From: Patescibacteria group bacterium
GTDB lineage: Bacteria > Patescibacteriota > Patescibacteriia > Patescibacteriales > UBA12465
DNA: 64,000 nucleotides
Assembly (NCBI GenBank): GCA_028692765.1
Contig: JAQUWT010000002.1
Span: forward strand, 34,049-98,048
Direction of reading: 5' to 3'
Position numbers and translations under genes: made by a program. Numbering within the stretch: the first letter of the stretch is position 1; every line of letters starts with the position of its first letter. The notes beneath the pieces are model-generated. The model saw nothing but the letters and a program-made list of their open reading frames with translations. It was not told where the DNA came from and made no database searches. Positions 1 through 64,000 of this stretch are shown here, piece by piece.

Positions 1-550
1 TTTTTTCTTGTTTATTAATATAAATCTTTTGCCCTTTGATATATAAAATGCTTTTGTCATCATCAAACCAAGTTTTCTTATCTTCTTTTTCTTTACATAA
101 GAAGCATTTTTGATCAAGTTGGTCGAAAACATTGCTGTTTATAACTTTAAAAGATAATTCTAACATTTCATTAGAATATGGCTTAGAATAAAGTCGGCAT
201 AAATTTTCAAATTTCTTTTTATCACAAATTTGACATTCTCTCATTTTCTTCATTTTTCCATATATTATCTCTAGGTTGGAATAATATGTCCAAAAATCAT
301 TTGTATAAAGAACCTCGCCTTTAACATCTAAAAACTCTTCTTCATCAACGCAGTCGCTATAATCCTTTCCGCCTATTTTGGCGGTGTCATCAAACATCTT
401 TTGTAATATCTCTTGAGTTAGTGGGTCTTTGTTTAATAAGCGAATATACTTATAAACAATAACAAATTTTTGAAAAATATTCCTCTCTATACAAAAAAGC
501 CTGGTTAGTTCCAGCATTTTTTGTTTTACTTTTTGAGAGGATAATCTCAT
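1..550 (-). CDS. hypothetical protein with two CxxC pairs (zinc-ribbon-like); 3' end cut by the window edge
   Basis: Minus-strand frame is open from the ATG (complement of 548-550) to position 1. It is missing from the ORF track because no stop lies in the window. Translation: MRLSSQKVKQKMLELTRLF...ECQICDKKKF...KCFLCKEKEDKK. It lies 53 nt downstream of the lexA-like gene on the same strand. Confidence 0.5.
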   Translation of the reverse strand, partial: MRLSSQKVKQKMLELTRLFCIERNIFQKFVIVYKYIRLLNKDPLTQEILQKMFDDTAKIGGKDYSDCVDEEEFLDVKGEVLYTNDFWTYYSNLEIIYGKMKKMRECQICDKKKFENLCRLYSKPYSNEMLELSFKVINSNVFDQLDQKCFLCKEKEDKKTWFDDDKSILYIKGQKIYINKQEK

Positions 551-602
551 ATGCCCGATTTATTTTTGTGTTTATAAGTATGGGGAAGTAGTCTGTCATA
601 AA

Positions 603-1202
603 TTATTTAAAATTTCTGATAATTTTAACAACCACCCCTCTTATTTCAATATCTTTTCTATAAATCGGCTCATATTTAGGGTTAGCCGGCTGTAATTTTA
701 TTTTGTTTTTTTCAACATAAAACTTTTTAAGAGTTGCTTCGTTTTCATCAATAATCGCCACAACCATATCGCCATTATCTGCCACTGATTGTTTTTTGGC
801 AATAATAATATCATTATCAAATATACCTTCTTCGATCATTGAATCACCCTCGACTTTTAAAGCATATAAATTTCCTTTCAAAACCGGTTCCCGGACTATT
901 TTTATATATTCGTTTGCCATTTCTATAGCTTCAATCGGTTTACCCGCTCGTATAATTCCCAACAAAGGAATCTCCATATACTGCTTTTTCTTGGGAATAA
1001 CTGCAATTCCTCGGGGACTTTTTTCGTCTCTTAATAAATAACCCTTATTAACTAATTCAGTAATATGTTCGTGAACGGTTGAAAGGGCGGATAATCCAAA
1101 ATTATCTTTTATCTCATCATATGTAGGGGAATAATGGTTTTTTTCTATATATGAAGAAATATATTCAAATATTTCTTGTTGTCTTTTTGTTAGTGGGCTC
1201 AT
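603..1202 (-). CDS. lexA: LexA-type repressor (winged HTH plus S24 autopeptidase)
   Basis: 199 aa. N-terminal LexA DNA-binding region (LTKRQQEIFEYI...STVHEHITELVNKGYL). Ala-Gly cleavage site (IIRAGKP). Catalytic Ser (VEGDSM) and Lys (ATLKKF). Confidence 0.85.
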   Translation of the reverse strand: MSPLTKRQQEIFEYISSYIEKNHYSPTYDEIKDNFGLSALSTVHEHITELVNKGYLLRDEKSPRGIAVIPKKKQYMEIPLLGIIRAGKPIEAIEMANEYIKIVREPVLKGNLYALKVEGDSMIEEGIFDNDIIIAKKQSVADNGDMVVAIIDENEATLKKFYVEKNKIKLQPANPKYEPIYRKDIEIRGVVVKIIRNFK

Positions 1203-1206
1203 ATGT

Positions 1207-1221
1207 TATAATGGCATTATA
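1207..1221. promoter_or_regulatory. perfect 15-bp palindrome TATAATGgCATTATA between lexA and mod; candidate operator, with -10 hexamers on both strands
   Basis: 7-bp arms TATAATG/CATTATA around one central base, 5 nt from the lexA start codon. It reads TATAAT on both strands. Confidence 0.4.
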
Positions 1222-1321
1222 CCCGAATATGAGCCGAAGTGCAAATGTGGACAAAAATCAAAAAAAAGATTATTATAAAAGGGTAATAATTATCTAAAAT
1301 AATATAAATAATTTGAAATAT

Positions 1322-2998
1322 ATGAATAAGTTTATCGAAGAAATTTTAAATATTTTAAAAAAAGATAAAAGACTCTTTTCAAAAGATGATAACAAGTTGC
1401 TTAAAGGCGAATTAATATCTCTTATTTCAAAAGATGATGAAAAACTTTTAGAGCTTTTAGCTTCTAATAAAGAAATAGAAAAAAGATTTTTTAAGAAAAT
1501 TGGTAAGATTACAATTTTTCAAAAAGAAAATTTTTTGCAGTTAATCACAATGAATGAATTTTTACCGGACTCATTTACTGCTTTTGAAGTTAATATAGGG
1601 TTATCTAATAATAAAAAATTAATATCCTCACAAGAAGATATTTCTTTAGTTTTTCCTCACAAAGATTGTATTTTAGAGGGTGGGCAGAATAAGGAAAATA
1701 CTAAAAGAGAAGAAATTTTTTATAATACAACATTAGCTCCCGATGAAGTGGATAGATTAAAAGAACCAAAAGTTCTAACTAATTGGAAAAAATTTGATAG
1801 CAAGGGTGAGCATAAAATAACAGATGTTTCATTGGAGGACAACTTAATAATTAAAGGAAATAATTTAATGGCGCTTTATTCTTTGCTACCAAATTATAGA
1901 AATAAAATAAAGTTAATATATATTGACCCCCCATATAATACCGGTAATGATAGTTTTAAATATAATGATAGTTTTAATCATGGCACATGGTTAACTTTTA
2001 TGAAAAATAGGTTAGAAGTAGCACGAGAATTGTTAAGTGATGATGGTTCTATATATATGCAATTAGACCATAATGAAGTTCATTATGGAAAAGTTTTAAT
2101 GGATGAAATTTTTGGTCGTAATAATTTTCAAAGAGAAATTATTTGGCATAAAGGAAATACTTTTGGATATGCGGCTTCAGCAGATAATTTTGTTTTAGCA
2201 CACGATTCTATTTTATTTTATTCTAAAACAAGTAATAAATTATTTAATAAAATATATAAAAGTTATTCAGATGAGTATATAAAAAAACGCTTTATACATA
2301 ATGATAATGATGGTAAAGGGCCTTATCGTATTCAAGGAAAAAATCAAAAGCAATATCTTAGTGATTCTAAAGGATTGGCTATGTCAGATGTTTGGACCAT
2401 ACCGGTTATAAATGTTATGGCGAAGGAAAAATTATTTGATACGCAAAAACCAGAAGCTTTATTGCAAATTATTATTGAGGCCTCCACTAATAAGAATGAT
2501 ATTGTTTTAGATTTCATGGCTGGATCTGGCACTACGTTGGCTGTGGCCCATAAAATTAATAGACGATATATTGGCATTGAGCAAATGGATTATATTCATA
2601 ACTTACCAGAAGCTAGATTAAAAAGAATAATTAAAGGAGAGCAGGATGGCATATCTAAAGAAGTAAATTGGAAGGGTGGAGGAAGTTTTATTTATACAGA
2701 ACTTCTTGAATGGAATAATAAATATATTAGAGATTTAGAAAGTGCTAAAACAAAGATTGATATTAAAAAAATAAAAGCAAAAATTGAAAAGGAAGCTTTC
2801 TATAAATATCAAATTGATACTAGTAAATTTGACAATAAGGAATTTGATAAATTATCAGAAAAGGAACAAAAAGAGGTTTTAATTGATGTTTTAGACATGA
2901 ATCATCTTTATGTTAACTTAGACTCAATTAATGATGCAACATTTGCCATCTCCAAAGAAGATAAAGAATTAAATAAAAAATTCTATAATCAAAAATAG
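1322..2998 (+). CDS. mod: Type III restriction-modification methyltransferase (Mod), beta-class N6-adenine MTase
   Basis: Motif IV IYIDPPYNTGND precedes motif I LDFMAGSGTT (beta-class order). A variable region lies between them. It sits directly upstream of res. ATG 1322 is preferred over the track's TTG at 1313. Confidence 0.85.
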   Translation: MNKFIEEILNILKKDKRLFSKDDNKLLKGELISLISKDDEKLLELLASNKEIEKRFFKKIGKITIFQKENFLQLITMNEFLPDSFTAFEVNIGLSNNKKLISSQEDISLVFPHKDCILEGGQNKENTKREEIFYNTTLAPDEVDRLKEPKVLTNWKKFDSKGEHKITDVSLEDNLIIKGNNLMALYSLLPNYRNKIKLIYIDPPYNTGNDSFKYNDSFNHGTWLTFMKNRLEVARELLSDDGSIYMQLDHNEVHYGKVLMDEIFGRNNFQREIIWHKGNTFGYAASADNFVLAHDSILFYSKTSNKLFNKIYKSYSDEYIKKRFIHNDNDGKGPYRIQGKNQKQYLSDSKGLAMSDVWTIPVINVMAKEKLFDTQKPEALLQIIIEASTNKNDIVLDFMAGSGTTLAVAHKINRRYIGIEQMDYIHNLPEARLKRIIKGEQDGISKEVNWKGGGSFIYTELLEWNNKYIRDLESAKTKIDIKKIKAKIEKEAFYKYQIDTSKFDNKEFDKLSEKEQKEVLIDVLDMNHLYVNLDSINDATFAISKEDKELNKKFYNQK

Positions 2999-3000
2999 TT

Positions 3001-5601
3001 ATGAATGAAAATAAGTTGTCAACTGAATATGACTCTTTAGAAAAAAGAGGGCATATATCAAAAGATATTCCCTCACTTATTTTTGATAATATTAATCCAA
3101 AATTTCAGCTAAGAAAATATCAAATAAGTGCAATTTCGAGGTTCGTTGAATATTATGAAAATGAGCCAGAAAAGGATTTTCCAATACAATTACTTTTTAA
3201 TATGGCAACCGGATCGGGTAAAACCCTGATAATGGTTGCTTTAATGTTATTTTTATATGATAAAGGATATAGGAATTTCGTATTTTTTGTTGATAAGACA
3301 AATATTATTAGAAAAACTATTGATAATTTTTTAAATATTGAATCTTCAAAATATCTTTTTAATAAAAGAATATTTATTGACGGGAAAGAGGTTATTTTAA
3401 AGAAGGTTGAAAGTTTTTCGGAGAGCTCAATGAATGCTATAAATATAAACTTTTCTACTATTTCCGGGCTTCATTCAAAATTAAACAATCCAAAAGAAAA
3501 CTCTTTAATTTATAAAGATTTTGAAAAAGAAAAAACAGTTTTTATATCAGATGAGGCTCATCATATTAATGCTTTAACTAAAAAAAATAAGAGCAAAGAA
3601 GAAGAGGAGAATATAACTTCATGGGAATATACAGTTAACAAATTAGTCAATTATCGCAAAGATAATGTTTTGTTGGAATTTACAGCTACAATAGACTGGG
3701 AAGATGAGTTTATTTTTAATAAATATAAAAGTAGAGCGATTTATGAATATGATCTTAGAAAATTTAGAGAAGATAAATTTTCTAAAGATGTTTTTTTAAT
3801 ACAATCTAATTCTGGGCTCAAAGAAAGAATGTTGCAGGCAGTTATCATTTCTCAATATCGACGAAAAGTTGCAGAAAATCACAAAATAGCACTTAAGCCA
3901 GTTATAATGATGAAATCGAAAACTATTAAAGAGTCTCAAGCAAATTATCAAAAATTTATTAAATTAATTGAAGATTTAAAAATTACTGATATTAAAAATA
4001 TAGAAAAAATTTCAAAAGATATTAGTGATGATGATAATATACTCAAAAAAGCTTTTTTGTATTTTGAAGAGAATAATATTAAATTATCCGATATAGTTAA
4101 TGAAATAAAAATTGAATTTTCGATTGAGCGATTAGTTGAGGTAAATAGCAACGAAGAAAGTGAACAAAAACAAATATTAGTTAACACCCTTGAAGAAATC
4201 GACAATGAAATTAGAGTTGTTTTTGCGGTTGATAAACTTAATGAAGGTTGGGATGTGCTTAATTTATTTGATATTGTCCGTCTTTACGGCACAAGAGATA
4301 GTGGTAAGCCCACTATTCAAGAGGCTCAGTTGGTTGGTCGTGGTGCTAGATATTTCCCATTTACATTGGATAATAAAGACGAAAAATATTTAAGAAAATT
4401 TGATGAAGAAGAAAATCATCCTTTAAGAGTTATTGAACAATTACATTTTCACTCAATCCAAAATCATCGCTATATTTCAGAATTAAGAAAAGCCTTAATA
4501 AAAAGCGGAATACATAAAGATACCGGAAGAGAAATAACATTAAAAGTAAAAAAATCTTTTTCCGAAACTAAATTTTTCAAAAAAGGTGTAATTTGGAAAA
4601 ATAAGAGAATTATTAATAAAAGAGAGAATGTGAATTCTATTTATGATGTCGGAGTGGAAAATAATTACAAGATAAGTATTGAGTCCGGATTATCTTTTAG
4701 TCAAATTTCAGGATTCGGCGATGATAAAGAAAGGGAAAAAAGTAAAGGAAAAATTATTAATAAAAAAATATGCGATTTACCTGTGCACTTATCAAGAAAG
4801 GCATTAGACAAAATACCGTTTTTTAATTTTGAAAATTTAAATAAATTTTTCCCAAAGATTGAATCAATTGAAGAATTTATTTTACATAACAATTATTTAG
4901 GCAATATAAACCTTGAAATCGAAAGTGATGAAAACGAAATTGATTCAAATAAAATTTTTGATAAATTAATACAAGTGTTTGAAAATATTAAAAATACTAT
5001 TAGAGCAAATTCTTCCGAATTTGAAGGATCAAAAGAATTTGAGGCAATACCGGTACGAACAAGTGTAGTAGAAAAAAAGATGTATATTGAAAAACCAAAA
5101 GATGGCTCGGAACAGGAATTTGGTTTATCGATGAGCAGTGAAAGTAATAGGGCAAAGCTAGATTTATCGGATAAGAATTGGTATGTATACAACGACGATT
5201 ATGGCACTGATGAAGAAAAATATCTCGTTAGGCTTATCCATGATAATATTGTAAAATTTGAGAGTAAATTTAAAGAAATTTATTTAATAAGGAATCAAAA
5301 AATATTAGAAATTTATGATTTTAAAAAAGGACGAAGATTCGAACCGGATTATCTTCTATTTTTAGGAAACGGAAAAGCCAAAGCTGATTATTATCAGATA
5401 TTTATTGAACCAAAAGGCGGGCATATTGAAGAGGGAGATAAATGGAAGGAAGAGTTTTTACTTGAAATTAAAGAAGAAAAAGGAGTTTTAAATTTATTTG
5501 AAGATGATAAATATATTATAGTTGGACTTCCATTTTTTCAAGAAGATAAAAAACTTAAATTTAAAGAAATTTTTGGCAAAAAAATTGATACAACATTTTA
5601 A
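3001..5601 (+). CDS. res: Type III restriction enzyme Res subunit (SF2 helicase plus C-terminal PD-(D/E)xK nuclease)
   Basis: 866 aa. Helicase motif I MATGSGKT, motif II SDEAHH, and FTATID. C-terminal FEPDY...IFIEPKG nuclease motif. ATG lies 2 nt after the mod stop. Confidence 0.85.
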   Translation: MNENKLSTEYDSLEKRGHISKDIPSLIFDNINPKFQLRKYQISAISRFVEYYENEPEKDFPIQLLFNMATGSGKTLIMVALMLFLYDKGYRNFVFFVDKTNIIRKTIDNFLNIESSKYLFNKRIFIDGKEVILKKVESFSESSMNAININFSTISGLHSKLNNPKENSLIYKDFEKEKTVFISDEAHHINALTKKNKSKEEEENITSWEYTVNKLVNYRKDNVLLEFTATIDWEDEFIFNKYKSRAIYEYDLRKFREDKFSKDVFLIQSNSGLKERMLQAVIISQYRRKVAENHKIALKPVIMMKSKTIKESQANYQKFIKLIEDLKITDIKNIEKISKDISDDDNILKKAFLYFEENNIKLSDIVNEIKIEFSIERLVEVNSNEESEQKQILVNTLEEIDNEIRVVFAVDKLNEGWDVLNLFDIVRLYGTRDSGKPTIQEAQLVGRGARYFPFTLDNKDEKYLRKFDEEENHPLRVIEQLHFHSIQNHRYISELRKALIKSGIHKDTGREITLKVKKSFSETKFFKKGVIWKNKRIINKRENVNSIYDVGVENNYKISIESGLSFSQISGFGDDKEREKSKGKIINKKICDLPVHLSRKALDKIPFFNFENLNKFFPKIESIEEFILHNNYLGNINLEIESDENEIDSNKIFDKLIQVFENIKNTIRANSSEFEGSKEFEAIPVRTSVVEKKMYIEKPKDGSEQEFGLSMSSESNRAKLDLSDKNWYVYNDDYGTDEEKYLVRLIHDNIVKFESKFKEIYLIRNQKILEIYDFKKGRRFEPDYLLFLGNGKAKADYYQIFIEPKGGHIEEGDKWKEEFLLEIKEEKGVLNLFEDDKYIIVGLPFFQEDKKLKFKEIFGKKIDTTF

Positions 5602-5604
5602 AAT

Positions 5605-7521
5605 ATGAAATTAAAAAATGTAAAAATTAAAAATTTCCGGTCTTTAGATGAGATAGACTTTATTTTTAATCCAAATTGTAGAGTTTTGGTCGGCATAAAT
5701 GAATCCGGAAAATCTAATTTACTCAAAGCTTTATCAATGCTGGATAATGACAAAACCCCTAGTCCCTCTGACATTCGAGAAATTGGAGACTCAGAGGAGC
5801 CTATAGAAGAAGCTTATGTTAAGTTTATCTTTTTGTTTGATAAGAATGAAACAAATATTTTTTATGAAAATGTAAAAAATCAAATATTGGGACTTGATTC
5901 AAGTGAGGAGGTTGTAGAAAACGAATCTAATAAAAAAATTACACTAAAGGAGTTATCAAGCGAATGTGAAAAAGGAATATATAATGTTGATATAATAAAG
6001 GGTGAAAAGAGAGGTAAGGCTTATTCTTTAAATTCTTATAAATTATTGCCGATATTTAAAAAAATTACTGAAAAATGTCCAGCAGATTTTGTTGTTAAAA
6101 ATAAAAAAGAAGAAGATGTTAAATTGAGAGACTATAAAATTATTAATACGAGTCTTTTTGATGAAATGCCAACGGATTATTTTGAGGATGCCGGAATTAA
6201 AGATTTGCAAAATTTATTTAATCTAGAAATATGTAATTATGTTGAGGAGAATATTCCAGAAGTTTTATTTTGGGAATATGATGAAAAAAATATTTTGCCA
6301 CCAAAAATAAATATAAATGAATTCAAAGAAAATCCAAATGTTTGCCTTCCTTTAAAATATATGTTTTCTTTCTCCGGTATTCAAGATATAAAATCTGGAA
6401 TTGATAATTCGCAGAAAACAGATAAGGGATTTAAAAATTTACTTAATAGAATCGCTAAACAGAGTTCAACCCATTTACATAGTGTCTGGAAAGAATACAA
6501 AAAAATAGAATTTGAATTATTACCTAATGGTGAAAATATAGATGCCAGTATTAAAGATGAATATAATTCATTTGAGTGCGCTCAAAGAAGTGATGGTTTT
6601 AAGAGATTTGTTTCTTTCCTGCTTATGGTATCAATAAAGGCGAAGTCTGATTTATTGGACAACACTTTATTATTAATAGATGAACCGGACTCTGGCCTTC
6701 ATCCTTCTGGTGCAAGGTTTCTTAGGGATGAATTAATTAAAATTTCAAAGAATAATTATGTAGTGTATAGTAGCCATTCTATTTTTATGATTGATAGAAA
6801 AAATATCTATCGTCATTTAATAGTTGAAAAAGATAAAGAAATCACTACAATTAAGAATGCGGACGAGCATAATATAATCAAAGAAGAGGTTATTTATAAT
6901 GCTTTGGGATTTTCATTTTTCGAGACATTAAAAGACAGAAATATACTTTTTGAAGGATTTAGAGACGAGGTGTTATTCGAAAAAGCAACGCAAAAGATTC
7001 CTTCAAAATACTCTCAATTAAAGGGTGATTTAAAAGAAGTTGGTACTTGTTATGGTCATGGAGTTAAAAGTATGTCTCATATAACCCCTTTACTTAAATT
7101 AGCCGGTAGAAAAGCTTTTATTGTGAGTGATAATGATAGCCCCGCCAAGGAAAAGAAAAAAGAATATGAAAATAATAATGGTTATGGATTCTGGCTTACT
7201 TATGAAGAAGTTGATTCTGAGTTAAAAGTTATTACTGGTGAAGATTTTGTAAAAATATCCGCAATAATCGAGGCACTTAACAAAATTAAAACCGAGAAAG
7301 CTTTTAAGATTGATATTACTGAAAGTGATTTTACAAATCCAAATGGAAGGTTATATGTAATTGATAAATGGCTTATAGATAATAATATAAAAGATAAGCA
7401 AGTTAGAAAAGAAATTGTAAATAACATTAAAAATAATATTTTTTCTGATTTGAAATATACTCAAATTGAAGAATATTATTATGATTTTTTAGTAAAATTG
7501 GTCGAAAAAATAAATTTATAA
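5605..7521 (+). CDS. OLD-family / PARIS-like ABC-type ATPase fused to a Toprim-like nuclease domain
   Basis: 638 aa. P-loop GINESGKSN, signature-like RSDGFKRF, Walker B LLLIDEPDSGLHP, SSHS. C-terminal Toprim-like ILFEGFRDE and FIVSDNDSP (E...DxD). ATG lies 3 nt after the res stop. Confidence 0.7.
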   Translation: MKLKNVKIKNFRSLDEIDFIFNPNCRVLVGINESGKSNLLKALSMLDNDKTPSPSDIREIGDSEEPIEEAYVKFIFLFDKNETNIFYENVKNQILGLDSSEEVVENESNKKITLKELSSECEKGIYNVDIIKGEKRGKAYSLNSYKLLPIFKKITEKCPADFVVKNKKEEDVKLRDYKIINTSLFDEMPTDYFEDAGIKDLQNLFNLEICNYVEENIPEVLFWEYDEKNILPPKININEFKENPNVCLPLKYMFSFSGIQDIKSGIDNSQKTDKGFKNLLNRIAKQSSTHLHSVWKEYKKIEFELLPNGENIDASIKDEYNSFECAQRSDGFKRFVSFLLMVSIKAKSDLLDNTLLLIDEPDSGLHPSGARFLRDELIKISKNNYVVYSSHSIFMIDRKNIYRHLIVEKDKEITTIKNADEHNIIKEEVIYNALGFSFFETLKDRNILFEGFRDEVLFEKATQKIPSKYSQLKGDLKEVGTCYGHGVKSMSHITPLLKLAGRKAFIVSDNDSPAKEKKKEYENNNGYGFWLTYEEVDSELKVITGEDFVKISAIIEALNKIKTEKAFKIDITESDFTNPNGRLYVIDKWLIDNNIKDKQVRKEIVNNIKNNIFSDLKYTQIEEYYYDFLVKLVEKINL

Positions 7522-7541
7522 ATATAAATCATTAAATTTTC

Positions 7542-7578
7542 ATAATTTTGGTTCGAACATCGTCCGCGACCCCGAGCA
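7542..7578 (+). repeat. recombination-site-like direct repeat, copy 1 (core TCCGCGACCCCGAGCA at 7563-7578)
   Basis: 35/37 identical to 8600-8636. The core is shared with 8084-8099 and, at 15/16, with 15433-15448. Confidence 0.85.
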
Positions 7579-7579
7579 A

Positions 7580-7608
7580 TTGACAAAAGTATATCTATGT
7601 GATATGCT
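7580..7608 (+). promoter_or_regulatory. promoter of module A: TTGACA-N17-TATGCT with an imperfect palindrome in the spacer
   Basis: TTGACA at 7580-7585 and TATGCT at 7603-7608. Palindrome AAAAGTATATC-N5-GATATGCTTTT at 7585-7611 (10/11). The layout is homologous to 8101-8134. Confidence 0.7.
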
Positions 7609-7654
7609 TTTTTGATAGTTAAAACTGTATTGTAGAACTTTAAGAAATAAAACA

Positions 7655-8014
7655 ATGTTTAAATTACCAACACTTGATTATAATGGTGGCCGACGTACAT
7701 ATCAAGATGCACCTGTAGTGGTAGAAAAAATCACTAAAGAACGCCATTGGGGAAATTTGTGGCTCAAAAGAACGCAAAAGATTTCTTTAAAGTTAAATTC
7801 ACCAGTCAAATTTCAAGACGAAGAGAGTGAAATAAAATTTTTAGGAAATATTATTATTCATGATCTAGCTGGAGATCTTTCGGGAGTTAAAATCGGTGAT
7901 GAACTGGTTGCTAGAATTGGTTATGCTGATAAAGAGCGACAATACTGGCAAGGTGTTAATGCTTTTTCTGTTTCCATTTTACAGCAAGGAGAAATGATGC
8001 AGCTTGTTCAGTAA
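7655..8014 (+). CDS. hypothetical 119-aa soluble protein (module A cargo)
   Basis: The ORF sits 75 nt downstream of its own promoter and is followed by a hairpin terminator. I recognise no motif. Confidence 0.55.
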   Translation: MFKLPTLDYNGGRRTYQDAPVVVEKITKERHWGNLWLKRTQKISLKLNSPVKFQDEESEIKFLGNIIIHDLAGDLSGVKIGDELVARIGYADKERQYWQGVNAFSVSILQQGEMMQLVQ

Positions 8015-8035
8015 TAAAAAATCTTTTATCTTTCT

Positions 8036-8066
8036 AGGACTTACTTTTTATAGTAAGTCCTTTTTA
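8036..8066 (+). terminator. rho-independent terminator of module A
   Basis: Stem AGGACTTACT/AGTAAGTCCT with a 6-nt loop, followed by a T-run. Confidence 0.8.
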
Positions 8067-8072
8067 ATTTGA

Positions 8073-8099
8073 TTTGAACATCGTCCGCGACCCCGAGCA
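8073..8099 (+). repeat. recombination-site-like direct repeat, copy 2 (core 8084-8099)
   Basis: 26/27 identical to 7552-7578. Confidence 0.85.
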
Positions 8100-8100
8100 C

Positions 8101-8134
8101 TTGACAAAAAAGTATACTTATAGTATACTTTTTT
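8101..8134 (+). promoter_or_regulatory. promoter of module B: TTGACA-N17-TATACT overlapped by a perfect 13+3+13 palindrome
   Basis: TTGACA at 8101-8106 and TATACT at 8124-8129. Palindrome AAAAAAGTATACT-TAT-AGTATACTTTTTT at 8106-8134. Confidence 0.75.
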
Positions 8135-8174
8135 GATAACTAAAATCATTGTCGAACATTTAAAACTTTATACC

Positions 8175-8540
8175 ATGAAGACAAAACAACAAATTTACAA
8201 CAATCTGTACAACAAAGCAAAGGAAAATGCTAAAACACATCAGGGGGTAATTGAATTTTTCATCGCATTAATTATCTCTCTCCTGTTTGCTTTATTTGTA
8301 ATCCACTATTTCCCATTTATCAACCCCTATCTTGCCTTTTTACCTTTAGCGGCATCTCTTATTCTTGTTGCTTCCTCATATAACGGCAAAAGTATTTGGA
8401 AGGTTTCCACTAAAACTGTTATTAAAGAAATGAGAAGGATTATAGATACTGAGATTCAGAAAGCGCAGGAAAGTAATTTCTCTTCTGATGAGCAAATTCA
8501 AAAAATGGAAGAGATTAAAAAAGACATTTCTGGGTGTTAA
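8175..8540 (+). CDS. hypothetical 121-aa protein with two predicted transmembrane helices (module B cargo)
   Basis: ATG 8175 lies 74 nt after TTGACA, matching the module A geometry. The track start at 8133 is a TTG inside the promoter. Hydrophobic stretches: VIEFFIALIISLLFALFVIHYF and LAFLPLAASLILVASS. Confidence 0.55.
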   Translation: MKTKQQIYNNLYNKAKENAKTHQGVIEFFIALIISLLFALFVIHYFPFINPYLAFLPLAASLILVASSYNGKSIWKVSTKTVIKEMRRIIDTEIQKAQESNFSSDEQIQKMEEIKKDISGC

Positions 8541-8561
8541 TCAAAACATCCCTAAAAGCAT

Positions 8562-8586
8562 AAGGAGCTATTTAATAGCTCCTTTT
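8562..8586. terminator. hairpin between the convergent module B gene and the recombinase gene
   Basis: Stem AAGGAGCTA/TAGCTCCTT with a 5-nt loop. Confidence 0.65.
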
Positions 8587-10221
8587 CTATTTACTTAAAA
8601 TAATTTTGGTTCGAACATCGTCCGTGACCCCGAGCCAACGTAGATTAAGCGAGGTTAATACCTCGCTTTTTCTATAATCCTCGCCAGATTTTGGCGATTC
8701 TAACCTAGCCAATTCCGCATTAAATTTTTCCACGTTATTTCTTATTGGTAAAAGCCAATTATGATAAGAAATACTAAGCTTTTTATCAATTATCATCCGG
8801 TTCGAACCTAAAGAAACGAACAACTCTTTTTTATTTTTCGGATTGCCTTTTTCAAACTCTTTTAAAGCATGAGCGCAAAATCTAAAACGTTCTTTTGTCA
8901 GTTCAATTAATTCTTCCGGCGATTTTTTGTTTTCCTTGCTTGCCTTATCTTGTTTAGCTCCATTAATTAATTTATCTAGTTCTTTAAGCTGTTCACTAAA
9001 GCTTTCATTATCAATTAATTTTTTCGCTCGCATACTGATTAAATCTTTTTTCTCGGCTACTAATTCAACTAATTTGTCGCTTTGATTGTTTACAATAATT
9101 TTATTGGTCTTTTTTAATTCTTCCTTATCCCTATCTAATCTTTCTAAGGTCCAATTAAGAAAAAGTGGGTGCATTTCCAATTTCTTTAATTCTTTTTTAA
9201 TCTGTTTAAATAACTCCGGTTCGGATACGGAAATTTGTTGACAATTATTTCGTTTATGCGTGCAGTGATAATATAAATATTCTCTAATACCATTTTTACT
9301 TTTAATGTATTTAGTTTTTCTTTCAACGGTAATTGAGCAACCGCAAACGCCGCAGGTCATTAATCCTGAAAGAGGGAAGTCGTGTCGCTTTGGTCTTTTA
9401 ATACAACCTCGTTTGCCAACTAGCTCTTGAATACGATTATATTCGTCTAGAGTGATGATTGGTTTATGACTGCCTTGGCTTTCCTTGCCGTTATAGGTAA
9501 TTATACCAGCGTAAAAGGGGTTGGAGAGAATTTTATACCAAGTACTTCGAGAAAGTCGTTTACCGCCGCTTTTAGGCTGTTTCCTGGTCGTATACCCCCA
9601 CTCGTTAAGCTTGTTATAAACATAACTGGCGCTATAAGCACCGGTTAACATTAAATCAAAAGCTTTACGAAGCATCGGCGCTCGTTTCTTATCGGTAATT
9701 AATATCCGTTGGCCTTTTTCTAAACGCGTATCATTCAAATAGCCCTCCGGAGCAACGCCCGGCAACCAGCCGAGTGATATTTTCTTTTCCAGTCCTCGTT
9801 TTACATCCTTGCCAAGCTTGGACGAGAAATATTGTGATTGACTGAGAGCTAATTGAAGCATCATGATACCCTCCGGCGAGTTATCAAAATTATAGGAACC
9901 GAATTTAAGATTATAAATAACACCGGTGCGGACTAAATAGGTAATAGTAGAGGCGTCTATCTCGTTCCTTGACAATCTGTCCGGGTGCCAGGAGATAATG
10001 CCATGCGCCTCGCCCTTTCTAATCCGTTTAATCATTTCTTCAAAAGCCGGGCGGTTATAGGGCTTAAAGGCACTATGGCGCTCTTCAAAACAGTCAACAA
10101 TATCCAAGTCGCTAAAGAACTCTTTTACTTTATCTTTTTGGCTTTCAATGGAAAGTACTTGTCGTTCTTCACCCTCGGTCGATTTGCGGACATAGGCGAA
10201 GTATTTAATTTGATCGTTCAT
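8587..10221 (-). CDS. large serine recombinase (resolvase/invertase catalytic domain, recombinase domain, zinc ribbon, coiled coil)
   Basis: 544 aa. YVRKSTEGEERQVLSIESQ holds the catalytic Ser context; also HPDRLSRN. Cys cluster CGVCGCS...YYHCTHKRNNC. Long charged helical C-terminus. Confidence 0.9.
   Translation of the reverse strand: MNDQIKYFAYVRKSTEGEERQVLSIESQKDKVKEFFSDLDIVDCFEERHSAFKPYNRPAFEEMIKRIRKGEAHGIISWHPDRLSRNEIDASTITYLVRTGVIYNLKFGSYNFDNSPEGIMMLQLALSQSQYFSSKLGKDVKRGLEKKISLGWLPGVAPEGYLNDTRLEKGQRILITDKKRAPMLRKAFDLMLTGAYSASYVYNKLNEWGYTTRKQPKSGGKRLSRSTWYKILSNPFYAGIITYNGKESQGSHKPIITLDEYNRIQELVGKRGCIKRPKRHDFPLSGLMTCGVCGCSITVERKTKYIKSKNGIREYLYYHCTHKRNNCQQISVSEPELFKQIKKELKKLEMHPLFLNWTLERLDRDKEELKKTNKIIVNNQSDKLVELVAEKKDLISMRAKKLIDNESFSEQLKELDKLINGAKQDKASKENKKSPEELIELTKERFRFCAHALKEFEKGNPKNKKELFVSLGSNRMIIDKKLSISYHNWLLPIRNNVEKFNAELARLESPKSGEDYRKSEVLTSLNLRWLGVTDDVRTKIILSK
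8600..8636 (+). repeat. recombination-site-like direct repeat, copy 3, inside the last 15 codons of the serine recombinase gene
   Basis: ATAATTTTGGTTCGAACATCGTCCGTGACCCCGAGCC. On the minus strand it encodes LGVTDDVRTKIILSK followed by a stop. Confidence 0.85.
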
Positions 10222-10240
10222 ATATTTAATCTTTAAATAT

Positions 10241-10364
10241 CAAAAAGGGGCGGTCCTGAGGCTCCAACTAAATATCGCTAAAAGCAATACTTGTCGGCAG
10301 AACCGTCCCTTTTTGAGGGCAAGTATTAAAAAAGCTTTTAGCAATGATTATTTAGTTGGAGCCT
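10241..10364. other. nested inverted repeats with pseudoknot topology, 20 nt upstream of the recombinase start
   Basis: Four pairings: A 10241-10253 with 10303-10315 (13 bp, one G-T); B 10259-10274 with 10349-10364 (16 bp); C 10277-10285 with 10334-10342 (9 bp); D 10286-10293 with 10320-10327 (8 bp). Confidence 0.7.
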
Positions 10365-10383
10365 AACTACATAATACTATAAT

Positions 10384-10569
10384 TTAAGCTTTTTTCAAGC
10401 CCTTATAGTATTTGCAGTGTTCTGCCTTGGTCATTGGCTGATAAGTCATTCTTATTAAGATAATTAAGGCCTTTATTTGCTCTTCAGCCTGAGAGCGGTT
10501 TATTTCTTGTTTATAGACCTCTTTGTATAGCCCAATAAAGCTATCAATATCGGCTGGGCTTATAGTCAT
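10384..10569 (-). CDS. hypothetical 61-aa protein upstream of the recombinase on the same strand
   Basis: ORF from the track. Its composition resembles the recombinase gene. No motif recognised. Confidence 0.35.
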   Translation of the reverse strand: MTISPADIDSFIGLYKEVYKQEINRSQAEEQIKALIILIRMTYQPMTKAEHCKYYKGLKKA

Positions 10570-10656
10570 ATTTCAGCTCAGCGCTATGTTTTAATCAAAG
10601 GTATTTTTGAGTGTTTCCGAGTAGTCTGATTTACTAAATATTAGTTAACTATTTTA

Positions 10657-10712
10657 AGACGGCCTTTTGTGTGCCTATAGTCAAGTTAATATATATAGCA
10701 GGGAGGCCGTCT
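10657..10712. other. hairpin: 9-bp stem AGACGGCCT/AGGCCGTCT with a 38-nt loop
   Basis: Arms at 10657-10665 and 10704-10712 are exact reverse complements. Confidence 0.5.
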
Positions 10713-10714
10713 AT

Positions 10715-10795
10715 CTTGCCGGCCGCGTTTTCCTTTTTTGGCTCCCCCAAGGGGATGCCGCCAAAAAAAGGAAAAAACGCAGAGGCCGGGGCAAG
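10715..10795. other. 81-nt GC-rich imperfect palindrome (long bulged hairpin)
   Basis: CTTGCC/GGCAAG, GGCC/GGCC, GCG/CGC, T-runs against A-runs, GGC/GCC, and apical TCCCC/GGGGA centred near 10749. About 35 pairs with bulges. Confidence 0.6.
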
Positions 10796-10818
10796 TAATT
10801 CTAATCTAGCAAACTAGA

Positions 10819-11070
10819 GTTCCGCAAAGTTCGGTAGAAGATTTAGCGGAATTAATTTTAATCTTAGCAGGTGGGTATTCCCAAAAGTTCCGGGGTAAAT
10901 TTAGGGGAAGAAATTGACCTTATTTTATCTAATATTAAGAAAACTGAATTTTTAAATTTTCAAGTCTAAAAAATATATTAATTCTTTCTCCACAATAGCA
11001 AAACGATCTTTGACAAAGTTTGGTCAAAGATTTGGCCTAAGATTTTGGCTTTATTTTGGCTAATATTAAT
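10819..11070 (+). repeat. three degenerate ~55-65 nt direct repeats (iteron-like)
   Basis: Units start near 10819, 10876 and 11006. Shared frame: CAAAGTT..GG..AA.ATTT.G....AAGA..TT...CTTATTTT..CTAATATTAA. Each has an internal short inverted repeat of different sequence. Confidence 0.5.
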
Positions 11071-11184
11071 TATAATGATTTTATTAAAATATAAACAAAA
11101 ATAATTTTGAAATTTTTAATTTATGATATTATATTATGTAATATTTTTAATTATATTATTTAACTAAAATTAAATAAAACATTA

Positions 11185-11198
11185 TTGTAATATTACAA
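11185..11198. promoter_or_regulatory. perfect 14-bp palindrome TTGTAATATTACAA, 60 bp upstream of the HTH-operon -35
   Basis: The sequence is its own reverse complement. Confidence 0.4.
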
Positions 11199-11257
11199 AG
11201 ATAAGTTAAATATTCATATATTTACTACACTTTTATTGTTATCGGTATTTTAATTAT

Positions 11258-11286
11258 TTGACAGCGGTTTCGCTATTTGATAAAAT
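11258..11286 (+). promoter_or_regulatory. near-consensus promoter TTGACA-N17-TAAAAT with an extended -10 TG
   Basis: TTGACA at 11258-11263, TGA at 11278-11280, TAAAAT at 11281-11286. It lies 32 nt upstream of ATG 11318. Confidence 0.75.
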
Positions 11287-11317
11287 ATCACCATAAATCA
11301 TTAATTGGACAAAAAAT

Positions 11318-11545
11318 ATGGCAAAACAAGCAATCGAAAACGAAGAAGTGTTGAAAAGACTTAATATTCTTATTGCATTAAATCTTCAGTCGCTTTCTAA
11401 AAAAAAGGAGGAATTAGACACTAGAGGGCAGATTGCCTTTCTTTCTAGCCTAAAATTGAAAGCCAATGAGATTGCTGAGATCCTTGGGAAAACAAGCAAC
11501 TATGTTAATAAAGAATTATTTTATATACGAAAAGATAATAAATAA
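11318..11545 (+). CDS. mini-HTH protein, paralog 1 of 4 (75 aa)
   Basis: N-terminal hydrophobic helix LKRLNILIALNL. C-terminal HTH-like ANEIAEILGKTSNYVNKEL. Confidence 0.6.
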   Translation: MAKQAIENEEVLKRLNILIALNLQSLSKKKEELDTRGQIAFLSSLKLKANEIAEILGKTSNYVNKELFYIRKDNK

Positions 11546-11553
11546 TTAATTAT

Positions 11554-11757
11554 ATGGAAAAACAAGATATTCTATTTTCGAAATTAGATTTAATAACATA
11601 TTTATTGGTGTTAAATTTAAAAAACGCTGGCGTCATGGATGATAAAATTTTAAAAAACTTGGTAAGCATGTTAGTAAAAAGTGGTTACCCCTGGCGAGAT
11701 ATTAGTAGTTTTTTAAATGTTAGTCCTAATACAATTAGTAAATTAACTAAAAAATAA
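11554..11757 (+). CDS. mini-HTH protein, paralog 2 of 4 (67 aa)
   Basis: Helix FSKLDLITYLLVLNL. C-terminal WRDISSFLNVSPNTISKL. The start context TTATATGGAAAAA is shared with paralog 3. Confidence 0.6.
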   Translation: MEKQDILFSKLDLITYLLVLNLKNAGVMDDKILKNLVSMLVKSGYPWRDISSFLNVSPNTISKLTKK

Positions 11758-11762
11758 ATTAT

Positions 11763-11975
11763 ATGGAAAAAGAAAATTTTGATAGTATTTCAAAAAAATT
11801 ATCAGTGTTAGTTTCGCTCTTAATAAGCAACAACGATGGTTACAAGACAACTAAGGAAAGGATTGAGTATTTGAAAAAATTCAATTTATCAAACGTTGAA
11901 ATTGCTGAAATACTAAACACTTCAAAAAATACGGTGGAGGTAAATTTAACTAATTTAAAAAAAGTAAAAAAATAA
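11763..11975 (+). CDS. mini-HTH protein, paralog 3 of 4 (70 aa)
   Basis: Helix ISKKLSVLVSLLI. C-terminal NVEIAEILNTSKNTVEVNL, similar to sigma70 region 4 / LuxR-type HTH. Confidence 0.6.
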   Translation: MEKENFDSISKKLSVLVSLLISNNDGYKTTKERIEYLKKFNLSNVEIAEILNTSKNTVEVNLTNLKKVKK

Positions 11976-11979
11976 TAAT

Positions 11980-12219
11980 ATGAATAGCGAAGAAGAGATT
12001 TTAAAAATTTCAAAAAAATTAAACGTTTTAATCGCTTTTTCTATACGTCAGCTATTTAATGATGCAGATTTTTCAAACAAATCTAGAAATAAGAATGGAT
12101 TAGGAGATTTAGCTCGACACCTTAGTAATATGGGGCTCGATCCTAATGATATTTCCGAAATAGTTGGTTCTCCTGTGCAAAGTATTAGAACTTTATTAAC
12201 CCCAAAAAGACAAAAATAA
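11980..12219 (+). CDS. mini-HTH protein, paralog 4 of 4 (79 aa)
   Basis: Helix ISKKLNVLIAFSI. C-terminal PNDISEIVGSPVQSIRTLL. Confidence 0.6.
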   Translation: MNSEEEILKISKKLNVLIAFSIRQLFNDADFSNKSRNKNGLGDLARHLSNMGLDPNDISEIVGSPVQSIRTLLTPKRQK

Positions 12220-12220
12220 T

Positions 12221-12952
12221 ATGTCATCTAAACGTCTTGACCGGGGCTTGATGTCAAAAATTGCAAAAAAAATTGGCGAAAAAAATATTTATCGCATCAA
12301 TGTGATAGTTAGCAAACAGGCATCAAAATTAGGAATATCTTCCGAGGCATCCTTAGTATTGTTAGCAAAAAAATACGGAATCGGTGTATCTACATATCAG
12401 AAAAGTTTAGACAGTATAAAACAGACAGAAATCAGAGATTCAATGTTGACGATGATAACACCTGTACAGACAAAAATAAGTTTATCAACTAATAAGATTT
12501 CTAATAGTATAAAAAGTGTCTCTAACAAAAAGTCTTCTCTAAAACTCGCCATAGAGTATTTAATAGAAGATAAGGAGTTGTTGGATAGATGCGGGGATAT
12601 TTTATTGGCTTCAAAAAATTTTGACAGACCAATTAACCAGGCAACTCTTGTTCTGGAAGATAGAATCAGAACAAAGTCGCAACCAACAAAGAAATTGGTT
12701 GGCGAGAATTTAGTCGGCTACGCATTTAATGAAGATATTTCCAAATCGGTGCTCAAAGTAGAAAGCATGGATTCAGAAGATCAGAGAGGTTTTACACAAA
12801 TTTTAAGAGGAATATTTCCACTATTCAGAAACAAAACCCATCACCATGTAATTAAAAGCTTTTCAAGGGAAGAAGCTATGAGAGTATGTGGTTTTATTGA
12901 TGTAATTTTACGTATTGTAGATAAATCAAATAAAACAACGGAAAAACAATAA
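12221..12952 (+). CDS. protein with a C-terminal Hypoth_Ymh (TIGR02391)-like domain
   Basis: 243 aa. The C-terminal segment LVGENLVGYAF...GFTQILRGIFPLFRNKTHHH matches my recollection of the RN..aH signature of that family. ATG lies 1 nt after the paralog 4 stop. Confidence 0.5.
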   Translation: MSSKRLDRGLMSKIAKKIGEKNIYRINVIVSKQASKLGISSEASLVLLAKKYGIGVSTYQKSLDSIKQTEIRDSMLTMITPVQTKISLSTNKISNSIKSVSNKKSSLKLAIEYLIEDKELLDRCGDILLASKNFDRPINQATLVLEDRIRTKSQPTKKLVGENLVGYAFNEDISKSVLKVESMDSEDQRGFTQILRGIFPLFRNKTHHHVIKSFSREEAMRVCGFIDVILRIVDKSNKTTEKQ

Positions 12953-12976
12953 TTTTTAATATCCGTAAGATTATTT

Positions 12977-13005
12977 TTGACTTTTAGCCTATAAAATCAT
13001 AAAAT
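12977..13005 (+). promoter_or_regulatory. promoter TTGACT-N17-TAAAAT upstream of the Type II methyltransferase
   Basis: TTGACT at 12977-12982 and TAAAAT at 13000-13005. Confidence 0.6.
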
Positions 13006-13056
13006 TAGGTCAAAGAATAAGACTTTATCTTTTCTTCATATCCAATTTGCTATAAT

Positions 13057-13917
13057 ATGACTACCTCAAAAAAGGCCGTAAAAACTAAGAAAAAAAGCAA
13101 AAAAATGCTAGATCCATTTTTTAAGGATAAGGACTTTAAATTGTACCAAGCCAATAGCTTGGAGTTTTTAGCTACTTTGCCGGAGAACTCAGTTGACATG
13201 ATATTTGCCGATCCGCCATATATGCTTTCTAATGGCGGGTTTTCCGTTCATGCCGGCCGGATGGTCAGCGTTAATAAAGGTGAATGGGACGTTAGTAATG
13301 GTCTAAAAAAGGATTTTGAATTTCAACTAGCCTGGATTAAAGCTTGTCATAGAGTTTTAAAGCCAGGAGGCACGATTTGGATTTCTGGTACATATCACTC
13401 AATTTATCAATGTGGTTTTGCTCTCCAGGTGAGCAAATTCCACATCCTAAACGATATTGCTTGGTTTAAGCCTAATGCCTCGCCAAACTTAAGCTGTCGC
13501 TTTTTTACAGCTAGTCACGAGACTTTAATTTGGGCGAGAAAAGAATTAGTCCATCCTAAAACCGGTAAAGCAATAACCACCAAACATAAATTTAATTATG
13601 ACTTAATGAAAAATGGCAATTGGCCGGAAGACTTTTTGAAAAAGCCAAATCTTCAAATGCGTAGCGTTTGGTCTATGGGCACTCCGAAACCGGCAGAAAA
13701 GAAGTTTGGTAAGCACCCGACCCAGAAACCGATTGATCTATTGGTTCGCATTGTTATGGCCAGCACTGATAAAGGCGATATAGTTATTGATCCGTTTACC
13801 GGCTCGTCAACGACCGGTTTAGCCTGTGCTCTTAATGGCCGTAAATTTATTGGCATTGATTTAGAGAAGAAATATCTGGAATTATCGGTTAAGAGGTATA
13901 AGGATTTAATAAAATAA
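13057..13917 (+). CDS. beta-class DNA methyltransferase (N6-adenine or N4-cytosine)
   Basis: 286 aa. Motif IV FADPPY precedes motif I IDPFTGSSTTG. Also FTASHETLIWA. Confidence 0.85.
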   Translation: MTTSKKAVKTKKKSKKMLDPFFKDKDFKLYQANSLEFLATLPENSVDMIFADPPYMLSNGGFSVHAGRMVSVNKGEWDVSNGLKKDFEFQLAWIKACHRVLKPGGTIWISGTYHSIYQCGFALQVSKFHILNDIAWFKPNASPNLSCRFFTASHETLIWARKELVHPKTGKAITTKHKFNYDLMKNGNWPEDFLKKPNLQMRSVWSMGTPKPAEKKFGKHPTQKPIDLLVRIVMASTDKGDIVIDPFTGSSTTGLACALNGRKFIGIDLEKKYLELSVKRYKDLIK

Positions 13918-13929
13918 TCTATTAAATTT

Positions 13930-14457
13930 ATGATAAAAGGCGGCTTTGGCGGAGCTAATACAAAAACCGGTCTTCACTTTGAAGAAGAATCCGATTTTTT
14001 AAATTTAATTAGGAAACAAAAGGGCTATAAGGTTGAGAAAAATGTCGTTTTCTATAATGGCAAGAAAGTAGCCATGACTTTTAAGAAACATGAACTTTAT
14101 AGATATCTAGAAACCGAGGGAATTGATTATAAGCAATATATTTCTAAAAAAATATTGCCGGATGACGCTATTTTCGTAATAACTAACAATACGCTATTTA
14201 TTATTGAGATAAAATTTCAGCATATTGCTGGATCGACTGACGAAAAATTACAAACTTGCGATTTTAAGATAAAACAATACCGTAAATTGTTAGCTAAATT
14301 AAATGTTGAAGTCCAGTATATTTATGTTTTAAATAAATGGTTTGAAAAACCTGAATACAAAGACGTCTTGGATTATATTATTTCTATTAATGGTTGCTCA
14401 TTTTATTTTGAGTATTTGCCGTTACAAAAATTGGGTTTACCCGTGCCTAAAAAATAA
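13930..14457 (+). CDS. putative Type II restriction endonuclease (PD-(D/E)xK)
   Basis: 175 aa, 12 nt downstream of the MTase. LPDDAIFVITNNTLFIIEIKFQ gives a D...ExK arrangement. Confidence 0.55.
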   Translation: MIKGGFGGANTKTGLHFEEESDFLNLIRKQKGYKVEKNVVFYNGKKVAMTFKKHELYRYLETEGIDYKQYISKKILPDDAIFVITNNTLFIIEIKFQHIAGSTDEKLQTCDFKIKQYRKLLAKLNVEVQYIYVLNKWFEKPEYKDVLDYIISINGCSFYFEYLPLQKLGLPVPKK

Positions 14458-14458
14458 T

Positions 14459-15403
14459 ATGCCAATTATTCAAAAAATACAAAAAGTGCCATTGAGGGAA
14501 ATCTGGAAGAAAGAGGATAAAGATTTTACTAAGTGGCTTGAAGAAAATATTGATTACCTTGCTGATGTCTTAGGATTTGAATTTAGCGTTATTTCTAGCG
14601 AAGAGGCGGTAGGGCCATTTAAAGTAGATTTATACGGCGAGGACATTTCCGGTGAAAAAGTTATAGTAGAAAATCAACTTGAAAGAACTGACCATACTCA
14701 CTTGGGCCAAGTTATAACCTATCTAGTTAATTTAGGGGCTAAAACCGCTATTTGGATTGCGAGTGATCCAAATGAAGAACACGCTAAGGCTATAGATTGG
14801 CTAAACGAAGTGACTCCTGACGATATCTCATTTTACCTTGTTAAATTAGAAGCTATTAAAATAGGGGATGATTCATCATCCGCTCCTTTATTTACCGTTA
14901 TTAAAAGACCGACAAGAGAGAAGAAACAACTAGGTGCAGAGAAAAAGGAATATGCCGAAAGGCACGTTTTACGAGAGAAATTTTGGGGACAATTTTTAGA
15001 AGACATTAATTCTAAATACCCATTTTGTTCTAATATTAACCCCAGTACTGATAACTGGATAGCAGTAGCCCTTGGCATGAGCGGAGTCTCTGCTAATTTA
15101 GTTATTTCTAAAAAGTATGCCAGGGTTGAAATATATATCAATAGAGGAGACAAGGAAGAAAATAAGAAAATTTTTGATTATTTTTATGCAATAAAGGATG
15201 AAATTGAATCAGGTTTTGGTGATAATCTTATCTGGGAAAGAATGGAGGATAATGTTACTTCTAGAATTAAATATCAATTAGACGGAGTTGATGTTTCCGA
15301 TGAAGCAGACTGGCCAAAAATGAATAAATTTCTAATTGATGTAGTCGTAAGAATGATGAAATCTTTTAAAGAACCAGTGCGAAAATTAAGAAGTAAAATT
15401 TAG
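14459..15403 (+). CDS. NucS-like PD-(D/E)xK nuclease domain plus DUF4268-like C-terminal domain
   Basis: ATG 14459 lies 1 nt after the upstream stop; the track start at 14342 overlaps the endonuclease. N-terminal VDLYGED...VIVENQLERTDHTHLGQVITY. Confidence 0.5.
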   Translation: MPIIQKIQKVPLREIWKKEDKDFTKWLEENIDYLADVLGFEFSVISSEEAVGPFKVDLYGEDISGEKVIVENQLERTDHTHLGQVITYLVNLGAKTAIWIASDPNEEHAKAIDWLNEVTPDDISFYLVKLEAIKIGDDSSSAPLFTVIKRPTREKKQLGAEKKEYAERHVLREKFWGQFLEDINSKYPFCSNINPSTDNWIAVALGMSGVSANLVISKKYARVEIYINRGDKEENKKIFDYFYAIKDEIESGFGDNLIWERMEDNVTSRIKYQLDGVDVSDEADWPKMNKFLIDVVVRMMKSFKEPVRKLRSKI

Positions 15404-15432
15404 TTTATATAGTGCTTTTTTCTATAACTTCC

Positions 15433-15448
15433 TCCACGACCCCGAGCA
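15433..15448 (+). repeat. recombination-site core, copy 4 (TCCACGACCCCGAGCA)
   Basis: 15/16 identical to 7563-7578 and in the same orientation. It sits at the composition boundary of the island. Confidence 0.7.
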
Positions 15449-15454
15449 TAATTC

Positions 15455-15481
15455 AAAAATGAGCTGAAAGGCTCATTTTTG
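15455..15481. terminator. bidirectional hairpin terminator
   Basis: AAAAATGAGC-TGAAAG-GCTCATTTTT. Confidence 0.8.
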
Positions 15482-15599
15482 TTTAATATTTATTATATTA
15501 TTATTTTAAAAGTTATTGTAAAACTTAGTGGCTATTGATATTGTTAAATCTTTATTCTATATTTTTTTGTATTTTATTTTGTTTCCGTTACATTTCCCT

Positions 15600-16052
15600 C
15601 TATTTTTCACCTATCTTATGATAATGTCGGCTGATTAACCAATAAGAAAATCCGATAGCGGCCACGGCGGCGGCTAAAGCGAGTATATATAAAGGCCCAT
15701 CTTTACTAGCGTCTATAATGATAAATTTTCTGGCAACGGCGATAAGGGCGGTCGCCAGCACTAATTTTATGGGGATGACATCGGTGCGAATATACATCGC
15801 GATATTTTGAAAAATTTCTACGGCAATTAATACTAGCATTATTTCACTAAAAATTTTAATAAAACCAGGGCCGTCGAGAATAAAGCCATTATCTTTTATC
15901 ACTTTGTATATCACAAGCATGGAACTGATAACGCCCAGAATGATAAGCATGACGGTGAGAATAGCTAGAGATTTTATTGCTAAGACGATAGTATCGTGCA
16001 ACAAGCACATGAACTTTCCGTGTTTTTGAGAATAGTCGCAATCTTTGACCAT
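15600..16052 (-). CDS. four-TM membrane protein, PsiE-like
   Basis: 150 aa. The segment VLIAVEIFQNIAMYI...KLVLATALIAVARKFIIID resembles the phosphate-starvation-inducible PsiE family as I recall it. Confidence 0.4.
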   Translation of the reverse strand: MVKDCDYSQKHGKFMCLLHDTIVLAIKSLAILTVMLIILGVISSMLVIYKVIKDNGFILDGPGFIKIFSEIMLVLIAVEIFQNIAMYIRTDVIPIKLVLATALIAVARKFIIIDASKDGPLYILALAAAVAAIGFSYWLISRHYHKIGEK

Positions 16053-16194
16053 ATTTTTATAATTTATTTTTTTGCTTGTTATACAATAATATTTAAAAGT
16101 AACAAGATTGTCAATTACAATTAAGGGCGATGCTACTAGAATTATGTTATAATAATATTTAGAGATTATTCCCTATATTTTATATGATAGTTTT

Positions 16195-17469
16195 ATGAAA
16201 AAATCCATTTTAATATTCACCGGTTTGGTAAAAATTGATAAAAACTTGGTCGGAACCGCTGTTATTTATCGACAAATTGCCGAGATTTTCCAGCGTCAGG
16301 GATATAAGGTGAAGATGGTGGTGCCGGAGCTTTCTTTTGATAATAATTTAGGAGTTGAATATTATCAATATCAGGATAAAAATAACCGGCTTTTAATCAA
16401 GCAAGCAGATGCGGTAATTTTTGGCGCCTATCCGCCGACCGCTCCTCTTTTGGAGGCCTATCGGCAAAAAAAGATTATTGCCACCTATCTTTGGAGTATC
16501 GCTCCTATCGGTTCTTTGGAATTTAAAGATTATAAAAGTCCGGCGGAGCAGGCTAAGCTGCATTGTTTTATTACCGCTTCGTATAATCTTTCTTTGTTGT
16601 TGTCGGATAAGATATTTTGTCGGGATGAAGGCGTCAGGAAATTGGTGCTGGGTTCTTTAATCAGTCTCGGCCGGGTAAATCTTGATAATTATCAAAAAGA
16701 TTCCGGCTTGCATAATCTGGTTGAGGCTGCCCCATTCGGCGTTGACAGCCAAAAGCTGCCGAAGATTAAGGGCGGCTATTGGCAGAAATATGCCGGCATC
16801 AAGCCCGGTGATTTTATTTTAGTTTGGAATGGTGGTATTTGGAATTGGAATGACGGCGAAACTTTGGTGAGAGCGATGTTTTTGCTGAAAAAATATAGGA
16901 TTAAGCTTGTGTTCCAGGGATTTAAACATCCTGAGCCCGGGCAAAAGTCTTCGGTCGAAGCCGAAAAGACTCTGGCGCTGGCCGAACGTTTGCATCTTAT
17001 AAATAAGAATATATTTTTTATCGATGATTGGGTGCCTTATAACGAACGCTATCATTTTTTGGGAAATAGTGACGCCGGCATCGTTTGCTCCCCCGATATT
17101 CCGGAAGCTAATTTATTTTTTAAGACCAGAGTTTATGATTATCTGTGGGCGGAATTGCCTGTAATTTTGGGCGATTGCGAAGCTTTCGCTCCTCTGATAA
17201 AAACCCATAGCTTAGGCTTGATAGCCAAAACCGGGGTATCGTCGGACTGGGCTAAACAGATTTTGCTCTTAAGTCGAGATATTAATTTGCGCCAGCAGAT
17301 AAGGAAAAATATTAAAAAATACAAGCAAACAATCAGCTGGAACAAGACTTTGTCCCCCGTTCAGGCTTTTGCTATGCATCCCGCGGCCGCCGCCGACAGA
17401 TTGGTGGCGAATAATCATTTAGCGGAAGCAAGTATCCGCTTGAGCCTCGATATTATTTCATCTTTTTAA
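16195..17469 (+). CDS. glycosyltransferase (GT1/GT4-like)
   Basis: 424 aa. C-terminal FKTRVYDYLWAELPVILGD resembles the GT-B nucleotide-sugar binding region. Confidence 0.5.
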   Translation: MKKSILIFTGLVKIDKNLVGTAVIYRQIAEIFQRQGYKVKMVVPELSFDNNLGVEYYQYQDKNNRLLIKQADAVIFGAYPPTAPLLEAYRQKKIIATYLWSIAPIGSLEFKDYKSPAEQAKLHCFITASYNLSLLLSDKIFCRDEGVRKLVLGSLISLGRVNLDNYQKDSGLHNLVEAAPFGVDSQKLPKIKGGYWQKYAGIKPGDFILVWNGGIWNWNDGETLVRAMFLLKKYRIKLVFQGFKHPEPGQKSSVEAEKTLALAERLHLINKNIFFIDDWVPYNERYHFLGNSDAGIVCSPDIPEANLFFKTRVYDYLWAELPVILGDCEAFAPLIKTHSLGLIAKTGVSSDWAKQILLLSRDINLRQQIRKNIKKYKQTISWNKTLSPVQAFAMHPAAAADRLVANNHLAEASIRLSLDIISSF

Positions 17470-17598
17470 TTTTCTTAATTAGTCAGAAATCCCGTATGAG
17501 TATTCCCGCGTTTGCGGTATCGTTTCACACTTCGCAGTTCGCCGATGCATGCTCGTGCGTGGTTTCCTGATTATTTAAGATGATAAGTATGATAGAAT

Positions 17599-17626
17599 GG
17601 GTTAAGATTTATTTTAACCCTTTTTT
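17599..17626 (+). terminator. rho-independent terminator
   Basis: Stem GGGTTAA/TTAACCC followed by TTTTTT. Confidence 0.7.
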
Positions 17627-17866
17627 ATTTATCTAAATTAAGTTATCACTTCTGGAGTACGCTAAGAGCAAAAAACTATCTCATTCTAATCTAATTAATA
17701 AGGCTAATCGTCAAACAATTGAAATATTTTTAGAAAAAAATATTTGGAAAATTGGTGTCGATTTAAAGAAAGAAAAATAACAATCAATTGAATATATTTT
17801 TGCATTATTGAGAAAATATCATATTAATGCTATATTTATTGTATAAAGAACATAATTTATAATATT

Positions 17867-18481
17867 ATGAAAAAAATTACTATTTTAAGCCTGTTCGTTT
17901 TGGTTGTGGCTTTTTCTGGCTGTTCTGTGGCCGGCCGAAAATTTTCGGAGCCAAGCCAAGAATCTGCACAAGACAATTTGCTTGAAGCTGAAACGGGGAA
18001 TCAGACTCAAGAGTTAGAGAAAACAGAAAACATTATTTATGAAGATGCTAATTTTAATTTTAAGATAACAATGCCATTAAATTGGCAGGATTATAAAGTG
18101 CAAAGTAGAGAAGTCAAAAGAGAATTTTACGGCCTTACATATACAATCAACGAATTAGATTTTGGCTTTCCGGTAAAGTTATTGTATGATCAGGAAAACA
18201 ATGAAGTTAATGTGGAAAAATGCGATTCTTGCTTTATAAAAATTTTTACTCTGACTGTTTACAATCGGTCAGACTATGATGAAATAAGCGCAAACAATGA
18301 AGCTGAAATTGCTAAAAATGGCGCGACTCCGGCTACCAACCTGGGGAACCTGATCGGCAGTAATGGCAAATATGTTTTTATGGCTCCCAGCAATATCCAC
18401 GGGCAAGCTTATGACGGACAGTTTATTTATGATCGCCAAACCGAAGCGGCGGCTTTCTTGAGTGATTTTGAGGCTTATTAA
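17867..18481 (+). CDS. lipoprotein, function unknown
   Basis: Signal peptide with lipobox: MKKITILSLFVLVVAFSGCS. Confidence 0.65.
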   Translation: MKKITILSLFVLVVAFSGCSVAGRKFSEPSQESAQDNLLEAETGNQTQELEKTENIIYEDANFNFKITMPLNWQDYKVQSREVKREFYGLTYTINELDFGFPVKLLYDQENNEVNVEKCDSCFIKIFTLTVYNRSDYDEISANNEAEIAKNGATPATNLGNLIGSNGKYVFMAPSNIHGQAYDGQFIYDRQTEAAAFLSDFEAY

Positions 18482-18536
18482 TTTTAACGACCAAGCTTTG
18501 CAGATGAGATCTGCATGATAGTAAATTTTGTTTAAT

Positions 18537-18572
18537 AAAAAATGCCGGCTTGGCGATAAGCGGCATTTTTTA
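18537..18572 (+). terminator. rho-independent terminator
   Basis: AAAAAATGCCG...CGGCATTTTTT. Confidence 0.75.
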
Positions 18573-18626
18573 TTAAAAAGTTGTTTTGATTATTTTTTTA
18601 ATAGCATTAAGGATAAAGGGTTTGCT

Positions 18627-18716
18627 TCATTTTTTTCCTATTTTATGGCAGTAGCGACTGATTAACCGATAAGATAATCCGGTGGCGGCTAAAGCATAAT
18701 CATTATTTAAAAATCG
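18627..18716 (-). pseudogene. orphan 3' fragment of a PsiE-like gene
   Basis: The minus strand reads RFLNNDYALAATGLSYRLISRYCHKIGKK then a stop. Compare the C-terminus of the 15600-16052 protein: ALAAAVAAIGFSYWLISRHYHKIGEK. DNA homology is also visible (CTGATTAACC, GGCGGCTAAAGC). Confidence 0.55.
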
Positions 18717-18825
18717 TTAAAATTTATGTTTATAGTTGTTAAGCCCAGCGCTTCGCGTTTGTTCGACTGTTTTTCATTTTGATGTTATAATATTTAGTAA
18801 TATTGCAGATATTAATTATATTATT

Positions 18826-21800
18826 ATGAGGAAAAAATCTATTAAAAATTTTTTTGTTTATTTTATTTTGTTTAATGTTGTATTTTCCGGCCTATTGTTG
18901 CAGGTCAGACCGTCCAGAGCCGACGTCAATAAGACCATTGTCATTACTTTTAGCTCCGCGCCCAGTTTTGCCAATGTTGCGGCCGCCGATTTGAAATATA
19001 ACAAAAAATTTGCTTTCAGTTATTCTTTTGATGATGGCTTGATAAATGGTTATGACCCCGCTTTCAAATATATGACCGGCGGTTATTCTGATTATTTAGG
19101 CCAGTATTTTGGCGGTTTATATTTTACGGATGGAGCCGGCAATAATATTCCTTTTAGGGGCGGCTATGCTTTTTATAGCAGGAATGCCGAATATGTTGAC
19201 ATCCATATTAACACGCCCAGTTACATCAACTGGAACCAGTTGCAAGAAGCGGTCGATTATGGTTGGGATGTTTTTAATCACGGTTATGTTTCTGCCACGG
19301 TGCCGGTTGATGAGCCTGATAAAATTTATTACGTCGGCGATCCCGGCGGCCATGCCACCGGAACCTTGGATTATAGTTACGAATTGACGCAATTTAATGT
19401 TGATTTAGGCAGCAAAATTAGCTTGAAGGATGCATCCGGCAATGTATCGGGGGCTCTCAGTACTTCCCAGATAATTTTGCCCAACGGCGACAAAAATTAT
19501 ATTCAGCCCGGTTTTGATCTGGGCTTCAACTCAATTTACGCCCAAGATTCCGAATTCCCCTTTGACGGCGCCACTACCAGCGCTCCGGTATTTATTAATG
19601 TCAGCGATGCGATTAGTGCCAATAGACATGTGATGCAGAGGTGGTTTGCGACCGAGCAGCGTTATTCTGATGTCGGGGAATATCCGAATGGCGTCAATAA
19701 GCACGTGGATGATTTAGCTTCAATTAGTTCCAGTACTGATAGATATTGGGCTCAGGAATTCACTCATCAAATCTCCAATAGTGCTTATGCTCCCGATTGG
19801 AACGGCGGCATTACCTGGTCCACTTGGAAGAGTTTAATGGACCACATAGAGAATACTTATGGACGTTTCGGCGATGATAGTGCCTGGGTGGCCGGAGCGG
19901 AAGAAGTATATGATTATTTAATGGTGAAGCAAAATATTTCTTTTTCTCAAGTCTTATCCGGCAATCAATTGACGATAGAATTAGATTCATCGAGCGTGCC
20001 TGCTAATTTGAGGCATTATGCTCTGACCTTATTGATTGATGCCGATGCCCCAATCAGCAGCATCGATTACGGCTCCGATTTTACCCATCATTCCGATAAT
20101 AAAACCGACGGTTTGATTAATCTTGATTGGGGAATCAATCCTTATAGCCTTACCGATGTTTCCCGCGTTGAAAATTTGGTGGCTACTGCCGAGGCGAGTA
20201 AGCGGCAATCAGATATTGATGTCGCCCGCAGTTACAACAACCTTTTAACCGATTCTTCTCATTCTTCCGTTTCCGCCTTGAAAGCTTCTTATGCCGATAG
20301 GTTGGATGCTATCGTGATTCCTTTAAAGACTTGGTATGTCAATATTAAAGGCGGTGTTACTTTCGCGGCAAATTGTGCGTCTTCGGCCACTGCTTCTTTT
20401 TCGCCGTCTCCTTATAATTGGAATCATTTTTATGTGGGCAAGGGCGAACTATTATGCGGCGATTTGGTAAATTTGAAAGATTCTGACGGGCAAGCTTCAA
20501 CCTTATCCTTGGCTAATACCGCTCCTTTCGACGGCGGCTTGTCTTCTGCGTCGACCGGTAATAATTCCGGCTTGTATCCGGATGCGGTGCTGGTCGATAA
20601 CGCCAGTATCTATTCTTCCGCCGGCAATCCCGCCAAGATTAAAATTTATGGCTTGGAAAATATTAAAACTTATAATATCAAATTATTCGGCTATACTTCC
20701 GCCGGTCATGTTTCAGAAGATGTGGATACCACTAATTATACCATCGGCACCACAACCCTGCCTTTAATTGTCCAGGGCAATATTTCAAATTATGTGGAAT
20801 TTATCGATGTCTTACCGGTTAACGGCGAAATAGAAATTACGATTGTGCCCAAAGTTCCTTCTTGGGGCTTTGGTATGCTTAATGCCATGGAAATTAAGGA
20901 GAATATCTTAAGCGCTCCCGCTGGTCTATCTTATACTTCGCCTCAGACCTACACTAAAAACGCCGCAATCACCGCTTTGTCGCCGACGGTGACCGGGCAA
21001 GGCATAACATACAGCGTTTCTCCGGCCCTGCCCACTGGTTTGTCTTTAAACACCACCACCGGAGTTATTTCCGGCACGCCTAGCGTTTTAGCTTCAAAAG
21101 CTGCTTATACCATAACCGCTGCCAACACCGGCGGCAGTACGACCTTCGCTTTATCTTTGACTGTTAATGATCTTGCTCCCGCTGATTTATCTTATACTTC
21201 GCCTCAGACCTACACTAAAAACGCCGCAATCACCGCTTTGTCGCCGACGGTGACCGGGCAGAATATAATTTATAGTGTTTCTCCGGCCTTGCCCGCCGGT
21301 TTGTCTTTGAACACCGCTACCGGAGTTATTTCCGGTACGCCCAGCGCCGTGGCCTCGACGACCGCTTACACCGTGACCGCTGCCAACACCGGCGGCAGTA
21401 CGACCTTCGCTTTATCTTTGACCGTTAATGATGTTGCTCCCGCTGATTTATCTTATACTTCGCCGCAAACATACACTCAGGACGAAGCCATCACCGCTTT
21501 GTCGCCGACGGTAACCGGACAAAATTTAACATACAGCGTTTCTCCGGCTTTACCCGCCGGCCTGTCTTTAGACACCGCTACCGGAGTTATTTCCGGTACG
21601 CCCAGCGCCGTGGCCTCGACGACCGCTTACACCATAACCGCTGCCAACACCGGCGGCAGTACGACCTTCGCTTTATCTTTGACTGTCAACGGGCGCGTTT
21701 ATAATTTAAATTATATTGCCGGGCAAAACGGCAGTATTTCCGGAAATGCCACGCAAAATGTCGTAGCCGGCGGTAACGGCGCCGAAGTTGTGGCGGTTCC

Positions 21801-22806
21801 TGACAGCGGCTATCATTTTTCTGCTTGGTCGGACGGTTTGTCTACCGCCGCCCGAAGAGATCTTAATATCGGCGAACATAAAACTGTGACCGCTATTTTT
21901 GCCGTTGACGCGAGCAATAATGTTTCCGTGTCTATGCCGGCCGGACGCGGCCAAGGTACGGCGGATGTATCGATACCGATGAATGGCAGTAAATCTCTGG
22001 GCAATGTTGACGGCGGCGGTTTTAATGTTTTAGCTTATTTGAATGCCACTGCGGAGTTTACGGTGCCGGAGAGCGCCAATTCCTGGCAATTGGGCCGGCA
22101 CAGCGTTCAAATCACTGATTTAGATTTATTGCATAATCAAGCCACTATTTTAATTGAGTCTCAGCCTCAATATTTGACTTTAAGTCTTGGTGAAAGCAAA
22201 AAAGTTGATTTGGATGGGGACGGAATTGATGATCTTGAATTTACTTTTGTCGACGTATATATTAATCGGGCCGAGATTACCTTAAAGTCACTAGATAAGC
22301 AGAGATCGCCGGCTGTTGATGCTGCCGCGAGTAGCCAAGCTTTTATTTTAGCGGAGAAAAAAATGGCGGCCGATATCGACTCTAGATTGTCCTCTCGCTT
22401 GTCGGGGAGAATTTTACTTCAGGTGGAAAATAAAGGCAGGGCCTGGTATCTTGATCCGGTTTCAGTCACCCGTTATTATTTGGCAGATGGCCAGACAGCG
22501 TATGAAATTATGCGCCGATTCGGACTGGGTATCAATAATCAAGATTTGGCAAAAATTCCGGTTGCCGCCGATTCGTCTTTACCCGCCGATTATCGGAGCA
22601 GTCAGAGTTATTCTCCTGCTTTGGCCGGTCGTTTGTCCGGCAGAATCGTATTGCAGGTGGAAAATAAAGGCGAAGCTTGGTATGTCGATCCCGTATCCCG
22701 CACCCGTTATTATTTGGCCGATGGCGAGGCCGCTTATCGGCTCATGCGCACGCTTGCTTTAGGCATCACCGATGATAATATACATAAAATTGCCGTGGGC
22801 GATTAA
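18826..22806 (+). CDS. large secreted/surface protein: NodB-like deacetylase region, three 87-aa Ig-like repeats, and a duplicated C-terminal ~58-aa module
   Basis: ATG 18826 gives the signal-anchor MRKKSIKNFFVYFILFNVVFSGLLL. FSYSFDDG is a NodB-like motif. There are three LSYTSPQTYT...GVISGTPS...TAANTGGSTTFALSLTVN repeats and two GRI(L/V)LQVENKG.AWY.DPVS.TRYYLADG modules. Confidence 0.7.
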   Translation: MRKKSIKNFFVYFILFNVVFSGLLLQVRPSRADVNKTIVITFSSAPSFANVAAADLKYNKKFAFSYSFDDGLINGYDPAFKYMTGGYSDYLGQYFGGLYFTDGAGNNIPFRGGYAFYSRNAEYVDIHINTPSYINWNQLQEAVDYGWDVFNHGYVSATVPVDEPDKIYYVGDPGGHATGTLDYSYELTQFNVDLGSKISLKDASGNVSGALSTSQIILPNGDKNYIQPGFDLGFNSIYAQDSEFPFDGATTSAPVFINVSDAISANRHVMQRWFATEQRYSDVGEYPNGVNKHVDDLASISSSTDRYWAQEFTHQISNSAYAPDWNGGITWSTWKSLMDHIENTYGRFGDDSAWVAGAEEVYDYLMVKQNISFSQVLSGNQLTIELDSSSVPANLRHYALTLLIDADAPISSIDYGSDFTHHSDNKTDGLINLDWGINPYSLTDVSRVENLVATAEASKRQSDIDVARSYNNLLTDSSHSSVSALKASYADRLDAIVIPLKTWYVNIKGGVTFAANCASSATASFSPSPYNWNHFYVGKGELLCGDLVNLKDSDGQASTLSLANTAPFDGGLSSASTGNNSGLYPDAVLVDNASIYSSAGNPAKIKIYGLENIKTYNIKLFGYTSAGHVSEDVDTTNYTIGTTTLPLIVQGNISNYVEFIDVLPVNGEIEITIVPKVPSWGFGMLNAMEIKENILSAPAGLSYTSPQTYTKNAAITALSPTVTGQGITYSVSPALPTGLSLNTTTGVISGTPSVLASKAAYTITAANTGGSTTFALSLTVNDLAPADLSYTSPQTYTKNAAITALSPTVTGQNIIYSVSPALPAGLSLNTATGVISGTPSAVASTTAYTVTAANTGGSTTFALSLTVNDVAPADLSYTSPQTYTQDEAITALSPTVTGQNLTYSVSPALPAGLSLDTATGVISGTPSAVASTTAYTITAANTGGSTTFALSLTVNGRVYNLNYIAGQNGSISGNATQNVVAGGNGAEVVAVPDSGYHFSAWSDGLSTAARRDLNIGEHKTVTAIFAVDASNNVSVSMPAGRGQGTADVSIPMNGSKSLGNVDGGGFNVLAYLNATAEFTVPESANSWQLGRHSVQITDLDLLHNQATILIESQPQYLTLSLGESKKVDLDGDGIDDLEFTFVDVYINRAEITLKSLDKQRSPAVDAAASSQAFILAEKKMAADIDSRLSSRLSGRILLQVENKGRAWYLDPVSVTRYYLADGQTAYEIMRRFGLGINNQDLAKIPVAADSSLPADYRSSQSYSPALAGRLSGRIVLQVENKGEAWYVDPVSRTRYYLADGEAAYRLMRTLALGITDDNIHKIAVGD
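20914..21696 (+). repeat. three tandem 261-bp near-identical coding repeats
   Basis: Units begin at 20914, 21175 and 21436 (GCTCCCGCTG.TYTATCTTATACTTCGCC). Long identical stretches include CCGCTGCCAACACCGGCGGCAGTACGACCTTCGCTTTATCTTTGAC. Confidence 0.9.
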
Positions 22807-22829
22807 TATTTGACGCTTTATATTCAATT

Positions 22830-22865
22830 ACCTACCCAGCCCTTAAAGCCGCGGTAGGTTTTTTG
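22830..22865 (+). terminator. rho-independent terminator
   Basis: Stem ACCTACC...GGTAGGT followed by TTTTT. Confidence 0.65.
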
Positions 22866-22978
22866 TCGGTGCATTTTCGCCTTATATAATCATTTTAATT
22901 AATATTAGCCTTTTTATTAGAAAATGGTTTGTTTTTTCACCGTATTTGTTTTACACTTTAAAGGTTAATGATAAAACC

Positions 22979-24217
22979 ATGAAAATTACTAAAAAAATAT
23001 TATATCCAGCGGCCGTCCTTGTGATTATAGTCGCCGGAGCCGTTTATCTATATTTTAATGCCGCTTCAGTTTCCCGGGAGCCGATGAAGGCGGCGGAGGC
23101 TGATACCATCCCTCTGCCGACGGATTACCAGGAAAAGATATTAATTGAAACTGGTGCCACTTTTGGCAGCTTAATGGCTAACGCCGGCATCAAAAGCGGC
23201 TTGATTCAATCGATTTATGCCGCCGCTCAGCCGGAATATGATTTGGCCAATGTCCGCGCCGGCCATTTTTTGGAATTGAATTTTGCGCCTGATTCCAGGG
23301 TATTTAAAAATCTAGTCTATAAAATCGATTCGGAAAAAGAATTGCGCGTCGATTGCAAAATTGCCGATGAAGCGGAAGGAACGGATAATGTCTGCGATTC
23401 CCGAGTCGAGGCGATTCCTTATGAAATCAAAACCGTTGTTAAAGAAGGCAGGATTGAAAATTCTTTGTATGCCGACGCTCTGGCCGGCGGTATCGATGAA
23501 CGGGCCATTATCGCTTTGGCCGACGCTTTCCAGTGGAGCGTCGACTTTGCTTTGGACCCGCGCGCCGGCGACACCTTTAAGTTTATTTACGAGGAGCGTT
23601 ATTTGAACGGAGAATATCAGATGCCGGGGAAAATTCTAGCCGGCCAGTATATTAATGACGGTAAAAAATATCAAGTCTATTATTTTAAGGAGAGCGAGGA
23701 TAACGAAGGCTATTTTGATGAAAACGGCAATTCCGTGCAGAAACTGTTTTTGAAAGCGCCGGTGGCCTTTAAGTATATTTCCTCCGGTTTTACGACCGGC
23801 TTGAGATATGTCGAAGCTTTTAATGTTTCCACCGGCCATCGTGCCGTTGATTACGCGGCCGCTTACGGCACGCCGATTCGGGCGGTCGGCGACGGCACGG
23901 TGATTTTTGCCGCCTATAACGGCGCTTATGGCAATATGGTAAAAATCAGGCATAATGGCACCTATCAGACCAATTACGGTCATATGTCCAAATTTGCCGT
24001 CAAGAAGGGTGCGCAGGTCAAGCAGGGGGATATCATCGGCTATGTCGGCTCTACCGGTTTTTCCACCGGCCCACATTTGCATTATGAGATGGAGAAGAAT
24101 GGGGTAAAAATAAATCCTTTATTGGAAGTTTTGCCTCCGGGGCAGGCGATTGCCCAAGAAAATCAGGAAAGATTTTTTAATAGTATTAAAGAGTGGCAGG
24201 CGCAGCTGGATAATTAA
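22979..24217 (+). CDS. M23 family metallopeptidase (LytM-type) with an N-terminal membrane anchor
   Basis: HRAVDYAA and GSTGFSTGPHLHYE motifs. ATG 22979 (MKITKKILYPAAVLVIIVAG) is preferred over the TTG at 22946. Confidence 0.85.
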   Translation: MKITKKILYPAAVLVIIVAGAVYLYFNAASVSREPMKAAEADTIPLPTDYQEKILIETGATFGSLMANAGIKSGLIQSIYAAAQPEYDLANVRAGHFLELNFAPDSRVFKNLVYKIDSEKELRVDCKIADEAEGTDNVCDSRVEAIPYEIKTVVKEGRIENSLYADALAGGIDERAIIALADAFQWSVDFALDPRAGDTFKFIYEERYLNGEYQMPGKILAGQYINDGKKYQVYYFKESEDNEGYFDENGNSVQKLFLKAPVAFKYISSGFTTGLRYVEAFNVSTGHRAVDYAAAYGTPIRAVGDGTVIFAAYNGAYGNMVKIRHNGTYQTNYGHMSKFAVKKGAQVKQGDIIGYVGSTGFSTGPHLHYEMEKNGVKINPLLEVLPPGQAIAQENQERFFNSIKEWQAQLDN

Positions 24218-24233
24218 TTTAATCATTAAATTT

Positions 24234-24656
24234 ATGTGGTTATTATATGCTCTCTTATCGGCAATTTTTGCCGCTGGCGTCGCCATTGTCGGCAAGCTCG
24301 GCTTAAAGAATATTGATTCGACTTTAGCGACCACCATCCGTTCGGTCATTATGGCTGTTTTTTTAATTCTGGTGAGTTTTTCTTTAAAGAAATTTCGAGC
24401 TTTTAATATCCATTCTCTATCCGATAAAGACTGGCTCTTTATTGTCGCTGCCGGAATTTTCGGCGCGCTGTCCTGGCTGTTTTATTTCTTTGCTTTAAAG
24501 CACGGTCCGGCCACGCCGGTAGCGGCGATAGACCGCCTGAGCCTGGTGTTCGTGATGTGCCTGGCTTTGTTGTTTTTGGGCGAACAATTTTCGCTGCGGG
24601 TCTTAATCGGCGTGCTGATGATGGCCGCAGGGGCGATATTAATTTCTCTTAAGTAA
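24234..24656 (+). CDS. small EamA-like (DMT superfamily) membrane protein
   Basis: 140 aa from ATG 24234. Four hydrophobic helices; MWLLYALLSAIFAAGVAIVGKLGL. Confidence 0.6.
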   Translation: MWLLYALLSAIFAAGVAIVGKLGLKNIDSTLATTIRSVIMAVFLILVSFSLKKFRAFNIHSLSDKDWLFIVAAGIFGALSWLFYFFALKHGPATPVAAIDRLSLVFVMCLALLFLGEQFSLRVLIGVLMMAAGAILISLK

Positions 24657-24658
24657 TT

Positions 24659-25924
24659 ATGATTATGAAAAAGAAACCGGAATTGTTGGCGCCGGCCGGC
24701 AATCTGGAAAAACTAAAGACCGCCCTTGCTCACGGCGCTGATGCGGTCTATTGCGGCTTGCCGGATTTTTCCCTGCGCACCCGCGTCAATGATTTTTCTT
24801 TGGCAGATATCAAGGAAGGCATAGAGTATGCCCACACTTTAGGCAAGAAGGTCTATATCACTTTAAATATCATTGCGCGCGACAGTCATTTGTCCAAATT
24901 GAAAAGCCATGTCAGAAAATTGAAGGCGCTCAAGCCGGACGCCATTTTTATCGCCGATCCCGGCGTTTTGGAAACGGTGAAGTCGATTTGGCCGGAAGCG
25001 CGCTTGAGCCTCAGCACTCAGGCCAATTGTACCAATGCCGCTTCCGCCCGCTTCTGGGCGAAGCAGGGGTTTAAGCGCTTGATTTTATCGCGGGAATTAG
25101 GGATGCAGGAAATCGCCGCCATTAAAGCCAGTTTGAAAAAGACGGAAGTGGAAGTCTTTGTGCATGGCGCTTTATGTAGTTCCTATTCCGGCCGCTGTTT
25201 TTTATCCGATTATCTCATCGGCCGCAGCGCTAATCTCGGCGACTGCGCCCAGCCTTGCCGCTGGGAATATGAAATCAAGCCGCGCGGACATGAAAAAAGC
25301 TTGATTGCGGGCGAAGACGCGCACGGCACTTATTTTTTAAATTCCAAAGATTTGTGCTTGATTGAACGCTTGCCGGAAATAGTCCGGGCCGGCGTCGATG
25401 CTTTGAAAATAGAGGGGCGGGCAAAAAGCGTTTATTATTTGGCCAATGTAGTCGGCGCTTATCGCCGGGCTTTGGATTTGATTGCCGGTGGCAAGGCCAA
25501 AGCGGCTTTGACGAAAGAGCTGTCTTTTTTGAAATCGGAACTGACGGAAAAATTGAACCAGCGCGGCTACACCGAGGGCTTTATGTTCAAAGGAGAAGAC
25601 AATCTTCAAAATTATGAGGGTAATTTTCCGGATTCTCCTTGGGAATTTTGTGGCCAAGTAATTTCCAGCAGCCGCCAGGGAAAGCATTTTATGCTTTTGG
25701 TTAAAGTCCATAATACCCTATTGGCCGCTGATGAATTGGAAATCGTCGCGCCCGCTTACCGCGTCGGCCGGATAAAAGCCAAGGGAATGCGGGACGCCGC
25801 TACGGGCGATGAAATCAAGGAAGCTCACGGCGGCGGGGGAGATAGCCGCGTTTTAATCGCTTCCGGCCAAGATTGGCCGGCCTATAGCGTCTTGCGCCGG
25901 CGCCTAACAAAAACAAGCCTTTAA
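24659..25924 (+). CDS. peptidase U32 family protein
   Basis: PELLAPAGNLEKLKTALAHGADAVY...EVFVHGALCSSYSGRCFLS...CAQPCRW. Confidence 0.85.
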   Translation: MIMKKKPELLAPAGNLEKLKTALAHGADAVYCGLPDFSLRTRVNDFSLADIKEGIEYAHTLGKKVYITLNIIARDSHLSKLKSHVRKLKALKPDAIFIADPGVLETVKSIWPEARLSLSTQANCTNAASARFWAKQGFKRLILSRELGMQEIAAIKASLKKTEVEVFVHGALCSSYSGRCFLSDYLIGRSANLGDCAQPCRWEYEIKPRGHEKSLIAGEDAHGTYFLNSKDLCLIERLPEIVRAGVDALKIEGRAKSVYYLANVVGAYRRALDLIAGGKAKAALTKELSFLKSELTEKLNQRGYTEGFMFKGEDNLQNYEGNFPDSPWEFCGQVISSSRQGKHFMLLVKVHNTLLAADELEIVAPAYRVGRIKAKGMRDAATGDEIKEAHGGGGDSRVLIASGQDWPAYSVLRRRLTKTSL

Positions 25925-25957
25925 ATAAGGCTTGTTTCTGGGTGTTGTTATTTTTAT

Positions 25958-26434
25958 TTAGTGAAAATATTTGGCGATTATCAGGCCGATACCGTTGCTA
26001 AGCAAGAGGACGGCTATCGCTACTCCCAAATGTTCGCCCAAGCTTTCCCAGCGGCTTTGCCCCTGGCTTTTGGCTAGAAGATAGCTGAGGATGCTCAGGA
26101 TGCTTAATCCCCAGACAATGCTGATGATAATGGCGGTGGACAGGGGAAAAAAGAGAACCGGCACCACGAACGTGAGGGCAAAAATAAATTTGAATAAGAA
26201 AGTGAAGCCGGTGGCGGCCCAGACTTCTTTGGCTATCGCTCCTTCCTCCGTTTCTTTGGATACATGGACGCCGAGAGCGTCGGAAAAAGCGTCGGCGATA
26301 GCGATAGTCAGGATGCCGCCGATAACCGCCAGTTTCGAGCCGGTGGAAGCGTTCAGGCCAATCATCAGCCCCAGAGTCGTGATAACCGCCGAAGTCAGGC
26401 CGAAGCCCAGTCCGGCTAGCAGAGATTTAGTCAT
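25958..26434 (-). CDS. VIT/CCC1-like membrane protein
   Basis: 158 aa, polytopic. The AIADAFSDALGVHVSKE segment is typical of short VIT family proteins. Confidence 0.5.
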   Translation of the reverse strand: MTKSLLAGLGFGLTSAVITTLGLMIGLNASTGSKLAVIGGILTIAIADAFSDALGVHVSKETEEGAIAKEVWAATGFTFLFKFIFALTFVVPVLFFPLSTAIIISIVWGLSILSILSYLLAKSQGQSRWESLGEHLGVAIAVLLLSNGIGLIIAKYFH

Positions 26435-26477
26435 ATATTATCATTTGATATTGTCATTATAACAATTATTGGAGCTT

Positions 26478-27599
26478 ATGTCTTTATGGCAGGGAAAAAA
26501 CAGAAAGTTTTTATTTTATTCGCTCGGCGCTTTAGTATTTTTTTGTTCGCTCTTTTTTTATCAGGCCGGCGGTAACGGCCTAGAGTTTTGGCCCGATATC
26601 AAACCGGGCAAAGAGGAGAATTATAGTCAGGCGGAAGCATTGCCGGTTTCTCCGGCGCGTTCGCCTTTGGTCTTATTGTTCGGCGGCGACGTTATGCTGT
26701 CGCGCACCGTTAATGCCAAGATGGTGGCTTATAACGATTATGCCTGGCCGTTTGTCCGGATTGCCGAACTTAGCTCCGGTGCCGATGTTACCGTTTTCAA
26801 TCTTGAATCTCCTTTCTTAAAAGATGCGGATTATCACGTGCCCAGCGGCTCTTTTATGTTTAAAGCCGATCCTCGGGCGCTTGCCGGTTTGCAGGCGGCC
26901 GGAGCGGATGTTTTGTCTTTGGCCAATAATCACATGATGAACATGGGCGCCAAGGGCCTCAATGATACTTTGTCGATTTTGCAGGCGGCCGGGATAGGGT
27001 CTGTCGGCGCCGGCAGGAATGAAGAAGAAGCGCATCGAGGCTATTTATGGGCAGGTAAAGGTTGGAAAGTCGCCTTTTTGTCCTATGCTTATCCCGAAGA
27101 TAACAGCGTCGCCAAAAAAGAACGGCCGGGCATCGCCAATATGGACGAAGATAATCTGCGGGAAGATATTGCGCGCTGGCGCTCGCAGGCTGATCTGGTC
27201 ATCGTCTTGATGCATGCCGGCATCGAATATGTTTCTTCTCCCGATAAACAGCAATCAGCTTTTGCCCGGGCGGCCATTGATGCCGGCGCTGATGCCGTTA
27301 TCGGCCATCATCCCCATTGGCCGCAATCGTGGGAGATGTATCGGGGCAAGCCGATTTTTTATTCTTTGGGCAATCTGGTCTTCGATCAGATGTGGTCCAA
27401 AGAGACAAGCCGGGGGTTATTGGCTCGCTTAACTTTTAACGATAATCTTTCCGGACAGGCGCAGTTATTGCCGATTATTATCAGCGATTACGGACAGGCG
27501 CAATTATGGCCGGAGACTGAAGATGAGTCTAGTTTTTGGTCCGGCTATAATTTGGCTCCTCCCGCCGATTTATCTTGGCCAGTTCCCGGCGGCAATTAA
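26478..27599 (+). CDS. CapA family (PGA_cap) metallophosphatase-fold protein
   Basis: GGDVMLSR, NLESP, LSLANNHMMNMG, IGHHPHWPQ. ATG 26478 is preferred over the TTG at 26469. Confidence 0.8.
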   Translation: MSLWQGKNRKFLFYSLGALVFFCSLFFYQAGGNGLEFWPDIKPGKEENYSQAEALPVSPARSPLVLLFGGDVMLSRTVNAKMVAYNDYAWPFVRIAELSSGADVTVFNLESPFLKDADYHVPSGSFMFKADPRALAGLQAAGADVLSLANNHMMNMGAKGLNDTLSILQAAGIGSVGAGRNEEEAHRGYLWAGKGWKVAFLSYAYPEDNSVAKKERPGIANMDEDNLREDIARWRSQADLVIVLMHAGIEYVSSPDKQQSAFARAAIDAGADAVIGHHPHWPQSWEMYRGKPIFYSLGNLVFDQMWSKETSRGLLARLTFNDNLSGQAQLLPIIISDYGQAQLWPETEDESSFWSGYNLAPPADLSWPVPGGN

Positions 27600-28392
27600 T
27601 TTCCAGGATTTTTAACGGAGATTCAAAGCAGTTTTTTCTTGATAAAGGAGAAACTGTTTTTGTTATCCGCCGGCAGCATGCGCATAACTGCAAAATATTT
27701 TCCGCTTGCTCTTTGTAGTATGAAGGCAATTCATTTTTATGAGGCAGTCTAGTTAATCCTCGATGGGCGAAATTGCGGTGGCCATTTTTCCAGTCGTCGC
27801 GGTAGTCATAGAGGTCGTCGGCTAGTTGTTTGGCCGCCAGCAGATAGCATCCGGCTTTAAATAATTTTTTAGTTTCCGATTTTTCCCAGTTTAAGTGCAT
27901 GCTCAGGTGCAAAGGGGAGATTAATAAAAAAAGAGATTTTGCGCTTGGCGCCAATATTCCCGGCGGAATTGTTTTAGGCCGCTTGATTTCGGAAAAAATA
28001 GCACTATTTTCTTTTAAAGATATCTGCCGTAAGAATTTCCTGTTAAGCGGCGACAAGGGCACGGTGGCGCTTAGCGCCTCGGCGCTTTCCCAACAAGCCT
28101 TGGCTAAAGGCAGATTTATTTTTTTAATTTTCCGGCTGTCGATAAGGTCGTCTTGAAGATTGGCGGCTGTCCAGCGGTATAATGAGGCCGCACCTAAATG
28201 TATAGCCGTATCTTTTTGCCCGGCGGACGGGAAAAGCGGCAATATTGCCAGAATGAGTCCCGATATTAAGCCTCCTTCATCGTCTTTTAGGGTTTTTTGC
28301 CAATATTTTTCCAGCGCCAAAGCTAGCGGCCGAGGCCATTCTTTTTTGGTTTTTTCTGCCAGCTGGTATATTTTTTTTCTTTTGTCGGTCAT
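27529..28392 (-). CDS. class I isoprenoid (polyprenyl) synthase-like protein
   Basis: Two Asp-rich motifs: LQDDLIDS and LADDLYDYRDD. The start overlaps the histidine kinase stop (ATGA). Confidence 0.55.
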   Translation of the reverse strand: MTDKRKKIYQLAEKTKKEWPRPLALALEKYWQKTLKDDEGGLISGLILAILPLFPSAGQKDTAIHLGAASLYRWTAANLQDDLIDSRKIKKINLPLAKACWESAEALSATVPLSPLNRKFLRQISLKENSAIFSEIKRPKTIPPGILAPSAKSLFLLISPLHLSMHLNWEKSETKKLFKAGCYLLAAKQLADDLYDYRDDWKNGHRNFAHRGLTRLPHKNELPSYYKEQAENILQLCACCRRITKTVSPLSRKNCFESPLKILEINCRRELAKINRREEPNYSRTKN

Positions 28393-29762
28393 AAGGGAAG
28401 GCTGACAGTGAAAGTACTGCCTTGCCCCGGCTGGCTTTCAACTGCGATAGTGCCGTAAAAATCATTCTCGATTATTTCTTTGACGATACTAAGACCGAGG
28501 CCGACATTCTTGCTGTCTTCGGGTTTGGTAGTGAAGAAGATATCGAAAATTTTATGCAGATGATTGGACGGTATGCCAATGCCGTTGTCTTTAATGGAAA
28601 TAAGAAGTTTATTGCCGTCAATTTGCCCGTCAATCGTGATTTTAATGATTCCGGCCGTAGTTTTATTTTGCGCACACGCATCGATGGCATTGGACAGAAG
28701 ATTCATAAAAATTTGCCCGAAGCGGACGGGGCCGCCTTTGATATGATAGTCGCGCTTGGCTTCTAGCCGGATTGTCGTTTGCGATGCCCTTGCTTTTCCT
28801 TCCATGATTTTTTGGATTTTTTCTATTTCCTGCCTGACGGAAAAATATTTTTTCCGGCTTTGGCGGCGCAGGCAGCGGTTGGCACTGCTGATTAAGTCAT
28901 TGATTCTAGCGGTGGCGCTTAAGGCTTGTTGGATATATACGTTAGATTTTTCAATTTCGCCTTCGTTTTTCGTGTCTATCTGCTCAAGGTTAAGGCTGAC
29001 AATAGTGAGCGGATTAATGATGTCGTGAAAAATGCTGCTGCTTAGCTGTCCGATGCTGGCCAGGGCTTGCAACTGTTCCAATTTTTCTCGTTGCATCATT
29101 TTTATTGCCCTGGTTCTTTCGGCGACCTTGATTTCCAATTCCTCGTTAATTTTATTAAGTTCCTCTTGCTTATTTTTTAAAGACAAAAAAGTTTGTCTAT
29201 TTTCCTTAACTATCATCCAAGCAAGCCCAAAAATGAGACCGAGAATAATTACATAAGACAAAGCATCGGCTAATTGCATCGGTTGCTGGCGCCAATCATG
29301 ATTGACAGCGATTATTTGCTTGGTTTGTAGCCAATTTAGACCGATAATGGCAGCGGAAAAGATGAGGGCGATAGCTAAAGCTACTCTGGCGTTTAAAAAG
29401 ATGCCGGCTAGCATGATTATGAGTACCGTCATCAGCAGGGCGGCCGGCAAGTCCGCGCCCCAATAGCCTAAACAGAAAATCGTCGGCAAGGTATAGGCGG
29501 CAATTAAAAGCCAGGCGCTCAGATTTTTATGTCCCCGTCTGAGTAGAATTTGGAGAATTATAAAAAATATTAAGAGGCTGAGAGTCGCACCCAAGGGAAG
29601 GCCTTGGTTGTTGGGATTGATTATAAAGTCATATAAGCGAATCAGATTAAGCAACAGCATTATGATTATGGAAACGGCCAAGCTTTTGTCTAGCTTCTTT
29701 TCCGCCGGTGTTTGCAACTTGGTTGAGTTTAGCAGGTTCGTAAATATCTTTTTAAAAGGCAT
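28389..29762 (-). CDS. membrane sensor histidine kinase
   Basis: Six-helix N-terminal membrane region. H box IFHDIINPL, N box NLLSNAIDA, G1 DNGIGI, G2 GLGLSIV. Confidence 0.9.
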   Translation of the reverse strand: MPFKKIFTNLLNSTKLQTPAEKKLDKSLAVSIIIMLLLNLIRLYDFIINPNNQGLPLGATLSLLIFFIILQILLRRGHKNLSAWLLIAAYTLPTIFCLGYWGADLPAALLMTVLIIMLAGIFLNARVALAIALIFSAAIIGLNWLQTKQIIAVNHDWRQQPMQLADALSYVIILGLIFGLAWMIVKENRQTFLSLKNKQEELNKINEELEIKVAERTRAIKMMQREKLEQLQALASIGQLSSSIFHDIINPLTIVSLNLEQIDTKNEGEIEKSNVYIQQALSATARINDLISSANRCLRRQSRKKYFSVRQEIEKIQKIMEGKARASQTTIRLEAKRDYHIKGGPVRFGQIFMNLLSNAIDACAQNKTTAGIIKITIDGQIDGNKLLISIKDNGIGIPSNHLHKIFDIFFTTKPEDSKNVGLGLSIVKEIIENDFYGTIAVESQPGQGSTFTVSLPL

Positions 29763-30020
29763 AAAGATAAATTTATATATTAATTCACCGTGGTAGTAAA
29801 ATTATAAAAGCGCCTTCCTTGGGCAGGTGGGAAGGCGCTTTGGCTTAACTGCGCCAAGGGGTGCCGGGGTTATCGATTTGTTCCGGTGTTTGGCTAGTTA
29901 ATTGTTGGCGTTTTTTCATATGGTGAAGTATTCGCTTTTTATAAGGCGGCTCGACCGCGGACTTTATTTGTCCCCGCTCTAATGATTATAGCGGGTAGGG
30001 CCTAAATTCTATTTAACATT

Positions 30021-30692
30021 TCAAGCGGATTTGTCTAATTTATAGCCGCGTCCGATAATGCTGTGGATTAGCTTGGGTCGATGAGTATCTATTTTGCGCC
30101 TTAGTCTCAAGATGTGTGTTTCTACGGTATTGGAGAAGGGGTCAATATCACCGCTCCAGACATGTTCCAATAAAGACTCTCTGGAAACTATTTTTCCGGC
30201 ATTGAGAAGAAGATGTTGGAGCAGGGAAAATTCTTTGTTAGTTAGGCGGATATCTTTGCCTCCCCGTTTGACTTTAAATGATTTTGGTTCTAGTTCTAAA
30301 TCCGCAAAAACCAATTTTTCTTCTTTAACGGTTTGCGGTCTTCTTAATAAGGCTCTAATTCTGGCCAGCAGCTCTTCTCCGGAAAAGGGCTTGCTTAGAT
30401 AATCATCGGCGCCGATATCCAGAATGTTTATTTTATCAATAATGCTTTGGCGGACGCTAAGCATGATAATAGGAACATTGCGTCCATCATCTCTGATTTC
30501 TTTGATAATGCTGCCGCCGTCCAGCTTGGGTAAAACATAGTCGGTGATAATTAAATCATAGGCCTGTGTTCTGGCCAGAAACGAGCCTTTTTCGCCGTCG
30601 TTGGCGATGTCGACGGCAAAGCCGGCTTTTTTCAAAAGAGAGCCGAGTAGTTCGGCTAAATTTTTTTCATCTTCAATGATAAGTAAGCGCAT
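30021..30692 (-). CDS. OmpR-family response regulator
   Basis: Receiver domain (LLIIEDE...DLIITDYVLPKLDG...K) plus a winged-helix output domain (LTNKEFSLLQHLL...TVETHILRLRRKI). Confidence 0.9.
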   Translation of the reverse strand: MRLLIIEDEKNLAELLGSLLKKAGFAVDIANDGEKGSFLARTQAYDLIITDYVLPKLDGGSIIKEIRDDGRNVPIIMLSVRQSIIDKINILDIGADDYLSKPFSGEELLARIRALLRRPQTVKEEKLVFADLELEPKSFKVKRGGKDIRLTNKEFSLLQHLLLNAGKIVSRESLLEHVWSGDIDPFSNTVETHILRLRRKIDTHRPKLIHSIIGRGYKLDKSA

Positions 30693-30765
30693 ATATTTAT
30701 TTTACCATAAATTTATTAATAAACTGACAGCCTGAAGGCGGCTGCCAGCTTGAGAGCCTGGATGT

Positions 30766-30930
30766 TTAATCGTAGAGAATGTCTTCTAGGTCATAGCGGC
30801 CGTAAGGACGCTTATCTCGATAGGGACATTTTTTATCTGGTTTCGCCAGGCAGAGTTTTAATTTACCTTTGCTTCCTTGGTGTGGGCAAGCACTGGCGGA
30901 ACATTTCGGCCAGGGAAGATATTTTTTCAT
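30766..30930 (-). CDS. candidate 54-aa Cys-rich small protein
   Basis: Not in the track (under 60 aa). Sequence: MKKYLPWPKCSASACPHQGSKGKLKLCLAKPDKKCPYRDKRPYGRYDLEDILYD. It competes with the 80-aa plus-strand ORF at 30750-30992, which starts at a non-ATG codon. Confidence 0.3.
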   Translation of the reverse strand: MKKYLPWPKCSASACPHQGSKGKLKLCLAKPDKKCPYRDKRPYGRYDLEDILYD

Positions 30931-31039
30931 ATTTTTGGTTTTTTATAAGGAGCTTTGGTTATTATATCAAGTGTCTGATAACATTTGCTTAACATTTTTT
31001 CGGTTTGCCCTTTTTTAGAAATCGGGCTAGAATTAAAAT

Positions 31040-33124
31040 ATGGCCGGATTAAAGAAAAAACGTTTTTTTCTGGGAGATTTTATGTCATCTCAGGGAAATG
31101 GCAGCGATCCTTTTGTGATAAAAGAGGGTGATTTTAGGTTTGGCCAGTTGAAAGATTCCGCCTATTATACCGATTGGACCGAGCATTCATTTCTGTCCGA
31201 TAGCCGCGACAAAGAAGTGGTCGGGCGGACTTTCAATATCAAGAAGATTGTACCGATAAAAATAATAGTTTTGTTATTTATCCTTATTTTGGCCGGCAGA
31301 ACCGCTTGGCTGCAAATTATCAGAGGCTCTCATTATATCGGATTAGCCGAGGGTAATCGTTTGCGCCTGGAAAATATCGAGCCGAAAAGAGGAATTATCT
31401 ATGACCGGAAAGGACGCGCCTTGGTGCGCAATACCGCCAATTTTGTCCTATCTTTGCGGCCGATAGATTTGCCCCGGGATGAATTGGTGCGAGATGAATT
31501 GCTGCGGCGGATAAGCTTTATCATCGATGATATGCCGGAGGATTCTGGTTTGGATGCCAATCTTGATTTAGTATCTGACGGCCCCTCTTTTCAGCTGATG
31601 AAAAATGCCGTCGACGGCATTTCCATTTTTTCTTTAGAAGCGTATCAGCCGGTTTTCATCGCCGATAATATCGGTTATGAGCAAGCGCTGCGACTGTTGT
31701 CTTCTATTGATTCTTTGCCCGGGGTGATTATTGATACAAAGATTAGGCGAGAATATCCTTTTACCGCCAATCAAGAAGATGGTACGGCCTCAGATTTATC
31801 CAGTCTTTCCCATATTCTCGGTTATACCGGTAAAATCACTCTTGAGGCTCTTAATCGTCTCGGTCCCCAATACTCCTTAGTCGATTATGTCGGGAAGACA
31901 GGTTTGGAATATTCCTGGGAGAAGGAACTAAAGGGGGTTAACGGCCATAAGAATATTGAAGTAGATGCTTTAGGAAGGCGCAAAAAAGTGGTAAGTGAAT
32001 TGGCGCCGGTCGCCGGTTATAATTTAAAATTATCTTTAGATTTGGATTTGCAGCGCCAGGCCGAGATTATTACCAAAAATTGGCTGGCAAAGACCAAAAC
32101 CGCCAGAGCGGCGGTGATTGCCATGGATCCACGCAACGGCCAGATTTTGGCGTTGGTGAGCCTGCCTGCTTATAATAATAATCTTTTTGCCCGCGGCGTC
32201 AGCCAAGAAGAATACGATGTTTTTCTTAATGATGAAAATCATCCTCTTTTCAACCGCGCCATTAGCGGCGAAATTCCCTCCGGTTCGACCATTAAGCCGG
32301 TAATCGCCACCGCCGCCTTGCAAGAAAAGGTCATTTCCGAAAATACGAGCTTCCTCAGCGTCGGCGGTATTTATATCGGCCAGTGGTTTTTCCCTGATTG
32401 GAAGGCCGGCGGCCATGGCGTGACCGATGTGCGCAAGGCTCTGGCCGAATCGGTCAATACTTTTTTCTATTACATCGGCGGCGGTTATCAGGATTTTGTC
32501 GGTTTGGGAGTTGATCGCTTGGTAAAATATATGCGCTTATTTGGTTTAGGGGAAAAAACCGGCATTGATTTAAACGGAGAATCATCCGGATTTGTGCCGA
32601 CTCCGGCTTGGAAGGAAGAAACAAAAAATGAAGCTTGGTATATTGGCGATACTTATCATATATCTATCGGTCAAGGAGATATTTTAGTTACGCCGCTTCA
32701 GGTGGCCAACTTTACCGCCGCGGTTGCTAATGGCGGTATTCTTTATCGCCCTAGCTTGGTTCAAGGTTTATTAGACGAGAATAATCAGACAGTAAAGGAT
32801 ATTGCTCCAGAAATTATCCGCCGTGATTTTATCGATTCCTATAATCTTCAGGTAGTGCGCGAAGGCATGCGCCAGACGGTTACCGCCGGTAGCGCTCGCA
32901 GCCTGAATGTTTTGCCGGTAAACGCCGCCGGTAAGACCGGTACGGCCCAATGGTCTAGCATGAAAGATAATCATGCTTGGTTTACGGGCTTTGCTCCTTA
33001 TGAAAATCCGGAAATCGTTATTACCGTTTTAGTTGAAGAAGGGCGGGAGGGAAGTGAAGTCTCCGTGCCAATTGCGCGCGAAATTCTTAATTGGTATTTT
33101 TCTCAGTCAGAAGAGGCACGTTAA
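31040..33124 (+). CDS. penicillin-binding protein 2 / FtsI-family transpeptidase
   Basis: N-terminal TM helix. SxxK (SGSTIKP), SxN (ESVNTFF), KTG (GKTGTA). Confidence 0.9.
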   Translation: MAGLKKKRFFLGDFMSSQGNGSDPFVIKEGDFRFGQLKDSAYYTDWTEHSFLSDSRDKEVVGRTFNIKKIVPIKIIVLLFILILAGRTAWLQIIRGSHYIGLAEGNRLRLENIEPKRGIIYDRKGRALVRNTANFVLSLRPIDLPRDELVRDELLRRISFIIDDMPEDSGLDANLDLVSDGPSFQLMKNAVDGISIFSLEAYQPVFIADNIGYEQALRLLSSIDSLPGVIIDTKIRREYPFTANQEDGTASDLSSLSHILGYTGKITLEALNRLGPQYSLVDYVGKTGLEYSWEKELKGVNGHKNIEVDALGRRKKVVSELAPVAGYNLKLSLDLDLQRQAEIITKNWLAKTKTARAAVIAMDPRNGQILALVSLPAYNNNLFARGVSQEEYDVFLNDENHPLFNRAISGEIPSGSTIKPVIATAALQEKVISENTSFLSVGGIYIGQWFFPDWKAGGHGVTDVRKALAESVNTFFYYIGGGYQDFVGLGVDRLVKYMRLFGLGEKTGIDLNGESSGFVPTPAWKEETKNEAWYIGDTYHISIGQGDILVTPLQVANFTAAVANGGILYRPSLVQGLLDENNQTVKDIAPEIIRRDFIDSYNLQVVREGMRQTVTAGSARSLNVLPVNAAGKTGTAQWSSMKDNHAWFTGFAPYENPEIVITVLVEEGREGSEVSVPIAREILNWYFSQSEEAR

Positions 33125-33178
33125 TGAAATGGCGATAACAATAAATTTATATTAATATTAGCCAATTTAATATTATTA

Positions 33179-33205
33179 TTAGCACTCTCTTGACTTGAGT
33201 GCTAA
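33179..33205. promoter_or_regulatory. CIRCE operator (HrcA binding site) upstream of hrcA
   Basis: TTAGCACTC-TCTTGACTT-GAGTGCTAA is a perfect match to consensus TTAGCACTC-N9-GAGTGCTAA. It overlaps promoter TTGACT (33190-33195)-N17-TATAAT (33213-33218). Confidence 0.95.
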
Positions 33206-33245
33206 TTTTTTTTATAATACTGTCAGTAATCTAAATTAAGGTTTT

Positions 33246-33932
33246 ATGGATTTAAGCGAACGCCAACAATTAATCCTCCATACCCTCATAAAAGAGTATG
33301 TAAAAAGCGCTCAGCCTATCGCTTCCGGTATTTTGGTGGAGAAATATCATCTTGATATTTCACCGGCCACCGTTCGCAATGAGCTGATGTATTTGGAGGA
33401 GGCCGGCTATATTTATCAGCCCCATACTTCCGCGGGGAGAGTGCCGACCGAGAAAGCTTATTCATTGGAATTGGCGGCCGCCAGCGCCAAGAAGCGTGAT
33501 TTGCGCCCGAGCGATAGGGATAATTTGGAATCGGCCCTGTCTGCGAATGAGAATTTAAAGCCGGCGGCGAAGGTTTTGGCGGAGTTATCTGGCAATGCCG
33601 TTTTTTGGGCTTTCCATAAGAATGATCTTTATCACACCGGTTTATCCAATCTGTTCGGCCAGCCTGAATTCAAGCAGACGGAAATAGTGTGCGACGTTTC
33701 GCAGGTAATTGATCGCATGGAGGAAATTATCGACAATCTTTTCAACGATTTGCCGGAGGGTCCAAAAGTATTTTTAGGTGAAGACAATCCTTTCGGTTCT
33801 TTTTTGGGGACGGTGATTTTAAAATACCGCCAAGATGGCGTTTCCGGCCTAGTGGGTATTTTAGGGCCATTACGCATGGATTATAGCCGCAATCTATCCC
33901 TCCTTTCTTATTTGTATGAATATTTTAAATAA
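33246..33932 (+). CDS. hrcA: heat-inducible transcription repressor HrcA (short form, 228 aa)
   Basis: N-terminal wHTH LSERQQLILHTLIKEYVKSAQPIASGIL...ATVRNELMYLEEAGYIYQPHTSAGRVPT. CIRCE lies upstream and a grpE domain gene downstream. Confidence 0.85.
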   Translation: MDLSERQQLILHTLIKEYVKSAQPIASGILVEKYHLDISPATVRNELMYLEEAGYIYQPHTSAGRVPTEKAYSLELAAASAKKRDLRPSDRDNLESALSANENLKPAAKVLAELSGNAVFWAFHKNDLYHTGLSNLFGQPEFKQTEIVCDVSQVIDRMEEIIDNLFNDLPEGPKVFLGEDNPFGSFLGTVILKYRQDGVSGLVGILGPLRMDYSRNLSLLSYLYEYFK

Positions 33933-33937
33933 TTACT

Positions 33938-34972
33938 ATGGAAAATTTTAAGCCGGGAATATATCGACACTATAAAGGTAATGAATATGAACTACTGTTT
34001 GTCTCCGAACAGACCGAAACCGGAGAGTCTTTAGTTGTCTACCGTTCTCTTGCCGATAATAAAATTTGGACGCGTCCGCTGGCGATGTGGTCGGAAAATG
34101 TAAATATTGCGGGTAAGGAAGAACCCCGTTTTACTTGGCTAAGAGAAGCGCATCCCCGTTATCCGGAGCCGGTAGTCGGTCCGATTCTATATAATGACGC
34201 CGGTGAAGTTCTGCTTATCAAAAATCCTAAATGGACAAATTGGTCTATTCCGGGGGGGCATATTGAATGGGGGGAAAAAATGGAAGAAGCTTTGCGCCGG
34301 GAAATAGAGGAGGAGACCTCTTTGCAGATTGATAAGATTGAGTTTATCACCGCTACCGACGGCATCAAGCCTCCGCATTTTCTAAAGGATAAACATTTTA
34401 TTTTTTTGAATTTTTTTGCCCATCTGGCCGGAGGCGAGCCTCAATTATCCGATGAGATGACGGAATATGTTTGGGTTAAGCCGGAGAAAGCTTTAAAAGA
34501 ATTTTCAGTAGCGCCTTCCGTTGTCGATTTATTGGAGGAATTTATCCGCCGGCAAGCGGGCGCGAACGCCGAAGATAATGATTTTGAGGGGAAATATAAG
34601 CGCGCTTTAGCCGATTATCAGAATCTATTAAAACAGTCCGTCAAAGATAAAGAGGAATTTGTCCGTTTTGCGGTCAGTGATTTTTTGCACGATATCATTC
34701 CCGTTTATGACCACCTGAAGATGTCCTTGTCTGCTCTGCCGGAAAATGAACAAGATAGCGCCTGGGTAAAGGGCGTGGAATATGTCTTAAAACAGTTTAA
34801 AGAAATTTTGTCCGCTCGCGGCGTCGAGGAGATTAAGACTAAAGGTCAGAAATTCGATCATAATTTGATGGAGGCCTTAGAAGGCAAGGGTGATAAGGTA
34901 CTGCGGGAGGTCATGCCCGGCTATGTGCTCAACGGCCGCGTTATCCGCGCCGCCAAGGTCATTGTCGGCTAA
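33938..34972 (+). CDS. grpE: DUF1653 - NUDIX hydrolase - GrpE fusion protein
   Basis: N-terminus YRHYKGNEYELLFVSEQTETGESLVVYRSL (DUF1653-like). Nudix box GGHIEWGEKMEEALRREIEEETSL. C-terminal GrpE core YKRALADYQNL...IIPVYDHL...GVEEIKTKGQKFDHNLMEAL...PGYVLNGRVIRAAKVIV. Confidence 0.8.
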   Translation: MENFKPGIYRHYKGNEYELLFVSEQTETGESLVVYRSLADNKIWTRPLAMWSENVNIAGKEEPRFTWLREAHPRYPEPVVGPILYNDAGEVLLIKNPKWTNWSIPGGHIEWGEKMEEALRREIEEETSLQIDKIEFITATDGIKPPHFLKDKHFIFLNFFAHLAGGEPQLSDEMTEYVWVKPEKALKEFSVAPSVVDLLEEFIRRQAGANAEDNDFEGKYKRALADYQNLLKQSVKDKEEFVRFAVSDFLHDIIPVYDHLKMSLSALPENEQDSAWVKGVEYVLKQFKEILSARGVEEIKTKGQKFDHNLMEALEGKGDKVLREVMPGYVLNGRVIRAAKVIVG

Positions 34973-34998
34973 TTAATTGTTATCATTAAATTTTTTAG

Positions 34999-35038
34999 TT
35001 TCTCTCTTTATCCACCATTTTGGTTTTAAAGAGAGAAG
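34999..35038 (+). promoter_or_regulatory. 5' leader hairpin upstream of hsp20 (candidate RNA thermometer)
   Basis: Stem TTCTCTCTTTA/TAAAGAGAGAA (35000-35010 with 35027-35037). Its purine-rich 3' arm is the only SD-like sequence before ATG 35049. Confidence 0.4.
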
Positions 35039-35048
35039 ATATAAATTT

Positions 35049-35492
35049 ATGTCTTTAATCAAATGGAATCCTTTTTTAAGCGACGGCTTCGCTTTCGAAG
35101 ACATGGATAAAATGTTCGGCGAAATGTTGCCAGCCGTCCGCGGTAATCAATTCGGCTTTACTCCGGCCCTTGATATGTATGAAGATAAGAATAATATCGT
35201 AGTCGAAACGCAATTGGCCGGCATTGATCCGGAAAAAGTAAGCATTTCGATTGAGAATGATGTTTTATGCATTAAGGGTGAAAGTGAACGCCAGAGCGAA
35301 ATCGACGAAAAGAATTATTATCGCAAAGAAATCCGCCGCGGTTCTTTCTATCGTTCCATTCCTTTGCCTACTAAAGTTGACGGCGAGAAAGCGACGGCGG
35401 TCAATGAAGATGGCGTTTTAAAGATTAGCATCCCTAAAGCGCCGGAAGTCCAGCCGAAGACAATTAAGATTCAAAGCCCCAAGAAAAAATAA
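35049..35492 (+). CDS. Hsp20/alpha-crystallin small heat-shock protein
   Basis: 147 aa from ATG 35049 (MSLIKWNPF). Alpha-crystallin domain PALDMYEDKNNIVVETQLAGIDPEKVSISIENDVLCIKGE...GVLKISIPK. Confidence 0.85.
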   Translation: MSLIKWNPFLSDGFAFEDMDKMFGEMLPAVRGNQFGFTPALDMYEDKNNIVVETQLAGIDPEKVSISIENDVLCIKGESERQSEIDEKNYYRKEIRRGSFYRSIPLPTKVDGEKATAVNEDGVLKISIPKAPEVQPKTIKIQSPKKK

Positions 35493-35593
35493 TTTTATTT
35501 ATCCGCATTCGGCGCCTTTAGCAAAGGGCGCCGAGACGGGTGAATAAAAATAAATTGATAAAATAATAATTTTGTAATCTAACTATTAAAAAT

Positions 35594-37504
35594 ATGGGAA
35601 AAATTTTAGGAATTGATTTGGGTACGACTAATTCCGCCATGGCTATCATGGAGGGAGGCGCCCCCAAGATTTTAGAAAATATCGAAGGCAACCGCACCAC
35701 GCCTTCGATTGCCGCCGTTTCCAAAAACGGTGAGCGTTTAGTCGGTGCCGCCGCTAAGCGCCAGGCAGTTATTAACCCGGAAAATACCGTCTATGCGGTT
35801 AAGCGCTTAATCGGTCGCCATTTCAATGATGAAGAGGTTCAGCGCGATTTAAGCACCATGCCCTATAAAATCGTGCAGGCAGGAGAAGGCGTCAAGGTGA
35901 AGATGGGTGATAAAGATTATTCTCCTCAAGAAGTTTCAGCGATGATTCTTTCCAAGCTTAAAGCGGACGCAGAGGCAAAGATTGGAGAAAAAATAACCGA
36001 AGCCATTATCACTGTGCCTGCTTATTTTGACGACTCTCAGCGCCAAGCGACTAAAGACGCCGGGCTGATTGCCGGTCTTGATGTAAAGCGCATTATTAAT
36101 GAGCCGACGGCGGCCGCTTTGGCTTACGGCTTTGACAAGAAGCAAGGGCAGAAGATTGTTGTCTATGATTTGGGCGGTGGCACTTTTGATGTTTCCGTGC
36201 TTGATATTTCCGCCGATACGGTGGAAGTCAAAGCCACTAACGGCGATACTCATTTAGGTGGAGAAGATTTTGACAAGATTATTATTGATTGGATTATTTC
36301 TGAGTTTAAAAAAGAACAGGGCATTGATTTATCCAAGGATACTTTAGCTCTGCAGCGCATTAAAGAGTCGGCAGAGAAGGCTAAGATTGAACTCTCTACC
36401 GCTATGGAGAGCGAAATCAACCAGCCTTTCATTACTACCGACCAGAACGGACCGAAGCATCTGGTGATGAAGCTGAGCCGCGCCAAGCTGGAATCTTTAG
36501 TGGGCGATTTGGTGGCTAAGACGATTGAGCCTTGCAAGAAAGCTTTAGCTGATTCCGGTTTCAGCCTGTCTGATATTAATGAAGTGATTATGGTCGGCGG
36601 CATGACCCGCATGCCTTTAGTCCAACAGAAAGTCAAGGAATTTTTCGGTAAAGAGCCGAATTTAAGCGTTAATCCCGATGAAGTGGTAGCAATGGGTGCG
36701 GCCGTCCAAGCCGGCGTTTTACAAGGCGATGTTAAAGACGTCCTTTTGCTTGATGTTACCCCGTTGACTTTAGGTATTGAAACTTTAGGCGGTGTCGCCA
36801 CGCCTTTAATCGAGCGCAATACCACTATTCCCACCTCTAAGTCGCAGATTTTTTCCACGGCGGCTGACGGACAGACCAGCGTGGAAATCCACGTTGTCCA
36901 GGGCGAGCGCCCCATGGCGGCCGACAATAAATCTTTGGGTAGATTTATCCTTGACGGCATCCCTTCCGCTCCCCGCGGCATCCCTCAGGTTGAGGTGAAA
37001 TTTGATTTGGATGCCAACGGCATCTTAAATGTTAGTGCGACTGATAAGGCTACCGGAAAACAGCAGAATATTACGATTACCGCTTCTTCCGGTTTGTCTA
37101 AAGAGGAAATTGAAAAGATGAAGAAAGAAGCGGAGGCGCACGCTGAAGAAGATAAGAAGAAAAAGGAACAGGTTGAAGTAAAAAATCAGGCCGAAGCCGT
37201 TGTGTTTTCTACTGAAAAAATGATTAAGGAATCTGGCGATAAAATGAAGGCGGAGGACAAGACGGAACTTGAAGCTAAGCTTGAATCTTTGAAAAAGACG
37301 AAAGAGGGCGATGATTTTGCGGCTATTCAAAAAGCTATGGAAGAATTAAATACCGTCGCCCAGCGTATCGGCGCCTCTATGTATCAAAACCAGGCGGGAG
37401 CGGATTCCGCTGCTCAGGGCACTGAGGCCGGTGCGAATGCGTCCGGCAGTGATGCTAAAGGTGATGATAATGTGGTTGAAGGCGAAGTGGAAGATAAAAA
37501 ATAA
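35594..37504 (+). CDS. dnaK: chaperone DnaK (Hsp70)
   Basis: [19 protein letters not shown], and full-length Hsp70 architecture. Confidence 0.97.
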
Positions 37505-37586
37505 TTCTGATTTTTTTTCAGCAAGCCTCTCTTTTTTAGGGAGGCTTGTTGGCTTGAGAATAAGAAATTAAGCCTGGATATACAAT

Positions 37587-38666
37587 ATGTCAAAAGATTA
37601 TTATAAAGATTTGGGAGTAGAAAGGAATGCCAGTGCGGAGGAGATTAAAGCCGCTTTTCGCAAAAAAGCCCATCAGTATCATCCCGATAAAGGTGGCGAT
37701 GAAGCTAAATTTAAAGAGGTAAACGAAGCGTATCAAGTTTTGGGAAATCCGGAAAAGCGCAAGCAATATGATCAGTTCGGCTCTGCTTTTCAGAACGGTC
37801 AAGCCGGCGGTTTTAATGGTTTCGGCGGTCAAGGTTTTGGTGGTTTTGAAGGAGTTAATATCAATATGGAAGATTTGGGCGATATCTTTGGCGGTTTTGG
37901 TGATATCTTTGGCGGTTTTGGCGGTAATCGCGGGCGCCGGGGTCCGGAACAGGGCCGGAATTTAGAACTGCGATTAACGGTTGATTTTTTAGATGCGGTT
38001 CATGGTACGGAAACAGAGATAAGCTTTCCTCATTTAAAGACTTGCCGTGTTTGCCATGGCAGCGGCCATGCGGCCGGAGCTAAAATTGAGAATTGTTCCA
38101 CTTGCGGCGGCAAAGGAACTATCAGCCGGGTACAACGGACGATTTTAGGCGCTATCCAAACGCAAACGGTCTGTCCCGACTGTCAGGGTGAAGGTAAGAA
38201 AGCTAGCGCTTTTTGTCCGGAATGCCAAGGAAAGGGTAGAACTAAGCAAACGGAAACGGTCAAGGTTAAGATTCCGGCCGGTATTAGCGACGGAGAAAGC
38301 ATCCGCTTGGCCGGATATGGCGATGCCGGCGAAAAGGGCATGCCGGCCGGTGATTTATTTTTACGTATTAAAGTAGCCTCCCACCAAGCATTTAAGCGAG
38401 AAGGCGATGATATTTACTCTGAGGAAGAAATTTCCATGGTCCAGGCGGCTTTAGGCGATGCTATCTCGGTAGAGACTGCTCACGGTGCGGTCAAATTAAA
38501 GATTCCTGAAGGCACTCAGCCTCAAACTGTTTTCCGTCTAAAAGATAAAGGCGCGCCGCGTCTCCACGGTCGCGGTCAGGGCGATCATTTCGTAAAAGTG
38601 AAGGTATTGATACCAAAAAATTTAAGCAAGGCGCAACGCCAGCTGTTAGCCGATTTAAAACTTTAA
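37587..38666 (+). CDS. dnaJ: co-chaperone DnaJ
   Basis: J domain with HPD (YHPDKGG), a G/F-rich region, and four CxxCxGxG zinc motifs. Confidence 0.95.
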   Translation: MSKDYYKDLGVERNASAEEIKAAFRKKAHQYHPDKGGDEAKFKEVNEAYQVLGNPEKRKQYDQFGSAFQNGQAGGFNGFGGQGFGGFEGVNINMEDLGDIFGGFGDIFGGFGGNRGRRGPEQGRNLELRLTVDFLDAVHGTETEISFPHLKTCRVCHGSGHAAGAKIENCSTCGGKGTISRVQRTILGAIQTQTVCPDCQGEGKKASAFCPECQGKGRTKQTETVKVKIPAGISDGESIRLAGYGDAGEKGMPAGDLFLRIKVASHQAFKREGDDIYSEEEISMVQAALGDAISVETAHGAVKLKIPEGTQPQTVFRLKDKGAPRLHGRGQGDHFVKVKVLIPKNLSKAQRQLLADLKL

Positions 38667-38682
38667 ATATCGCTGAATTTCT

Positions 38683-38710
38683 TTGACTTTCTGCTTGGCA
38701 GTGTTATACT
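38683..38710 (+). promoter_or_regulatory. promoter TTGACT-N16-TATACT with an extended -10 TG
   Basis: TTGACT at 38683-38688, TGT at 38702-38704, TATACT at 38705-38710. Confidence 0.55.
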
Positions 38711-38747
38711 TAATATAAGAGGAATTTTATAAATTAACCTTCATTTT

Positions 38748-38906
38748 ATGTTTAAATGTGAATGGCTAAAAAAATTATTGGGCATGAAAAAAGAGTGTTG
38801 TTGTCATTCCGGTCACGAACATGCTGAGGCGTCAGCACCGGCAGCATCCAATGATAACATTGTTTCTGCCTCCTCCGAGAATCAAGAGGAAGCCTCTCTT
38901 AAATAA
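38748..38906 (+). CDS. candidate 52-aa Cys/His-rich micro-protein
   Basis: Not in the track (under 60 aa). Sequence: MFKCEWLKKLLGMKKECCCHSGHEHAEASAPAASNDNIVSASSENQEEASLK. It is flanked by its own promoter and terminator. Confidence 0.35.
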   Translation: MFKCEWLKKLLGMKKECCCHSGHEHAEASAPAASNDNIVSASSENQEEASLK

Positions 38907-38921
38907 GATTATAGAATAACT

Positions 38922-38948
38922 AAAAAAACGCGTTTAACGCGTTTTTTT
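38922..38948 (+). terminator. rho-independent terminator
   Basis: AAAAAAACGCGT-TTA-ACGCGTTTTTTT. Confidence 0.75.
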
Positions 38949-38961
38949 ATCATTTCTTTCT

Positions 38962-39813
38962 ATGTTTATCGATACCCATGCCCATGTTAATTTTCATGAT
39001 TTTAAAGACGATGCCGATGAGGTTATCCGCCGTTCTTTAGATAATGACACTTGGATGGTGCTTGTGGGCTCTGAGTATAAAACCTCAAATCGCGCTTTGA
39101 ATTACGCCAACCGCTACCAGAAAGGCGTTTATGCCGCAGTCGGATTGCATCCTATTCATTTGGAAGAACAGGCGGTGGCTAATAATGATGAAAATGGCGA
39201 TTACAGCTTTGTGACCCGCGCTGAAGAGTTTAATTATGACGCTTACGAAAAATTGGCTAAATTTGAGAAAGTGGTAGCTATCGGTGAAATCGGGCTTGAT
39301 TACTATCACCTTGATCCGACTAAGAATGTAAGTGAAGCGAAACGGCGCCAGCAAGAAGTATTTTTAAAGCAGCTCGTCTTGGCGCGCAATCTCGATTTGC
39401 CTGTCATTATCCATTGTCGTCAGGCTCACGATGATTTATTGTCTATTCTTCAAGATTTTCGCAAGGTTTATGCTGATTTTATTCCTTCCGATCGTCCATG
39501 GGGTGTCATTCATTGTTTTTCCGGAGACGAGGATTTAGCTTGGAAATATTTTTCTTTAGGTCTCATCATTTCTTTTACCGGTCTTATTACCTTCAGCAAG
39601 CAATGGGATGATGTCTTGAGGAAGGTTCCTTTGCATAAATTTATGATTGAGACCGACTCTCCCTATATGACCCCAGAACCTTATCGCGGACGCCGCAATG
39701 AACCCTTATTGGTCCAGTATGTGGCGGGAAGAATTGCAGAAATTCGTAATTCTAGCGTGGAGAAGGTCGCCGCCGCCACCACGGAAACGGCTAGACAATT
39801 TTTCCGTATTTAA
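38962..39813 (+). CDS. TatD family metal-dependent hydrolase
   Basis: FIDTHAHVN, EIGLDY, VIIHCR, ETDSPYM. Confidence 0.9.
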   Translation: MFIDTHAHVNFHDFKDDADEVIRRSLDNDTWMVLVGSEYKTSNRALNYANRYQKGVYAAVGLHPIHLEEQAVANNDENGDYSFVTRAEEFNYDAYEKLAKFEKVVAIGEIGLDYYHLDPTKNVSEAKRRQQEVFLKQLVLARNLDLPVIIHCRQAHDDLLSILQDFRKVYADFIPSDRPWGVIHCFSGDEDLAWKYFSLGLIISFTGLITFSKQWDDVLRKVPLHKFMIETDSPYMTPEPYRGRRNEPLLVQYVAGRIAEIRNSSVEKVAAATTETARQFFRI

Positions 39814-39861
39814 ATTTTAGTTTCTTGTCGGTCTGCAGTTGAATTTTGATTTTTGCCAGTC

Positions 39862-39890
39862 TTGACTTTTTAAGCAATCGGGTGTATATA
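39862..39890 (+). promoter_or_regulatory. candidate atp operon promoter TTGACT-N17-TATATA
   Basis: TTGACT at 39862-39867 and TATATA at 39885-39890. Confidence 0.55.
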
Positions 39891-39927
39891 ACAAGTGGTT
39901 TTCTAAAAATTTCTCTAATTTAAGCCT

Positions 39928-40206
39928 ATGGATAAACATTCTTTAAGGCAATTAATAATGTCTAGCGCCGCTTACAGCCTGTCTTCCATTCTCGGACCTT
40001 TATTATTTCTGGGCGTACCGGCTTACTTTATAGATCAGCGCTTAGGAACTAATCCATTAGTAACCTTAATTGCCATTTTTATCGCTTTTTTAACCACTAA
40101 TATACTTTTATTTAAAAAAGTCGCTAAAATAAATAGGATGATAGCGGAAAATTTTTCAAAATCAGAAATTGCAGACAAGCCAGTTTCTATCAAAAATAAA
40201 ATATAG
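39928..40206 (+). CDS. small membrane protein, AtpI/AtpZ-like
   Basis: 92 aa with two TM helices. It is the first gene of the atp operon. Confidence 0.5.
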   Translation: MDKHSLRQLIMSSAAYSLSSILGPLLFLGVPAYFIDQRLGTNPLVTLIAIFIAFLTTNILLFKKVAKINRMIAENFSKSEIADKPVSIKNKI

Positions 40207-40209
40207 TTT

Positions 40210-40950
40210 ATGAATTTAGACATTTCTCTTTCTCCAGAAATTTTATTTAATATTTTTGGCATTCCTATATCTAATGCTTTTTTTTGGTCGTGGGTAGTCA
40301 CTCTATTTTTATTGGTTGGAGCTTTTTTAATAAAAAGAAATTTAAAAATGCATCCTGGTAAATTCCAGAATATTATAGAAATGCTGGTTGGCGGCGCTTT
40401 TGATTTTGTCGAGTCGATGATGGGTGACAAAAAGAGGGCTTTACGCGTATTCCCCCTGGTGTTTACCATGTTTTTTTTCATTTTTTTCTGCAATCTTTTA
40501 ACTTTTATTCCCGGACAGGCGGCTGTGACCATTAAGACCGCTGGCGGTGTAGTGCCTTTATTTCGGGCGATTATCTCTGATTACAGCATCGTTTTTGTCA
40601 TGACCATGGTTTCCGTAATTGTTACCCAGATTGTTGCTGTCGCTTCTATGGGCCCCTTGCGTTATGTTGGTAAATTTTTTAATTTTACCAGCCCTTTAAA
40701 TTTCTTTTTGGGTTTGATGGACTTGGTGGGGGAATTAGCTAAAGTGATGTCGCTATCTTTCCGTCTTTTCGGCAATATTTTTGCCGGGGAAGTGTTGGGC
40801 GCAGTTATGTTGTTTTTATTCCCATTTTTCTTACCCCTACCTTTTGCCTTGCTCGGTTTATTAACTGCAGTCGTTCAGCCTTTCGTTTTTTCAGTTCTAA
40901 CCCTGGTATTTATTTCTATGGCTATCCAGCCGGAAGAAGCCGAGGCTTAA
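40210..40950 (+). CDS. atpB: F0F1 ATP synthase subunit a
   Basis: LSFRLFGNIFAGE motif with the essential Arg; polytopic. Confidence 0.9.
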   Translation: MNLDISLSPEILFNIFGIPISNAFFWSWVVTLFLLVGAFLIKRNLKMHPGKFQNIIEMLVGGAFDFVESMMGDKKRALRVFPLVFTMFFFIFFCNLLTFIPGQAAVTIKTAGGVVPLFRAIISDYSIVFVMTMVSVIVTQIVAVASMGPLRYVGKFFNFTSPLNFFLGLMDLVGELAKVMSLSFRLFGNIFAGEVLGAVMLFLFPFFLPLPFALLGLLTAVVQPFVFSVLTLVFISMAIQPEEAEA

Positions 40951-41014
40951 AGGGTTATTTTTAGTATTATTTTTATTAACCATTAAATAATTCTTAATAA
41001 TTAATTTCAAATTT

Positions 41015-41242
41015 ATGGACATGGAAGCAGCAAAGTACATCGGCGCTGGTATTGCTATCGGCTTAGGAGCCGTAGGGCCGGCGTTAGGAGAAGGAAATAT
41101 CGCCTCTAGAGCGATGGAAGCGATTGGTCGCAACCCTGAAGCTAATGGTAAAATCGCCCCTTTAATGTTCGTGGCGATGGCTATTACCGAATCTACCGGT
41201 ATTTACGCTTTAGTGGTAGCTTTAATCATTCTTTTTGCTTAA
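41015..41242 (+). CDS. atpE: ATP synthase subunit c
   Basis: 75 aa hairpin: GAGIAIGLGAVGPALGEG...ESTGIYALVVALIILF. Confidence 0.9.
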   Translation: MDMEAAKYIGAGIAIGLGAVGPALGEGNIASRAMEAIGRNPEANGKIAPLMFVAMAITESTGIYALVVALIILFA

Positions 41243-41308
41243 AAGGCAGAGCCTGTCCGCCTCTTTATTGTGGCGGATTGCTTTGTGTTTTAATTTAAAA
41301 TTTTTTAT

Positions 41309-41803
41309 ATGGGTTTAATCAAAGCTCTCGGCATCGACGGCCGCATTCTTTTGGCACAATTATTCAATTTTGCTCTTCTAATGTTAATCTTATGGCGTTA
41401 TGCCTATAAGCCGGTTTTGAATATTTTGGAAGAAAGGCGCTCTAAGATAGAGCAAGGCTTGAGCGACGCGGAGGCCGCGGCCGAAAAACTGAAGCAAGCC
41501 GAAGACGACAGCCGCCAGGTAATGATTGATGCTCGTAAAGAGGCGGCCCAGTTATTGGAAAAGGCGCAAAGTCAAGCCGAGTTACGCCAACAAGAGATTG
41601 CTAGAAAAGCTCAGGAAGATATCGGTATAATGATGGAAAAAGAAAGAGAAAAAATTAAAGCCGAGAAGGAATCCGTTTTGGCCGAACTTAAAGGAGAGTT
41701 GTCGGACTTAGTTTTGTTAAGCTTAAAAAGATTTTTACAGGAGAATGTTGATGACAAGCGCGATAAAGAATCTATCGACCGTATTGTCAAAGATTTAATT
41801 TAA
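41309..41803 (+). CDS. atpF: ATP synthase subunit b
   Basis: N-terminal TM helix followed by a long charged helix; operon position. Confidence 0.85.
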   Translation: MGLIKALGIDGRILLAQLFNFALLMLILWRYAYKPVLNILEERRSKIEQGLSDAEAAAEKLKQAEDDSRQVMIDARKEAAQLLEKAQSQAELRQQEIARKAQEDIGIMMEKEREKIKAEKESVLAELKGELSDLVLLSLKRFLQENVDDKRDKESIDRIVKDLI

Positions 41804-41808
41804 TCTTT

Positions 41809-42213
41809 ATGAAGGCGAATGTAAAACAATATGCCCGTAGCCTCTTTGAACTGTTGGAGGGCAAAAACGAGAGTGAAGCTAAGGGTTTGATTGCTAATTT
41901 CGTGACCCTTCTCTATCGCCGGCAAGACCTTAATAAGGCTAAGGCTATTATTAATGAATTAGAATCTTTGTATGATGGCGCGGATGGTTTGACTAGGGCT
42001 GAATTGTGGAGTTCCAGGCCTTTAGATGGCCAAGTAAAATCAAAGATAAGCGCTTATATTAAATCTAAATCAGGTAAATCAGATGTCGAATTGTCCGAAA
42101 ATATTGATAAAGATTTAATTGGCGGCTTTGTCCTCCGTTATAAGGGTCTAGTCATTGATGGCAGCTTTAAAAATAATTTATTAAAATTTAAGAAACAGCT
42201 TTTAATTAATTAA
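41809..42213 (+). CDS. atpH: ATP synthase subunit delta (short, 134 aa)
   Basis: Operon position between b and alpha. C-terminal [17 protein letters not shown]. Confidence 0.75.
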
Positions 42214-42217
42214 TATT

Positions 42218-43738
42218 ATGTCTAGCACTAAAGATTTCATCGTCGAACAGATAAAGCGGCAGATTGCTGATTTTCAGGTCAGCCTTGAAGAAAGCAGCGT
42301 AGGTCGGGTTTTAAAGATTTCCGACGGCATCGCTCTTGTTTCCGGTTTGACTGAGGCGATGATGAGCGAAATTTTAATTTTTAAATCTAATCAGGGTGAA
42401 ATTGCCGGCGTCGCTTTAAATTTAGAGGAAAATTTAGTTGGCGCTATCATCATGGGTGATTTTTCTGGAATTAGAGAGGGTGATGAAGTCGTTTGCACTA
42501 AGCGTATTTTAAGCGTGCCGGTGGGCGAAGCCTTGGTCGGCAGAGTGGTTAACCCTTTAGGCGAAGCGATTGACGGCAAAGGCGCTTTAGATACTAAAGA
42601 ATTTTATCCGGTAGAAAAGATTGCTCCCGGTGTTATTACCCGTGCCTCTGTTAATCAGCCGGTTCAAACCGGTATTAAAGCTATCGACGCGATGGTCCCA
42701 ATCGGCCGCGGACAGCGCGAGCTTATTATCGGCGACCGCCAGATTGGTAAGACCGCGATTGCTATCGATGCTATTATCAACCAGAAAGGGCAAAACATGA
42801 AGTGTATTTATGTAGCCATCGGACAGAAGGAGTCGAAGGTCGCGGAAATAGTTCGTAAATTGGAGGCCGCGGGAGCAATGGAATATACCACTATCGTTTT
42901 AGCCGGAGCTTCCAGCCCAGCTTCTTTGCTGTACATCGCTCCTTATGCCGGCACGGCTATGGCCGAATATTTCTTAGATAAAGGCGAAGATGTCTTGATA
43001 GTTTATGATGATTTATCTAAGCACGCTGTTTCTTATCGTGAAATTTCTCTCTTATTGCGCCGGCCGCCGGGACGCGAAGCTTTCCCTGGCGACGTTTTCT
43101 ATCTCCACTCCCGCCTTTTGGAAAGGGCCTGCAAATTAAATAAAGATTTCGGCGGCGGCTCCATTACTGCTTTGCCGATTATTGAAACCCAGGCCGGCGA
43201 TATCTCCGCTTATATCCCCACCAATGTTATTTCTATTACCGACGGGCAGATTTTCTTGGAACCTGATATGTTCTATAAGGGCAATCGTCCGGCTATTAAC
43301 GCCGGTTTGTCCGTTTCCCGCGTCGGCTCCTCCGCGCAGATTAAGGCCATGAAAAAGGTGGCCGGCAAGATGCGTCTTGAGGCCGCCCAGTTCCGCGAAT
43401 TAGCCGCTTTCGCTCAATTTGGTTCCGACTTGGATGAAGACACTAATCGGAAATTGGAAAGAGGCAAGCGCCTGTATGAAATATTTAAGCAGGATCAATA
43501 TCAGCCTTTATCCGTGGATAAGCAAGTGGTCATATATTATGCCTTGATTAACGCTTATATCGATAATGTGCCGGTCGAAAAAGTGCGTGATTTTGAATCC
43601 GGTTTATATAAGTATTTGGAGATAAATAACGAAGTCTCCAAAGTAATTTTGGAAAAGAAGGAACTTGATGCCGAGATTGAAGAAAAAATTAAGCATCTTT
43701 TAAGCGATTATAAGGAAACTCTTGACTATCTGTTGTAA
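42218..43738 (+). CDS. atpA: ATP synthase subunit alpha
   Basis: GDRQIGKT P-loop; full-length alpha. Confidence 0.97.
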
Positions 43739-43750
43739 TCATTTGGCTTT

Positions 43751-44695
43751 ATGGCAAAGACTAAAGAAATATCAAGACGAATCAAATCCATCGGCAATAC
43801 TCGCAAGATTACTAAAGCGATGGAAATGGTAGCAGCCGCGAAAATGAGGAAAGCGGTGGAGGCGGTTTTAAAAACTAGAACCTATGCTAATTTAAGCTGG
43901 GAAACTGTTTTGCATTTGTCTGCCACTAACGGTCAAAATGGGGAAAAGCATCCTTTATTGACGCTTAGGCCGGAAACTAAAAAAGCGGCGGTTATTTTAA
44001 TAACTTCCAATCGAGGAATGTGCGGCGGTTATAATGCGGCGATTATTAATAAAGTGAAAGATTCCATTAAACGCCACCCCGGAGTACCCTTAGATTTCAT
44101 TCTGGTGGGCAAGAAGGGGGCGGCTGTTTACGCTCAAAATCAGACAGTGGCCGCTGAATTCCCTAAGAGCGATATTTTGGAAGATTCGAAGGAAGTTGTG
44201 CCGATAGTCAGTTTAGCGGTTAAGGATTTTCTCGGCGGTCGCTATGATAAAGTTTTTTTAGCCTATACGGATTTTGTCAGCCCAGTCAAGCAGGTGCCGC
44301 GCATCAAGCAATTACTGCCGGTTAACATTAATGTTGAGGACGAATATCTGGGTGTTATCGGCAATCCGAAAGTAAGCGTAAATAAAGAAATGCTGGCGGA
44401 TAAGGCGGATAAGCATCTCAGTCCCAAGGCCGGATTTGATTATATTTTCGAGCCCAGCCCTGCCGAAGTTTTAGATAATATTATTCCGCGTCTTCTTGAG
44501 GTTCAGGTGTTTCAAGCTTTGTTAGAGGCTAATGCTTCCGAGCATAGCGCCAGAATGAGCGCCATGCATCAAGCCACCGAAGCGGCCGGCGATATGTTGA
44601 GCGAATTGACTTTGTTTTATAATAAAGCCCGCCAGGCGGGCATCACTGCTGAAATTGCAGAAATCAGCGCCGGTGCCAACGCTCTGCTTAATTAA
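43751..44695 (+). CDS. atpG: ATP synthase subunit gamma
   Basis: IKSIGNTRKITKAMEMVAAAKMRKA...ITAEIAEISAGANAL. Confidence 0.95.
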   Translation: MAKTKEISRRIKSIGNTRKITKAMEMVAAAKMRKAVEAVLKTRTYANLSWETVLHLSATNGQNGEKHPLLTLRPETKKAAVILITSNRGMCGGYNAAIINKVKDSIKRHPGVPLDFILVGKKGAAVYAQNQTVAAEFPKSDILEDSKEVVPIVSLAVKDFLGGRYDKVFLAYTDFVSPVKQVPRIKQLLPVNINVEDEYLGVIGNPKVSVNKEMLADKADKHLSPKAGFDYIFEPSPAEVLDNIIPRLLEVQVFQALLEANASEHSARMSAMHQATEAAGDMLSELTLFYNKARQAGITAEIAEISAGANALLN

Positions 44696-44715
44696 ATTTT
44701 AATTTTGAATTTTGA

Positions 44716-46119
<1,404 letters not shown>

Positions 46120-46124
46120 TTATT

Positions 46125-46565
46125 ATGGCCGATAAAAAGACAATAAAATTTGAAATTGTGACGCCGGAGCGTACGGTTTTTAAACAGGAGGTTGTTCAGG
46201 TAACCGTTCCTACCCAGTCGGGAGAAATTACTGTTTTACCGGATCACATTCCTTTGGTTTCCATCTTGAAACCCGGAGTACTGGAAATTAAGACTGCCAA
46301 TCAGGAGACTGAAATTATTTCTGTGTCCGGAGGTTTTATCGAGGTTTTGCGCGATAAGATAGTTATTTTGGCCGATACGGCGGAGAGAGCCCAAGAACTT
46401 GATGAAAATATTATTGCCGAGGCTCGCCGTCGCGCTGAAGTTTCCAGGGAGGAGGCTATGAGTCAAGATAATTATGATTTGTCGGCGGTGGCCGCCAGGC
46501 TGGAAATAGAAGTTGCGCGCGAAAGAGCTTTGCATAAATGGCGCAAGCTTAAGAATATTAAATAG
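46125..46565 (+). CDS. atpC: ATP synthase subunit epsilon
   Basis: Operon position; GEITVLPDHIPLVS...SGGFIEV. Confidence 0.9.
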   Translation: MADKKTIKFEIVTPERTVFKQEVVQVTVPTQSGEITVLPDHIPLVSILKPGVLEIKTANQETEIISVSGGFIEVLRDKIVILADTAERAQELDENIIAEARRRAEVSREEAMSQDNYDLSAVAARLEIEVARERALHKWRKLKNIK

Positions 46566-46579
46566 TTGCCAATAATAAA

Positions 46580-46601
46580 GACCCGCTTTGGCGGGTCTTT
46601 T
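46580..46601 (+). terminator. atp operon terminator
   Basis: GACCCGC-TTTG-GCGGGTC followed by TTTT. Confidence 0.85.
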
Positions 46602-46797
46602 GTCTTAGCAGAGAAGAGTTTCGGCTTCTCGATAATATTCGAGTAGCTTGGCAAGATAAAGGAATTGGGCCTCTTTTTCACTAATAACTTTATCTGGTTT
46701 TACGTTATTAGTCTTGCAATTGCTCTGTTTTTTGACGCCTGAGATTTCTTCTGTTTTGTCCATGATTTTTATTACGTTTATTTGAAAAGTACTATTT

Positions 46798-46826
46798 AAA
46801 AAACCGGCCTGTTTTTGGCCGGTTTT
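46798..46826. terminator. bidirectional-type hairpin
   Basis: AAAACCGGCC-TGTTTTT-GGCCGGTTTT. Confidence 0.65.
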
Positions 46827-46966
46827 GTCTTATCTTTGAAAATTAATCTTCTAGATATGCAAAACTGGCCGGATTGAGCCGGTAAAGTAAAAGCTGAAGA
46901 AAGCGATTTTATTTATTTGCATTGTTATATCTCTCATAGCTTTTATAGAATATCAAAAATATTTAA

Positions 46967-47746
46967 TTAAAGCAATGTCCACGTTAATAAGATTATTCCT
47001 AAAATAATGCGATACCAGCCAAAAACTTGAAAATCATGTTTTTGGATAAATTTTAAGAAAAACTTTATTCCCAAAACAGCGGTTACAAAAGAAACTGCTA
47101 AGCCAATTAGCCAGATTATTACTTCGTTTGCCTGCAGTGAGGGCGGGGTTTTATATAAATCTAAAGCGGTCGCCGCCGCCATTGTCGGCAAAGCGAGTAA
47201 AAATGAGAATTCAACGATATTTTTTCGAGAAATGCCAAGAGATAAACCCCCCATAATAGTAGCGGCGGAACGGGAAACTCCGGGAATGATAGCCAGGGAT
47301 TGGAAAATACCGATGTAGGCCGCTTGGCGGTAGCTTATTTGCGCCACATCTTGTTCCGTTTCCTTATGTGGGCGGTGGGCAAAATATTTTTCTAAAATAA
47401 TAAGAACAATGCCTCCGATAAATAGAGCGCCGGCGATTAAAGGCAGGCTTTCGAATAAATAGGTTTTTGCCAGCTTATAAGCAGCTAAGCCGATGATGGC
47501 CGTTGGGATGAAGGCGGCAGCGATTTTTAGGATTAGCCTGGGCTGTCTAATGAGGGTTTTTGCATAAAGCACGGCAACGGAGAGAATCGCTCCCAGCTGG
47601 ATAGAAATCAAGAAGCTGTCTAAAAAATCACTGCTGGGAATTTTAAGCGCTTTGGCGGCAATTATAAGATGGGCGGTTGAAGATATTGGTAAAAATTCGG
47701 TTACGCCCTCAATTAGCCCGAGAATAAGGGAATGAAAAATGTTCAT
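46967..47746 (-). CDS. uppP: undecaprenyl-diphosphate phosphatase
   Basis: GLIEGVTEFLPISSTAHLII and PGVSRSAATI motifs. Confidence 0.95.
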   Translation of the reverse strand: MNIFHSLILGLIEGVTEFLPISSTAHLIIAAKALKIPSSDFLDSFLISIQLGAILSVAVLYAKTLIRQPRLILKIAAAFIPTAIIGLAAYKLAKTYLFESLPLIAGALFIGGIVLIILEKYFAHRPHKETEQDVAQISYRQAAYIGIFQSLAIIPGVSRSAATIMGGLSLGISRKNIVEFSFLLALPTMAAATALDLYKTPPSLQANEVIIWLIGLAVSFVTAVLGIKFFLKFIQKHDFQVFGWYRIILGIILLTWTLL

Positions 47747-47820
47747 AGATATTGATTATGGCTTTATTTTAATATATTTTTTCATTTATAGCCAGCTATT
47801 TCGGATTCTATAATTTAGGC

Positions 47821-47849
47821 TTGACAGGCTTTGGTAAAAACTATAAAAT
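47821..47849 (+). promoter_or_regulatory. groESL promoter TTGACA-N17-TAAAAT
   Basis: TTGACA at 47821-47826 and TAAAAT at 47844-47849. Confidence 0.8.
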
Positions 47850-47859
47850 AGGCTTAGAC

Positions 47860-47886
47860 TTAGCACTCAAAGCTACTGAGTGCTAA
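47860..47886. promoter_or_regulatory. CIRCE operator upstream of groES
   Basis: TTAGCACTC-AAAGCTACT-GAGTGCTAA, a perfect consensus match. Confidence 0.95.
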
Positions 47887-47983
47887 TAAATATATTTAAT
47901 ATTATTTATTAATATCAGCTAAAATTATCCTTTAAAACATTTTTAGATAATTTGTTTTCTGGATAATTTTAGTTCCCTGTATT

Positions 47984-49962
<1,979 letters not shown>

Positions 49963-49983
49963 TTGTTAATGATAAAATCAAGC

Positions 49984-50010
49984 AAAGAGGCGCTAATCGC
50001 GCCTCTTTTT
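49984..50010 (+). terminator. groESL terminator
   Basis: AAAGAGGCGC-TAATC-GCGCCTCTTT followed by TT. Confidence 0.85.
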
Positions 50011-50089
50011 GGATATTTGTTATTATTGCTCCTTTGAATTTTTGGGTTTTATTGCTATAATATTATCACAAAAACTATTTTTTGCTTAT

Positions 50090-50554
50090 ATGCCTAGTCA
50101 TAAAAAAATTACTAATATTTCTAAAAAACCAATAGTGGTCGCCGTTTCCGGCTATTTTAATCCTTTGCATGTCGGCCATTTGGAAATGATTGAGCGTTCA
50201 AAAAAGTTGGGAGATAAATTGGTGGCGATAATTAATAATGATTTTCAAGTAAAACTTAAAGGGAGCGTCCCTTTTATGAGCTTGAAGGACAGAGTTAAAA
50301 TTATTTCCGCTTTACGCGATGTGGATGAGGTTTTTGTGTCAATTGACCGCGATAAAACAGTTTGCAAATCTTTGGCGAAATTGAAGCCAGATATTTTTGC
50401 CAATGGCGGCGATCGCCATAGCATCGGCGATGTGCCCGAATATCCTGTCTGTCAGAAGTATAAAATAAAAATGGTCGATGGTTTGGGTAAAAAAATAAGG
50501 GCCAGTTCAGTTTTGATTGCGGAAGCGGCCGCTAAGAAGGCAAAAATAAAATAG
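50090..50554 (+). CDS. cytidylyltransferase-like nucleotidyltransferase (HxGH class)
   Basis: VAVSGYFNPLHVGHLEMIE. ATG 50090 is preferred over the longer track ORF. Confidence 0.7.
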   Translation: MPSHKKITNISKKPIVVAVSGYFNPLHVGHLEMIERSKKLGDKLVAIINNDFQVKLKGSVPFMSLKDRVKIISALRDVDEVFVSIDRDKTVCKSLAKLKPDIFANGGDRHSIGDVPEYPVCQKYKIKMVDGLGKKIRASSVLIAEAAAKKAKIK

Positions 50555-50561
50555 TTAATTT

Positions 50562-51491
50562 ATGCGTCAAATCGTCCGCTATTTCATATTATTGGTCTTA
50601 AGCTTATTTGTCACCGCTATCGTCCTCAGTTTTGTCTTTGGTCACAGTCTTTTGCAGTCTCTGGGTACCGCTAACGGCTTGACGGCGCGTCTTGATAGTA
50701 TTTTCAGTTCTTCTGAAGAGAAAAAAATAGAACCGCGGCCAGAAAAAACTGTGCGCTTGATTGAGGGTTGGACCAGCCGCGACATGGGTCAATATTTTGA
50801 AAGCCAAGGCATTTGGCAAAGCGAGGAATTTTTGGAGATTGCCGGTTTCCCTCAAATAGATTACAACAAAGAAAAAGATTTGCCGCCTCTTGAAGATTTT
50901 TCTGATGCTTTTTCTTTTTTAGCGGATAAGCCTAAGAATCGTGGCCTCGAAGGCTATCTTTATCCCGATACTTACCGCATTTACGCCACTTCCTCTCCGC
51001 GGGAATTGATTGTGAAGATGCTCCAGAATTTTGACAATCAATTGACACCAAAGATGCGCGCTGATATTAAGAAGCAGGGAAAAACCATCTACGAAATTGT
51101 TACTATGGCTTCTTTGTTGGAAAAAGAGGCGCCGATAAATTATGCCAGCGGCGATAATCGCGATGCGAGAATTATTTCAGGAATTTTTTGGGACAGAATA
51201 AAATATGGCCAGGCGCTACAATCATGCGCTAGTCTGGCTTATATTTTAGGAGTCAATAAAGCGCAATACTCAGCCGCCGACACCCAGATAGAATCTCCAT
51301 ATAATACCTATCAATATCGGGGTTTACCGCCGGGGCCGATTAGCAATCCCGGCATTTTAGCAATTGAAGCCGCGATTTATCCTTTAAGCACTAATTATAA
51401 TTATTTTTTAACTCCTGCCGGCAGTAAAGATATCATTTATTCCACTACTTATAGCGAACATTTACGCAATAAGAGTAAATATTTGCCTTAA
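50562..51491 (+). CDS. mltG: endolytic murein transglycosylase MltG (YceG-like)
   Basis: N-terminal TM helix. LEGYLYPDTY, ASLLEKEA, and SPYNTYQYRGLPPGPISNPG. Confidence 0.9.
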   Translation: MRQIVRYFILLVLSLFVTAIVLSFVFGHSLLQSLGTANGLTARLDSIFSSSEEKKIEPRPEKTVRLIEGWTSRDMGQYFESQGIWQSEEFLEIAGFPQIDYNKEKDLPPLEDFSDAFSFLADKPKNRGLEGYLYPDTYRIYATSSPRELIVKMLQNFDNQLTPKMRADIKKQGKTIYEIVTMASLLEKEAPINYASGDNRDARIISGIFWDRIKYGQALQSCASLAYILGVNKAQYSAADTQIESPYNTYQYRGLPPGPISNPGILAIEAAIYPLSTNYNYFLTPAGSKDIIYSTTYSEHLRNKSKYLP

Positions 51492-51495
51492 TTTT

Positions 51496-53862
51496 ATGTT
51501 TGAGGAAGTTAAAACGCCTCCAAGCAGCGCTAATAATTTTGTTGAAGCGGCTAATCAGGATGCTGGCAACGATAAATCTGGTAGTGCTAAGAAGAAGTTA
51601 TTAATTTTGTTTTTGGTTATTATTGTCATCACCGCCTTTATTGCCGGCGTTTGGTGGCTCTCCCAAAAAATTAAATCTTCTCCACAGCCTTCAACCGGCG
51701 ATAGTCAGGCCTCATCTTCAGTACCGGCGCGTCTTGATGATTTCCATTTGGAGGGAACTGACGGCCAGGCAGAAGATTCGACTGCCGCCGATGAGCCCAA
51801 TGCAGTGGAGTATTTATATTTTTCTTATTTTTATCATGAACCAGAGAATATCATCCAGGATTTTAAATTTTCAGAATATGCCACTCCGGTAAATGTCAAA
51901 TTAGACGTCTCTAATTATTATGATGTTTCGCGCAAGCTGAATTTAGATTCTAGCTTGGAATCTTTAAACAAGAATGGCTTTGCCGTTTTGGATAATCCTT
52001 GGCCGAAGGAGGCTAATGATTTTTATGCTTTGGGCGCCTTGCTGGATGACAAACAAATACCTTTATTTATCAGCGCTGATTTTATTTCCTATTATTATCA
52101 AAGTGTTTTGAAAATGTCCTTCAAGGAAATCGAGGAAGGGGTTTTTTATGAAAGCCTTTGGGATATTAACCGCACTTTGTATGAAGGCGCGCGCATTCGT
52201 TATGAAAATCATTTGCAAGCTTCCGGCAATATCAATGACCGCGTGTTGGAGGGAGAGCGCTTGGAAGCAGCTTTTTTTGCCGTCTCTTTAGAGTTGTTAA
52301 AGCCGCGCTTAGATCAGGTTGATTCTGCTAACAATCTCAACTCCGGAAAATTCAGCAGCCAGGAACAGCAAAAATTCTCCTTTACTTTACCCTCTTATCT
52401 TAACGATGATGTTACCAAAGAACTTGAATTTATCCGCGCCGCTAAAGAGCAGCAGAAATCTCCGGTCTTGTTATATGACCGTGATTATAAAGCTTTCTTA
52501 ATTCCGCAGGAATATAAGAATAATGCCCGTTTGCAGAATTTTTATCTGACGGCCGTCTGGCTTAATTCCGTGTTTCCGCTTAACTATCGGGATGAGTCTT
52601 GCCCCGAGTGTCTATTGGATAGAGATGATTGGCGGATTAATTTTACCGCCGCCTCCCTGATTGCCGGCGATTTTGCCGATAATCAAGAACTAAAGAGTGA
52701 ATGGGCGCGTATTTATAAAATCATTTCTTTTTTCAAGGGTTTGCGGGATGATTGGAATTATGTCCATTATCGCGATGCTTTGCGCAATACTTTCGGCGAT
52801 GATTTTGATGTGACTCGCTTATTTGCCGAGGATAATGCCGATGCCGAGGCAAATATGGAAAAATTACGCCAAAGCTTGCTTCAGCGGGAATTAGTGCCGA
52901 TGCAGGGCGGTTTAAGCCTGAAGACCATGGCTGGTTATAAGATTGCCGGCTTGCAATTTTTGGCTGATTTTTATTGGCCCAATGATTTCATTTTTGGTCA
53001 TTTAAGTTATCCCGAAGTTGGCGTTTATCAGGGAGGGGAAAAGCCGGTAGCTAGTAATGTCACCGCTTGTTCGGTTCAAAAAAAATATCAGCGCTGCCAA
53101 GGCTCCAGTCAGGATATTTTGAGTTTAGTATATCCGTCTTGGCAGGGGTCTTTATTTTTGGAAAACGGCAATTATGCCAATTACAAAGAAGCTTTAGAAA
53201 ATTTACGTCCCTTAGCTGAGGGCGGAATGAACGAAAATCTTAACAACTATTGGTCATCATTGCTGGTTAATCGCTATTATTTAAATATTCCTGCCGCTAG
53301 TCTGCCTCTATATTTGCGTTCAGAAGATTGGCGCGCTCATATGGCCAGTTCAGTTTTAGGCGCTTGGACGGACATGCAATTGCCGCTTGATAAAATCAGT
53401 TTGCGTTCCCAGAGCGCGAAGAATTCTAACTTGGGAGCGACTGTCAGTTTTTCTGAATATAATTGGGTTGAGCCCAATATTGATTACCTCGACCGCCTTT
53501 TGGTTCATAATCAAATGATTTTGGGCATGTTTGAAGCTATCGGTTTAGACGAAAAATCTAGTTTGGCTACCAATAATATCCGTGAAGCCGGACGCCAATT
53601 AGCCGGCCTTCGAGCTATTATTGCCAAACAAGCCGGGGGAGAGGATTTAAATGCCGATGATAATCAGTTTATTCGTGATTTTGTCCGCGCTTATTTGGTT
53701 GAAGAGCCGGCCGAAAAAACATTATCTTGGCGCAATGCTTCCTTGGGCGCTAACATCAAGGAAAGCCTAGGCTCTCCTCGGCTTTTGGTTATCGCTCATC
53801 CTGTCGGTGATAAGATTGTATTTTCTGTCGGCCCTGTATTTAATCATCAAGAGAGCAGATAA
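51496..53862 (+). CDS. large membrane-anchored extracytoplasmic protein, function unknown
   Basis: 788 aa with a single N-terminal TM helix (LLILFLVIIVITAFIAGVWWL). No motif confidently recognised. Confidence 0.6.
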   Translation: MFEEVKTPPSSANNFVEAANQDAGNDKSGSAKKKLLILFLVIIVITAFIAGVWWLSQKIKSSPQPSTGDSQASSSVPARLDDFHLEGTDGQAEDSTAADEPNAVEYLYFSYFYHEPENIIQDFKFSEYATPVNVKLDVSNYYDVSRKLNLDSSLESLNKNGFAVLDNPWPKEANDFYALGALLDDKQIPLFISADFISYYYQSVLKMSFKEIEEGVFYESLWDINRTLYEGARIRYENHLQASGNINDRVLEGERLEAAFFAVSLELLKPRLDQVDSANNLNSGKFSSQEQQKFSFTLPSYLNDDVTKELEFIRAAKEQQKSPVLLYDRDYKAFLIPQEYKNNARLQNFYLTAVWLNSVFPLNYRDESCPECLLDRDDWRINFTAASLIAGDFADNQELKSEWARIYKIISFFKGLRDDWNYVHYRDALRNTFGDDFDVTRLFAEDNADAEANMEKLRQSLLQRELVPMQGGLSLKTMAGYKIAGLQFLADFYWPNDFIFGHLSYPEVGVYQGGEKPVASNVTACSVQKKYQRCQGSSQDILSLVYPSWQGSLFLENGNYANYKEALENLRPLAEGGMNENLNNYWSSLLVNRYYLNIPAASLPLYLRSEDWRAHMASSVLGAWTDMQLPLDKISLRSQSAKNSNLGATVSFSEYNWVEPNIDYLDRLLVHNQMILGMFEAIGLDEKSSLATNNIREAGRQLAGLRAIIAKQAGGEDLNADDNQFIRDFVRAYLVEEPAEKTLSWRNASLGANIKESLGSPRLLVIAHPVGDKIVFSVGPVFNHQESR

Positions 53863-53877
53863 TAATTTATTAAATAT

Positions 53878-54894
53878 ATGTTTAAATTTGAAAACCCTTT
53901 GAATAAAATTAGGGATTCTGTAAATACTACTGTCAGCGAATCAAGACTGCCCAGCGAGGGCTACGATAGTACTGTTGGTATTTATGGCGGTAAATTGCAA
54001 ATGACGCCTGATAATAGAATGATTTGGAATAATTCAGGAATAATATCTCAAATTGATAAATGGGGAGATGCTATTTTGCGCAACTATGATGAACATGTGA
54101 TAAAAAATTTAGGAGAATTAATAAGTCGTCATCCCAAGTTGTTTTTTAAATTTATTATGCCAGGAGCTAAGCGTTATCGTGGTAGTAAAGATGAAATTTT
54201 AAATAATATTCAGCGCCTTGGCTTAGGTGATGTTTATGGTGGTCATGAAGATGGCATTGAAATTAAAGATAAAGAGCTATATCGCCACGGTATTGCCTTA
54301 CAGGATCTCATGCGCTCTGATTTGCTGGATAGCGATGATTTAAATCAAGTTAATCGTTTCCAGGCTTTGGATGAAGCTGGCTCTTATCTGCGTAATGTCC
54401 ATGATAATTATGGCGCCGTAGGAGAAATTTTGCCGAATGATTTTATTTTTAGGAAGAATGAAAATGGAAAAGTGAAAGACGCAGTTTTGAATTTACCCGA
54501 TATTGTGTTTAATCAGGATAAGAATATAAGTGACAGAGAGCAAAAAGCCACGGATATCTTGGATTTTATTATTAGTGCTGGCGCAGAAGAATTCCGCCGC
54601 TCTAACGGTGATTTAGGGAGTGTACGTTTAGCCATGAATACTATTTTATCATCTTATGGCGATAGGCATATTATCGCTTTGGTAAAATCATATTTGAAGC
54701 GTGGTCGTTTGACTCTGATGGGAGATCAAAAATTTATTGGCGCCAATCTTGACCCAAATTCTTTTACTACTAAAAATAGAACAATTTTTACCAAACATAA
54801 TGAGGCTAGAGTTGCTAACAATAAAGACATGGAGGCATCATTAAAAACCATTGCTTTAGAAATTTGTGATAAGGTAACAACTGATATTAAATAA
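53878..54894 (+). CDS. hypothetical protein
   Basis: 338 aa ORF, more AT-rich than its neighbours. No motif recognised. Confidence 0.5.
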   Translation: MFKFENPLNKIRDSVNTTVSESRLPSEGYDSTVGIYGGKLQMTPDNRMIWNNSGIISQIDKWGDAILRNYDEHVIKNLGELISRHPKLFFKFIMPGAKRYRGSKDEILNNIQRLGLGDVYGGHEDGIEIKDKELYRHGIALQDLMRSDLLDSDDLNQVNRFQALDEAGSYLRNVHDNYGAVGEILPNDFIFRKNENGKVKDAVLNLPDIVFNQDKNISDREQKATDILDFIISAGAEEFRRSNGDLGSVRLAMNTILSSYGDRHIIALVKSYLKRGRLTLMGDQKFIGANLDPNSFTTKNRTIFTKHNEARVANNKDMEASLKTIALEICDKVTTDIK

Positions 54895-54918
54895 CGCTTT
54901 CTATACTAAATTCCATCT

Positions 54919-54945
54919 AAAAACCGCCAAATGGCGGTTTTTTTG
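54919..54945. terminator. bidirectional terminator between convergent genes
   Basis: AAAAACCGCC-AAAT-GGCGGTTTTTTT. Confidence 0.85.
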
Positions 54946-54961
54946 TAGATTTCAGACTAAT

Positions 54962-56890
54962 TTATTTCCTATACTCAAACAGATAATCTTCTCCTTGCCC
55001 GATTTTTTCCCAATAGTCGGCGCTCATTTTTGCCTCGGCAATAATCTTGTCGCTCGCCCACCAATATTTATTGACAATTAGGTAGGCGCGATTGACACCG
55101 GTGAAGTCCATTGCCGCGGTCATATTTTGGCGGCTGGCTTTCCCGTACACCATATCCAAGTAATATTGGTATAGAGGTCCTCCGGTAGGAATGGGGTAGA
55201 AATATATCTCTTGCCCGTCTTTTTTGATATAGCGATTATAAAAACCGAATTCATGCAGGGCGGCGGCGCTGACTTGTTGATTGGCTAAAGCGATATATTT
55301 TTCTCCATCGGCTCTTTCTTCTGCTTTCTTTACCGACGTAATATCGGCCTCTCCGGTCGAATAGCCGCGGGAATTATAGTAGTTATCAAAACGAGGATAG
55401 GAGGCATAAGTGGAGGCAAGCATAATGAAGGCTAAGCCTATAGTCGCTGTTAGCTTAAACAGTTTTTCCATTTTTAGAGACCTTTGTCCCAGATAACGGA
55501 ATAATTCGTAGAATAGGGGGATGGCGATAATGATGGCGATAATAGGCAAGCGAGACGCATAATCTCCTTGTTCGTAGGCGATTAGATTATTGAAGCTAAA
55601 GCTGCGGCTGATTAAATAGGCGGCGATAGCGGCTAAGGAAGCGGCGCTGAAAAGGCGCAGATTGTTTGCTTCTTTTGAGGATTCTTCCGGCCAAATTTGT
55701 CGGCGCCTAAAAATCATAATCAGCACTGCGCCCAAAATTAGCCAGAAATAATTATTAATGAAAAAGTAGCTGAGATTAAGCCAATAATTTTCATTGTTTT
55801 TGAAGACCGGGTTTAAGAGGCTAAGATTAAAATTTTGCCATGATAAGGAAGCAAAGCCGGAAACCGCCCAGAGTGAAAAACAAAAAGCCAGAAAAGAGGC
55901 GCTAAAAATTATTGTCGGCTCTTTAAGGAGGCGGCTGATTTTTGGCCGCGGCCAGCGTGCTTGCATAAATGACCAAGCGGCCGCCAAAACGGCGGGAATG
56001 CCGGCCAAAGGGTGGATGGCGAAAGCGGCTAGGGCAGTGCTAATAATCAAAGCTTCATTTTTTTGCCGGTAAATGAAAATAATTGTGGCCAACAATAGGA
56101 GATAGCTGAAGTTTTGTGGCGTGCTTAAAATAAAAGGAGAAAAGCCGATAAGAGCCAGCATGATAATCGCCAGCCAAGCTTCCGGCCGGGAAGATTTCTG
56201 CCGGAGCTGGCTTAAAAGCCAGGGCAGGGACAGGGCGCTTATTAGCGGCAGGAAATATTGGTTAATAAGGGCCAAACTGAGGCCGCTGATTTTATGAAGG
56301 GCGATAATCAGGCTATATTGTCCGATATAATAAGGGGTTTTCGGTAAAATAAAGCCGACGCGGTTAATTTCCGCCATCGCCGCTTGGTGGATGAAGGGGT
56401 CAAAGCCGTAGCCGAGGCGATAGACGATGGCGGCAACGGAAAAAATCGCCAGATAATAAAGCCCCAGCAGGATGTTTTTATATTTATTGTTACCGTTACG
56501 GGTAAGAGCGGCGATTAAAGATAAATTAGCCGCCAAGAGAAGCGGGAAAAACCAAGGATTGATGACTGTCCAGGGAGAAATTATCGCCTTATCGGTAGCG
56601 CTTCCGGCAGCCAGCGCCAGCATGCTTATAATTAAAATAAGAGCCGCTGTTGAGAATAAGTAAAAATATTTTGAGTTTTTAATGGTATTTTTAGCTGATG
56701 TCGGTTCTTTTATCTGTTTGTTCAAAGCTGTATAAACAATGCCGGCAATTAAAAAAGCGGCAATCAGGCCAATAATGTCCAGGGCATAGAGAAAATAGAC
56801 CAAAGCGCTGGCGCTGGTAAACAGCATCAGCCAGAGCCAAAGACCTTCAAAAGTAAGGGAAAATTTGAATTTTAACATATAATATATCAT
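54962..56890 (-). CDS. large polytopic membrane protein, function unknown
   Basis: 642 aa with many hydrophobic helices and a soluble C-terminal ~130 aa. Confidence 0.6.
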   Translation of the reverse strand: MIYYMLKFKFSLTFEGLWLWLMLFTSASALVYFLYALDIIGLIAAFLIAGIVYTALNKQIKEPTSAKNTIKNSKYFYLFSTAALILIISMLALAAGSATDKAIISPWTVINPWFFPLLLAANLSLIAALTRNGNNKYKNILLGLYYLAIFSVAAIVYRLGYGFDPFIHQAAMAEINRVGFILPKTPYYIGQYSLIIALHKISGLSLALINQYFLPLISALSLPWLLSQLRQKSSRPEAWLAIIMLALIGFSPFILSTPQNFSYLLLLATIIFIYRQKNEALIISTALAAFAIHPLAGIPAVLAAAWSFMQARWPRPKISRLLKEPTIIFSASFLAFCFSLWAVSGFASLSWQNFNLSLLNPVFKNNENYWLNLSYFFINNYFWLILGAVLIMIFRRRQIWPEESSKEANNLRLFSAASLAAIAAYLISRSFSFNNLIAYEQGDYASRLPIIAIIIAIPLFYELFRYLGQRSLKMEKLFKLTATIGLAFIMLASTYASYPRFDNYYNSRGYSTGEADITSVKKAEERADGEKYIALANQQVSAAALHEFGFYNRYIKKDGQEIYFYPIPTGGPLYQYYLDMVYGKASRQNMTAAMDFTGVNRAYLIVNKYWWASDKIIAEAKMSADYWEKIGQGEDYLFEYRK

Positions 56891-56956
56891 AGCAGATTCT
56901 TGCGTATTCGGGCAATTTTGGCTACTATTAAAAAGAGGAGATATGGCCTTATTTTT

Positions 56957-58747
56957 ATGATTAAATTTCGCTTATTTAAGAATAATTTTGATTATCTGTT
57001 AGTGCTTTTATTGGCGCTTGTCTTTTTTGCGGCTAGCGCCTGGTTTAACTGCGCGACGCAGAGCTCGGATTATGTCAAATTCTTATCGCCCGATGAAACG
57101 GCCAACTATTTTTTTGCCAAGCATTATGCGGAAACCGGCAGTATTTCCGTTTTTGAGCCGTCTAATTTGATTGCCGAGGAAATAGTCCATCCTCGGAGCG
57201 TAAGGAGTGATAACGGCTGGCTCAAGCCCGTCAGTTTTTTGGGGATAATTTTAGTCTATGGACAAATTGCTTCTTGGCTGGGAACGGCGGTGATTCCATA
57301 TTTGACGCCTTTTTTTGCCGCTTTGGGCATTATTTTCTTCTATGCTTTCGTGCGTAAATTATTCGGCCGGCAAGTAGCGATGATATCCGCTTTTTTGCTG
57401 GCTTCATTTCCCGTTTACTTTTTTTATTCGGCGCGGAGCATGTTCCATAATGTTTTATTCCTGGTCTTTTTGTTGGCCGGCGCTTATTTTTTATTGCTGA
57501 GCCTGCCTCCGCGGGAAAATAATAGGCGCAAATTTTTAACTTGGCGCTTGTCGGCTAAAGATGGCTTCACGTACAGCTTTTCTTTGCTAGCCGGTCTTAT
57601 GTTCGGCGGGGCTATCGGCGCCCGTTCTTCGGAACTGTTATGGCTGGGGCCGGCGCTTTTTATCGCTTGGCTTTTTTATGCCCGCCGTTTGGGACTGACT
57701 AGATTGGTTTTTATGCTGGCAGGCTTGGTTTTAGCTCTGCTCCCGGTCTTCTACTGGAATCAGATTTTATATTCTTCGCCTTTTTTCGGAGGTTATGGCG
57801 AGATGAACCGTTCCATTGCGGCCATGTCTCAAGCCGGCGGCAATTTTTTGCAATCAAGCGTCCGCGGCGATTTCAGTCAATACCGCTCGGCCATCGAAGT
57901 TGTCCTTAATAATATTTTTTATTTCGGTTATCAGCCCTATCAGTCTTTGAAGATGTTTTTCTACTATGTACTGAAAATGTTTCCGCTCCTATCTGCTTTT
58001 ACGTTTGTCGGTTTTCTGATTTTTATTTATAGAATAATTCAGAGGCCGAAGCGGGGCGCTTATCTATATTTGCTTGTCTGGTTAGCTTTATCCTTAATTT
58101 TAGTTTTTTATTACGGCAGCTGGCACTTTAACGATAATCCCGACCCCAGGCGCTTTACTATCGGCAATTCTTATACGCGCTATTGGCTGCCGATGTATGT
58201 TCTAGCTATTCCTCTCGCTTCTTTGTTTATCGTTTCTTTATCTAGATTTATCGCTTCAGTTTCTTGGCCGAGATTTGATTTTTCTTTCCGCTTCCGCCCG
58301 CGCCGTTTTTTATCTATAGGTCTAATGGCGCTTATTGTCGGTGCGGCAGTGTTTGTTAATTTAGATTTTGTCTTTTTCGGCTCCGAAGAAGGCTTGGCGA
58401 CCTTATATCACAATCATTTTATTGACAAGGCTAATGCTCAAGCCATTCTGGGCTTGACCGAAGAACAAGCAGTGATTGTCACCCAATATCATGACAAGCA
58501 ATTATTTCCGGAAAGAAGGGTTATTAATGCCTTGCTGACCAATGATGATGTTAACGGTAGTTTGGGGAAAATGCTGCGCTTTTATCCTATTTATTATTAT
58601 AATTTTACTTTTCCCGAAAAAGATTTAATTTATCTTAACGAACGGCGCCTGCCTCAGTTCGGCTTCAATATTAATCCGGTGGTTCATCGCGGCCAGTTTA
58701 CTTTATATCGCCTGGATAAGGTAGAGCCCTTGGCGGAAGGCAAATAA
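56957..58747 (+). CDS. GT-C fold glycosyltransferase-like membrane protein (PMT_2/ArnT-like)
   Basis: Polytopic. An early loop SPDETANYFFAKHY carries a DE motif typical of GT-C enzymes. The start is uncertain: ATG 56957 or TTG 56900. Confidence 0.5.
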   Translation: MIKFRLFKNNFDYLLVLLLALVFFAASAWFNCATQSSDYVKFLSPDETANYFFAKHYAETGSISVFEPSNLIAEEIVHPRSVRSDNGWLKPVSFLGIILVYGQIASWLGTAVIPYLTPFFAALGIIFFYAFVRKLFGRQVAMISAFLLASFPVYFFYSARSMFHNVLFLVFLLAGAYFLLLSLPPRENNRRKFLTWRLSAKDGFTYSFSLLAGLMFGGAIGARSSELLWLGPALFIAWLFYARRLGLTRLVFMLAGLVLALLPVFYWNQILYSSPFFGGYGEMNRSIAAMSQAGGNFLQSSVRGDFSQYRSAIEVVLNNIFYFGYQPYQSLKMFFYYVLKMFPLLSAFTFVGFLIFIYRIIQRPKRGAYLYLLVWLALSLILVFYYGSWHFNDNPDPRRFTIGNSYTRYWLPMYVLAIPLASLFIVSLSRFIASVSWPRFDFSFRFRPRRFLSIGLMALIVGAAVFVNLDFVFFGSEEGLATLYHNHFIDKANAQAILGLTEEQAVIVTQYHDKQLFPERRVINALLTNDDVNGSLGKMLRFYPIYYYNFTFPEKDLIYLNERRLPQFGFNINPVVHRGQFTLYRLDKVEPLAEGK

Positions 58748-58762
58748 CTGTATTATATATCT

Positions 58763-60064
58763 ATGAAATATCATATTATTACCATCGGCTGTCAGATGAA
58801 TAAGGCCGACAGCGAGCGTATCGCTTCATTTTTAGAGGAGCGCGGCTATGCCGCTTCCGCTTCTTGGCTAGGGGTAGATTTAGTTATTCTCACCACTTGC
58901 GGAGTCCGTCAATCGGCTGAAGACAGAGTCTATGGCTTGGTTAATCGCATCCGCCAGGGTAATCCGCAGGCGGCTGTGGTTATTACCGGCTGTCTGGCTC
59001 GCCGCGAGGACGTCAAACGGCGTTTGCGGGGAAAGGTTGACTTATTTATGCCCATTAATGAATTACCCAATATTTTTGCTTTATTGAAGGATTCGCATCG
59101 GCAATTAAGCCTTAGTACTGATGCTGTCCGCGAATTAAGCGGCGAAAAGTATTTGACTATAATTCCCAAGTATCAAAGCAGCTTTACCGCCTATTTGCCG
59201 ATTGGTAACGGCTGCAATAATTTTTGTTCCTATTGCGTCGTTCCCTATGCCCGCGGCCGGGAAGTCTATCGCTCGGCGGCCGATATTGTCAAAGAAGCCA
59301 AGGCGCTCTTAAAAAGAGGCTATAAAGAAATTATTTTAATCGCCCAGAACGTGAACAGCTATCGCAGCGGCCGGACGGATTTCCCTAAATTATTATCAAA
59401 ATTGGCGTCTTTGTCCGGCGATTTCTGGCTGCGTTTTTCCTCCAGCCATCCCAAAGATTTGTCTTTAGAGCTGATTAAGGTTCTGGCTTCGTCCGATAAG
59501 ATCTGTCATCATCTGCATGTGGCAGTCCAATCGGGCGACGATGAAATTTTACGGGCAATGAACCGCCGCTATACAGCCGCCCATTTCTCTTCATTGATCA
59601 AAAAAATCAGGAAAGCCAAGCCGGGGATCGCGATTACGACCGACGTGATTGTCGGTTTTCCCGGAGAAACAAAGAAGCAATTCCAGAACTCCGTTAAATT
59701 ATTCAAAGAGTTGCAATTCGATATGGCTTATACCGCCCAGTACAGCCCGCGTCCGGGAACGGCTTCTTGGAAAATGGATGATAATGTCAGCCGGGAAGAA
59801 AAGCGTCGGCGCGAACAGATTTTAACGGAGATTTTAAGGAAGAGCGGCAAAAAAGCTAATAAGGCTTATTTGTGCCAGGAACTTAGGGTTTTAGCGGAAG
59901 GGAAAAATAGGCGGGGTCATTACTACGGCAAGACTTCCAGCTTCAAAACCGTTTCGTTTACGGTGCCGGCAGGCATGAGATCCGAGGATATTATCGGTAA
60001 TTTTGTGGAGGTAAAGATTAAAAAAATCCAGGATTTTGGCCTGGAGGGGGTTTTAAATAAATAA
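58763..60064 (+). CDS. miaB: tRNA methylthiotransferase MiaB (radical SAM)
   Basis: MKYHIITIGCQMNKADSE. Radical SAM motif CNNFCSYC. C-terminal TRAM-like domain. Adjacent to miaA. Confidence 0.85.
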   Translation: MKYHIITIGCQMNKADSERIASFLEERGYAASASWLGVDLVILTTCGVRQSAEDRVYGLVNRIRQGNPQAAVVITGCLARREDVKRRLRGKVDLFMPINELPNIFALLKDSHRQLSLSTDAVRELSGEKYLTIIPKYQSSFTAYLPIGNGCNNFCSYCVVPYARGREVYRSAADIVKEAKALLKRGYKEIILIAQNVNSYRSGRTDFPKLLSKLASLSGDFWLRFSSSHPKDLSLELIKVLASSDKICHHLHVAVQSGDDEILRAMNRRYTAAHFSSLIKKIRKAKPGIAITTDVIVGFPGETKKQFQNSVKLFKELQFDMAYTAQYSPRPGTASWKMDDNVSREEKRRREQILTEILRKSGKKANKAYLCQELRVLAEGKNRRGHYYGKTSSFKTVSFTVPAGMRSEDIIGNFVEVKIKKIQDFGLEGVLNK

Positions 60065-60065
60065 A

Positions 60066-60097
60066 AAAGTCTGACGCAATCTCTGCGGCAGACTTTT
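60066..60097 (+). terminator. rho-independent terminator
   Basis: AGTCTG.CGC...GCG.CAGACT followed by TTTT. Confidence 0.7.
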
Positions 60098-60196
60098 GAG
60101 AAAGTCTAATTGTTTACTTTCAGAAACCAAAACCTAAATAAATTATATATTATTATTCTCTATTTTGTCAAGTGGCTGTATAGCAGCCAATTTTTT

Positions 60197-61117
60197 ATGA
60201 AAACTACCGACAAGCAAAAAATATTAGTGATTCTCGGACCGACGGCCGCCGGCAAAACAGCTTTAGGCGTACGTTTGGCGGCTAAATATCAGGGGGAAAT
60301 TGTTTCGGCTGATAGCCGTCAGGTTTATCAAGGCATGGATATTGGTACCGGCAAGGATTTAGCAGAATATAAAGTTGGGCGCAAGTATGTTCCTCATCAC
60401 TTAATTGATGTTGTTTCCCCTAATACTGAATTTAATCTCGCCCAATATCAAAAATTGGCTTTACAATCAATGGCGGATATTATTAGCCGCGGCAAATTGC
60501 CGATTATTGTCGGCGGTACCGGTTTGTATTTACAGGCTTTAGTCGATAATTATGATTTAAGTAAAATGAGCCCTGATTTAGAAAAACGGCGCTTGCTAGA
60601 GGCTTTAAATAAAGATGAATTGTTCGTCCGCTTGGAAAAATTGAAACCGGAATTCGCGCTCAAGCTTAACAATAGCGATAAGAATAATCCTCGCCGCTTG
60701 GTCCGCTATTTGGAAATTTTAGAAAAAGAGGGGAGTTTAAGCGGCAAGCAAGAATCACCTTATGATTTCTTGGTGTTAGGCTTGGATTTTTCGGATGATA
60801 TTTTACGGGAGAGAATCGTAAAAAGAATCAGGCAGCGCTTAGAAAATGAGGATATGCTCGGCGAAGTCGAGCGTCTTCATGATAACGGCGTCAGCTGGGA
60901 GCGATTAATATCTTTCGGCTTGGAGTATAGATTTTTAAGCTATCATCTTTTGGGACGGCTTGATTACGACGAGATGCTGCAGAAGCTAAGCGACGCTTCC
61001 TATCGTTTCGCCAAGCGCCAGAAAACTTGGTTTAAGCGTTGGGAAAAGCAGGGAAGGAAGATTAATTGGCTGGGCAGTCAGGATGAAGCAGAAAAATTGA
61101 TAGACAGTTATCTTTAA
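60197..61117 (+). CDS. miaA: tRNA dimethylallyltransferase
   Basis: ILGPTAAGKT P-loop, SADSRQVYQGMDIGTGK, GGTGLY. ATG 60197 preferred. Confidence 0.9.
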   Translation: MKTTDKQKILVILGPTAAGKTALGVRLAAKYQGEIVSADSRQVYQGMDIGTGKDLAEYKVGRKYVPHHLIDVVSPNTEFNLAQYQKLALQSMADIISRGKLPIIVGGTGLYLQALVDNYDLSKMSPDLEKRRLLEALNKDELFVRLEKLKPEFALKLNNSDKNNPRRLVRYLEILEKEGSLSGKQESPYDFLVLGLDFSDDILRERIVKRIRQRLENEDMLGEVERLHDNGVSWERLISFGLEYRFLSYHLLGRLDYDEMLQKLSDASYRFAKRQKTWFKRWEKQGRKINWLGSQDEAEKLIDSYL

Positions 61118-61128
61118 TTTATTTTTTT

Positions 61129-61160
61129 AAAAAAGACCGTTGCTTGAACGGTCTTTTTTG
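61129..61160. terminator. bidirectional terminator between convergent miaA and the PNP gene
   Basis: AAAAAAGACCGT-TGCTTGA-ACGGTCTTTTTT. Confidence 0.85.
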
Positions 61161-61170
61161 TTTTGCGTGA

Positions 61171-61989
61171 TTATATTTTTTCTATAATCCGATGTAAGAA
61201 TGAGCCTAATAATTTTGACGCTTCCTGTGATTTTTTTAAATTTTCTTCATGGGAATGTGCAGCGACATCATCATTGGTGACAAAGCCGAGGGTTAATGTC
61301 TCCACCCCGTATAGAGCGGCAATACAAGCTTCTGGCAAGGCGCTCATGCCGATAACGCCGGCCCCGCTTTTTGCAAGTAAATTTTTGTCGTATTTTCTTC
61401 CTTCGAAGAAAGGCCCTCGGAGCATCACGTGCCCGACTTCTTTGGCCGTCAGTTGTCCTTGTTTGGCAAGGGCAATCTGTGTTAATCTGGAGCTGATTGT
61501 GTCTTCTGGTGAACAGAATTCGCCTGCCCATAGAGGCATGTCTGGCGCGTATAGGGTTACAAACCCGTTAATTACGGCAATTTCTCCGACATTTAGGGCT
61601 CCTTTGAGGCTGCCGACAGCGCTGGTAATTATCAGATTATTTATGCCTAGCTGACACAGCATTTCCGTCTGTAGGCGGACCATTTTGGCAATTTCCGGAT
61701 TATAGGGAGCTTCATTTAAATGGATGCGTCCATTTAAGGCGACTATTATTTTTTGCCCGATAAATCCGATTATTAATTCGCGCTTGTGGCCTTCAATTTT
61801 TTCCAGATTGCTAAACCCTGGGATATCGCTAAAAGGGATAATGTTACTATTTTTTATTTTTAGTGCATCTCCCCAGCCGGTACCTAAAATTATACCAATA
61901 TCAGCTTTTCTGTATTTTAAGCCGGGATGGATTTCTTTAATAAAATCGGCGGCAATAATAGCCGCAGTTTCTCTGTCTTTATTCCTCAT
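61171..61989 (-). CDS. purine nucleoside phosphorylase (PNP/MTAP family)
   Basis: 272 aa: ILGTGWG, GHKRELIIG, LNGRIHLNE, VIGMSALPEACIA. Confidence 0.8.
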   Translation of the reverse strand: MRNKDRETAAIIAADFIKEIHPGLKYRKADIGIILGTGWGDALKIKNSNIIPFSDIPGFSNLEKIEGHKRELIIGFIGQKIIVALNGRIHLNEAPYNPEIAKMVRLQTEMLCQLGINNLIITSAVGSLKGALNVGEIAVINGFVTLYAPDMPLWAGEFCSPEDTISSRLTQIALAKQGQLTAKEVGHVMLRGPFFEGRKYDKNLLAKSGAGVIGMSALPEACIAALYGVETLTLGFVTNDDVAAHSHEENLKKSQEASKLLGSFLHRIIEKI

Positions 61990-62110
61990 GCTATTTTATT
62001 TTAAAGGTTCTAATTTAATGGTTTATCTTATTTTTTTGAAATTTCTTTGTCAATGATTATTTATTGATGTCAAGACAGAATAAAATCCCCTTATTAGGGG
62101 GAATTTTATG

Positions 62111-63619
62111 CTATTCGCTCAGTATTTTTCCTAATAAATTTCTCACTTTTTCCGGATTGGCTTTGCCCTTGGTTTCAGCCATCACTTTGCCAATAAAGAA
62201 TTGAATGAGAGGTGTTTTGCCATTTCTATATTCTTCCGTCTGGGCGGGATTAGCTTGGATAACGCGGCGGATGGCCGTTTCTAATTCTTCTTCGCTATCA
62301 AGCTGCTCCAGCCCGAGTTTCGTCATAATATCGCTCGGGTCGCCGCCTTCCCAGTACATGATTTCGAGGATTCTCTGACCGGCGTTGGAATTAATCTTAT
62401 TTTGCCAGATTAATGCCATTAGTTCAGCAAAATTTTCCGCGGTCATTTTTAAGTCGGTGATGGCGCGCTTATCCGTGTTCAAGTTTTTTAGCAACTCGCT
62501 GGTAATCCAATTGGCCGCCATTTGCGCGGCATTCTTATCTTGCCTTTCAAAATCATCGCCGTTCGCTTCTATCCAGGCGCCCATTTCTGAAACTACATTT
62601 TCGAAGAAGGCCGCCATGTCCTTGTCGTTAGCAATAATGGTGGCGCTTTCGGTTTTGAGGCCATATTGCCGCTGAAAGCGTTTTTGCTTGGCATCTGGTA
62701 ATTCTACCAGGCTCTGTTTTAGGCTATCTAACCAGGCTTCATCGATAATAATCGGCGGAATATCCGGTTCCGGGAAGTAGCGGTAATCGGCCGCCGTTTC
62801 TTTTTTTCTCTGCGCGACGGTTTCGTTCCGTTTTTCATCCCAGCCCCGAGTTTCCGGAATAATTTCTTCTTTATTATCCAGAGCCTTGCTTTGTCGAGCA
62901 ATCTCATAATTAATCGCTTTTTCAACAGCACGGAAAGAATTGATATTTTTAACCTCTACTTTAGCATTGAGTTTTTTCTTGCCGGTGGCGATAATTAAGC
63001 CGTTTTGATAGGCCCAAGCGCCCGGTTTTTGCAAGCTGATATTAGCTTCGCAGCGCATCTCCCCTTTTTCCATATCGGCATTGCTAGCTTCAAGGAAGCG
63101 CAGTACGCGCTGATAGGCTTGGCAGAAATTTTTGGCTTCTTCGGCATCTTGAATCACCGGTTCGGTGACTAATTCTACCAAAGGCGTGCCGGCACGGTTA
63201 AAGTCGATTAAAGTATCTTGGCTGCCTTGAGGGTGGAAAGATTTGCCGGTATCTTCTTCCAGGTGGATGCGAGTGATGGCGATTTCTTTGTCGCCGATAT
63301 CCAGACTGCCTTGATAGCAGAAAGGCTGGTCATATTGGGAAATTTGGTAGCCTTTGGGGAGGTCGGGGTAGAAATAGTTTTTGCGGTCAAATTTAGAGTG
63401 AAGGTTAATCTGGCAATTCAGAGCCAGGCCGATAAGCAGTGTCCAATCTATCGCTTGTTTATTTGGCACAGGCAAAGTGCCGGGGTGGCCTAGACAAATC
63501 GGGCAGACAGTCGTGTTTGGCGCCTTGCCTTCGCTATTATTGGAGCAGGAGCAGAACATTTTGCTCTTGGTTTTTAATTCAGCGTGGATTTCCATGCCGA
63601 TAATGACGTCGTATTTCAT
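62111..63619 (-). CDS. gatB: Asp-tRNA(Asn)/Glu-tRNA(Gln) amidotransferase subunit B
   Basis: MKYDVIIGMEIHAELKTKSKMFCSC...VCPICLGHPGTLPV. Confidence 0.95.
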   Translation of the reverse strand: MKYDVIIGMEIHAELKTKSKMFCSCSNNSEGKAPNTTVCPICLGHPGTLPVPNKQAIDWTLLIGLALNCQINLHSKFDRKNYFYPDLPKGYQISQYDQPFCYQGSLDIGDKEIAITRIHLEEDTGKSFHPQGSQDTLIDFNRAGTPLVELVTEPVIQDAEEAKNFCQAYQRVLRFLEASNADMEKGEMRCEANISLQKPGAWAYQNGLIIATGKKKLNAKVEVKNINSFRAVEKAINYEIARQSKALDNKEEIIPETRGWDEKRNETVAQRKKETAADYRYFPEPDIPPIIIDEAWLDSLKQSLVELPDAKQKRFQRQYGLKTESATIIANDKDMAAFFENVVSEMGAWIEANGDDFERQDKNAAQMAANWITSELLKNLNTDKRAITDLKMTAENFAELMALIWQNKINSNAGQRILEIMYWEGGDPSDIMTKLGLEQLDSEEELETAIRRVIQANPAQTEEYRNGKTPLIQFFIGKVMAETKGKANPEKVRNLLGKILSE

Positions 63620-63675
63620 ATAATTCTATTTTAACGGAAAAACCGCATTCAGGAAAGGAGTTTTGTTTATTTACC

Positions 63676-63699
63676 AAAAAGGCCTCGGATGAGGCCTTT
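63676..63699 (-). terminator. terminator downstream of dut
   Basis: AAAGGCCTC-GGAT-GAGGCCTTT with a T-run on the minus strand. Confidence 0.75.
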
Positions 63700-63703
63700 A
63701 TTT

Positions 63704-64000
63704 TTAAAATAAGCCGGTACTGCCGAAGCCGTCGTTCCCGCGTTGGCTCTCATCTTCTATTTTACCTTCTTTAATTATTGGCAGTTCTATTTTTTGGATT
63801 AGAAGCTGGGCAATCTTCTGTCCGGCTTGGACATGATAGATATCCTCGCTCAGGTTTTTAAACACCACTTTTATTTCTCCGCGGTAGCTGGAGTCAATTA
63901 CGCCGCCCATAGTGGTGAATCCTTGGCTGGCGAGGCCGCTTTTATCCCAAATAAGGCCGACGTAGCCATCAGGTATGGCTAGGCGGATGCCTGTTGGGAT
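63704..64000 (-). CDS. dut: dUTP diphosphatase, 5' end outside the window
   Basis: The minus-strand frame is open to position 64000: IPTGIRLAIPDGYVGLIWDKSGLASQGFTTMGGVIDSSYRGEIKVV...GFGSTG. The track ORF 63704-63910 is only its internal-Met part. Confidence 0.9.
   Translation of the reverse strand: MPTGIRLAIPDGYVGLIWDKSGLASQGFTTMGGVIDSSYRGEIKVVFKNLSEDIYHVQAGQKIAQLLIQKIELPIIKEGKIEDESQRGNDGFGSTGLF

What the first reader, a model, noticed from the sequence alone, without database searches (positions are those of the whole stretch)
1313..7521. Type III R-M operon extended by a translationally coupled OLD-family / PARIS-like ATPase-Toprim gene
mod (stop at 2998), res (ATG 3001, stop 5601) and a 638-aa ATPase-Toprim protein (ATG 5605) are separated by only 2 and 3 nt. 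They very likely form one operon.

The third protein has an ABC-type P-loop, a Walker B LLLIDEPDSGLHP, and a C-terminal E...DxD Toprim-like region. This is the architecture of P2 Old, Gabija GajA and fused PARIS AriA-AriB.

The known partners of such proteins are UvrD-like helicases (Gabija), retrons, or none. I do not know of a fixed three-gene unit with a Type III Mod/Res pair having been described.

PARIS is triggered by the anti-restriction protein Ocr. One inference is that the ATPase-Toprim gene guards the R-M system against anti-restriction proteins. Alternatively it is a second effector loaded by Res translocation.
Basis: partly seen in the sequence, partly recalled or inferred. Interest (0 to 1): 0.78.

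Follow-up and report, generated by a model that had tools for sequence, protein, structure and literature searches.

The report
OLD nuclease gene behind Type III restriction
An intact Type III restriction-modification operon is followed 3 bases later by a gene for an OLD-family ATPase-nuclease, but relatives show this is one interchangeable anti-phage gene in a variable slot, not a fixed three-gene machine.

Summary
Mod and Res are a complete Type III pair. The third protein is an OLD-family ABC-ATPase/Toprim nuclease by profile, motif and predicted fold.

The idea of a fixed three-gene unit fails.
- Among 79 species-level loci carrying orthologues of the OLD gene, none repeats mod-res-OLD. 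35 of the 64 loci informative on both sides are solitary.
- Of 39 Res-homologue loci with readable 3' flanks, none has OLD downstream.
- Syntenic relatives (Res 97%, 87%, 80% identical) carry unknown ORFs, a CBASS-like cassette, or nothing after res.
- An OLD gene 96% identical in DNA sits behind a DpnII system, and a 74%-identical one behind DpnI.

When this OLD clade does have co-directional adjacent partners, they are mostly restriction-modification or modification-based systems of many types (13 of 79 loci). One metagenome locus has a distant OLD gene between Type III mod and res.

This fits the published pattern of defence genes embedded in modification-based systems. I read it as a new member of a known kind, of modest interest.

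The parts
1322..2998 (+). Type III mod, a beta-class N6-adenine DNA methyltransferase of 558 aa. The ORF opens at TTG 1313, but the likely start is ATG 1322.
   Evidence: Matches Pfam N6_N4_Mtase (6e-54) and TypeIII_RM_meth (1.8e-15), and PADLOC MTase_III (8.6e-167). The DPPY and FxGxG (DFMAGSGTT) motifs are present. The target-recognition region, about 2129-2470, is not homologous to relatives L086 and L087, indicating an allelic swap of that region.
3001..5601 (+). Type III res, an SF2 helicase with a C-terminal PD-ExK nuclease, 866 aa.
   Evidence: Matches Pfam ResIII (2.3e-28) and PADLOC REase_III (1e-130) over its full length. The motifs GSGKT, DEAH, TAT, QxxGRGxR and P782-D783...E803-x-K805 are invariant or nearly invariant (P782) in 26 homologues.
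5563..5604 (+). Recombination junction: the last 13 codons of res plus the 3-nt spacer, shared with the leader of the OLD cassette in L001.
   Evidence: DNA identity to L001 (OLD 96% identical) begins at 5563. In the junction alignment the window follows L086 up to about 5550 and follows L001 from there on. All close Res homologues have homologous tails, so the 42 nt upstream of OLD in L001 are a remnant of a res 3' end.
5605..7521 (+). OLD-family nuclease gene, 638 aa: an ABC ATPase with inserts, a Toprim domain, and a C-terminal helical region.
   Evidence: Matches PADLOC Old (3e-29) and Pfam AAA_15 and AAA_21. The AlphaFold2 model has mean pLDDT 85.3. The best Foldseek PDB hits are 6p74 (Thermus OLD, 1.7e-16) and GajA (2.8e-16). 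More than 1,000 homologues were found and the listed ones cover the full length.
5692..5718 (+). Walker A (P-loop) GINESGKSN, residues 30-38.
   Evidence: Eight of these nine residues are invariant in alignment A1 of 31 sequences; S37 varies.
6667..6705 (+). Walker B / D-loop LLLIDEPDSGLHP, residues 355-367.
   Evidence: D359, E360, L365, H366 and P367 are invariant in A1.
6937..7248 (+). Toprim core, residues 445-548, with E450, D509-x-D511 and E546-D547.
   Evidence: These acidic residues are invariant. The model shows the strand-helix alternation expected of Toprim. The Pfam OLD-like_TOPRIM match at 444-511 scores 0.004, below the cut-off.
7547..7577 (+). First copy of a G+C-rich repeat (TTTGGTTCGAACATCGTCCGCGACCCCGAGC), 26 nt after the OLD stop. 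It marks the right edge of the OLD cargo. Further copies lie at 8068, 8605 and 15426.
   Evidence: Reported as repeat families D1-D3. The same motif follows the cargo genes in L001, L080 and L086. Its function is unknown.

Best explanation
The locus is a complete Type III restriction-modification operon (mod-res) beside lexA, and its 3' flank is a variable slot for defence cargo. In this genome the slot holds an autonomous OLD-family gene of the single-gene (Class 1) type.

The OLD gene sits 3 nt after res, with no terminator-like site between them, so it is probably transcribed with mod-res. I infer that it works on its own as a second-line, probably abortive, defence. In that model its ABC-ATPase part senses an infection cue and releases the Toprim nuclease. 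By analogy with P2 Old, the cue could be aberrant or replicating phage DNA, or phage proteins that block host nucleases.

Shown here: the gene identities, the intact catalytic motifs, the operon-like layout, the interchangeability of the cargo, and the mosaic junction in the res tail.

Inferred: co-transcription, the trigger, the nuclease substrate (DNA or tRNA), and any benefit of linkage to restriction.
For: - Gene identities and intact motifs.
- Fold.
- No terminator-like site inside the operon.
- OLD-centred survey: of 79 loci from different species, 35 of the 64 informative on both sides have no co-directional neighbour within 60 nt.
- Res-centred survey: 0 of 39 readable res 3' flanks carry OLD.
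- Same chromosomal site, different cargo. L086 (Res 97% identical) has res followed by two unknown ORFs. L087-L092 (87%) have res followed by an S24/LexA-like gene, a 1-TM effector, a CBASS-type cyclase and DUF2130. L093/L094 (80%) have no defence cargo.
- Same OLD, different restriction partner. L001 (96% DNA identity) has a DpnII-type methylase and DpnII endonuclease, then a 66-aa ORF, then OLD. L080-L084 (74% protein identity) have DpnI, then a 67-aa ORF, then OLD.
- The crossover lies inside the last ~40 nt of res.
- Literature: Class 1 OLD proteins are single genes, and 107 of 837 old genes sit in species-specific operons that include defence genes (PMC6755086). ABC-ATPase/Toprim genes are often embedded, co-oriented, in modification-based systems (bioRxiv 10.1101/2024.01.29.577857). 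P2 Old is reported to be a tRNase activated by aberrant DNA (bioRxiv 10.64898/2026.07.10.737580).
Against: - Thirteen of 79 orthologue loci have restriction-modification or modification-based systems as co-directional adjacent partners. So do all three distinct contexts in the closest clade. This is more than simple adjacency would predict and could reflect functional dependence.
- The enrichment estimate rests on an assumed background frequency. The binomial p is about 1e-5 if 2% of genes are restriction-modification genes, but only 0.04 if 5% are.
- No expression or phenotype data exist.
- Gene calls in the fetched loci were made with a crude longest-ORF rule.
Confidence: 0.7

Rival explanations
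1. Generic guardian of restriction. This OLD clade is functionally tied to restriction-modification systems of any type. It senses that restriction is being subverted, for example by DNA-mimic anti-restriction proteins or by inhibitors of RecBCD-type nucleases that protect cut DNA ends. It then kills or arrests the cell, as PrrC and PARIS do.
For: - Co-directional adjacent partners of this clade are dominated by restriction-modification components: N6_Mtase in 6 proteins, HsdS in 4+2, HsdR in 3+2, ResIII in 5+4, N6_N4_Mtase in 3+1, plus DpnII, TdeIII and Type ISP.
- In Type I loci the gene sits between hsd genes (L060, L063, L068).
- The window, L001 and L080 each have a restriction endonuclease gene directly upstream.
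- L110 has a distant OLD gene (28% identical) between Type III mod and res.
- A trigger that comes from the phage, not from the restriction enzyme, is compatible with swapping of partners.
- Precedents are reviewed in PMC12707154.
Against: - More than half of the loci informative on both sides are solitary (35 of 64).
- Defence genes cluster and share operons for reasons of co-transfer and co-regulation.
- No trigger is known for this clade.
- At the same site, relatives carry CBASS-like or unknown cargo instead.
Confidence: 0.2
2. Dedicated three-component Type III machine. OLD is a specific partner of this Mod/Res pair, either loaded by Res translocation or guarding this enzyme in particular.
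For: - The gaps are 2 and 3 nt and no terminator-like site intervenes.
- A remnant of a res tail travels with the OLD cassette in L001.
- One independent Type III locus has an embedded distant OLD gene (L110).
Against: - 0 of 79 OLD-centred loci and 0 of 39 Res-centred loci repeat the arrangement.
- Res alleles 80-97% identical lack OLD.
- An OLD gene 96% identical in DNA works behind an unrelated Type II system. That leaves no room for a co-evolved interface.
Confidence: 0.03
3. By-product of mobile-element integration. OLD is cargo of an element associated with the large serine recombinase at 8587-10221(-). That element inserts at, and regenerates, the 3' end of res, so the tight spacing reflects the integration site and not selection for co-expression.
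For: - The res tail is mosaic, with the crossover in the last ~40 nt.
- A large serine recombinase lies at the far end of the variable region here and also in L088/L089, about 70% identical in DNA.
- A G+C-rich repeat marks the ends of cargo genes.
- G+C content rises from about 0.26 to 0.33-0.43 after 7.5 kb.
Against: - The recombinase belongs to the conserved frame, not to the variable part. Homology with L088 resumes at its 3' end.
- No att-like inverted repeats were found.
- L087-L092 lack the motif.
- The spacing TAAAATATG is kept in L001, where there is no res.
Confidence: 0.12

Closest known systems
Class 1 OLD nucleases (P2 Old; Thermus scotoductus OLD, PDB 6P74; E. coli YbjD)
   Same: [quoted passage not shown]
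- The best profile hit (PADLOC Old, 3e-29) and the best structural hit (6p74, 1.7e-16).
- Most clade members are single genes.
   Different: - Only about 16% sequence identity to 6p74.
- It is longer, 638 aa against 528 aa for the 6p74 chain.
- Here it sits at the 3' end of a restriction operon.
- No relatives were found in viral contigs by a pattern-limited scan, whereas P2 Old is prophage-borne.
Embedded ABC-ATPase/Toprim defence genes (HEC-01, HEC-04; Payne et al. 2024, bioRxiv 10.1101/2024.01.29.577857)
   Same: - The same logic: ATPase-Toprim genes sit co-oriented inside or beside modification-based defence systems.
- Orthologues of this gene lie between hsd genes and inside a DISARM-like cluster.
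   Different: - That study surveyed Hma, BREX, DISARM and Type I systems, not Type III.
- Here the gene is appended after res, not embedded between system genes.
- The best PADLOC model is Old. HEC-01A scores 1e-20, and HEC-04 is not among the top 25 hits.
PARIS (AriA-AriB)
   Same: The ATPase half matches the full length of the AriA model (3.2e-24, residues 1-396). Both combine an ABC ATPase with a Toprim nuclease.
   Different: - The nuclease half is OLD-type Toprim, not DUF4435/AriB.
- It is a single polypeptide.
- No evidence of an Ocr trigger.
- It is not in a phage or satellite hotspot.
Gabija GajA (Class 2 OLD)
   Same: Overall fold (Foldseek 2.8e-16), and ATPase and Toprim motifs.
   Different: - No adjacent UvrD-like GajB. 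The neighbour is an SF2 Type III Res.
- GajA profiles score only about 1e-14.
PrrC in the EcoprrI Type I locus
   Same: An ABC-ATPase-type abortive effector genetically tied to a restriction-modification operon, the model for 'guardian' function (PMC12707154).
   Different: - PrrC is found almost exclusively embedded in Type I loci and is held latent by the enzyme. This OLD clade is mostly solitary and swaps partners.
- The effector domain is different.
EcoP15I/EcoP1I-type Type III restriction-modification systems
   Same: mod precedes res, and the helicase and PD-ExK motifs and the methylase motifs are intact.
   Different: A third co-directional gene sits 3 nt downstream. The recognition region of Mod differs from that of close relatives.

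Membership tests
OLD family nucleases | N-terminal ABC-type ATPase with Walker A, signature-like motif, Walker B and H-loop | tested here: met
   The motifs GINESGKSN, QRSDGFKRF, LLLIDEPDSGLHP and SSHS are present, and the core residues are invariant in 31 homologues. Pfam AAA_15 (3.2e-20) and AAA_21 (3.6e-17) match.
OLD family nucleases | C-terminal Toprim domain with a conserved Glu, DxD and further acidic metal ligands | tested here: met
   E450, D509, D511, E546 and D547 are invariant. The PADLOC Old alignment spans residues 343-521. Full-length structural matches to 6p74 and GajA were found. Pfam OLD-like_TOPRIM scores only 0.004, below its cut-off.
OLD family nucleases | Metal-dependent nuclease and ATPase activity | not testable with these tools
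   This needs purified protein.
Class 1 OLD (single-gene) | No obligate conserved partner gene | tested here: met
   Thirty-five of 64 orthologue loci informative on both sides are solitary, and the partners in the others vary.
Gabija (Class 2 OLD) | Adjacent UvrD/PcrA/Rep-like helicase GajB | tested here: not met
   The neighbours are Type III Res and small unknown ORFs. Only 1 of the roughly 66 co-directional adjacent partner proteins in related loci has a UvrD domain.
PARIS (AriA/AriB) | AriB-type DUF4435 Toprim effector, separate or fused | tested here: not met
   No DUF4435 hit at E <= 0.01. Only the AriA (ATPase) models match.
Retron-associated Class 3 OLD | Adjacent reverse transcriptase and msr/msd non-coding RNA | tested here: not met
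   No Rfam family reaches threshold anywhere in the 64-kb window. No reverse transcriptase is among the neighbours.
MADS (methylation-associated defence system) | Multi-gene mad cluster with a Type I-like methylase (mad2) and the MAD3 ATPase | tested here: not met
   mad3 matches the ATPase half only (7e-19). The NCBIfam MAD3 score is 31.8 bits against a cut-off of 420. The methylase here is Type III Mod.
Type III restriction-modification system | Mod with methylase motifs IV (DPPY) and I (FxGxG) and a Type III N-terminal domain | tested here: met
Type III restriction-modification system | Res with SF2 helicase motifs and a C-terminal PD-(D/E)xK nuclease, encoded directly after mod | tested here: met
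   The residues D783, E803 and K805 are invariant.
   0 of 79 OLD-centred loci repeat mod-res-OLD. The nearest cases are L019 (OLD followed by a Type III-like methylase-helicase pair inside a DrmD cluster) and L026 (a helicase-methylase pair upstream). 0 of 39 Res-centred loci have OLD downstream, and 1 of the 80 Res-centred loci has a distant OLD gene between mod and res.

The most novel reading that the evidence does not exclude
The region downstream of res is a dedicated cassette-exchange site for defence genes. Its left arm is the res 3' tail. Its punctuation is a G+C-rich repeat of about 30-47 nt that follows each cargo gene. A conserved large serine recombinase lies at the far end. On this reading, the OLD clade is a module specialised to ride behind restriction enzymes of any type and to fire when restriction is subverted.
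Probability: 0.1. Interest if true: 0.65.

Novelty: new member of a known kind. Interest (0 to 1): 0.3.

Why it matters
The finding adds Type III restriction-modification to the list of modification-based systems that carry co-oriented ABC-ATPase/Toprim defence genes. It also gives a clean natural experiment: the same OLD gene sits behind Type III, DpnII and DpnI enzymes, and the same mod-res pair carries OLD, CBASS-like or unknown cargo.

That makes one question easy to set up. Does linkage of an OLD nuclease to restriction give synergy, or only co-transfer and co-expression?

It also flags a large, uncharacterised clade of about 640-aa OLD proteins. The clade has more than 1,000 homologues, many labelled Patescibacteria. 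For single-gene OLD proteins, anti-phage function is still poorly established (PMC10568477).

Tried and rejected
1. The 66-aa ORF before OLD in L001 is not a decayed Res C-terminus. Beyond the shared 13-aa tail its similarity to Res is no better than for shuffled sequence.
2. The small ORFs before OLD in L001 (66 aa) and L080 (67 aa) are not a conserved partner gene. They are not homologous (local alignment score 23). The ORFs downstream of OLD in the three contexts are not alike either.
3. Phase-variable repeats in mod: only weak A+T-rich tandem repeats were found.
4. The G+C-rich repeat as an RNA element. There is no Rfam match in the window and it folds no better than shuffles. The scan of viral contigs gave 57 single matches, which I did not test against chance and consider uninformative.
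5. A phage origin for this OLD clade: no relatives were found in IMG/VR by the pattern-limited scan.
6. Promoter scan: not informative in this A+T-rich DNA.
7. MADS, Gabija, PARIS and retron membership: each fails a defining feature (see the membership table).
8. Taxonomy of the source is unresolved. Relatives are labelled Patescibacteria, but L001 is labelled 'uncultured Gammaproteobacteria'. The window itself is chromosomal, with LexA, DnaK, atpA/atpD and PBP2 and no tRNA genes.


Full report
**1. What is in the sequence**

Three co-directional ORFs occupy 1313-7521.
- mod opens at TTG 1313. ATG 1322 is the likely start, because homology to relatives and the gene call of L094 begin there. 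It stops at 2998.
- res runs from ATG 3001 to 5601.
- The third gene runs from ATG 5605 to 7521.
- The junctions are TAG-tt-ATG and TAA-aat-ATG.

No terminator-like hairpin lies inside the block. The first on the + strand is at 8036. The promoter scan is uninformative in this DNA of about 26% G+C (64 sites against 55 +/- 6 in shuffles). No Shine-Dalgarno sequence precedes any of the three starts. An operon is therefore the natural reading, but 'translational coupling' stays an inference.

**2. What the genes are**

Mod matches N6_N4_Mtase (6e-54), the Type III N-terminal domain (1.8e-15) and PADLOC MTase_III (8.6e-167). It has the DPPY and FxGxG motifs.

Res matches ResIII (2.3e-28) and PADLOC REase_III (1e-130) over its full length. 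It carries GSGKT, DEAH, TAT, QxxGRGxR and a C-terminal PD...ExK motif. These motifs are invariant or nearly invariant in 26 homologues. The Type III system looks intact.

The 638-aa protein matches AAA_15 and AAA_21. Its best PADLOC hits are Old (3e-29), then AriA (3e-24, ATPase half only), HEC-01A, mad3 and GajA.

An alignment of 31 full-length homologues at 43-74% identity shows invariant Walker A, signature-like, Walker B and H-loop residues. The Toprim ligands E450, D509-x-D511 and E546-D547 are also invariant.

An AlphaFold2 model (mean pLDDT 85.3) finds Thermus OLD 6p74 (1.7e-16) and GajA (2.8e-16) as its best PDB matches, aligned over the whole length. The sequence search of the PDB agrees.

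The protein is an OLD-family nuclease. The Pfam Toprim hit alone is sub-threshold (0.004), and no DUF4435/AriB signal exists. 'PARIS-like' therefore applies to the ATPase half only.

**3. Is the three-gene unit conserved? The OLD side**

A scan of one genome per species gave 79 loci with orthologues at 33-97% identity. tblastn with the window's Mod and Res found a Type III-like pair in only two.
- In L019 the order is OLD, then a methylase, then a ResIII-like helicase. OLD there follows a DrmD-type SNF2 helicase (PADLOC 1e-219), so the cluster is DISARM-like.
- In L026 a helicase, best matched by a Type IV-like model, and a 318-aa methylase lie upstream.

Using a simple longest-ORF gene call, 35 of the 64 loci informative on both sides have no co-directional neighbour within 60 nt. 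This is the Class 1, single-gene pattern described by Schiltz et al. (PMC6755086).

**4. What the partners are when there are partners**

Pfam scans of the 66 co-directional adjacent neighbour proteins are dominated by restriction-modification domains:
- N6_Mtase/HsdM in 6 proteins;
- HsdS in 4+2;
- HsdR N-terminal domain in 3+2;
- ResIII in 5+4;
- N6_N4_Mtase in 3+1;
- single cases of DpnII, TdeIII and Type ISP.

Clustering and PADLOC assign the loci as follows.
- L004, L011, L020, L048, L060, L063, L068 and L042 are Type I. In several of them OLD lies between hsd genes.
- L052 is Type IIG.
- L001 and L025 are Type II.

Thirteen of 79 loci thus have a restriction-modification or modification-based co-directional adjacent partner. 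At least 17 have such a gene somewhere in the fetched flanks, which is a lower bound because only some families were used as seeds. Whether this exceeds chance depends on an assumed background: the binomial p is about 1e-5 at 2% and 0.04 at 5%.

**5. The closest relatives of the OLD gene**

L001 carries an OLD gene 96% identical in DNA. The identity starts at window position 5563, 42 nt before the ATG, and ends at 7514. Upstream in L001 lie a DpnII-type methylase, a DpnII endonuclease (PF04556, 9e-90) and a 66-aa ORF, with gaps of 4, 6 and 3 nt.

P0002 is 74% identical and is seen on nine contigs. It follows a DpnI endonuclease and an unrelated 67-aa ORF.

The same OLD gene therefore follows three unrelated restriction enzymes.

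**6. The Res side**

Res homologues 77-97% identical are all about 866 aa long and have homologous C-terminal tails. Their contexts differ.
- L086 (97%): lexA(-), mod, res, then two unknown ORFs.
- L087-L092 (87%): lexA(-), mod, res, then an S24/LexA-like gene, a 1-TM effector (PADLOC 6.7e-58), a CBASS-type cyclase (6.3e-94), DUF2130, and a large serine recombinase on the opposite strand.
- L093/L094 (80%): mod, res, then an 84-aa ORF and housekeeping genes.

In 80 metagenome loci with Res homologues, 39 have a complete res 3' end and at least 700 nt downstream. None of these has an OLD relative there.

One locus, L110, has a distant OLD-family gene (28% identical; PADLOC Old 1.6e-33) between a Type III mod and res, overlapping mod by 4 nt and separated from res by 3 nt. 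This is an independent event with a different gene order.

**7. The junction**

The window follows L086 up to about 5550. It then switches to the L001 version for the last ~40 nt of res and onwards.

Because every close Res homologue has a homologous tail, the 42 nt before OLD in L001 are a remnant of a res 3' end. The rest of the L001 66-aa ORF is unrelated to Res.

So the OLD cassette once sat behind a res gene of this family and has since been moved or had its upstream module replaced. The crossovers lie in the res tail.

To the right, a G+C-rich repeat begins 26 nt after the OLD stop and recurs after the next two small ORFs and at 15426. The same motif follows cargo genes in L001, L080 and L086.

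**8. Interpretation**

The best-supported reading has three parts:
- an intact Type III system;
- a variable slot for defence cargo at its 3' flank;
- an autonomous Class 1-type OLD nuclease occupying that slot here, probably co-transcribed with mod-res.

This matches the published 'embedding' pattern, in which ABC-ATPase/Toprim and other defence genes sit co-oriented in Hma, BREX, DISARM and Type I systems (bioRxiv 10.1101/2024.01.29.577857; a Type I example is in PMC11411939).

How the OLD protein is triggered is unknown. P2 Old is reported to be a tRNase released from an inactive tetramer on binding aberrant or replicating DNA (bioRxiv 10.64898/2026.07.10.737580). PrrC and PARIS show that ABC-ATPase effectors can respond to anti-restriction proteins (PMC12707154).

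A generic 'back-up for restriction' role remains possible, at about 0.2. A Type III-specific machine is very unlikely, at about 0.03.

**9. Limits**

- Gene calls in the fetched loci are crude.
- Only part of the neighbour proteins were annotated one by one.
- The surveys sample the best 80 matches, not the whole family.
- The background frequency of restriction-modification genes was assumed, not measured.
- Nothing here tests expression or function.

Noticed in passing
window 7547-7577, 8068-8098, 8605-8635, 15426-15459 (all + strand): A G+C-rich repeat of about 30-47 nt (TTTGGTTCGAACATCGTCCGCGACCCCGAGC) lies 20-50 nt after the stop of successive genes. Two copies are followed directly by TTGACA-17-TATxxT promoter-like sites. 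It occurs nowhere else in the 64 kb. The same motif follows cargo genes in L001 (89, 5094), L080 (5918, 9281), L086 (7420) and L093/L094. It has no Rfam match and no significant fold. It might be a cassette boundary, an operator or a recombination site.
   Followed up: partly
window 7655-8014 and 8133-8540 (+): Two small ORFs (119 and 135 aa; the second looks membrane-like) each sit in a unit of about 520-540 nt made of the repeat, a promoter-like site, the ORF and a terminator-like hairpin (8036-8061, 8562-8584). Neither matches Pfam or NCBIfam; the first, the only one scanned, has no PADLOC hit. The layout resembles a short cassette array.
   Followed up: partly
window 8587-10221 (-): A large serine recombinase (Resolvase + Recombinase + Zn_ribbon_recom) is convergent with the cargo genes. 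A homologue about 70% identical in DNA occupies the same position after the CBASS-like cargo in L088/L089. It therefore belongs to the conserved frame of the variable region.
   Followed up: partly
window 2129-2470 (inside mod): The central region of Mod, the presumed target-recognition domain, is not homologous to that of relatives whose flanking mod sequence is 76-95% identical. The window's Mod is 558 aa, against 660-703 aa in those relatives. This suggests a swap of specificity domain.
   Followed up: partly
window 12221-15403 (+): A second cluster of defence-like genes: a Hypoth_Ymh protein (weak PADLOC PD-Lambda-3_B hit), an N6_N4 methylase (13057-13917) about 75% identical in DNA to the DpnII-type methylase that precedes OLD in L001, a weak PD-(D/E)xK ORF, and a DUF4268 protein. 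The fourth copy of the repeat follows.
   Followed up: partly
window 603-1202 (-): lexA lies divergent from mod, 119 nt away, and this arrangement is conserved in L086-L092. In L087-L092 a second S24/LexA-like gene heads the cargo after res. I saw no SOS-box-like site between lexA and mod on reading the sequence, and no pattern search was run.
   Followed up: no
L110 335-6717: A metagenome contig with Type III mod (658 aa), an OLD-family gene (600 aa; PADLOC Old 1.6e-33) and Type III res (867 aa), with a 4-nt overlap and a 3-nt gap. This is a true embedded arrangement and arose independently of the window's.
   Followed up: partly
L087-L092, about 8722-12494: At the site where the window has OLD, relatives carry an S24/LexA-like gene, a 1-TM effector, a SMODS/AGS_C cyclase (CBASS-like) and a DUF2130 protein.
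   Followed up: partly
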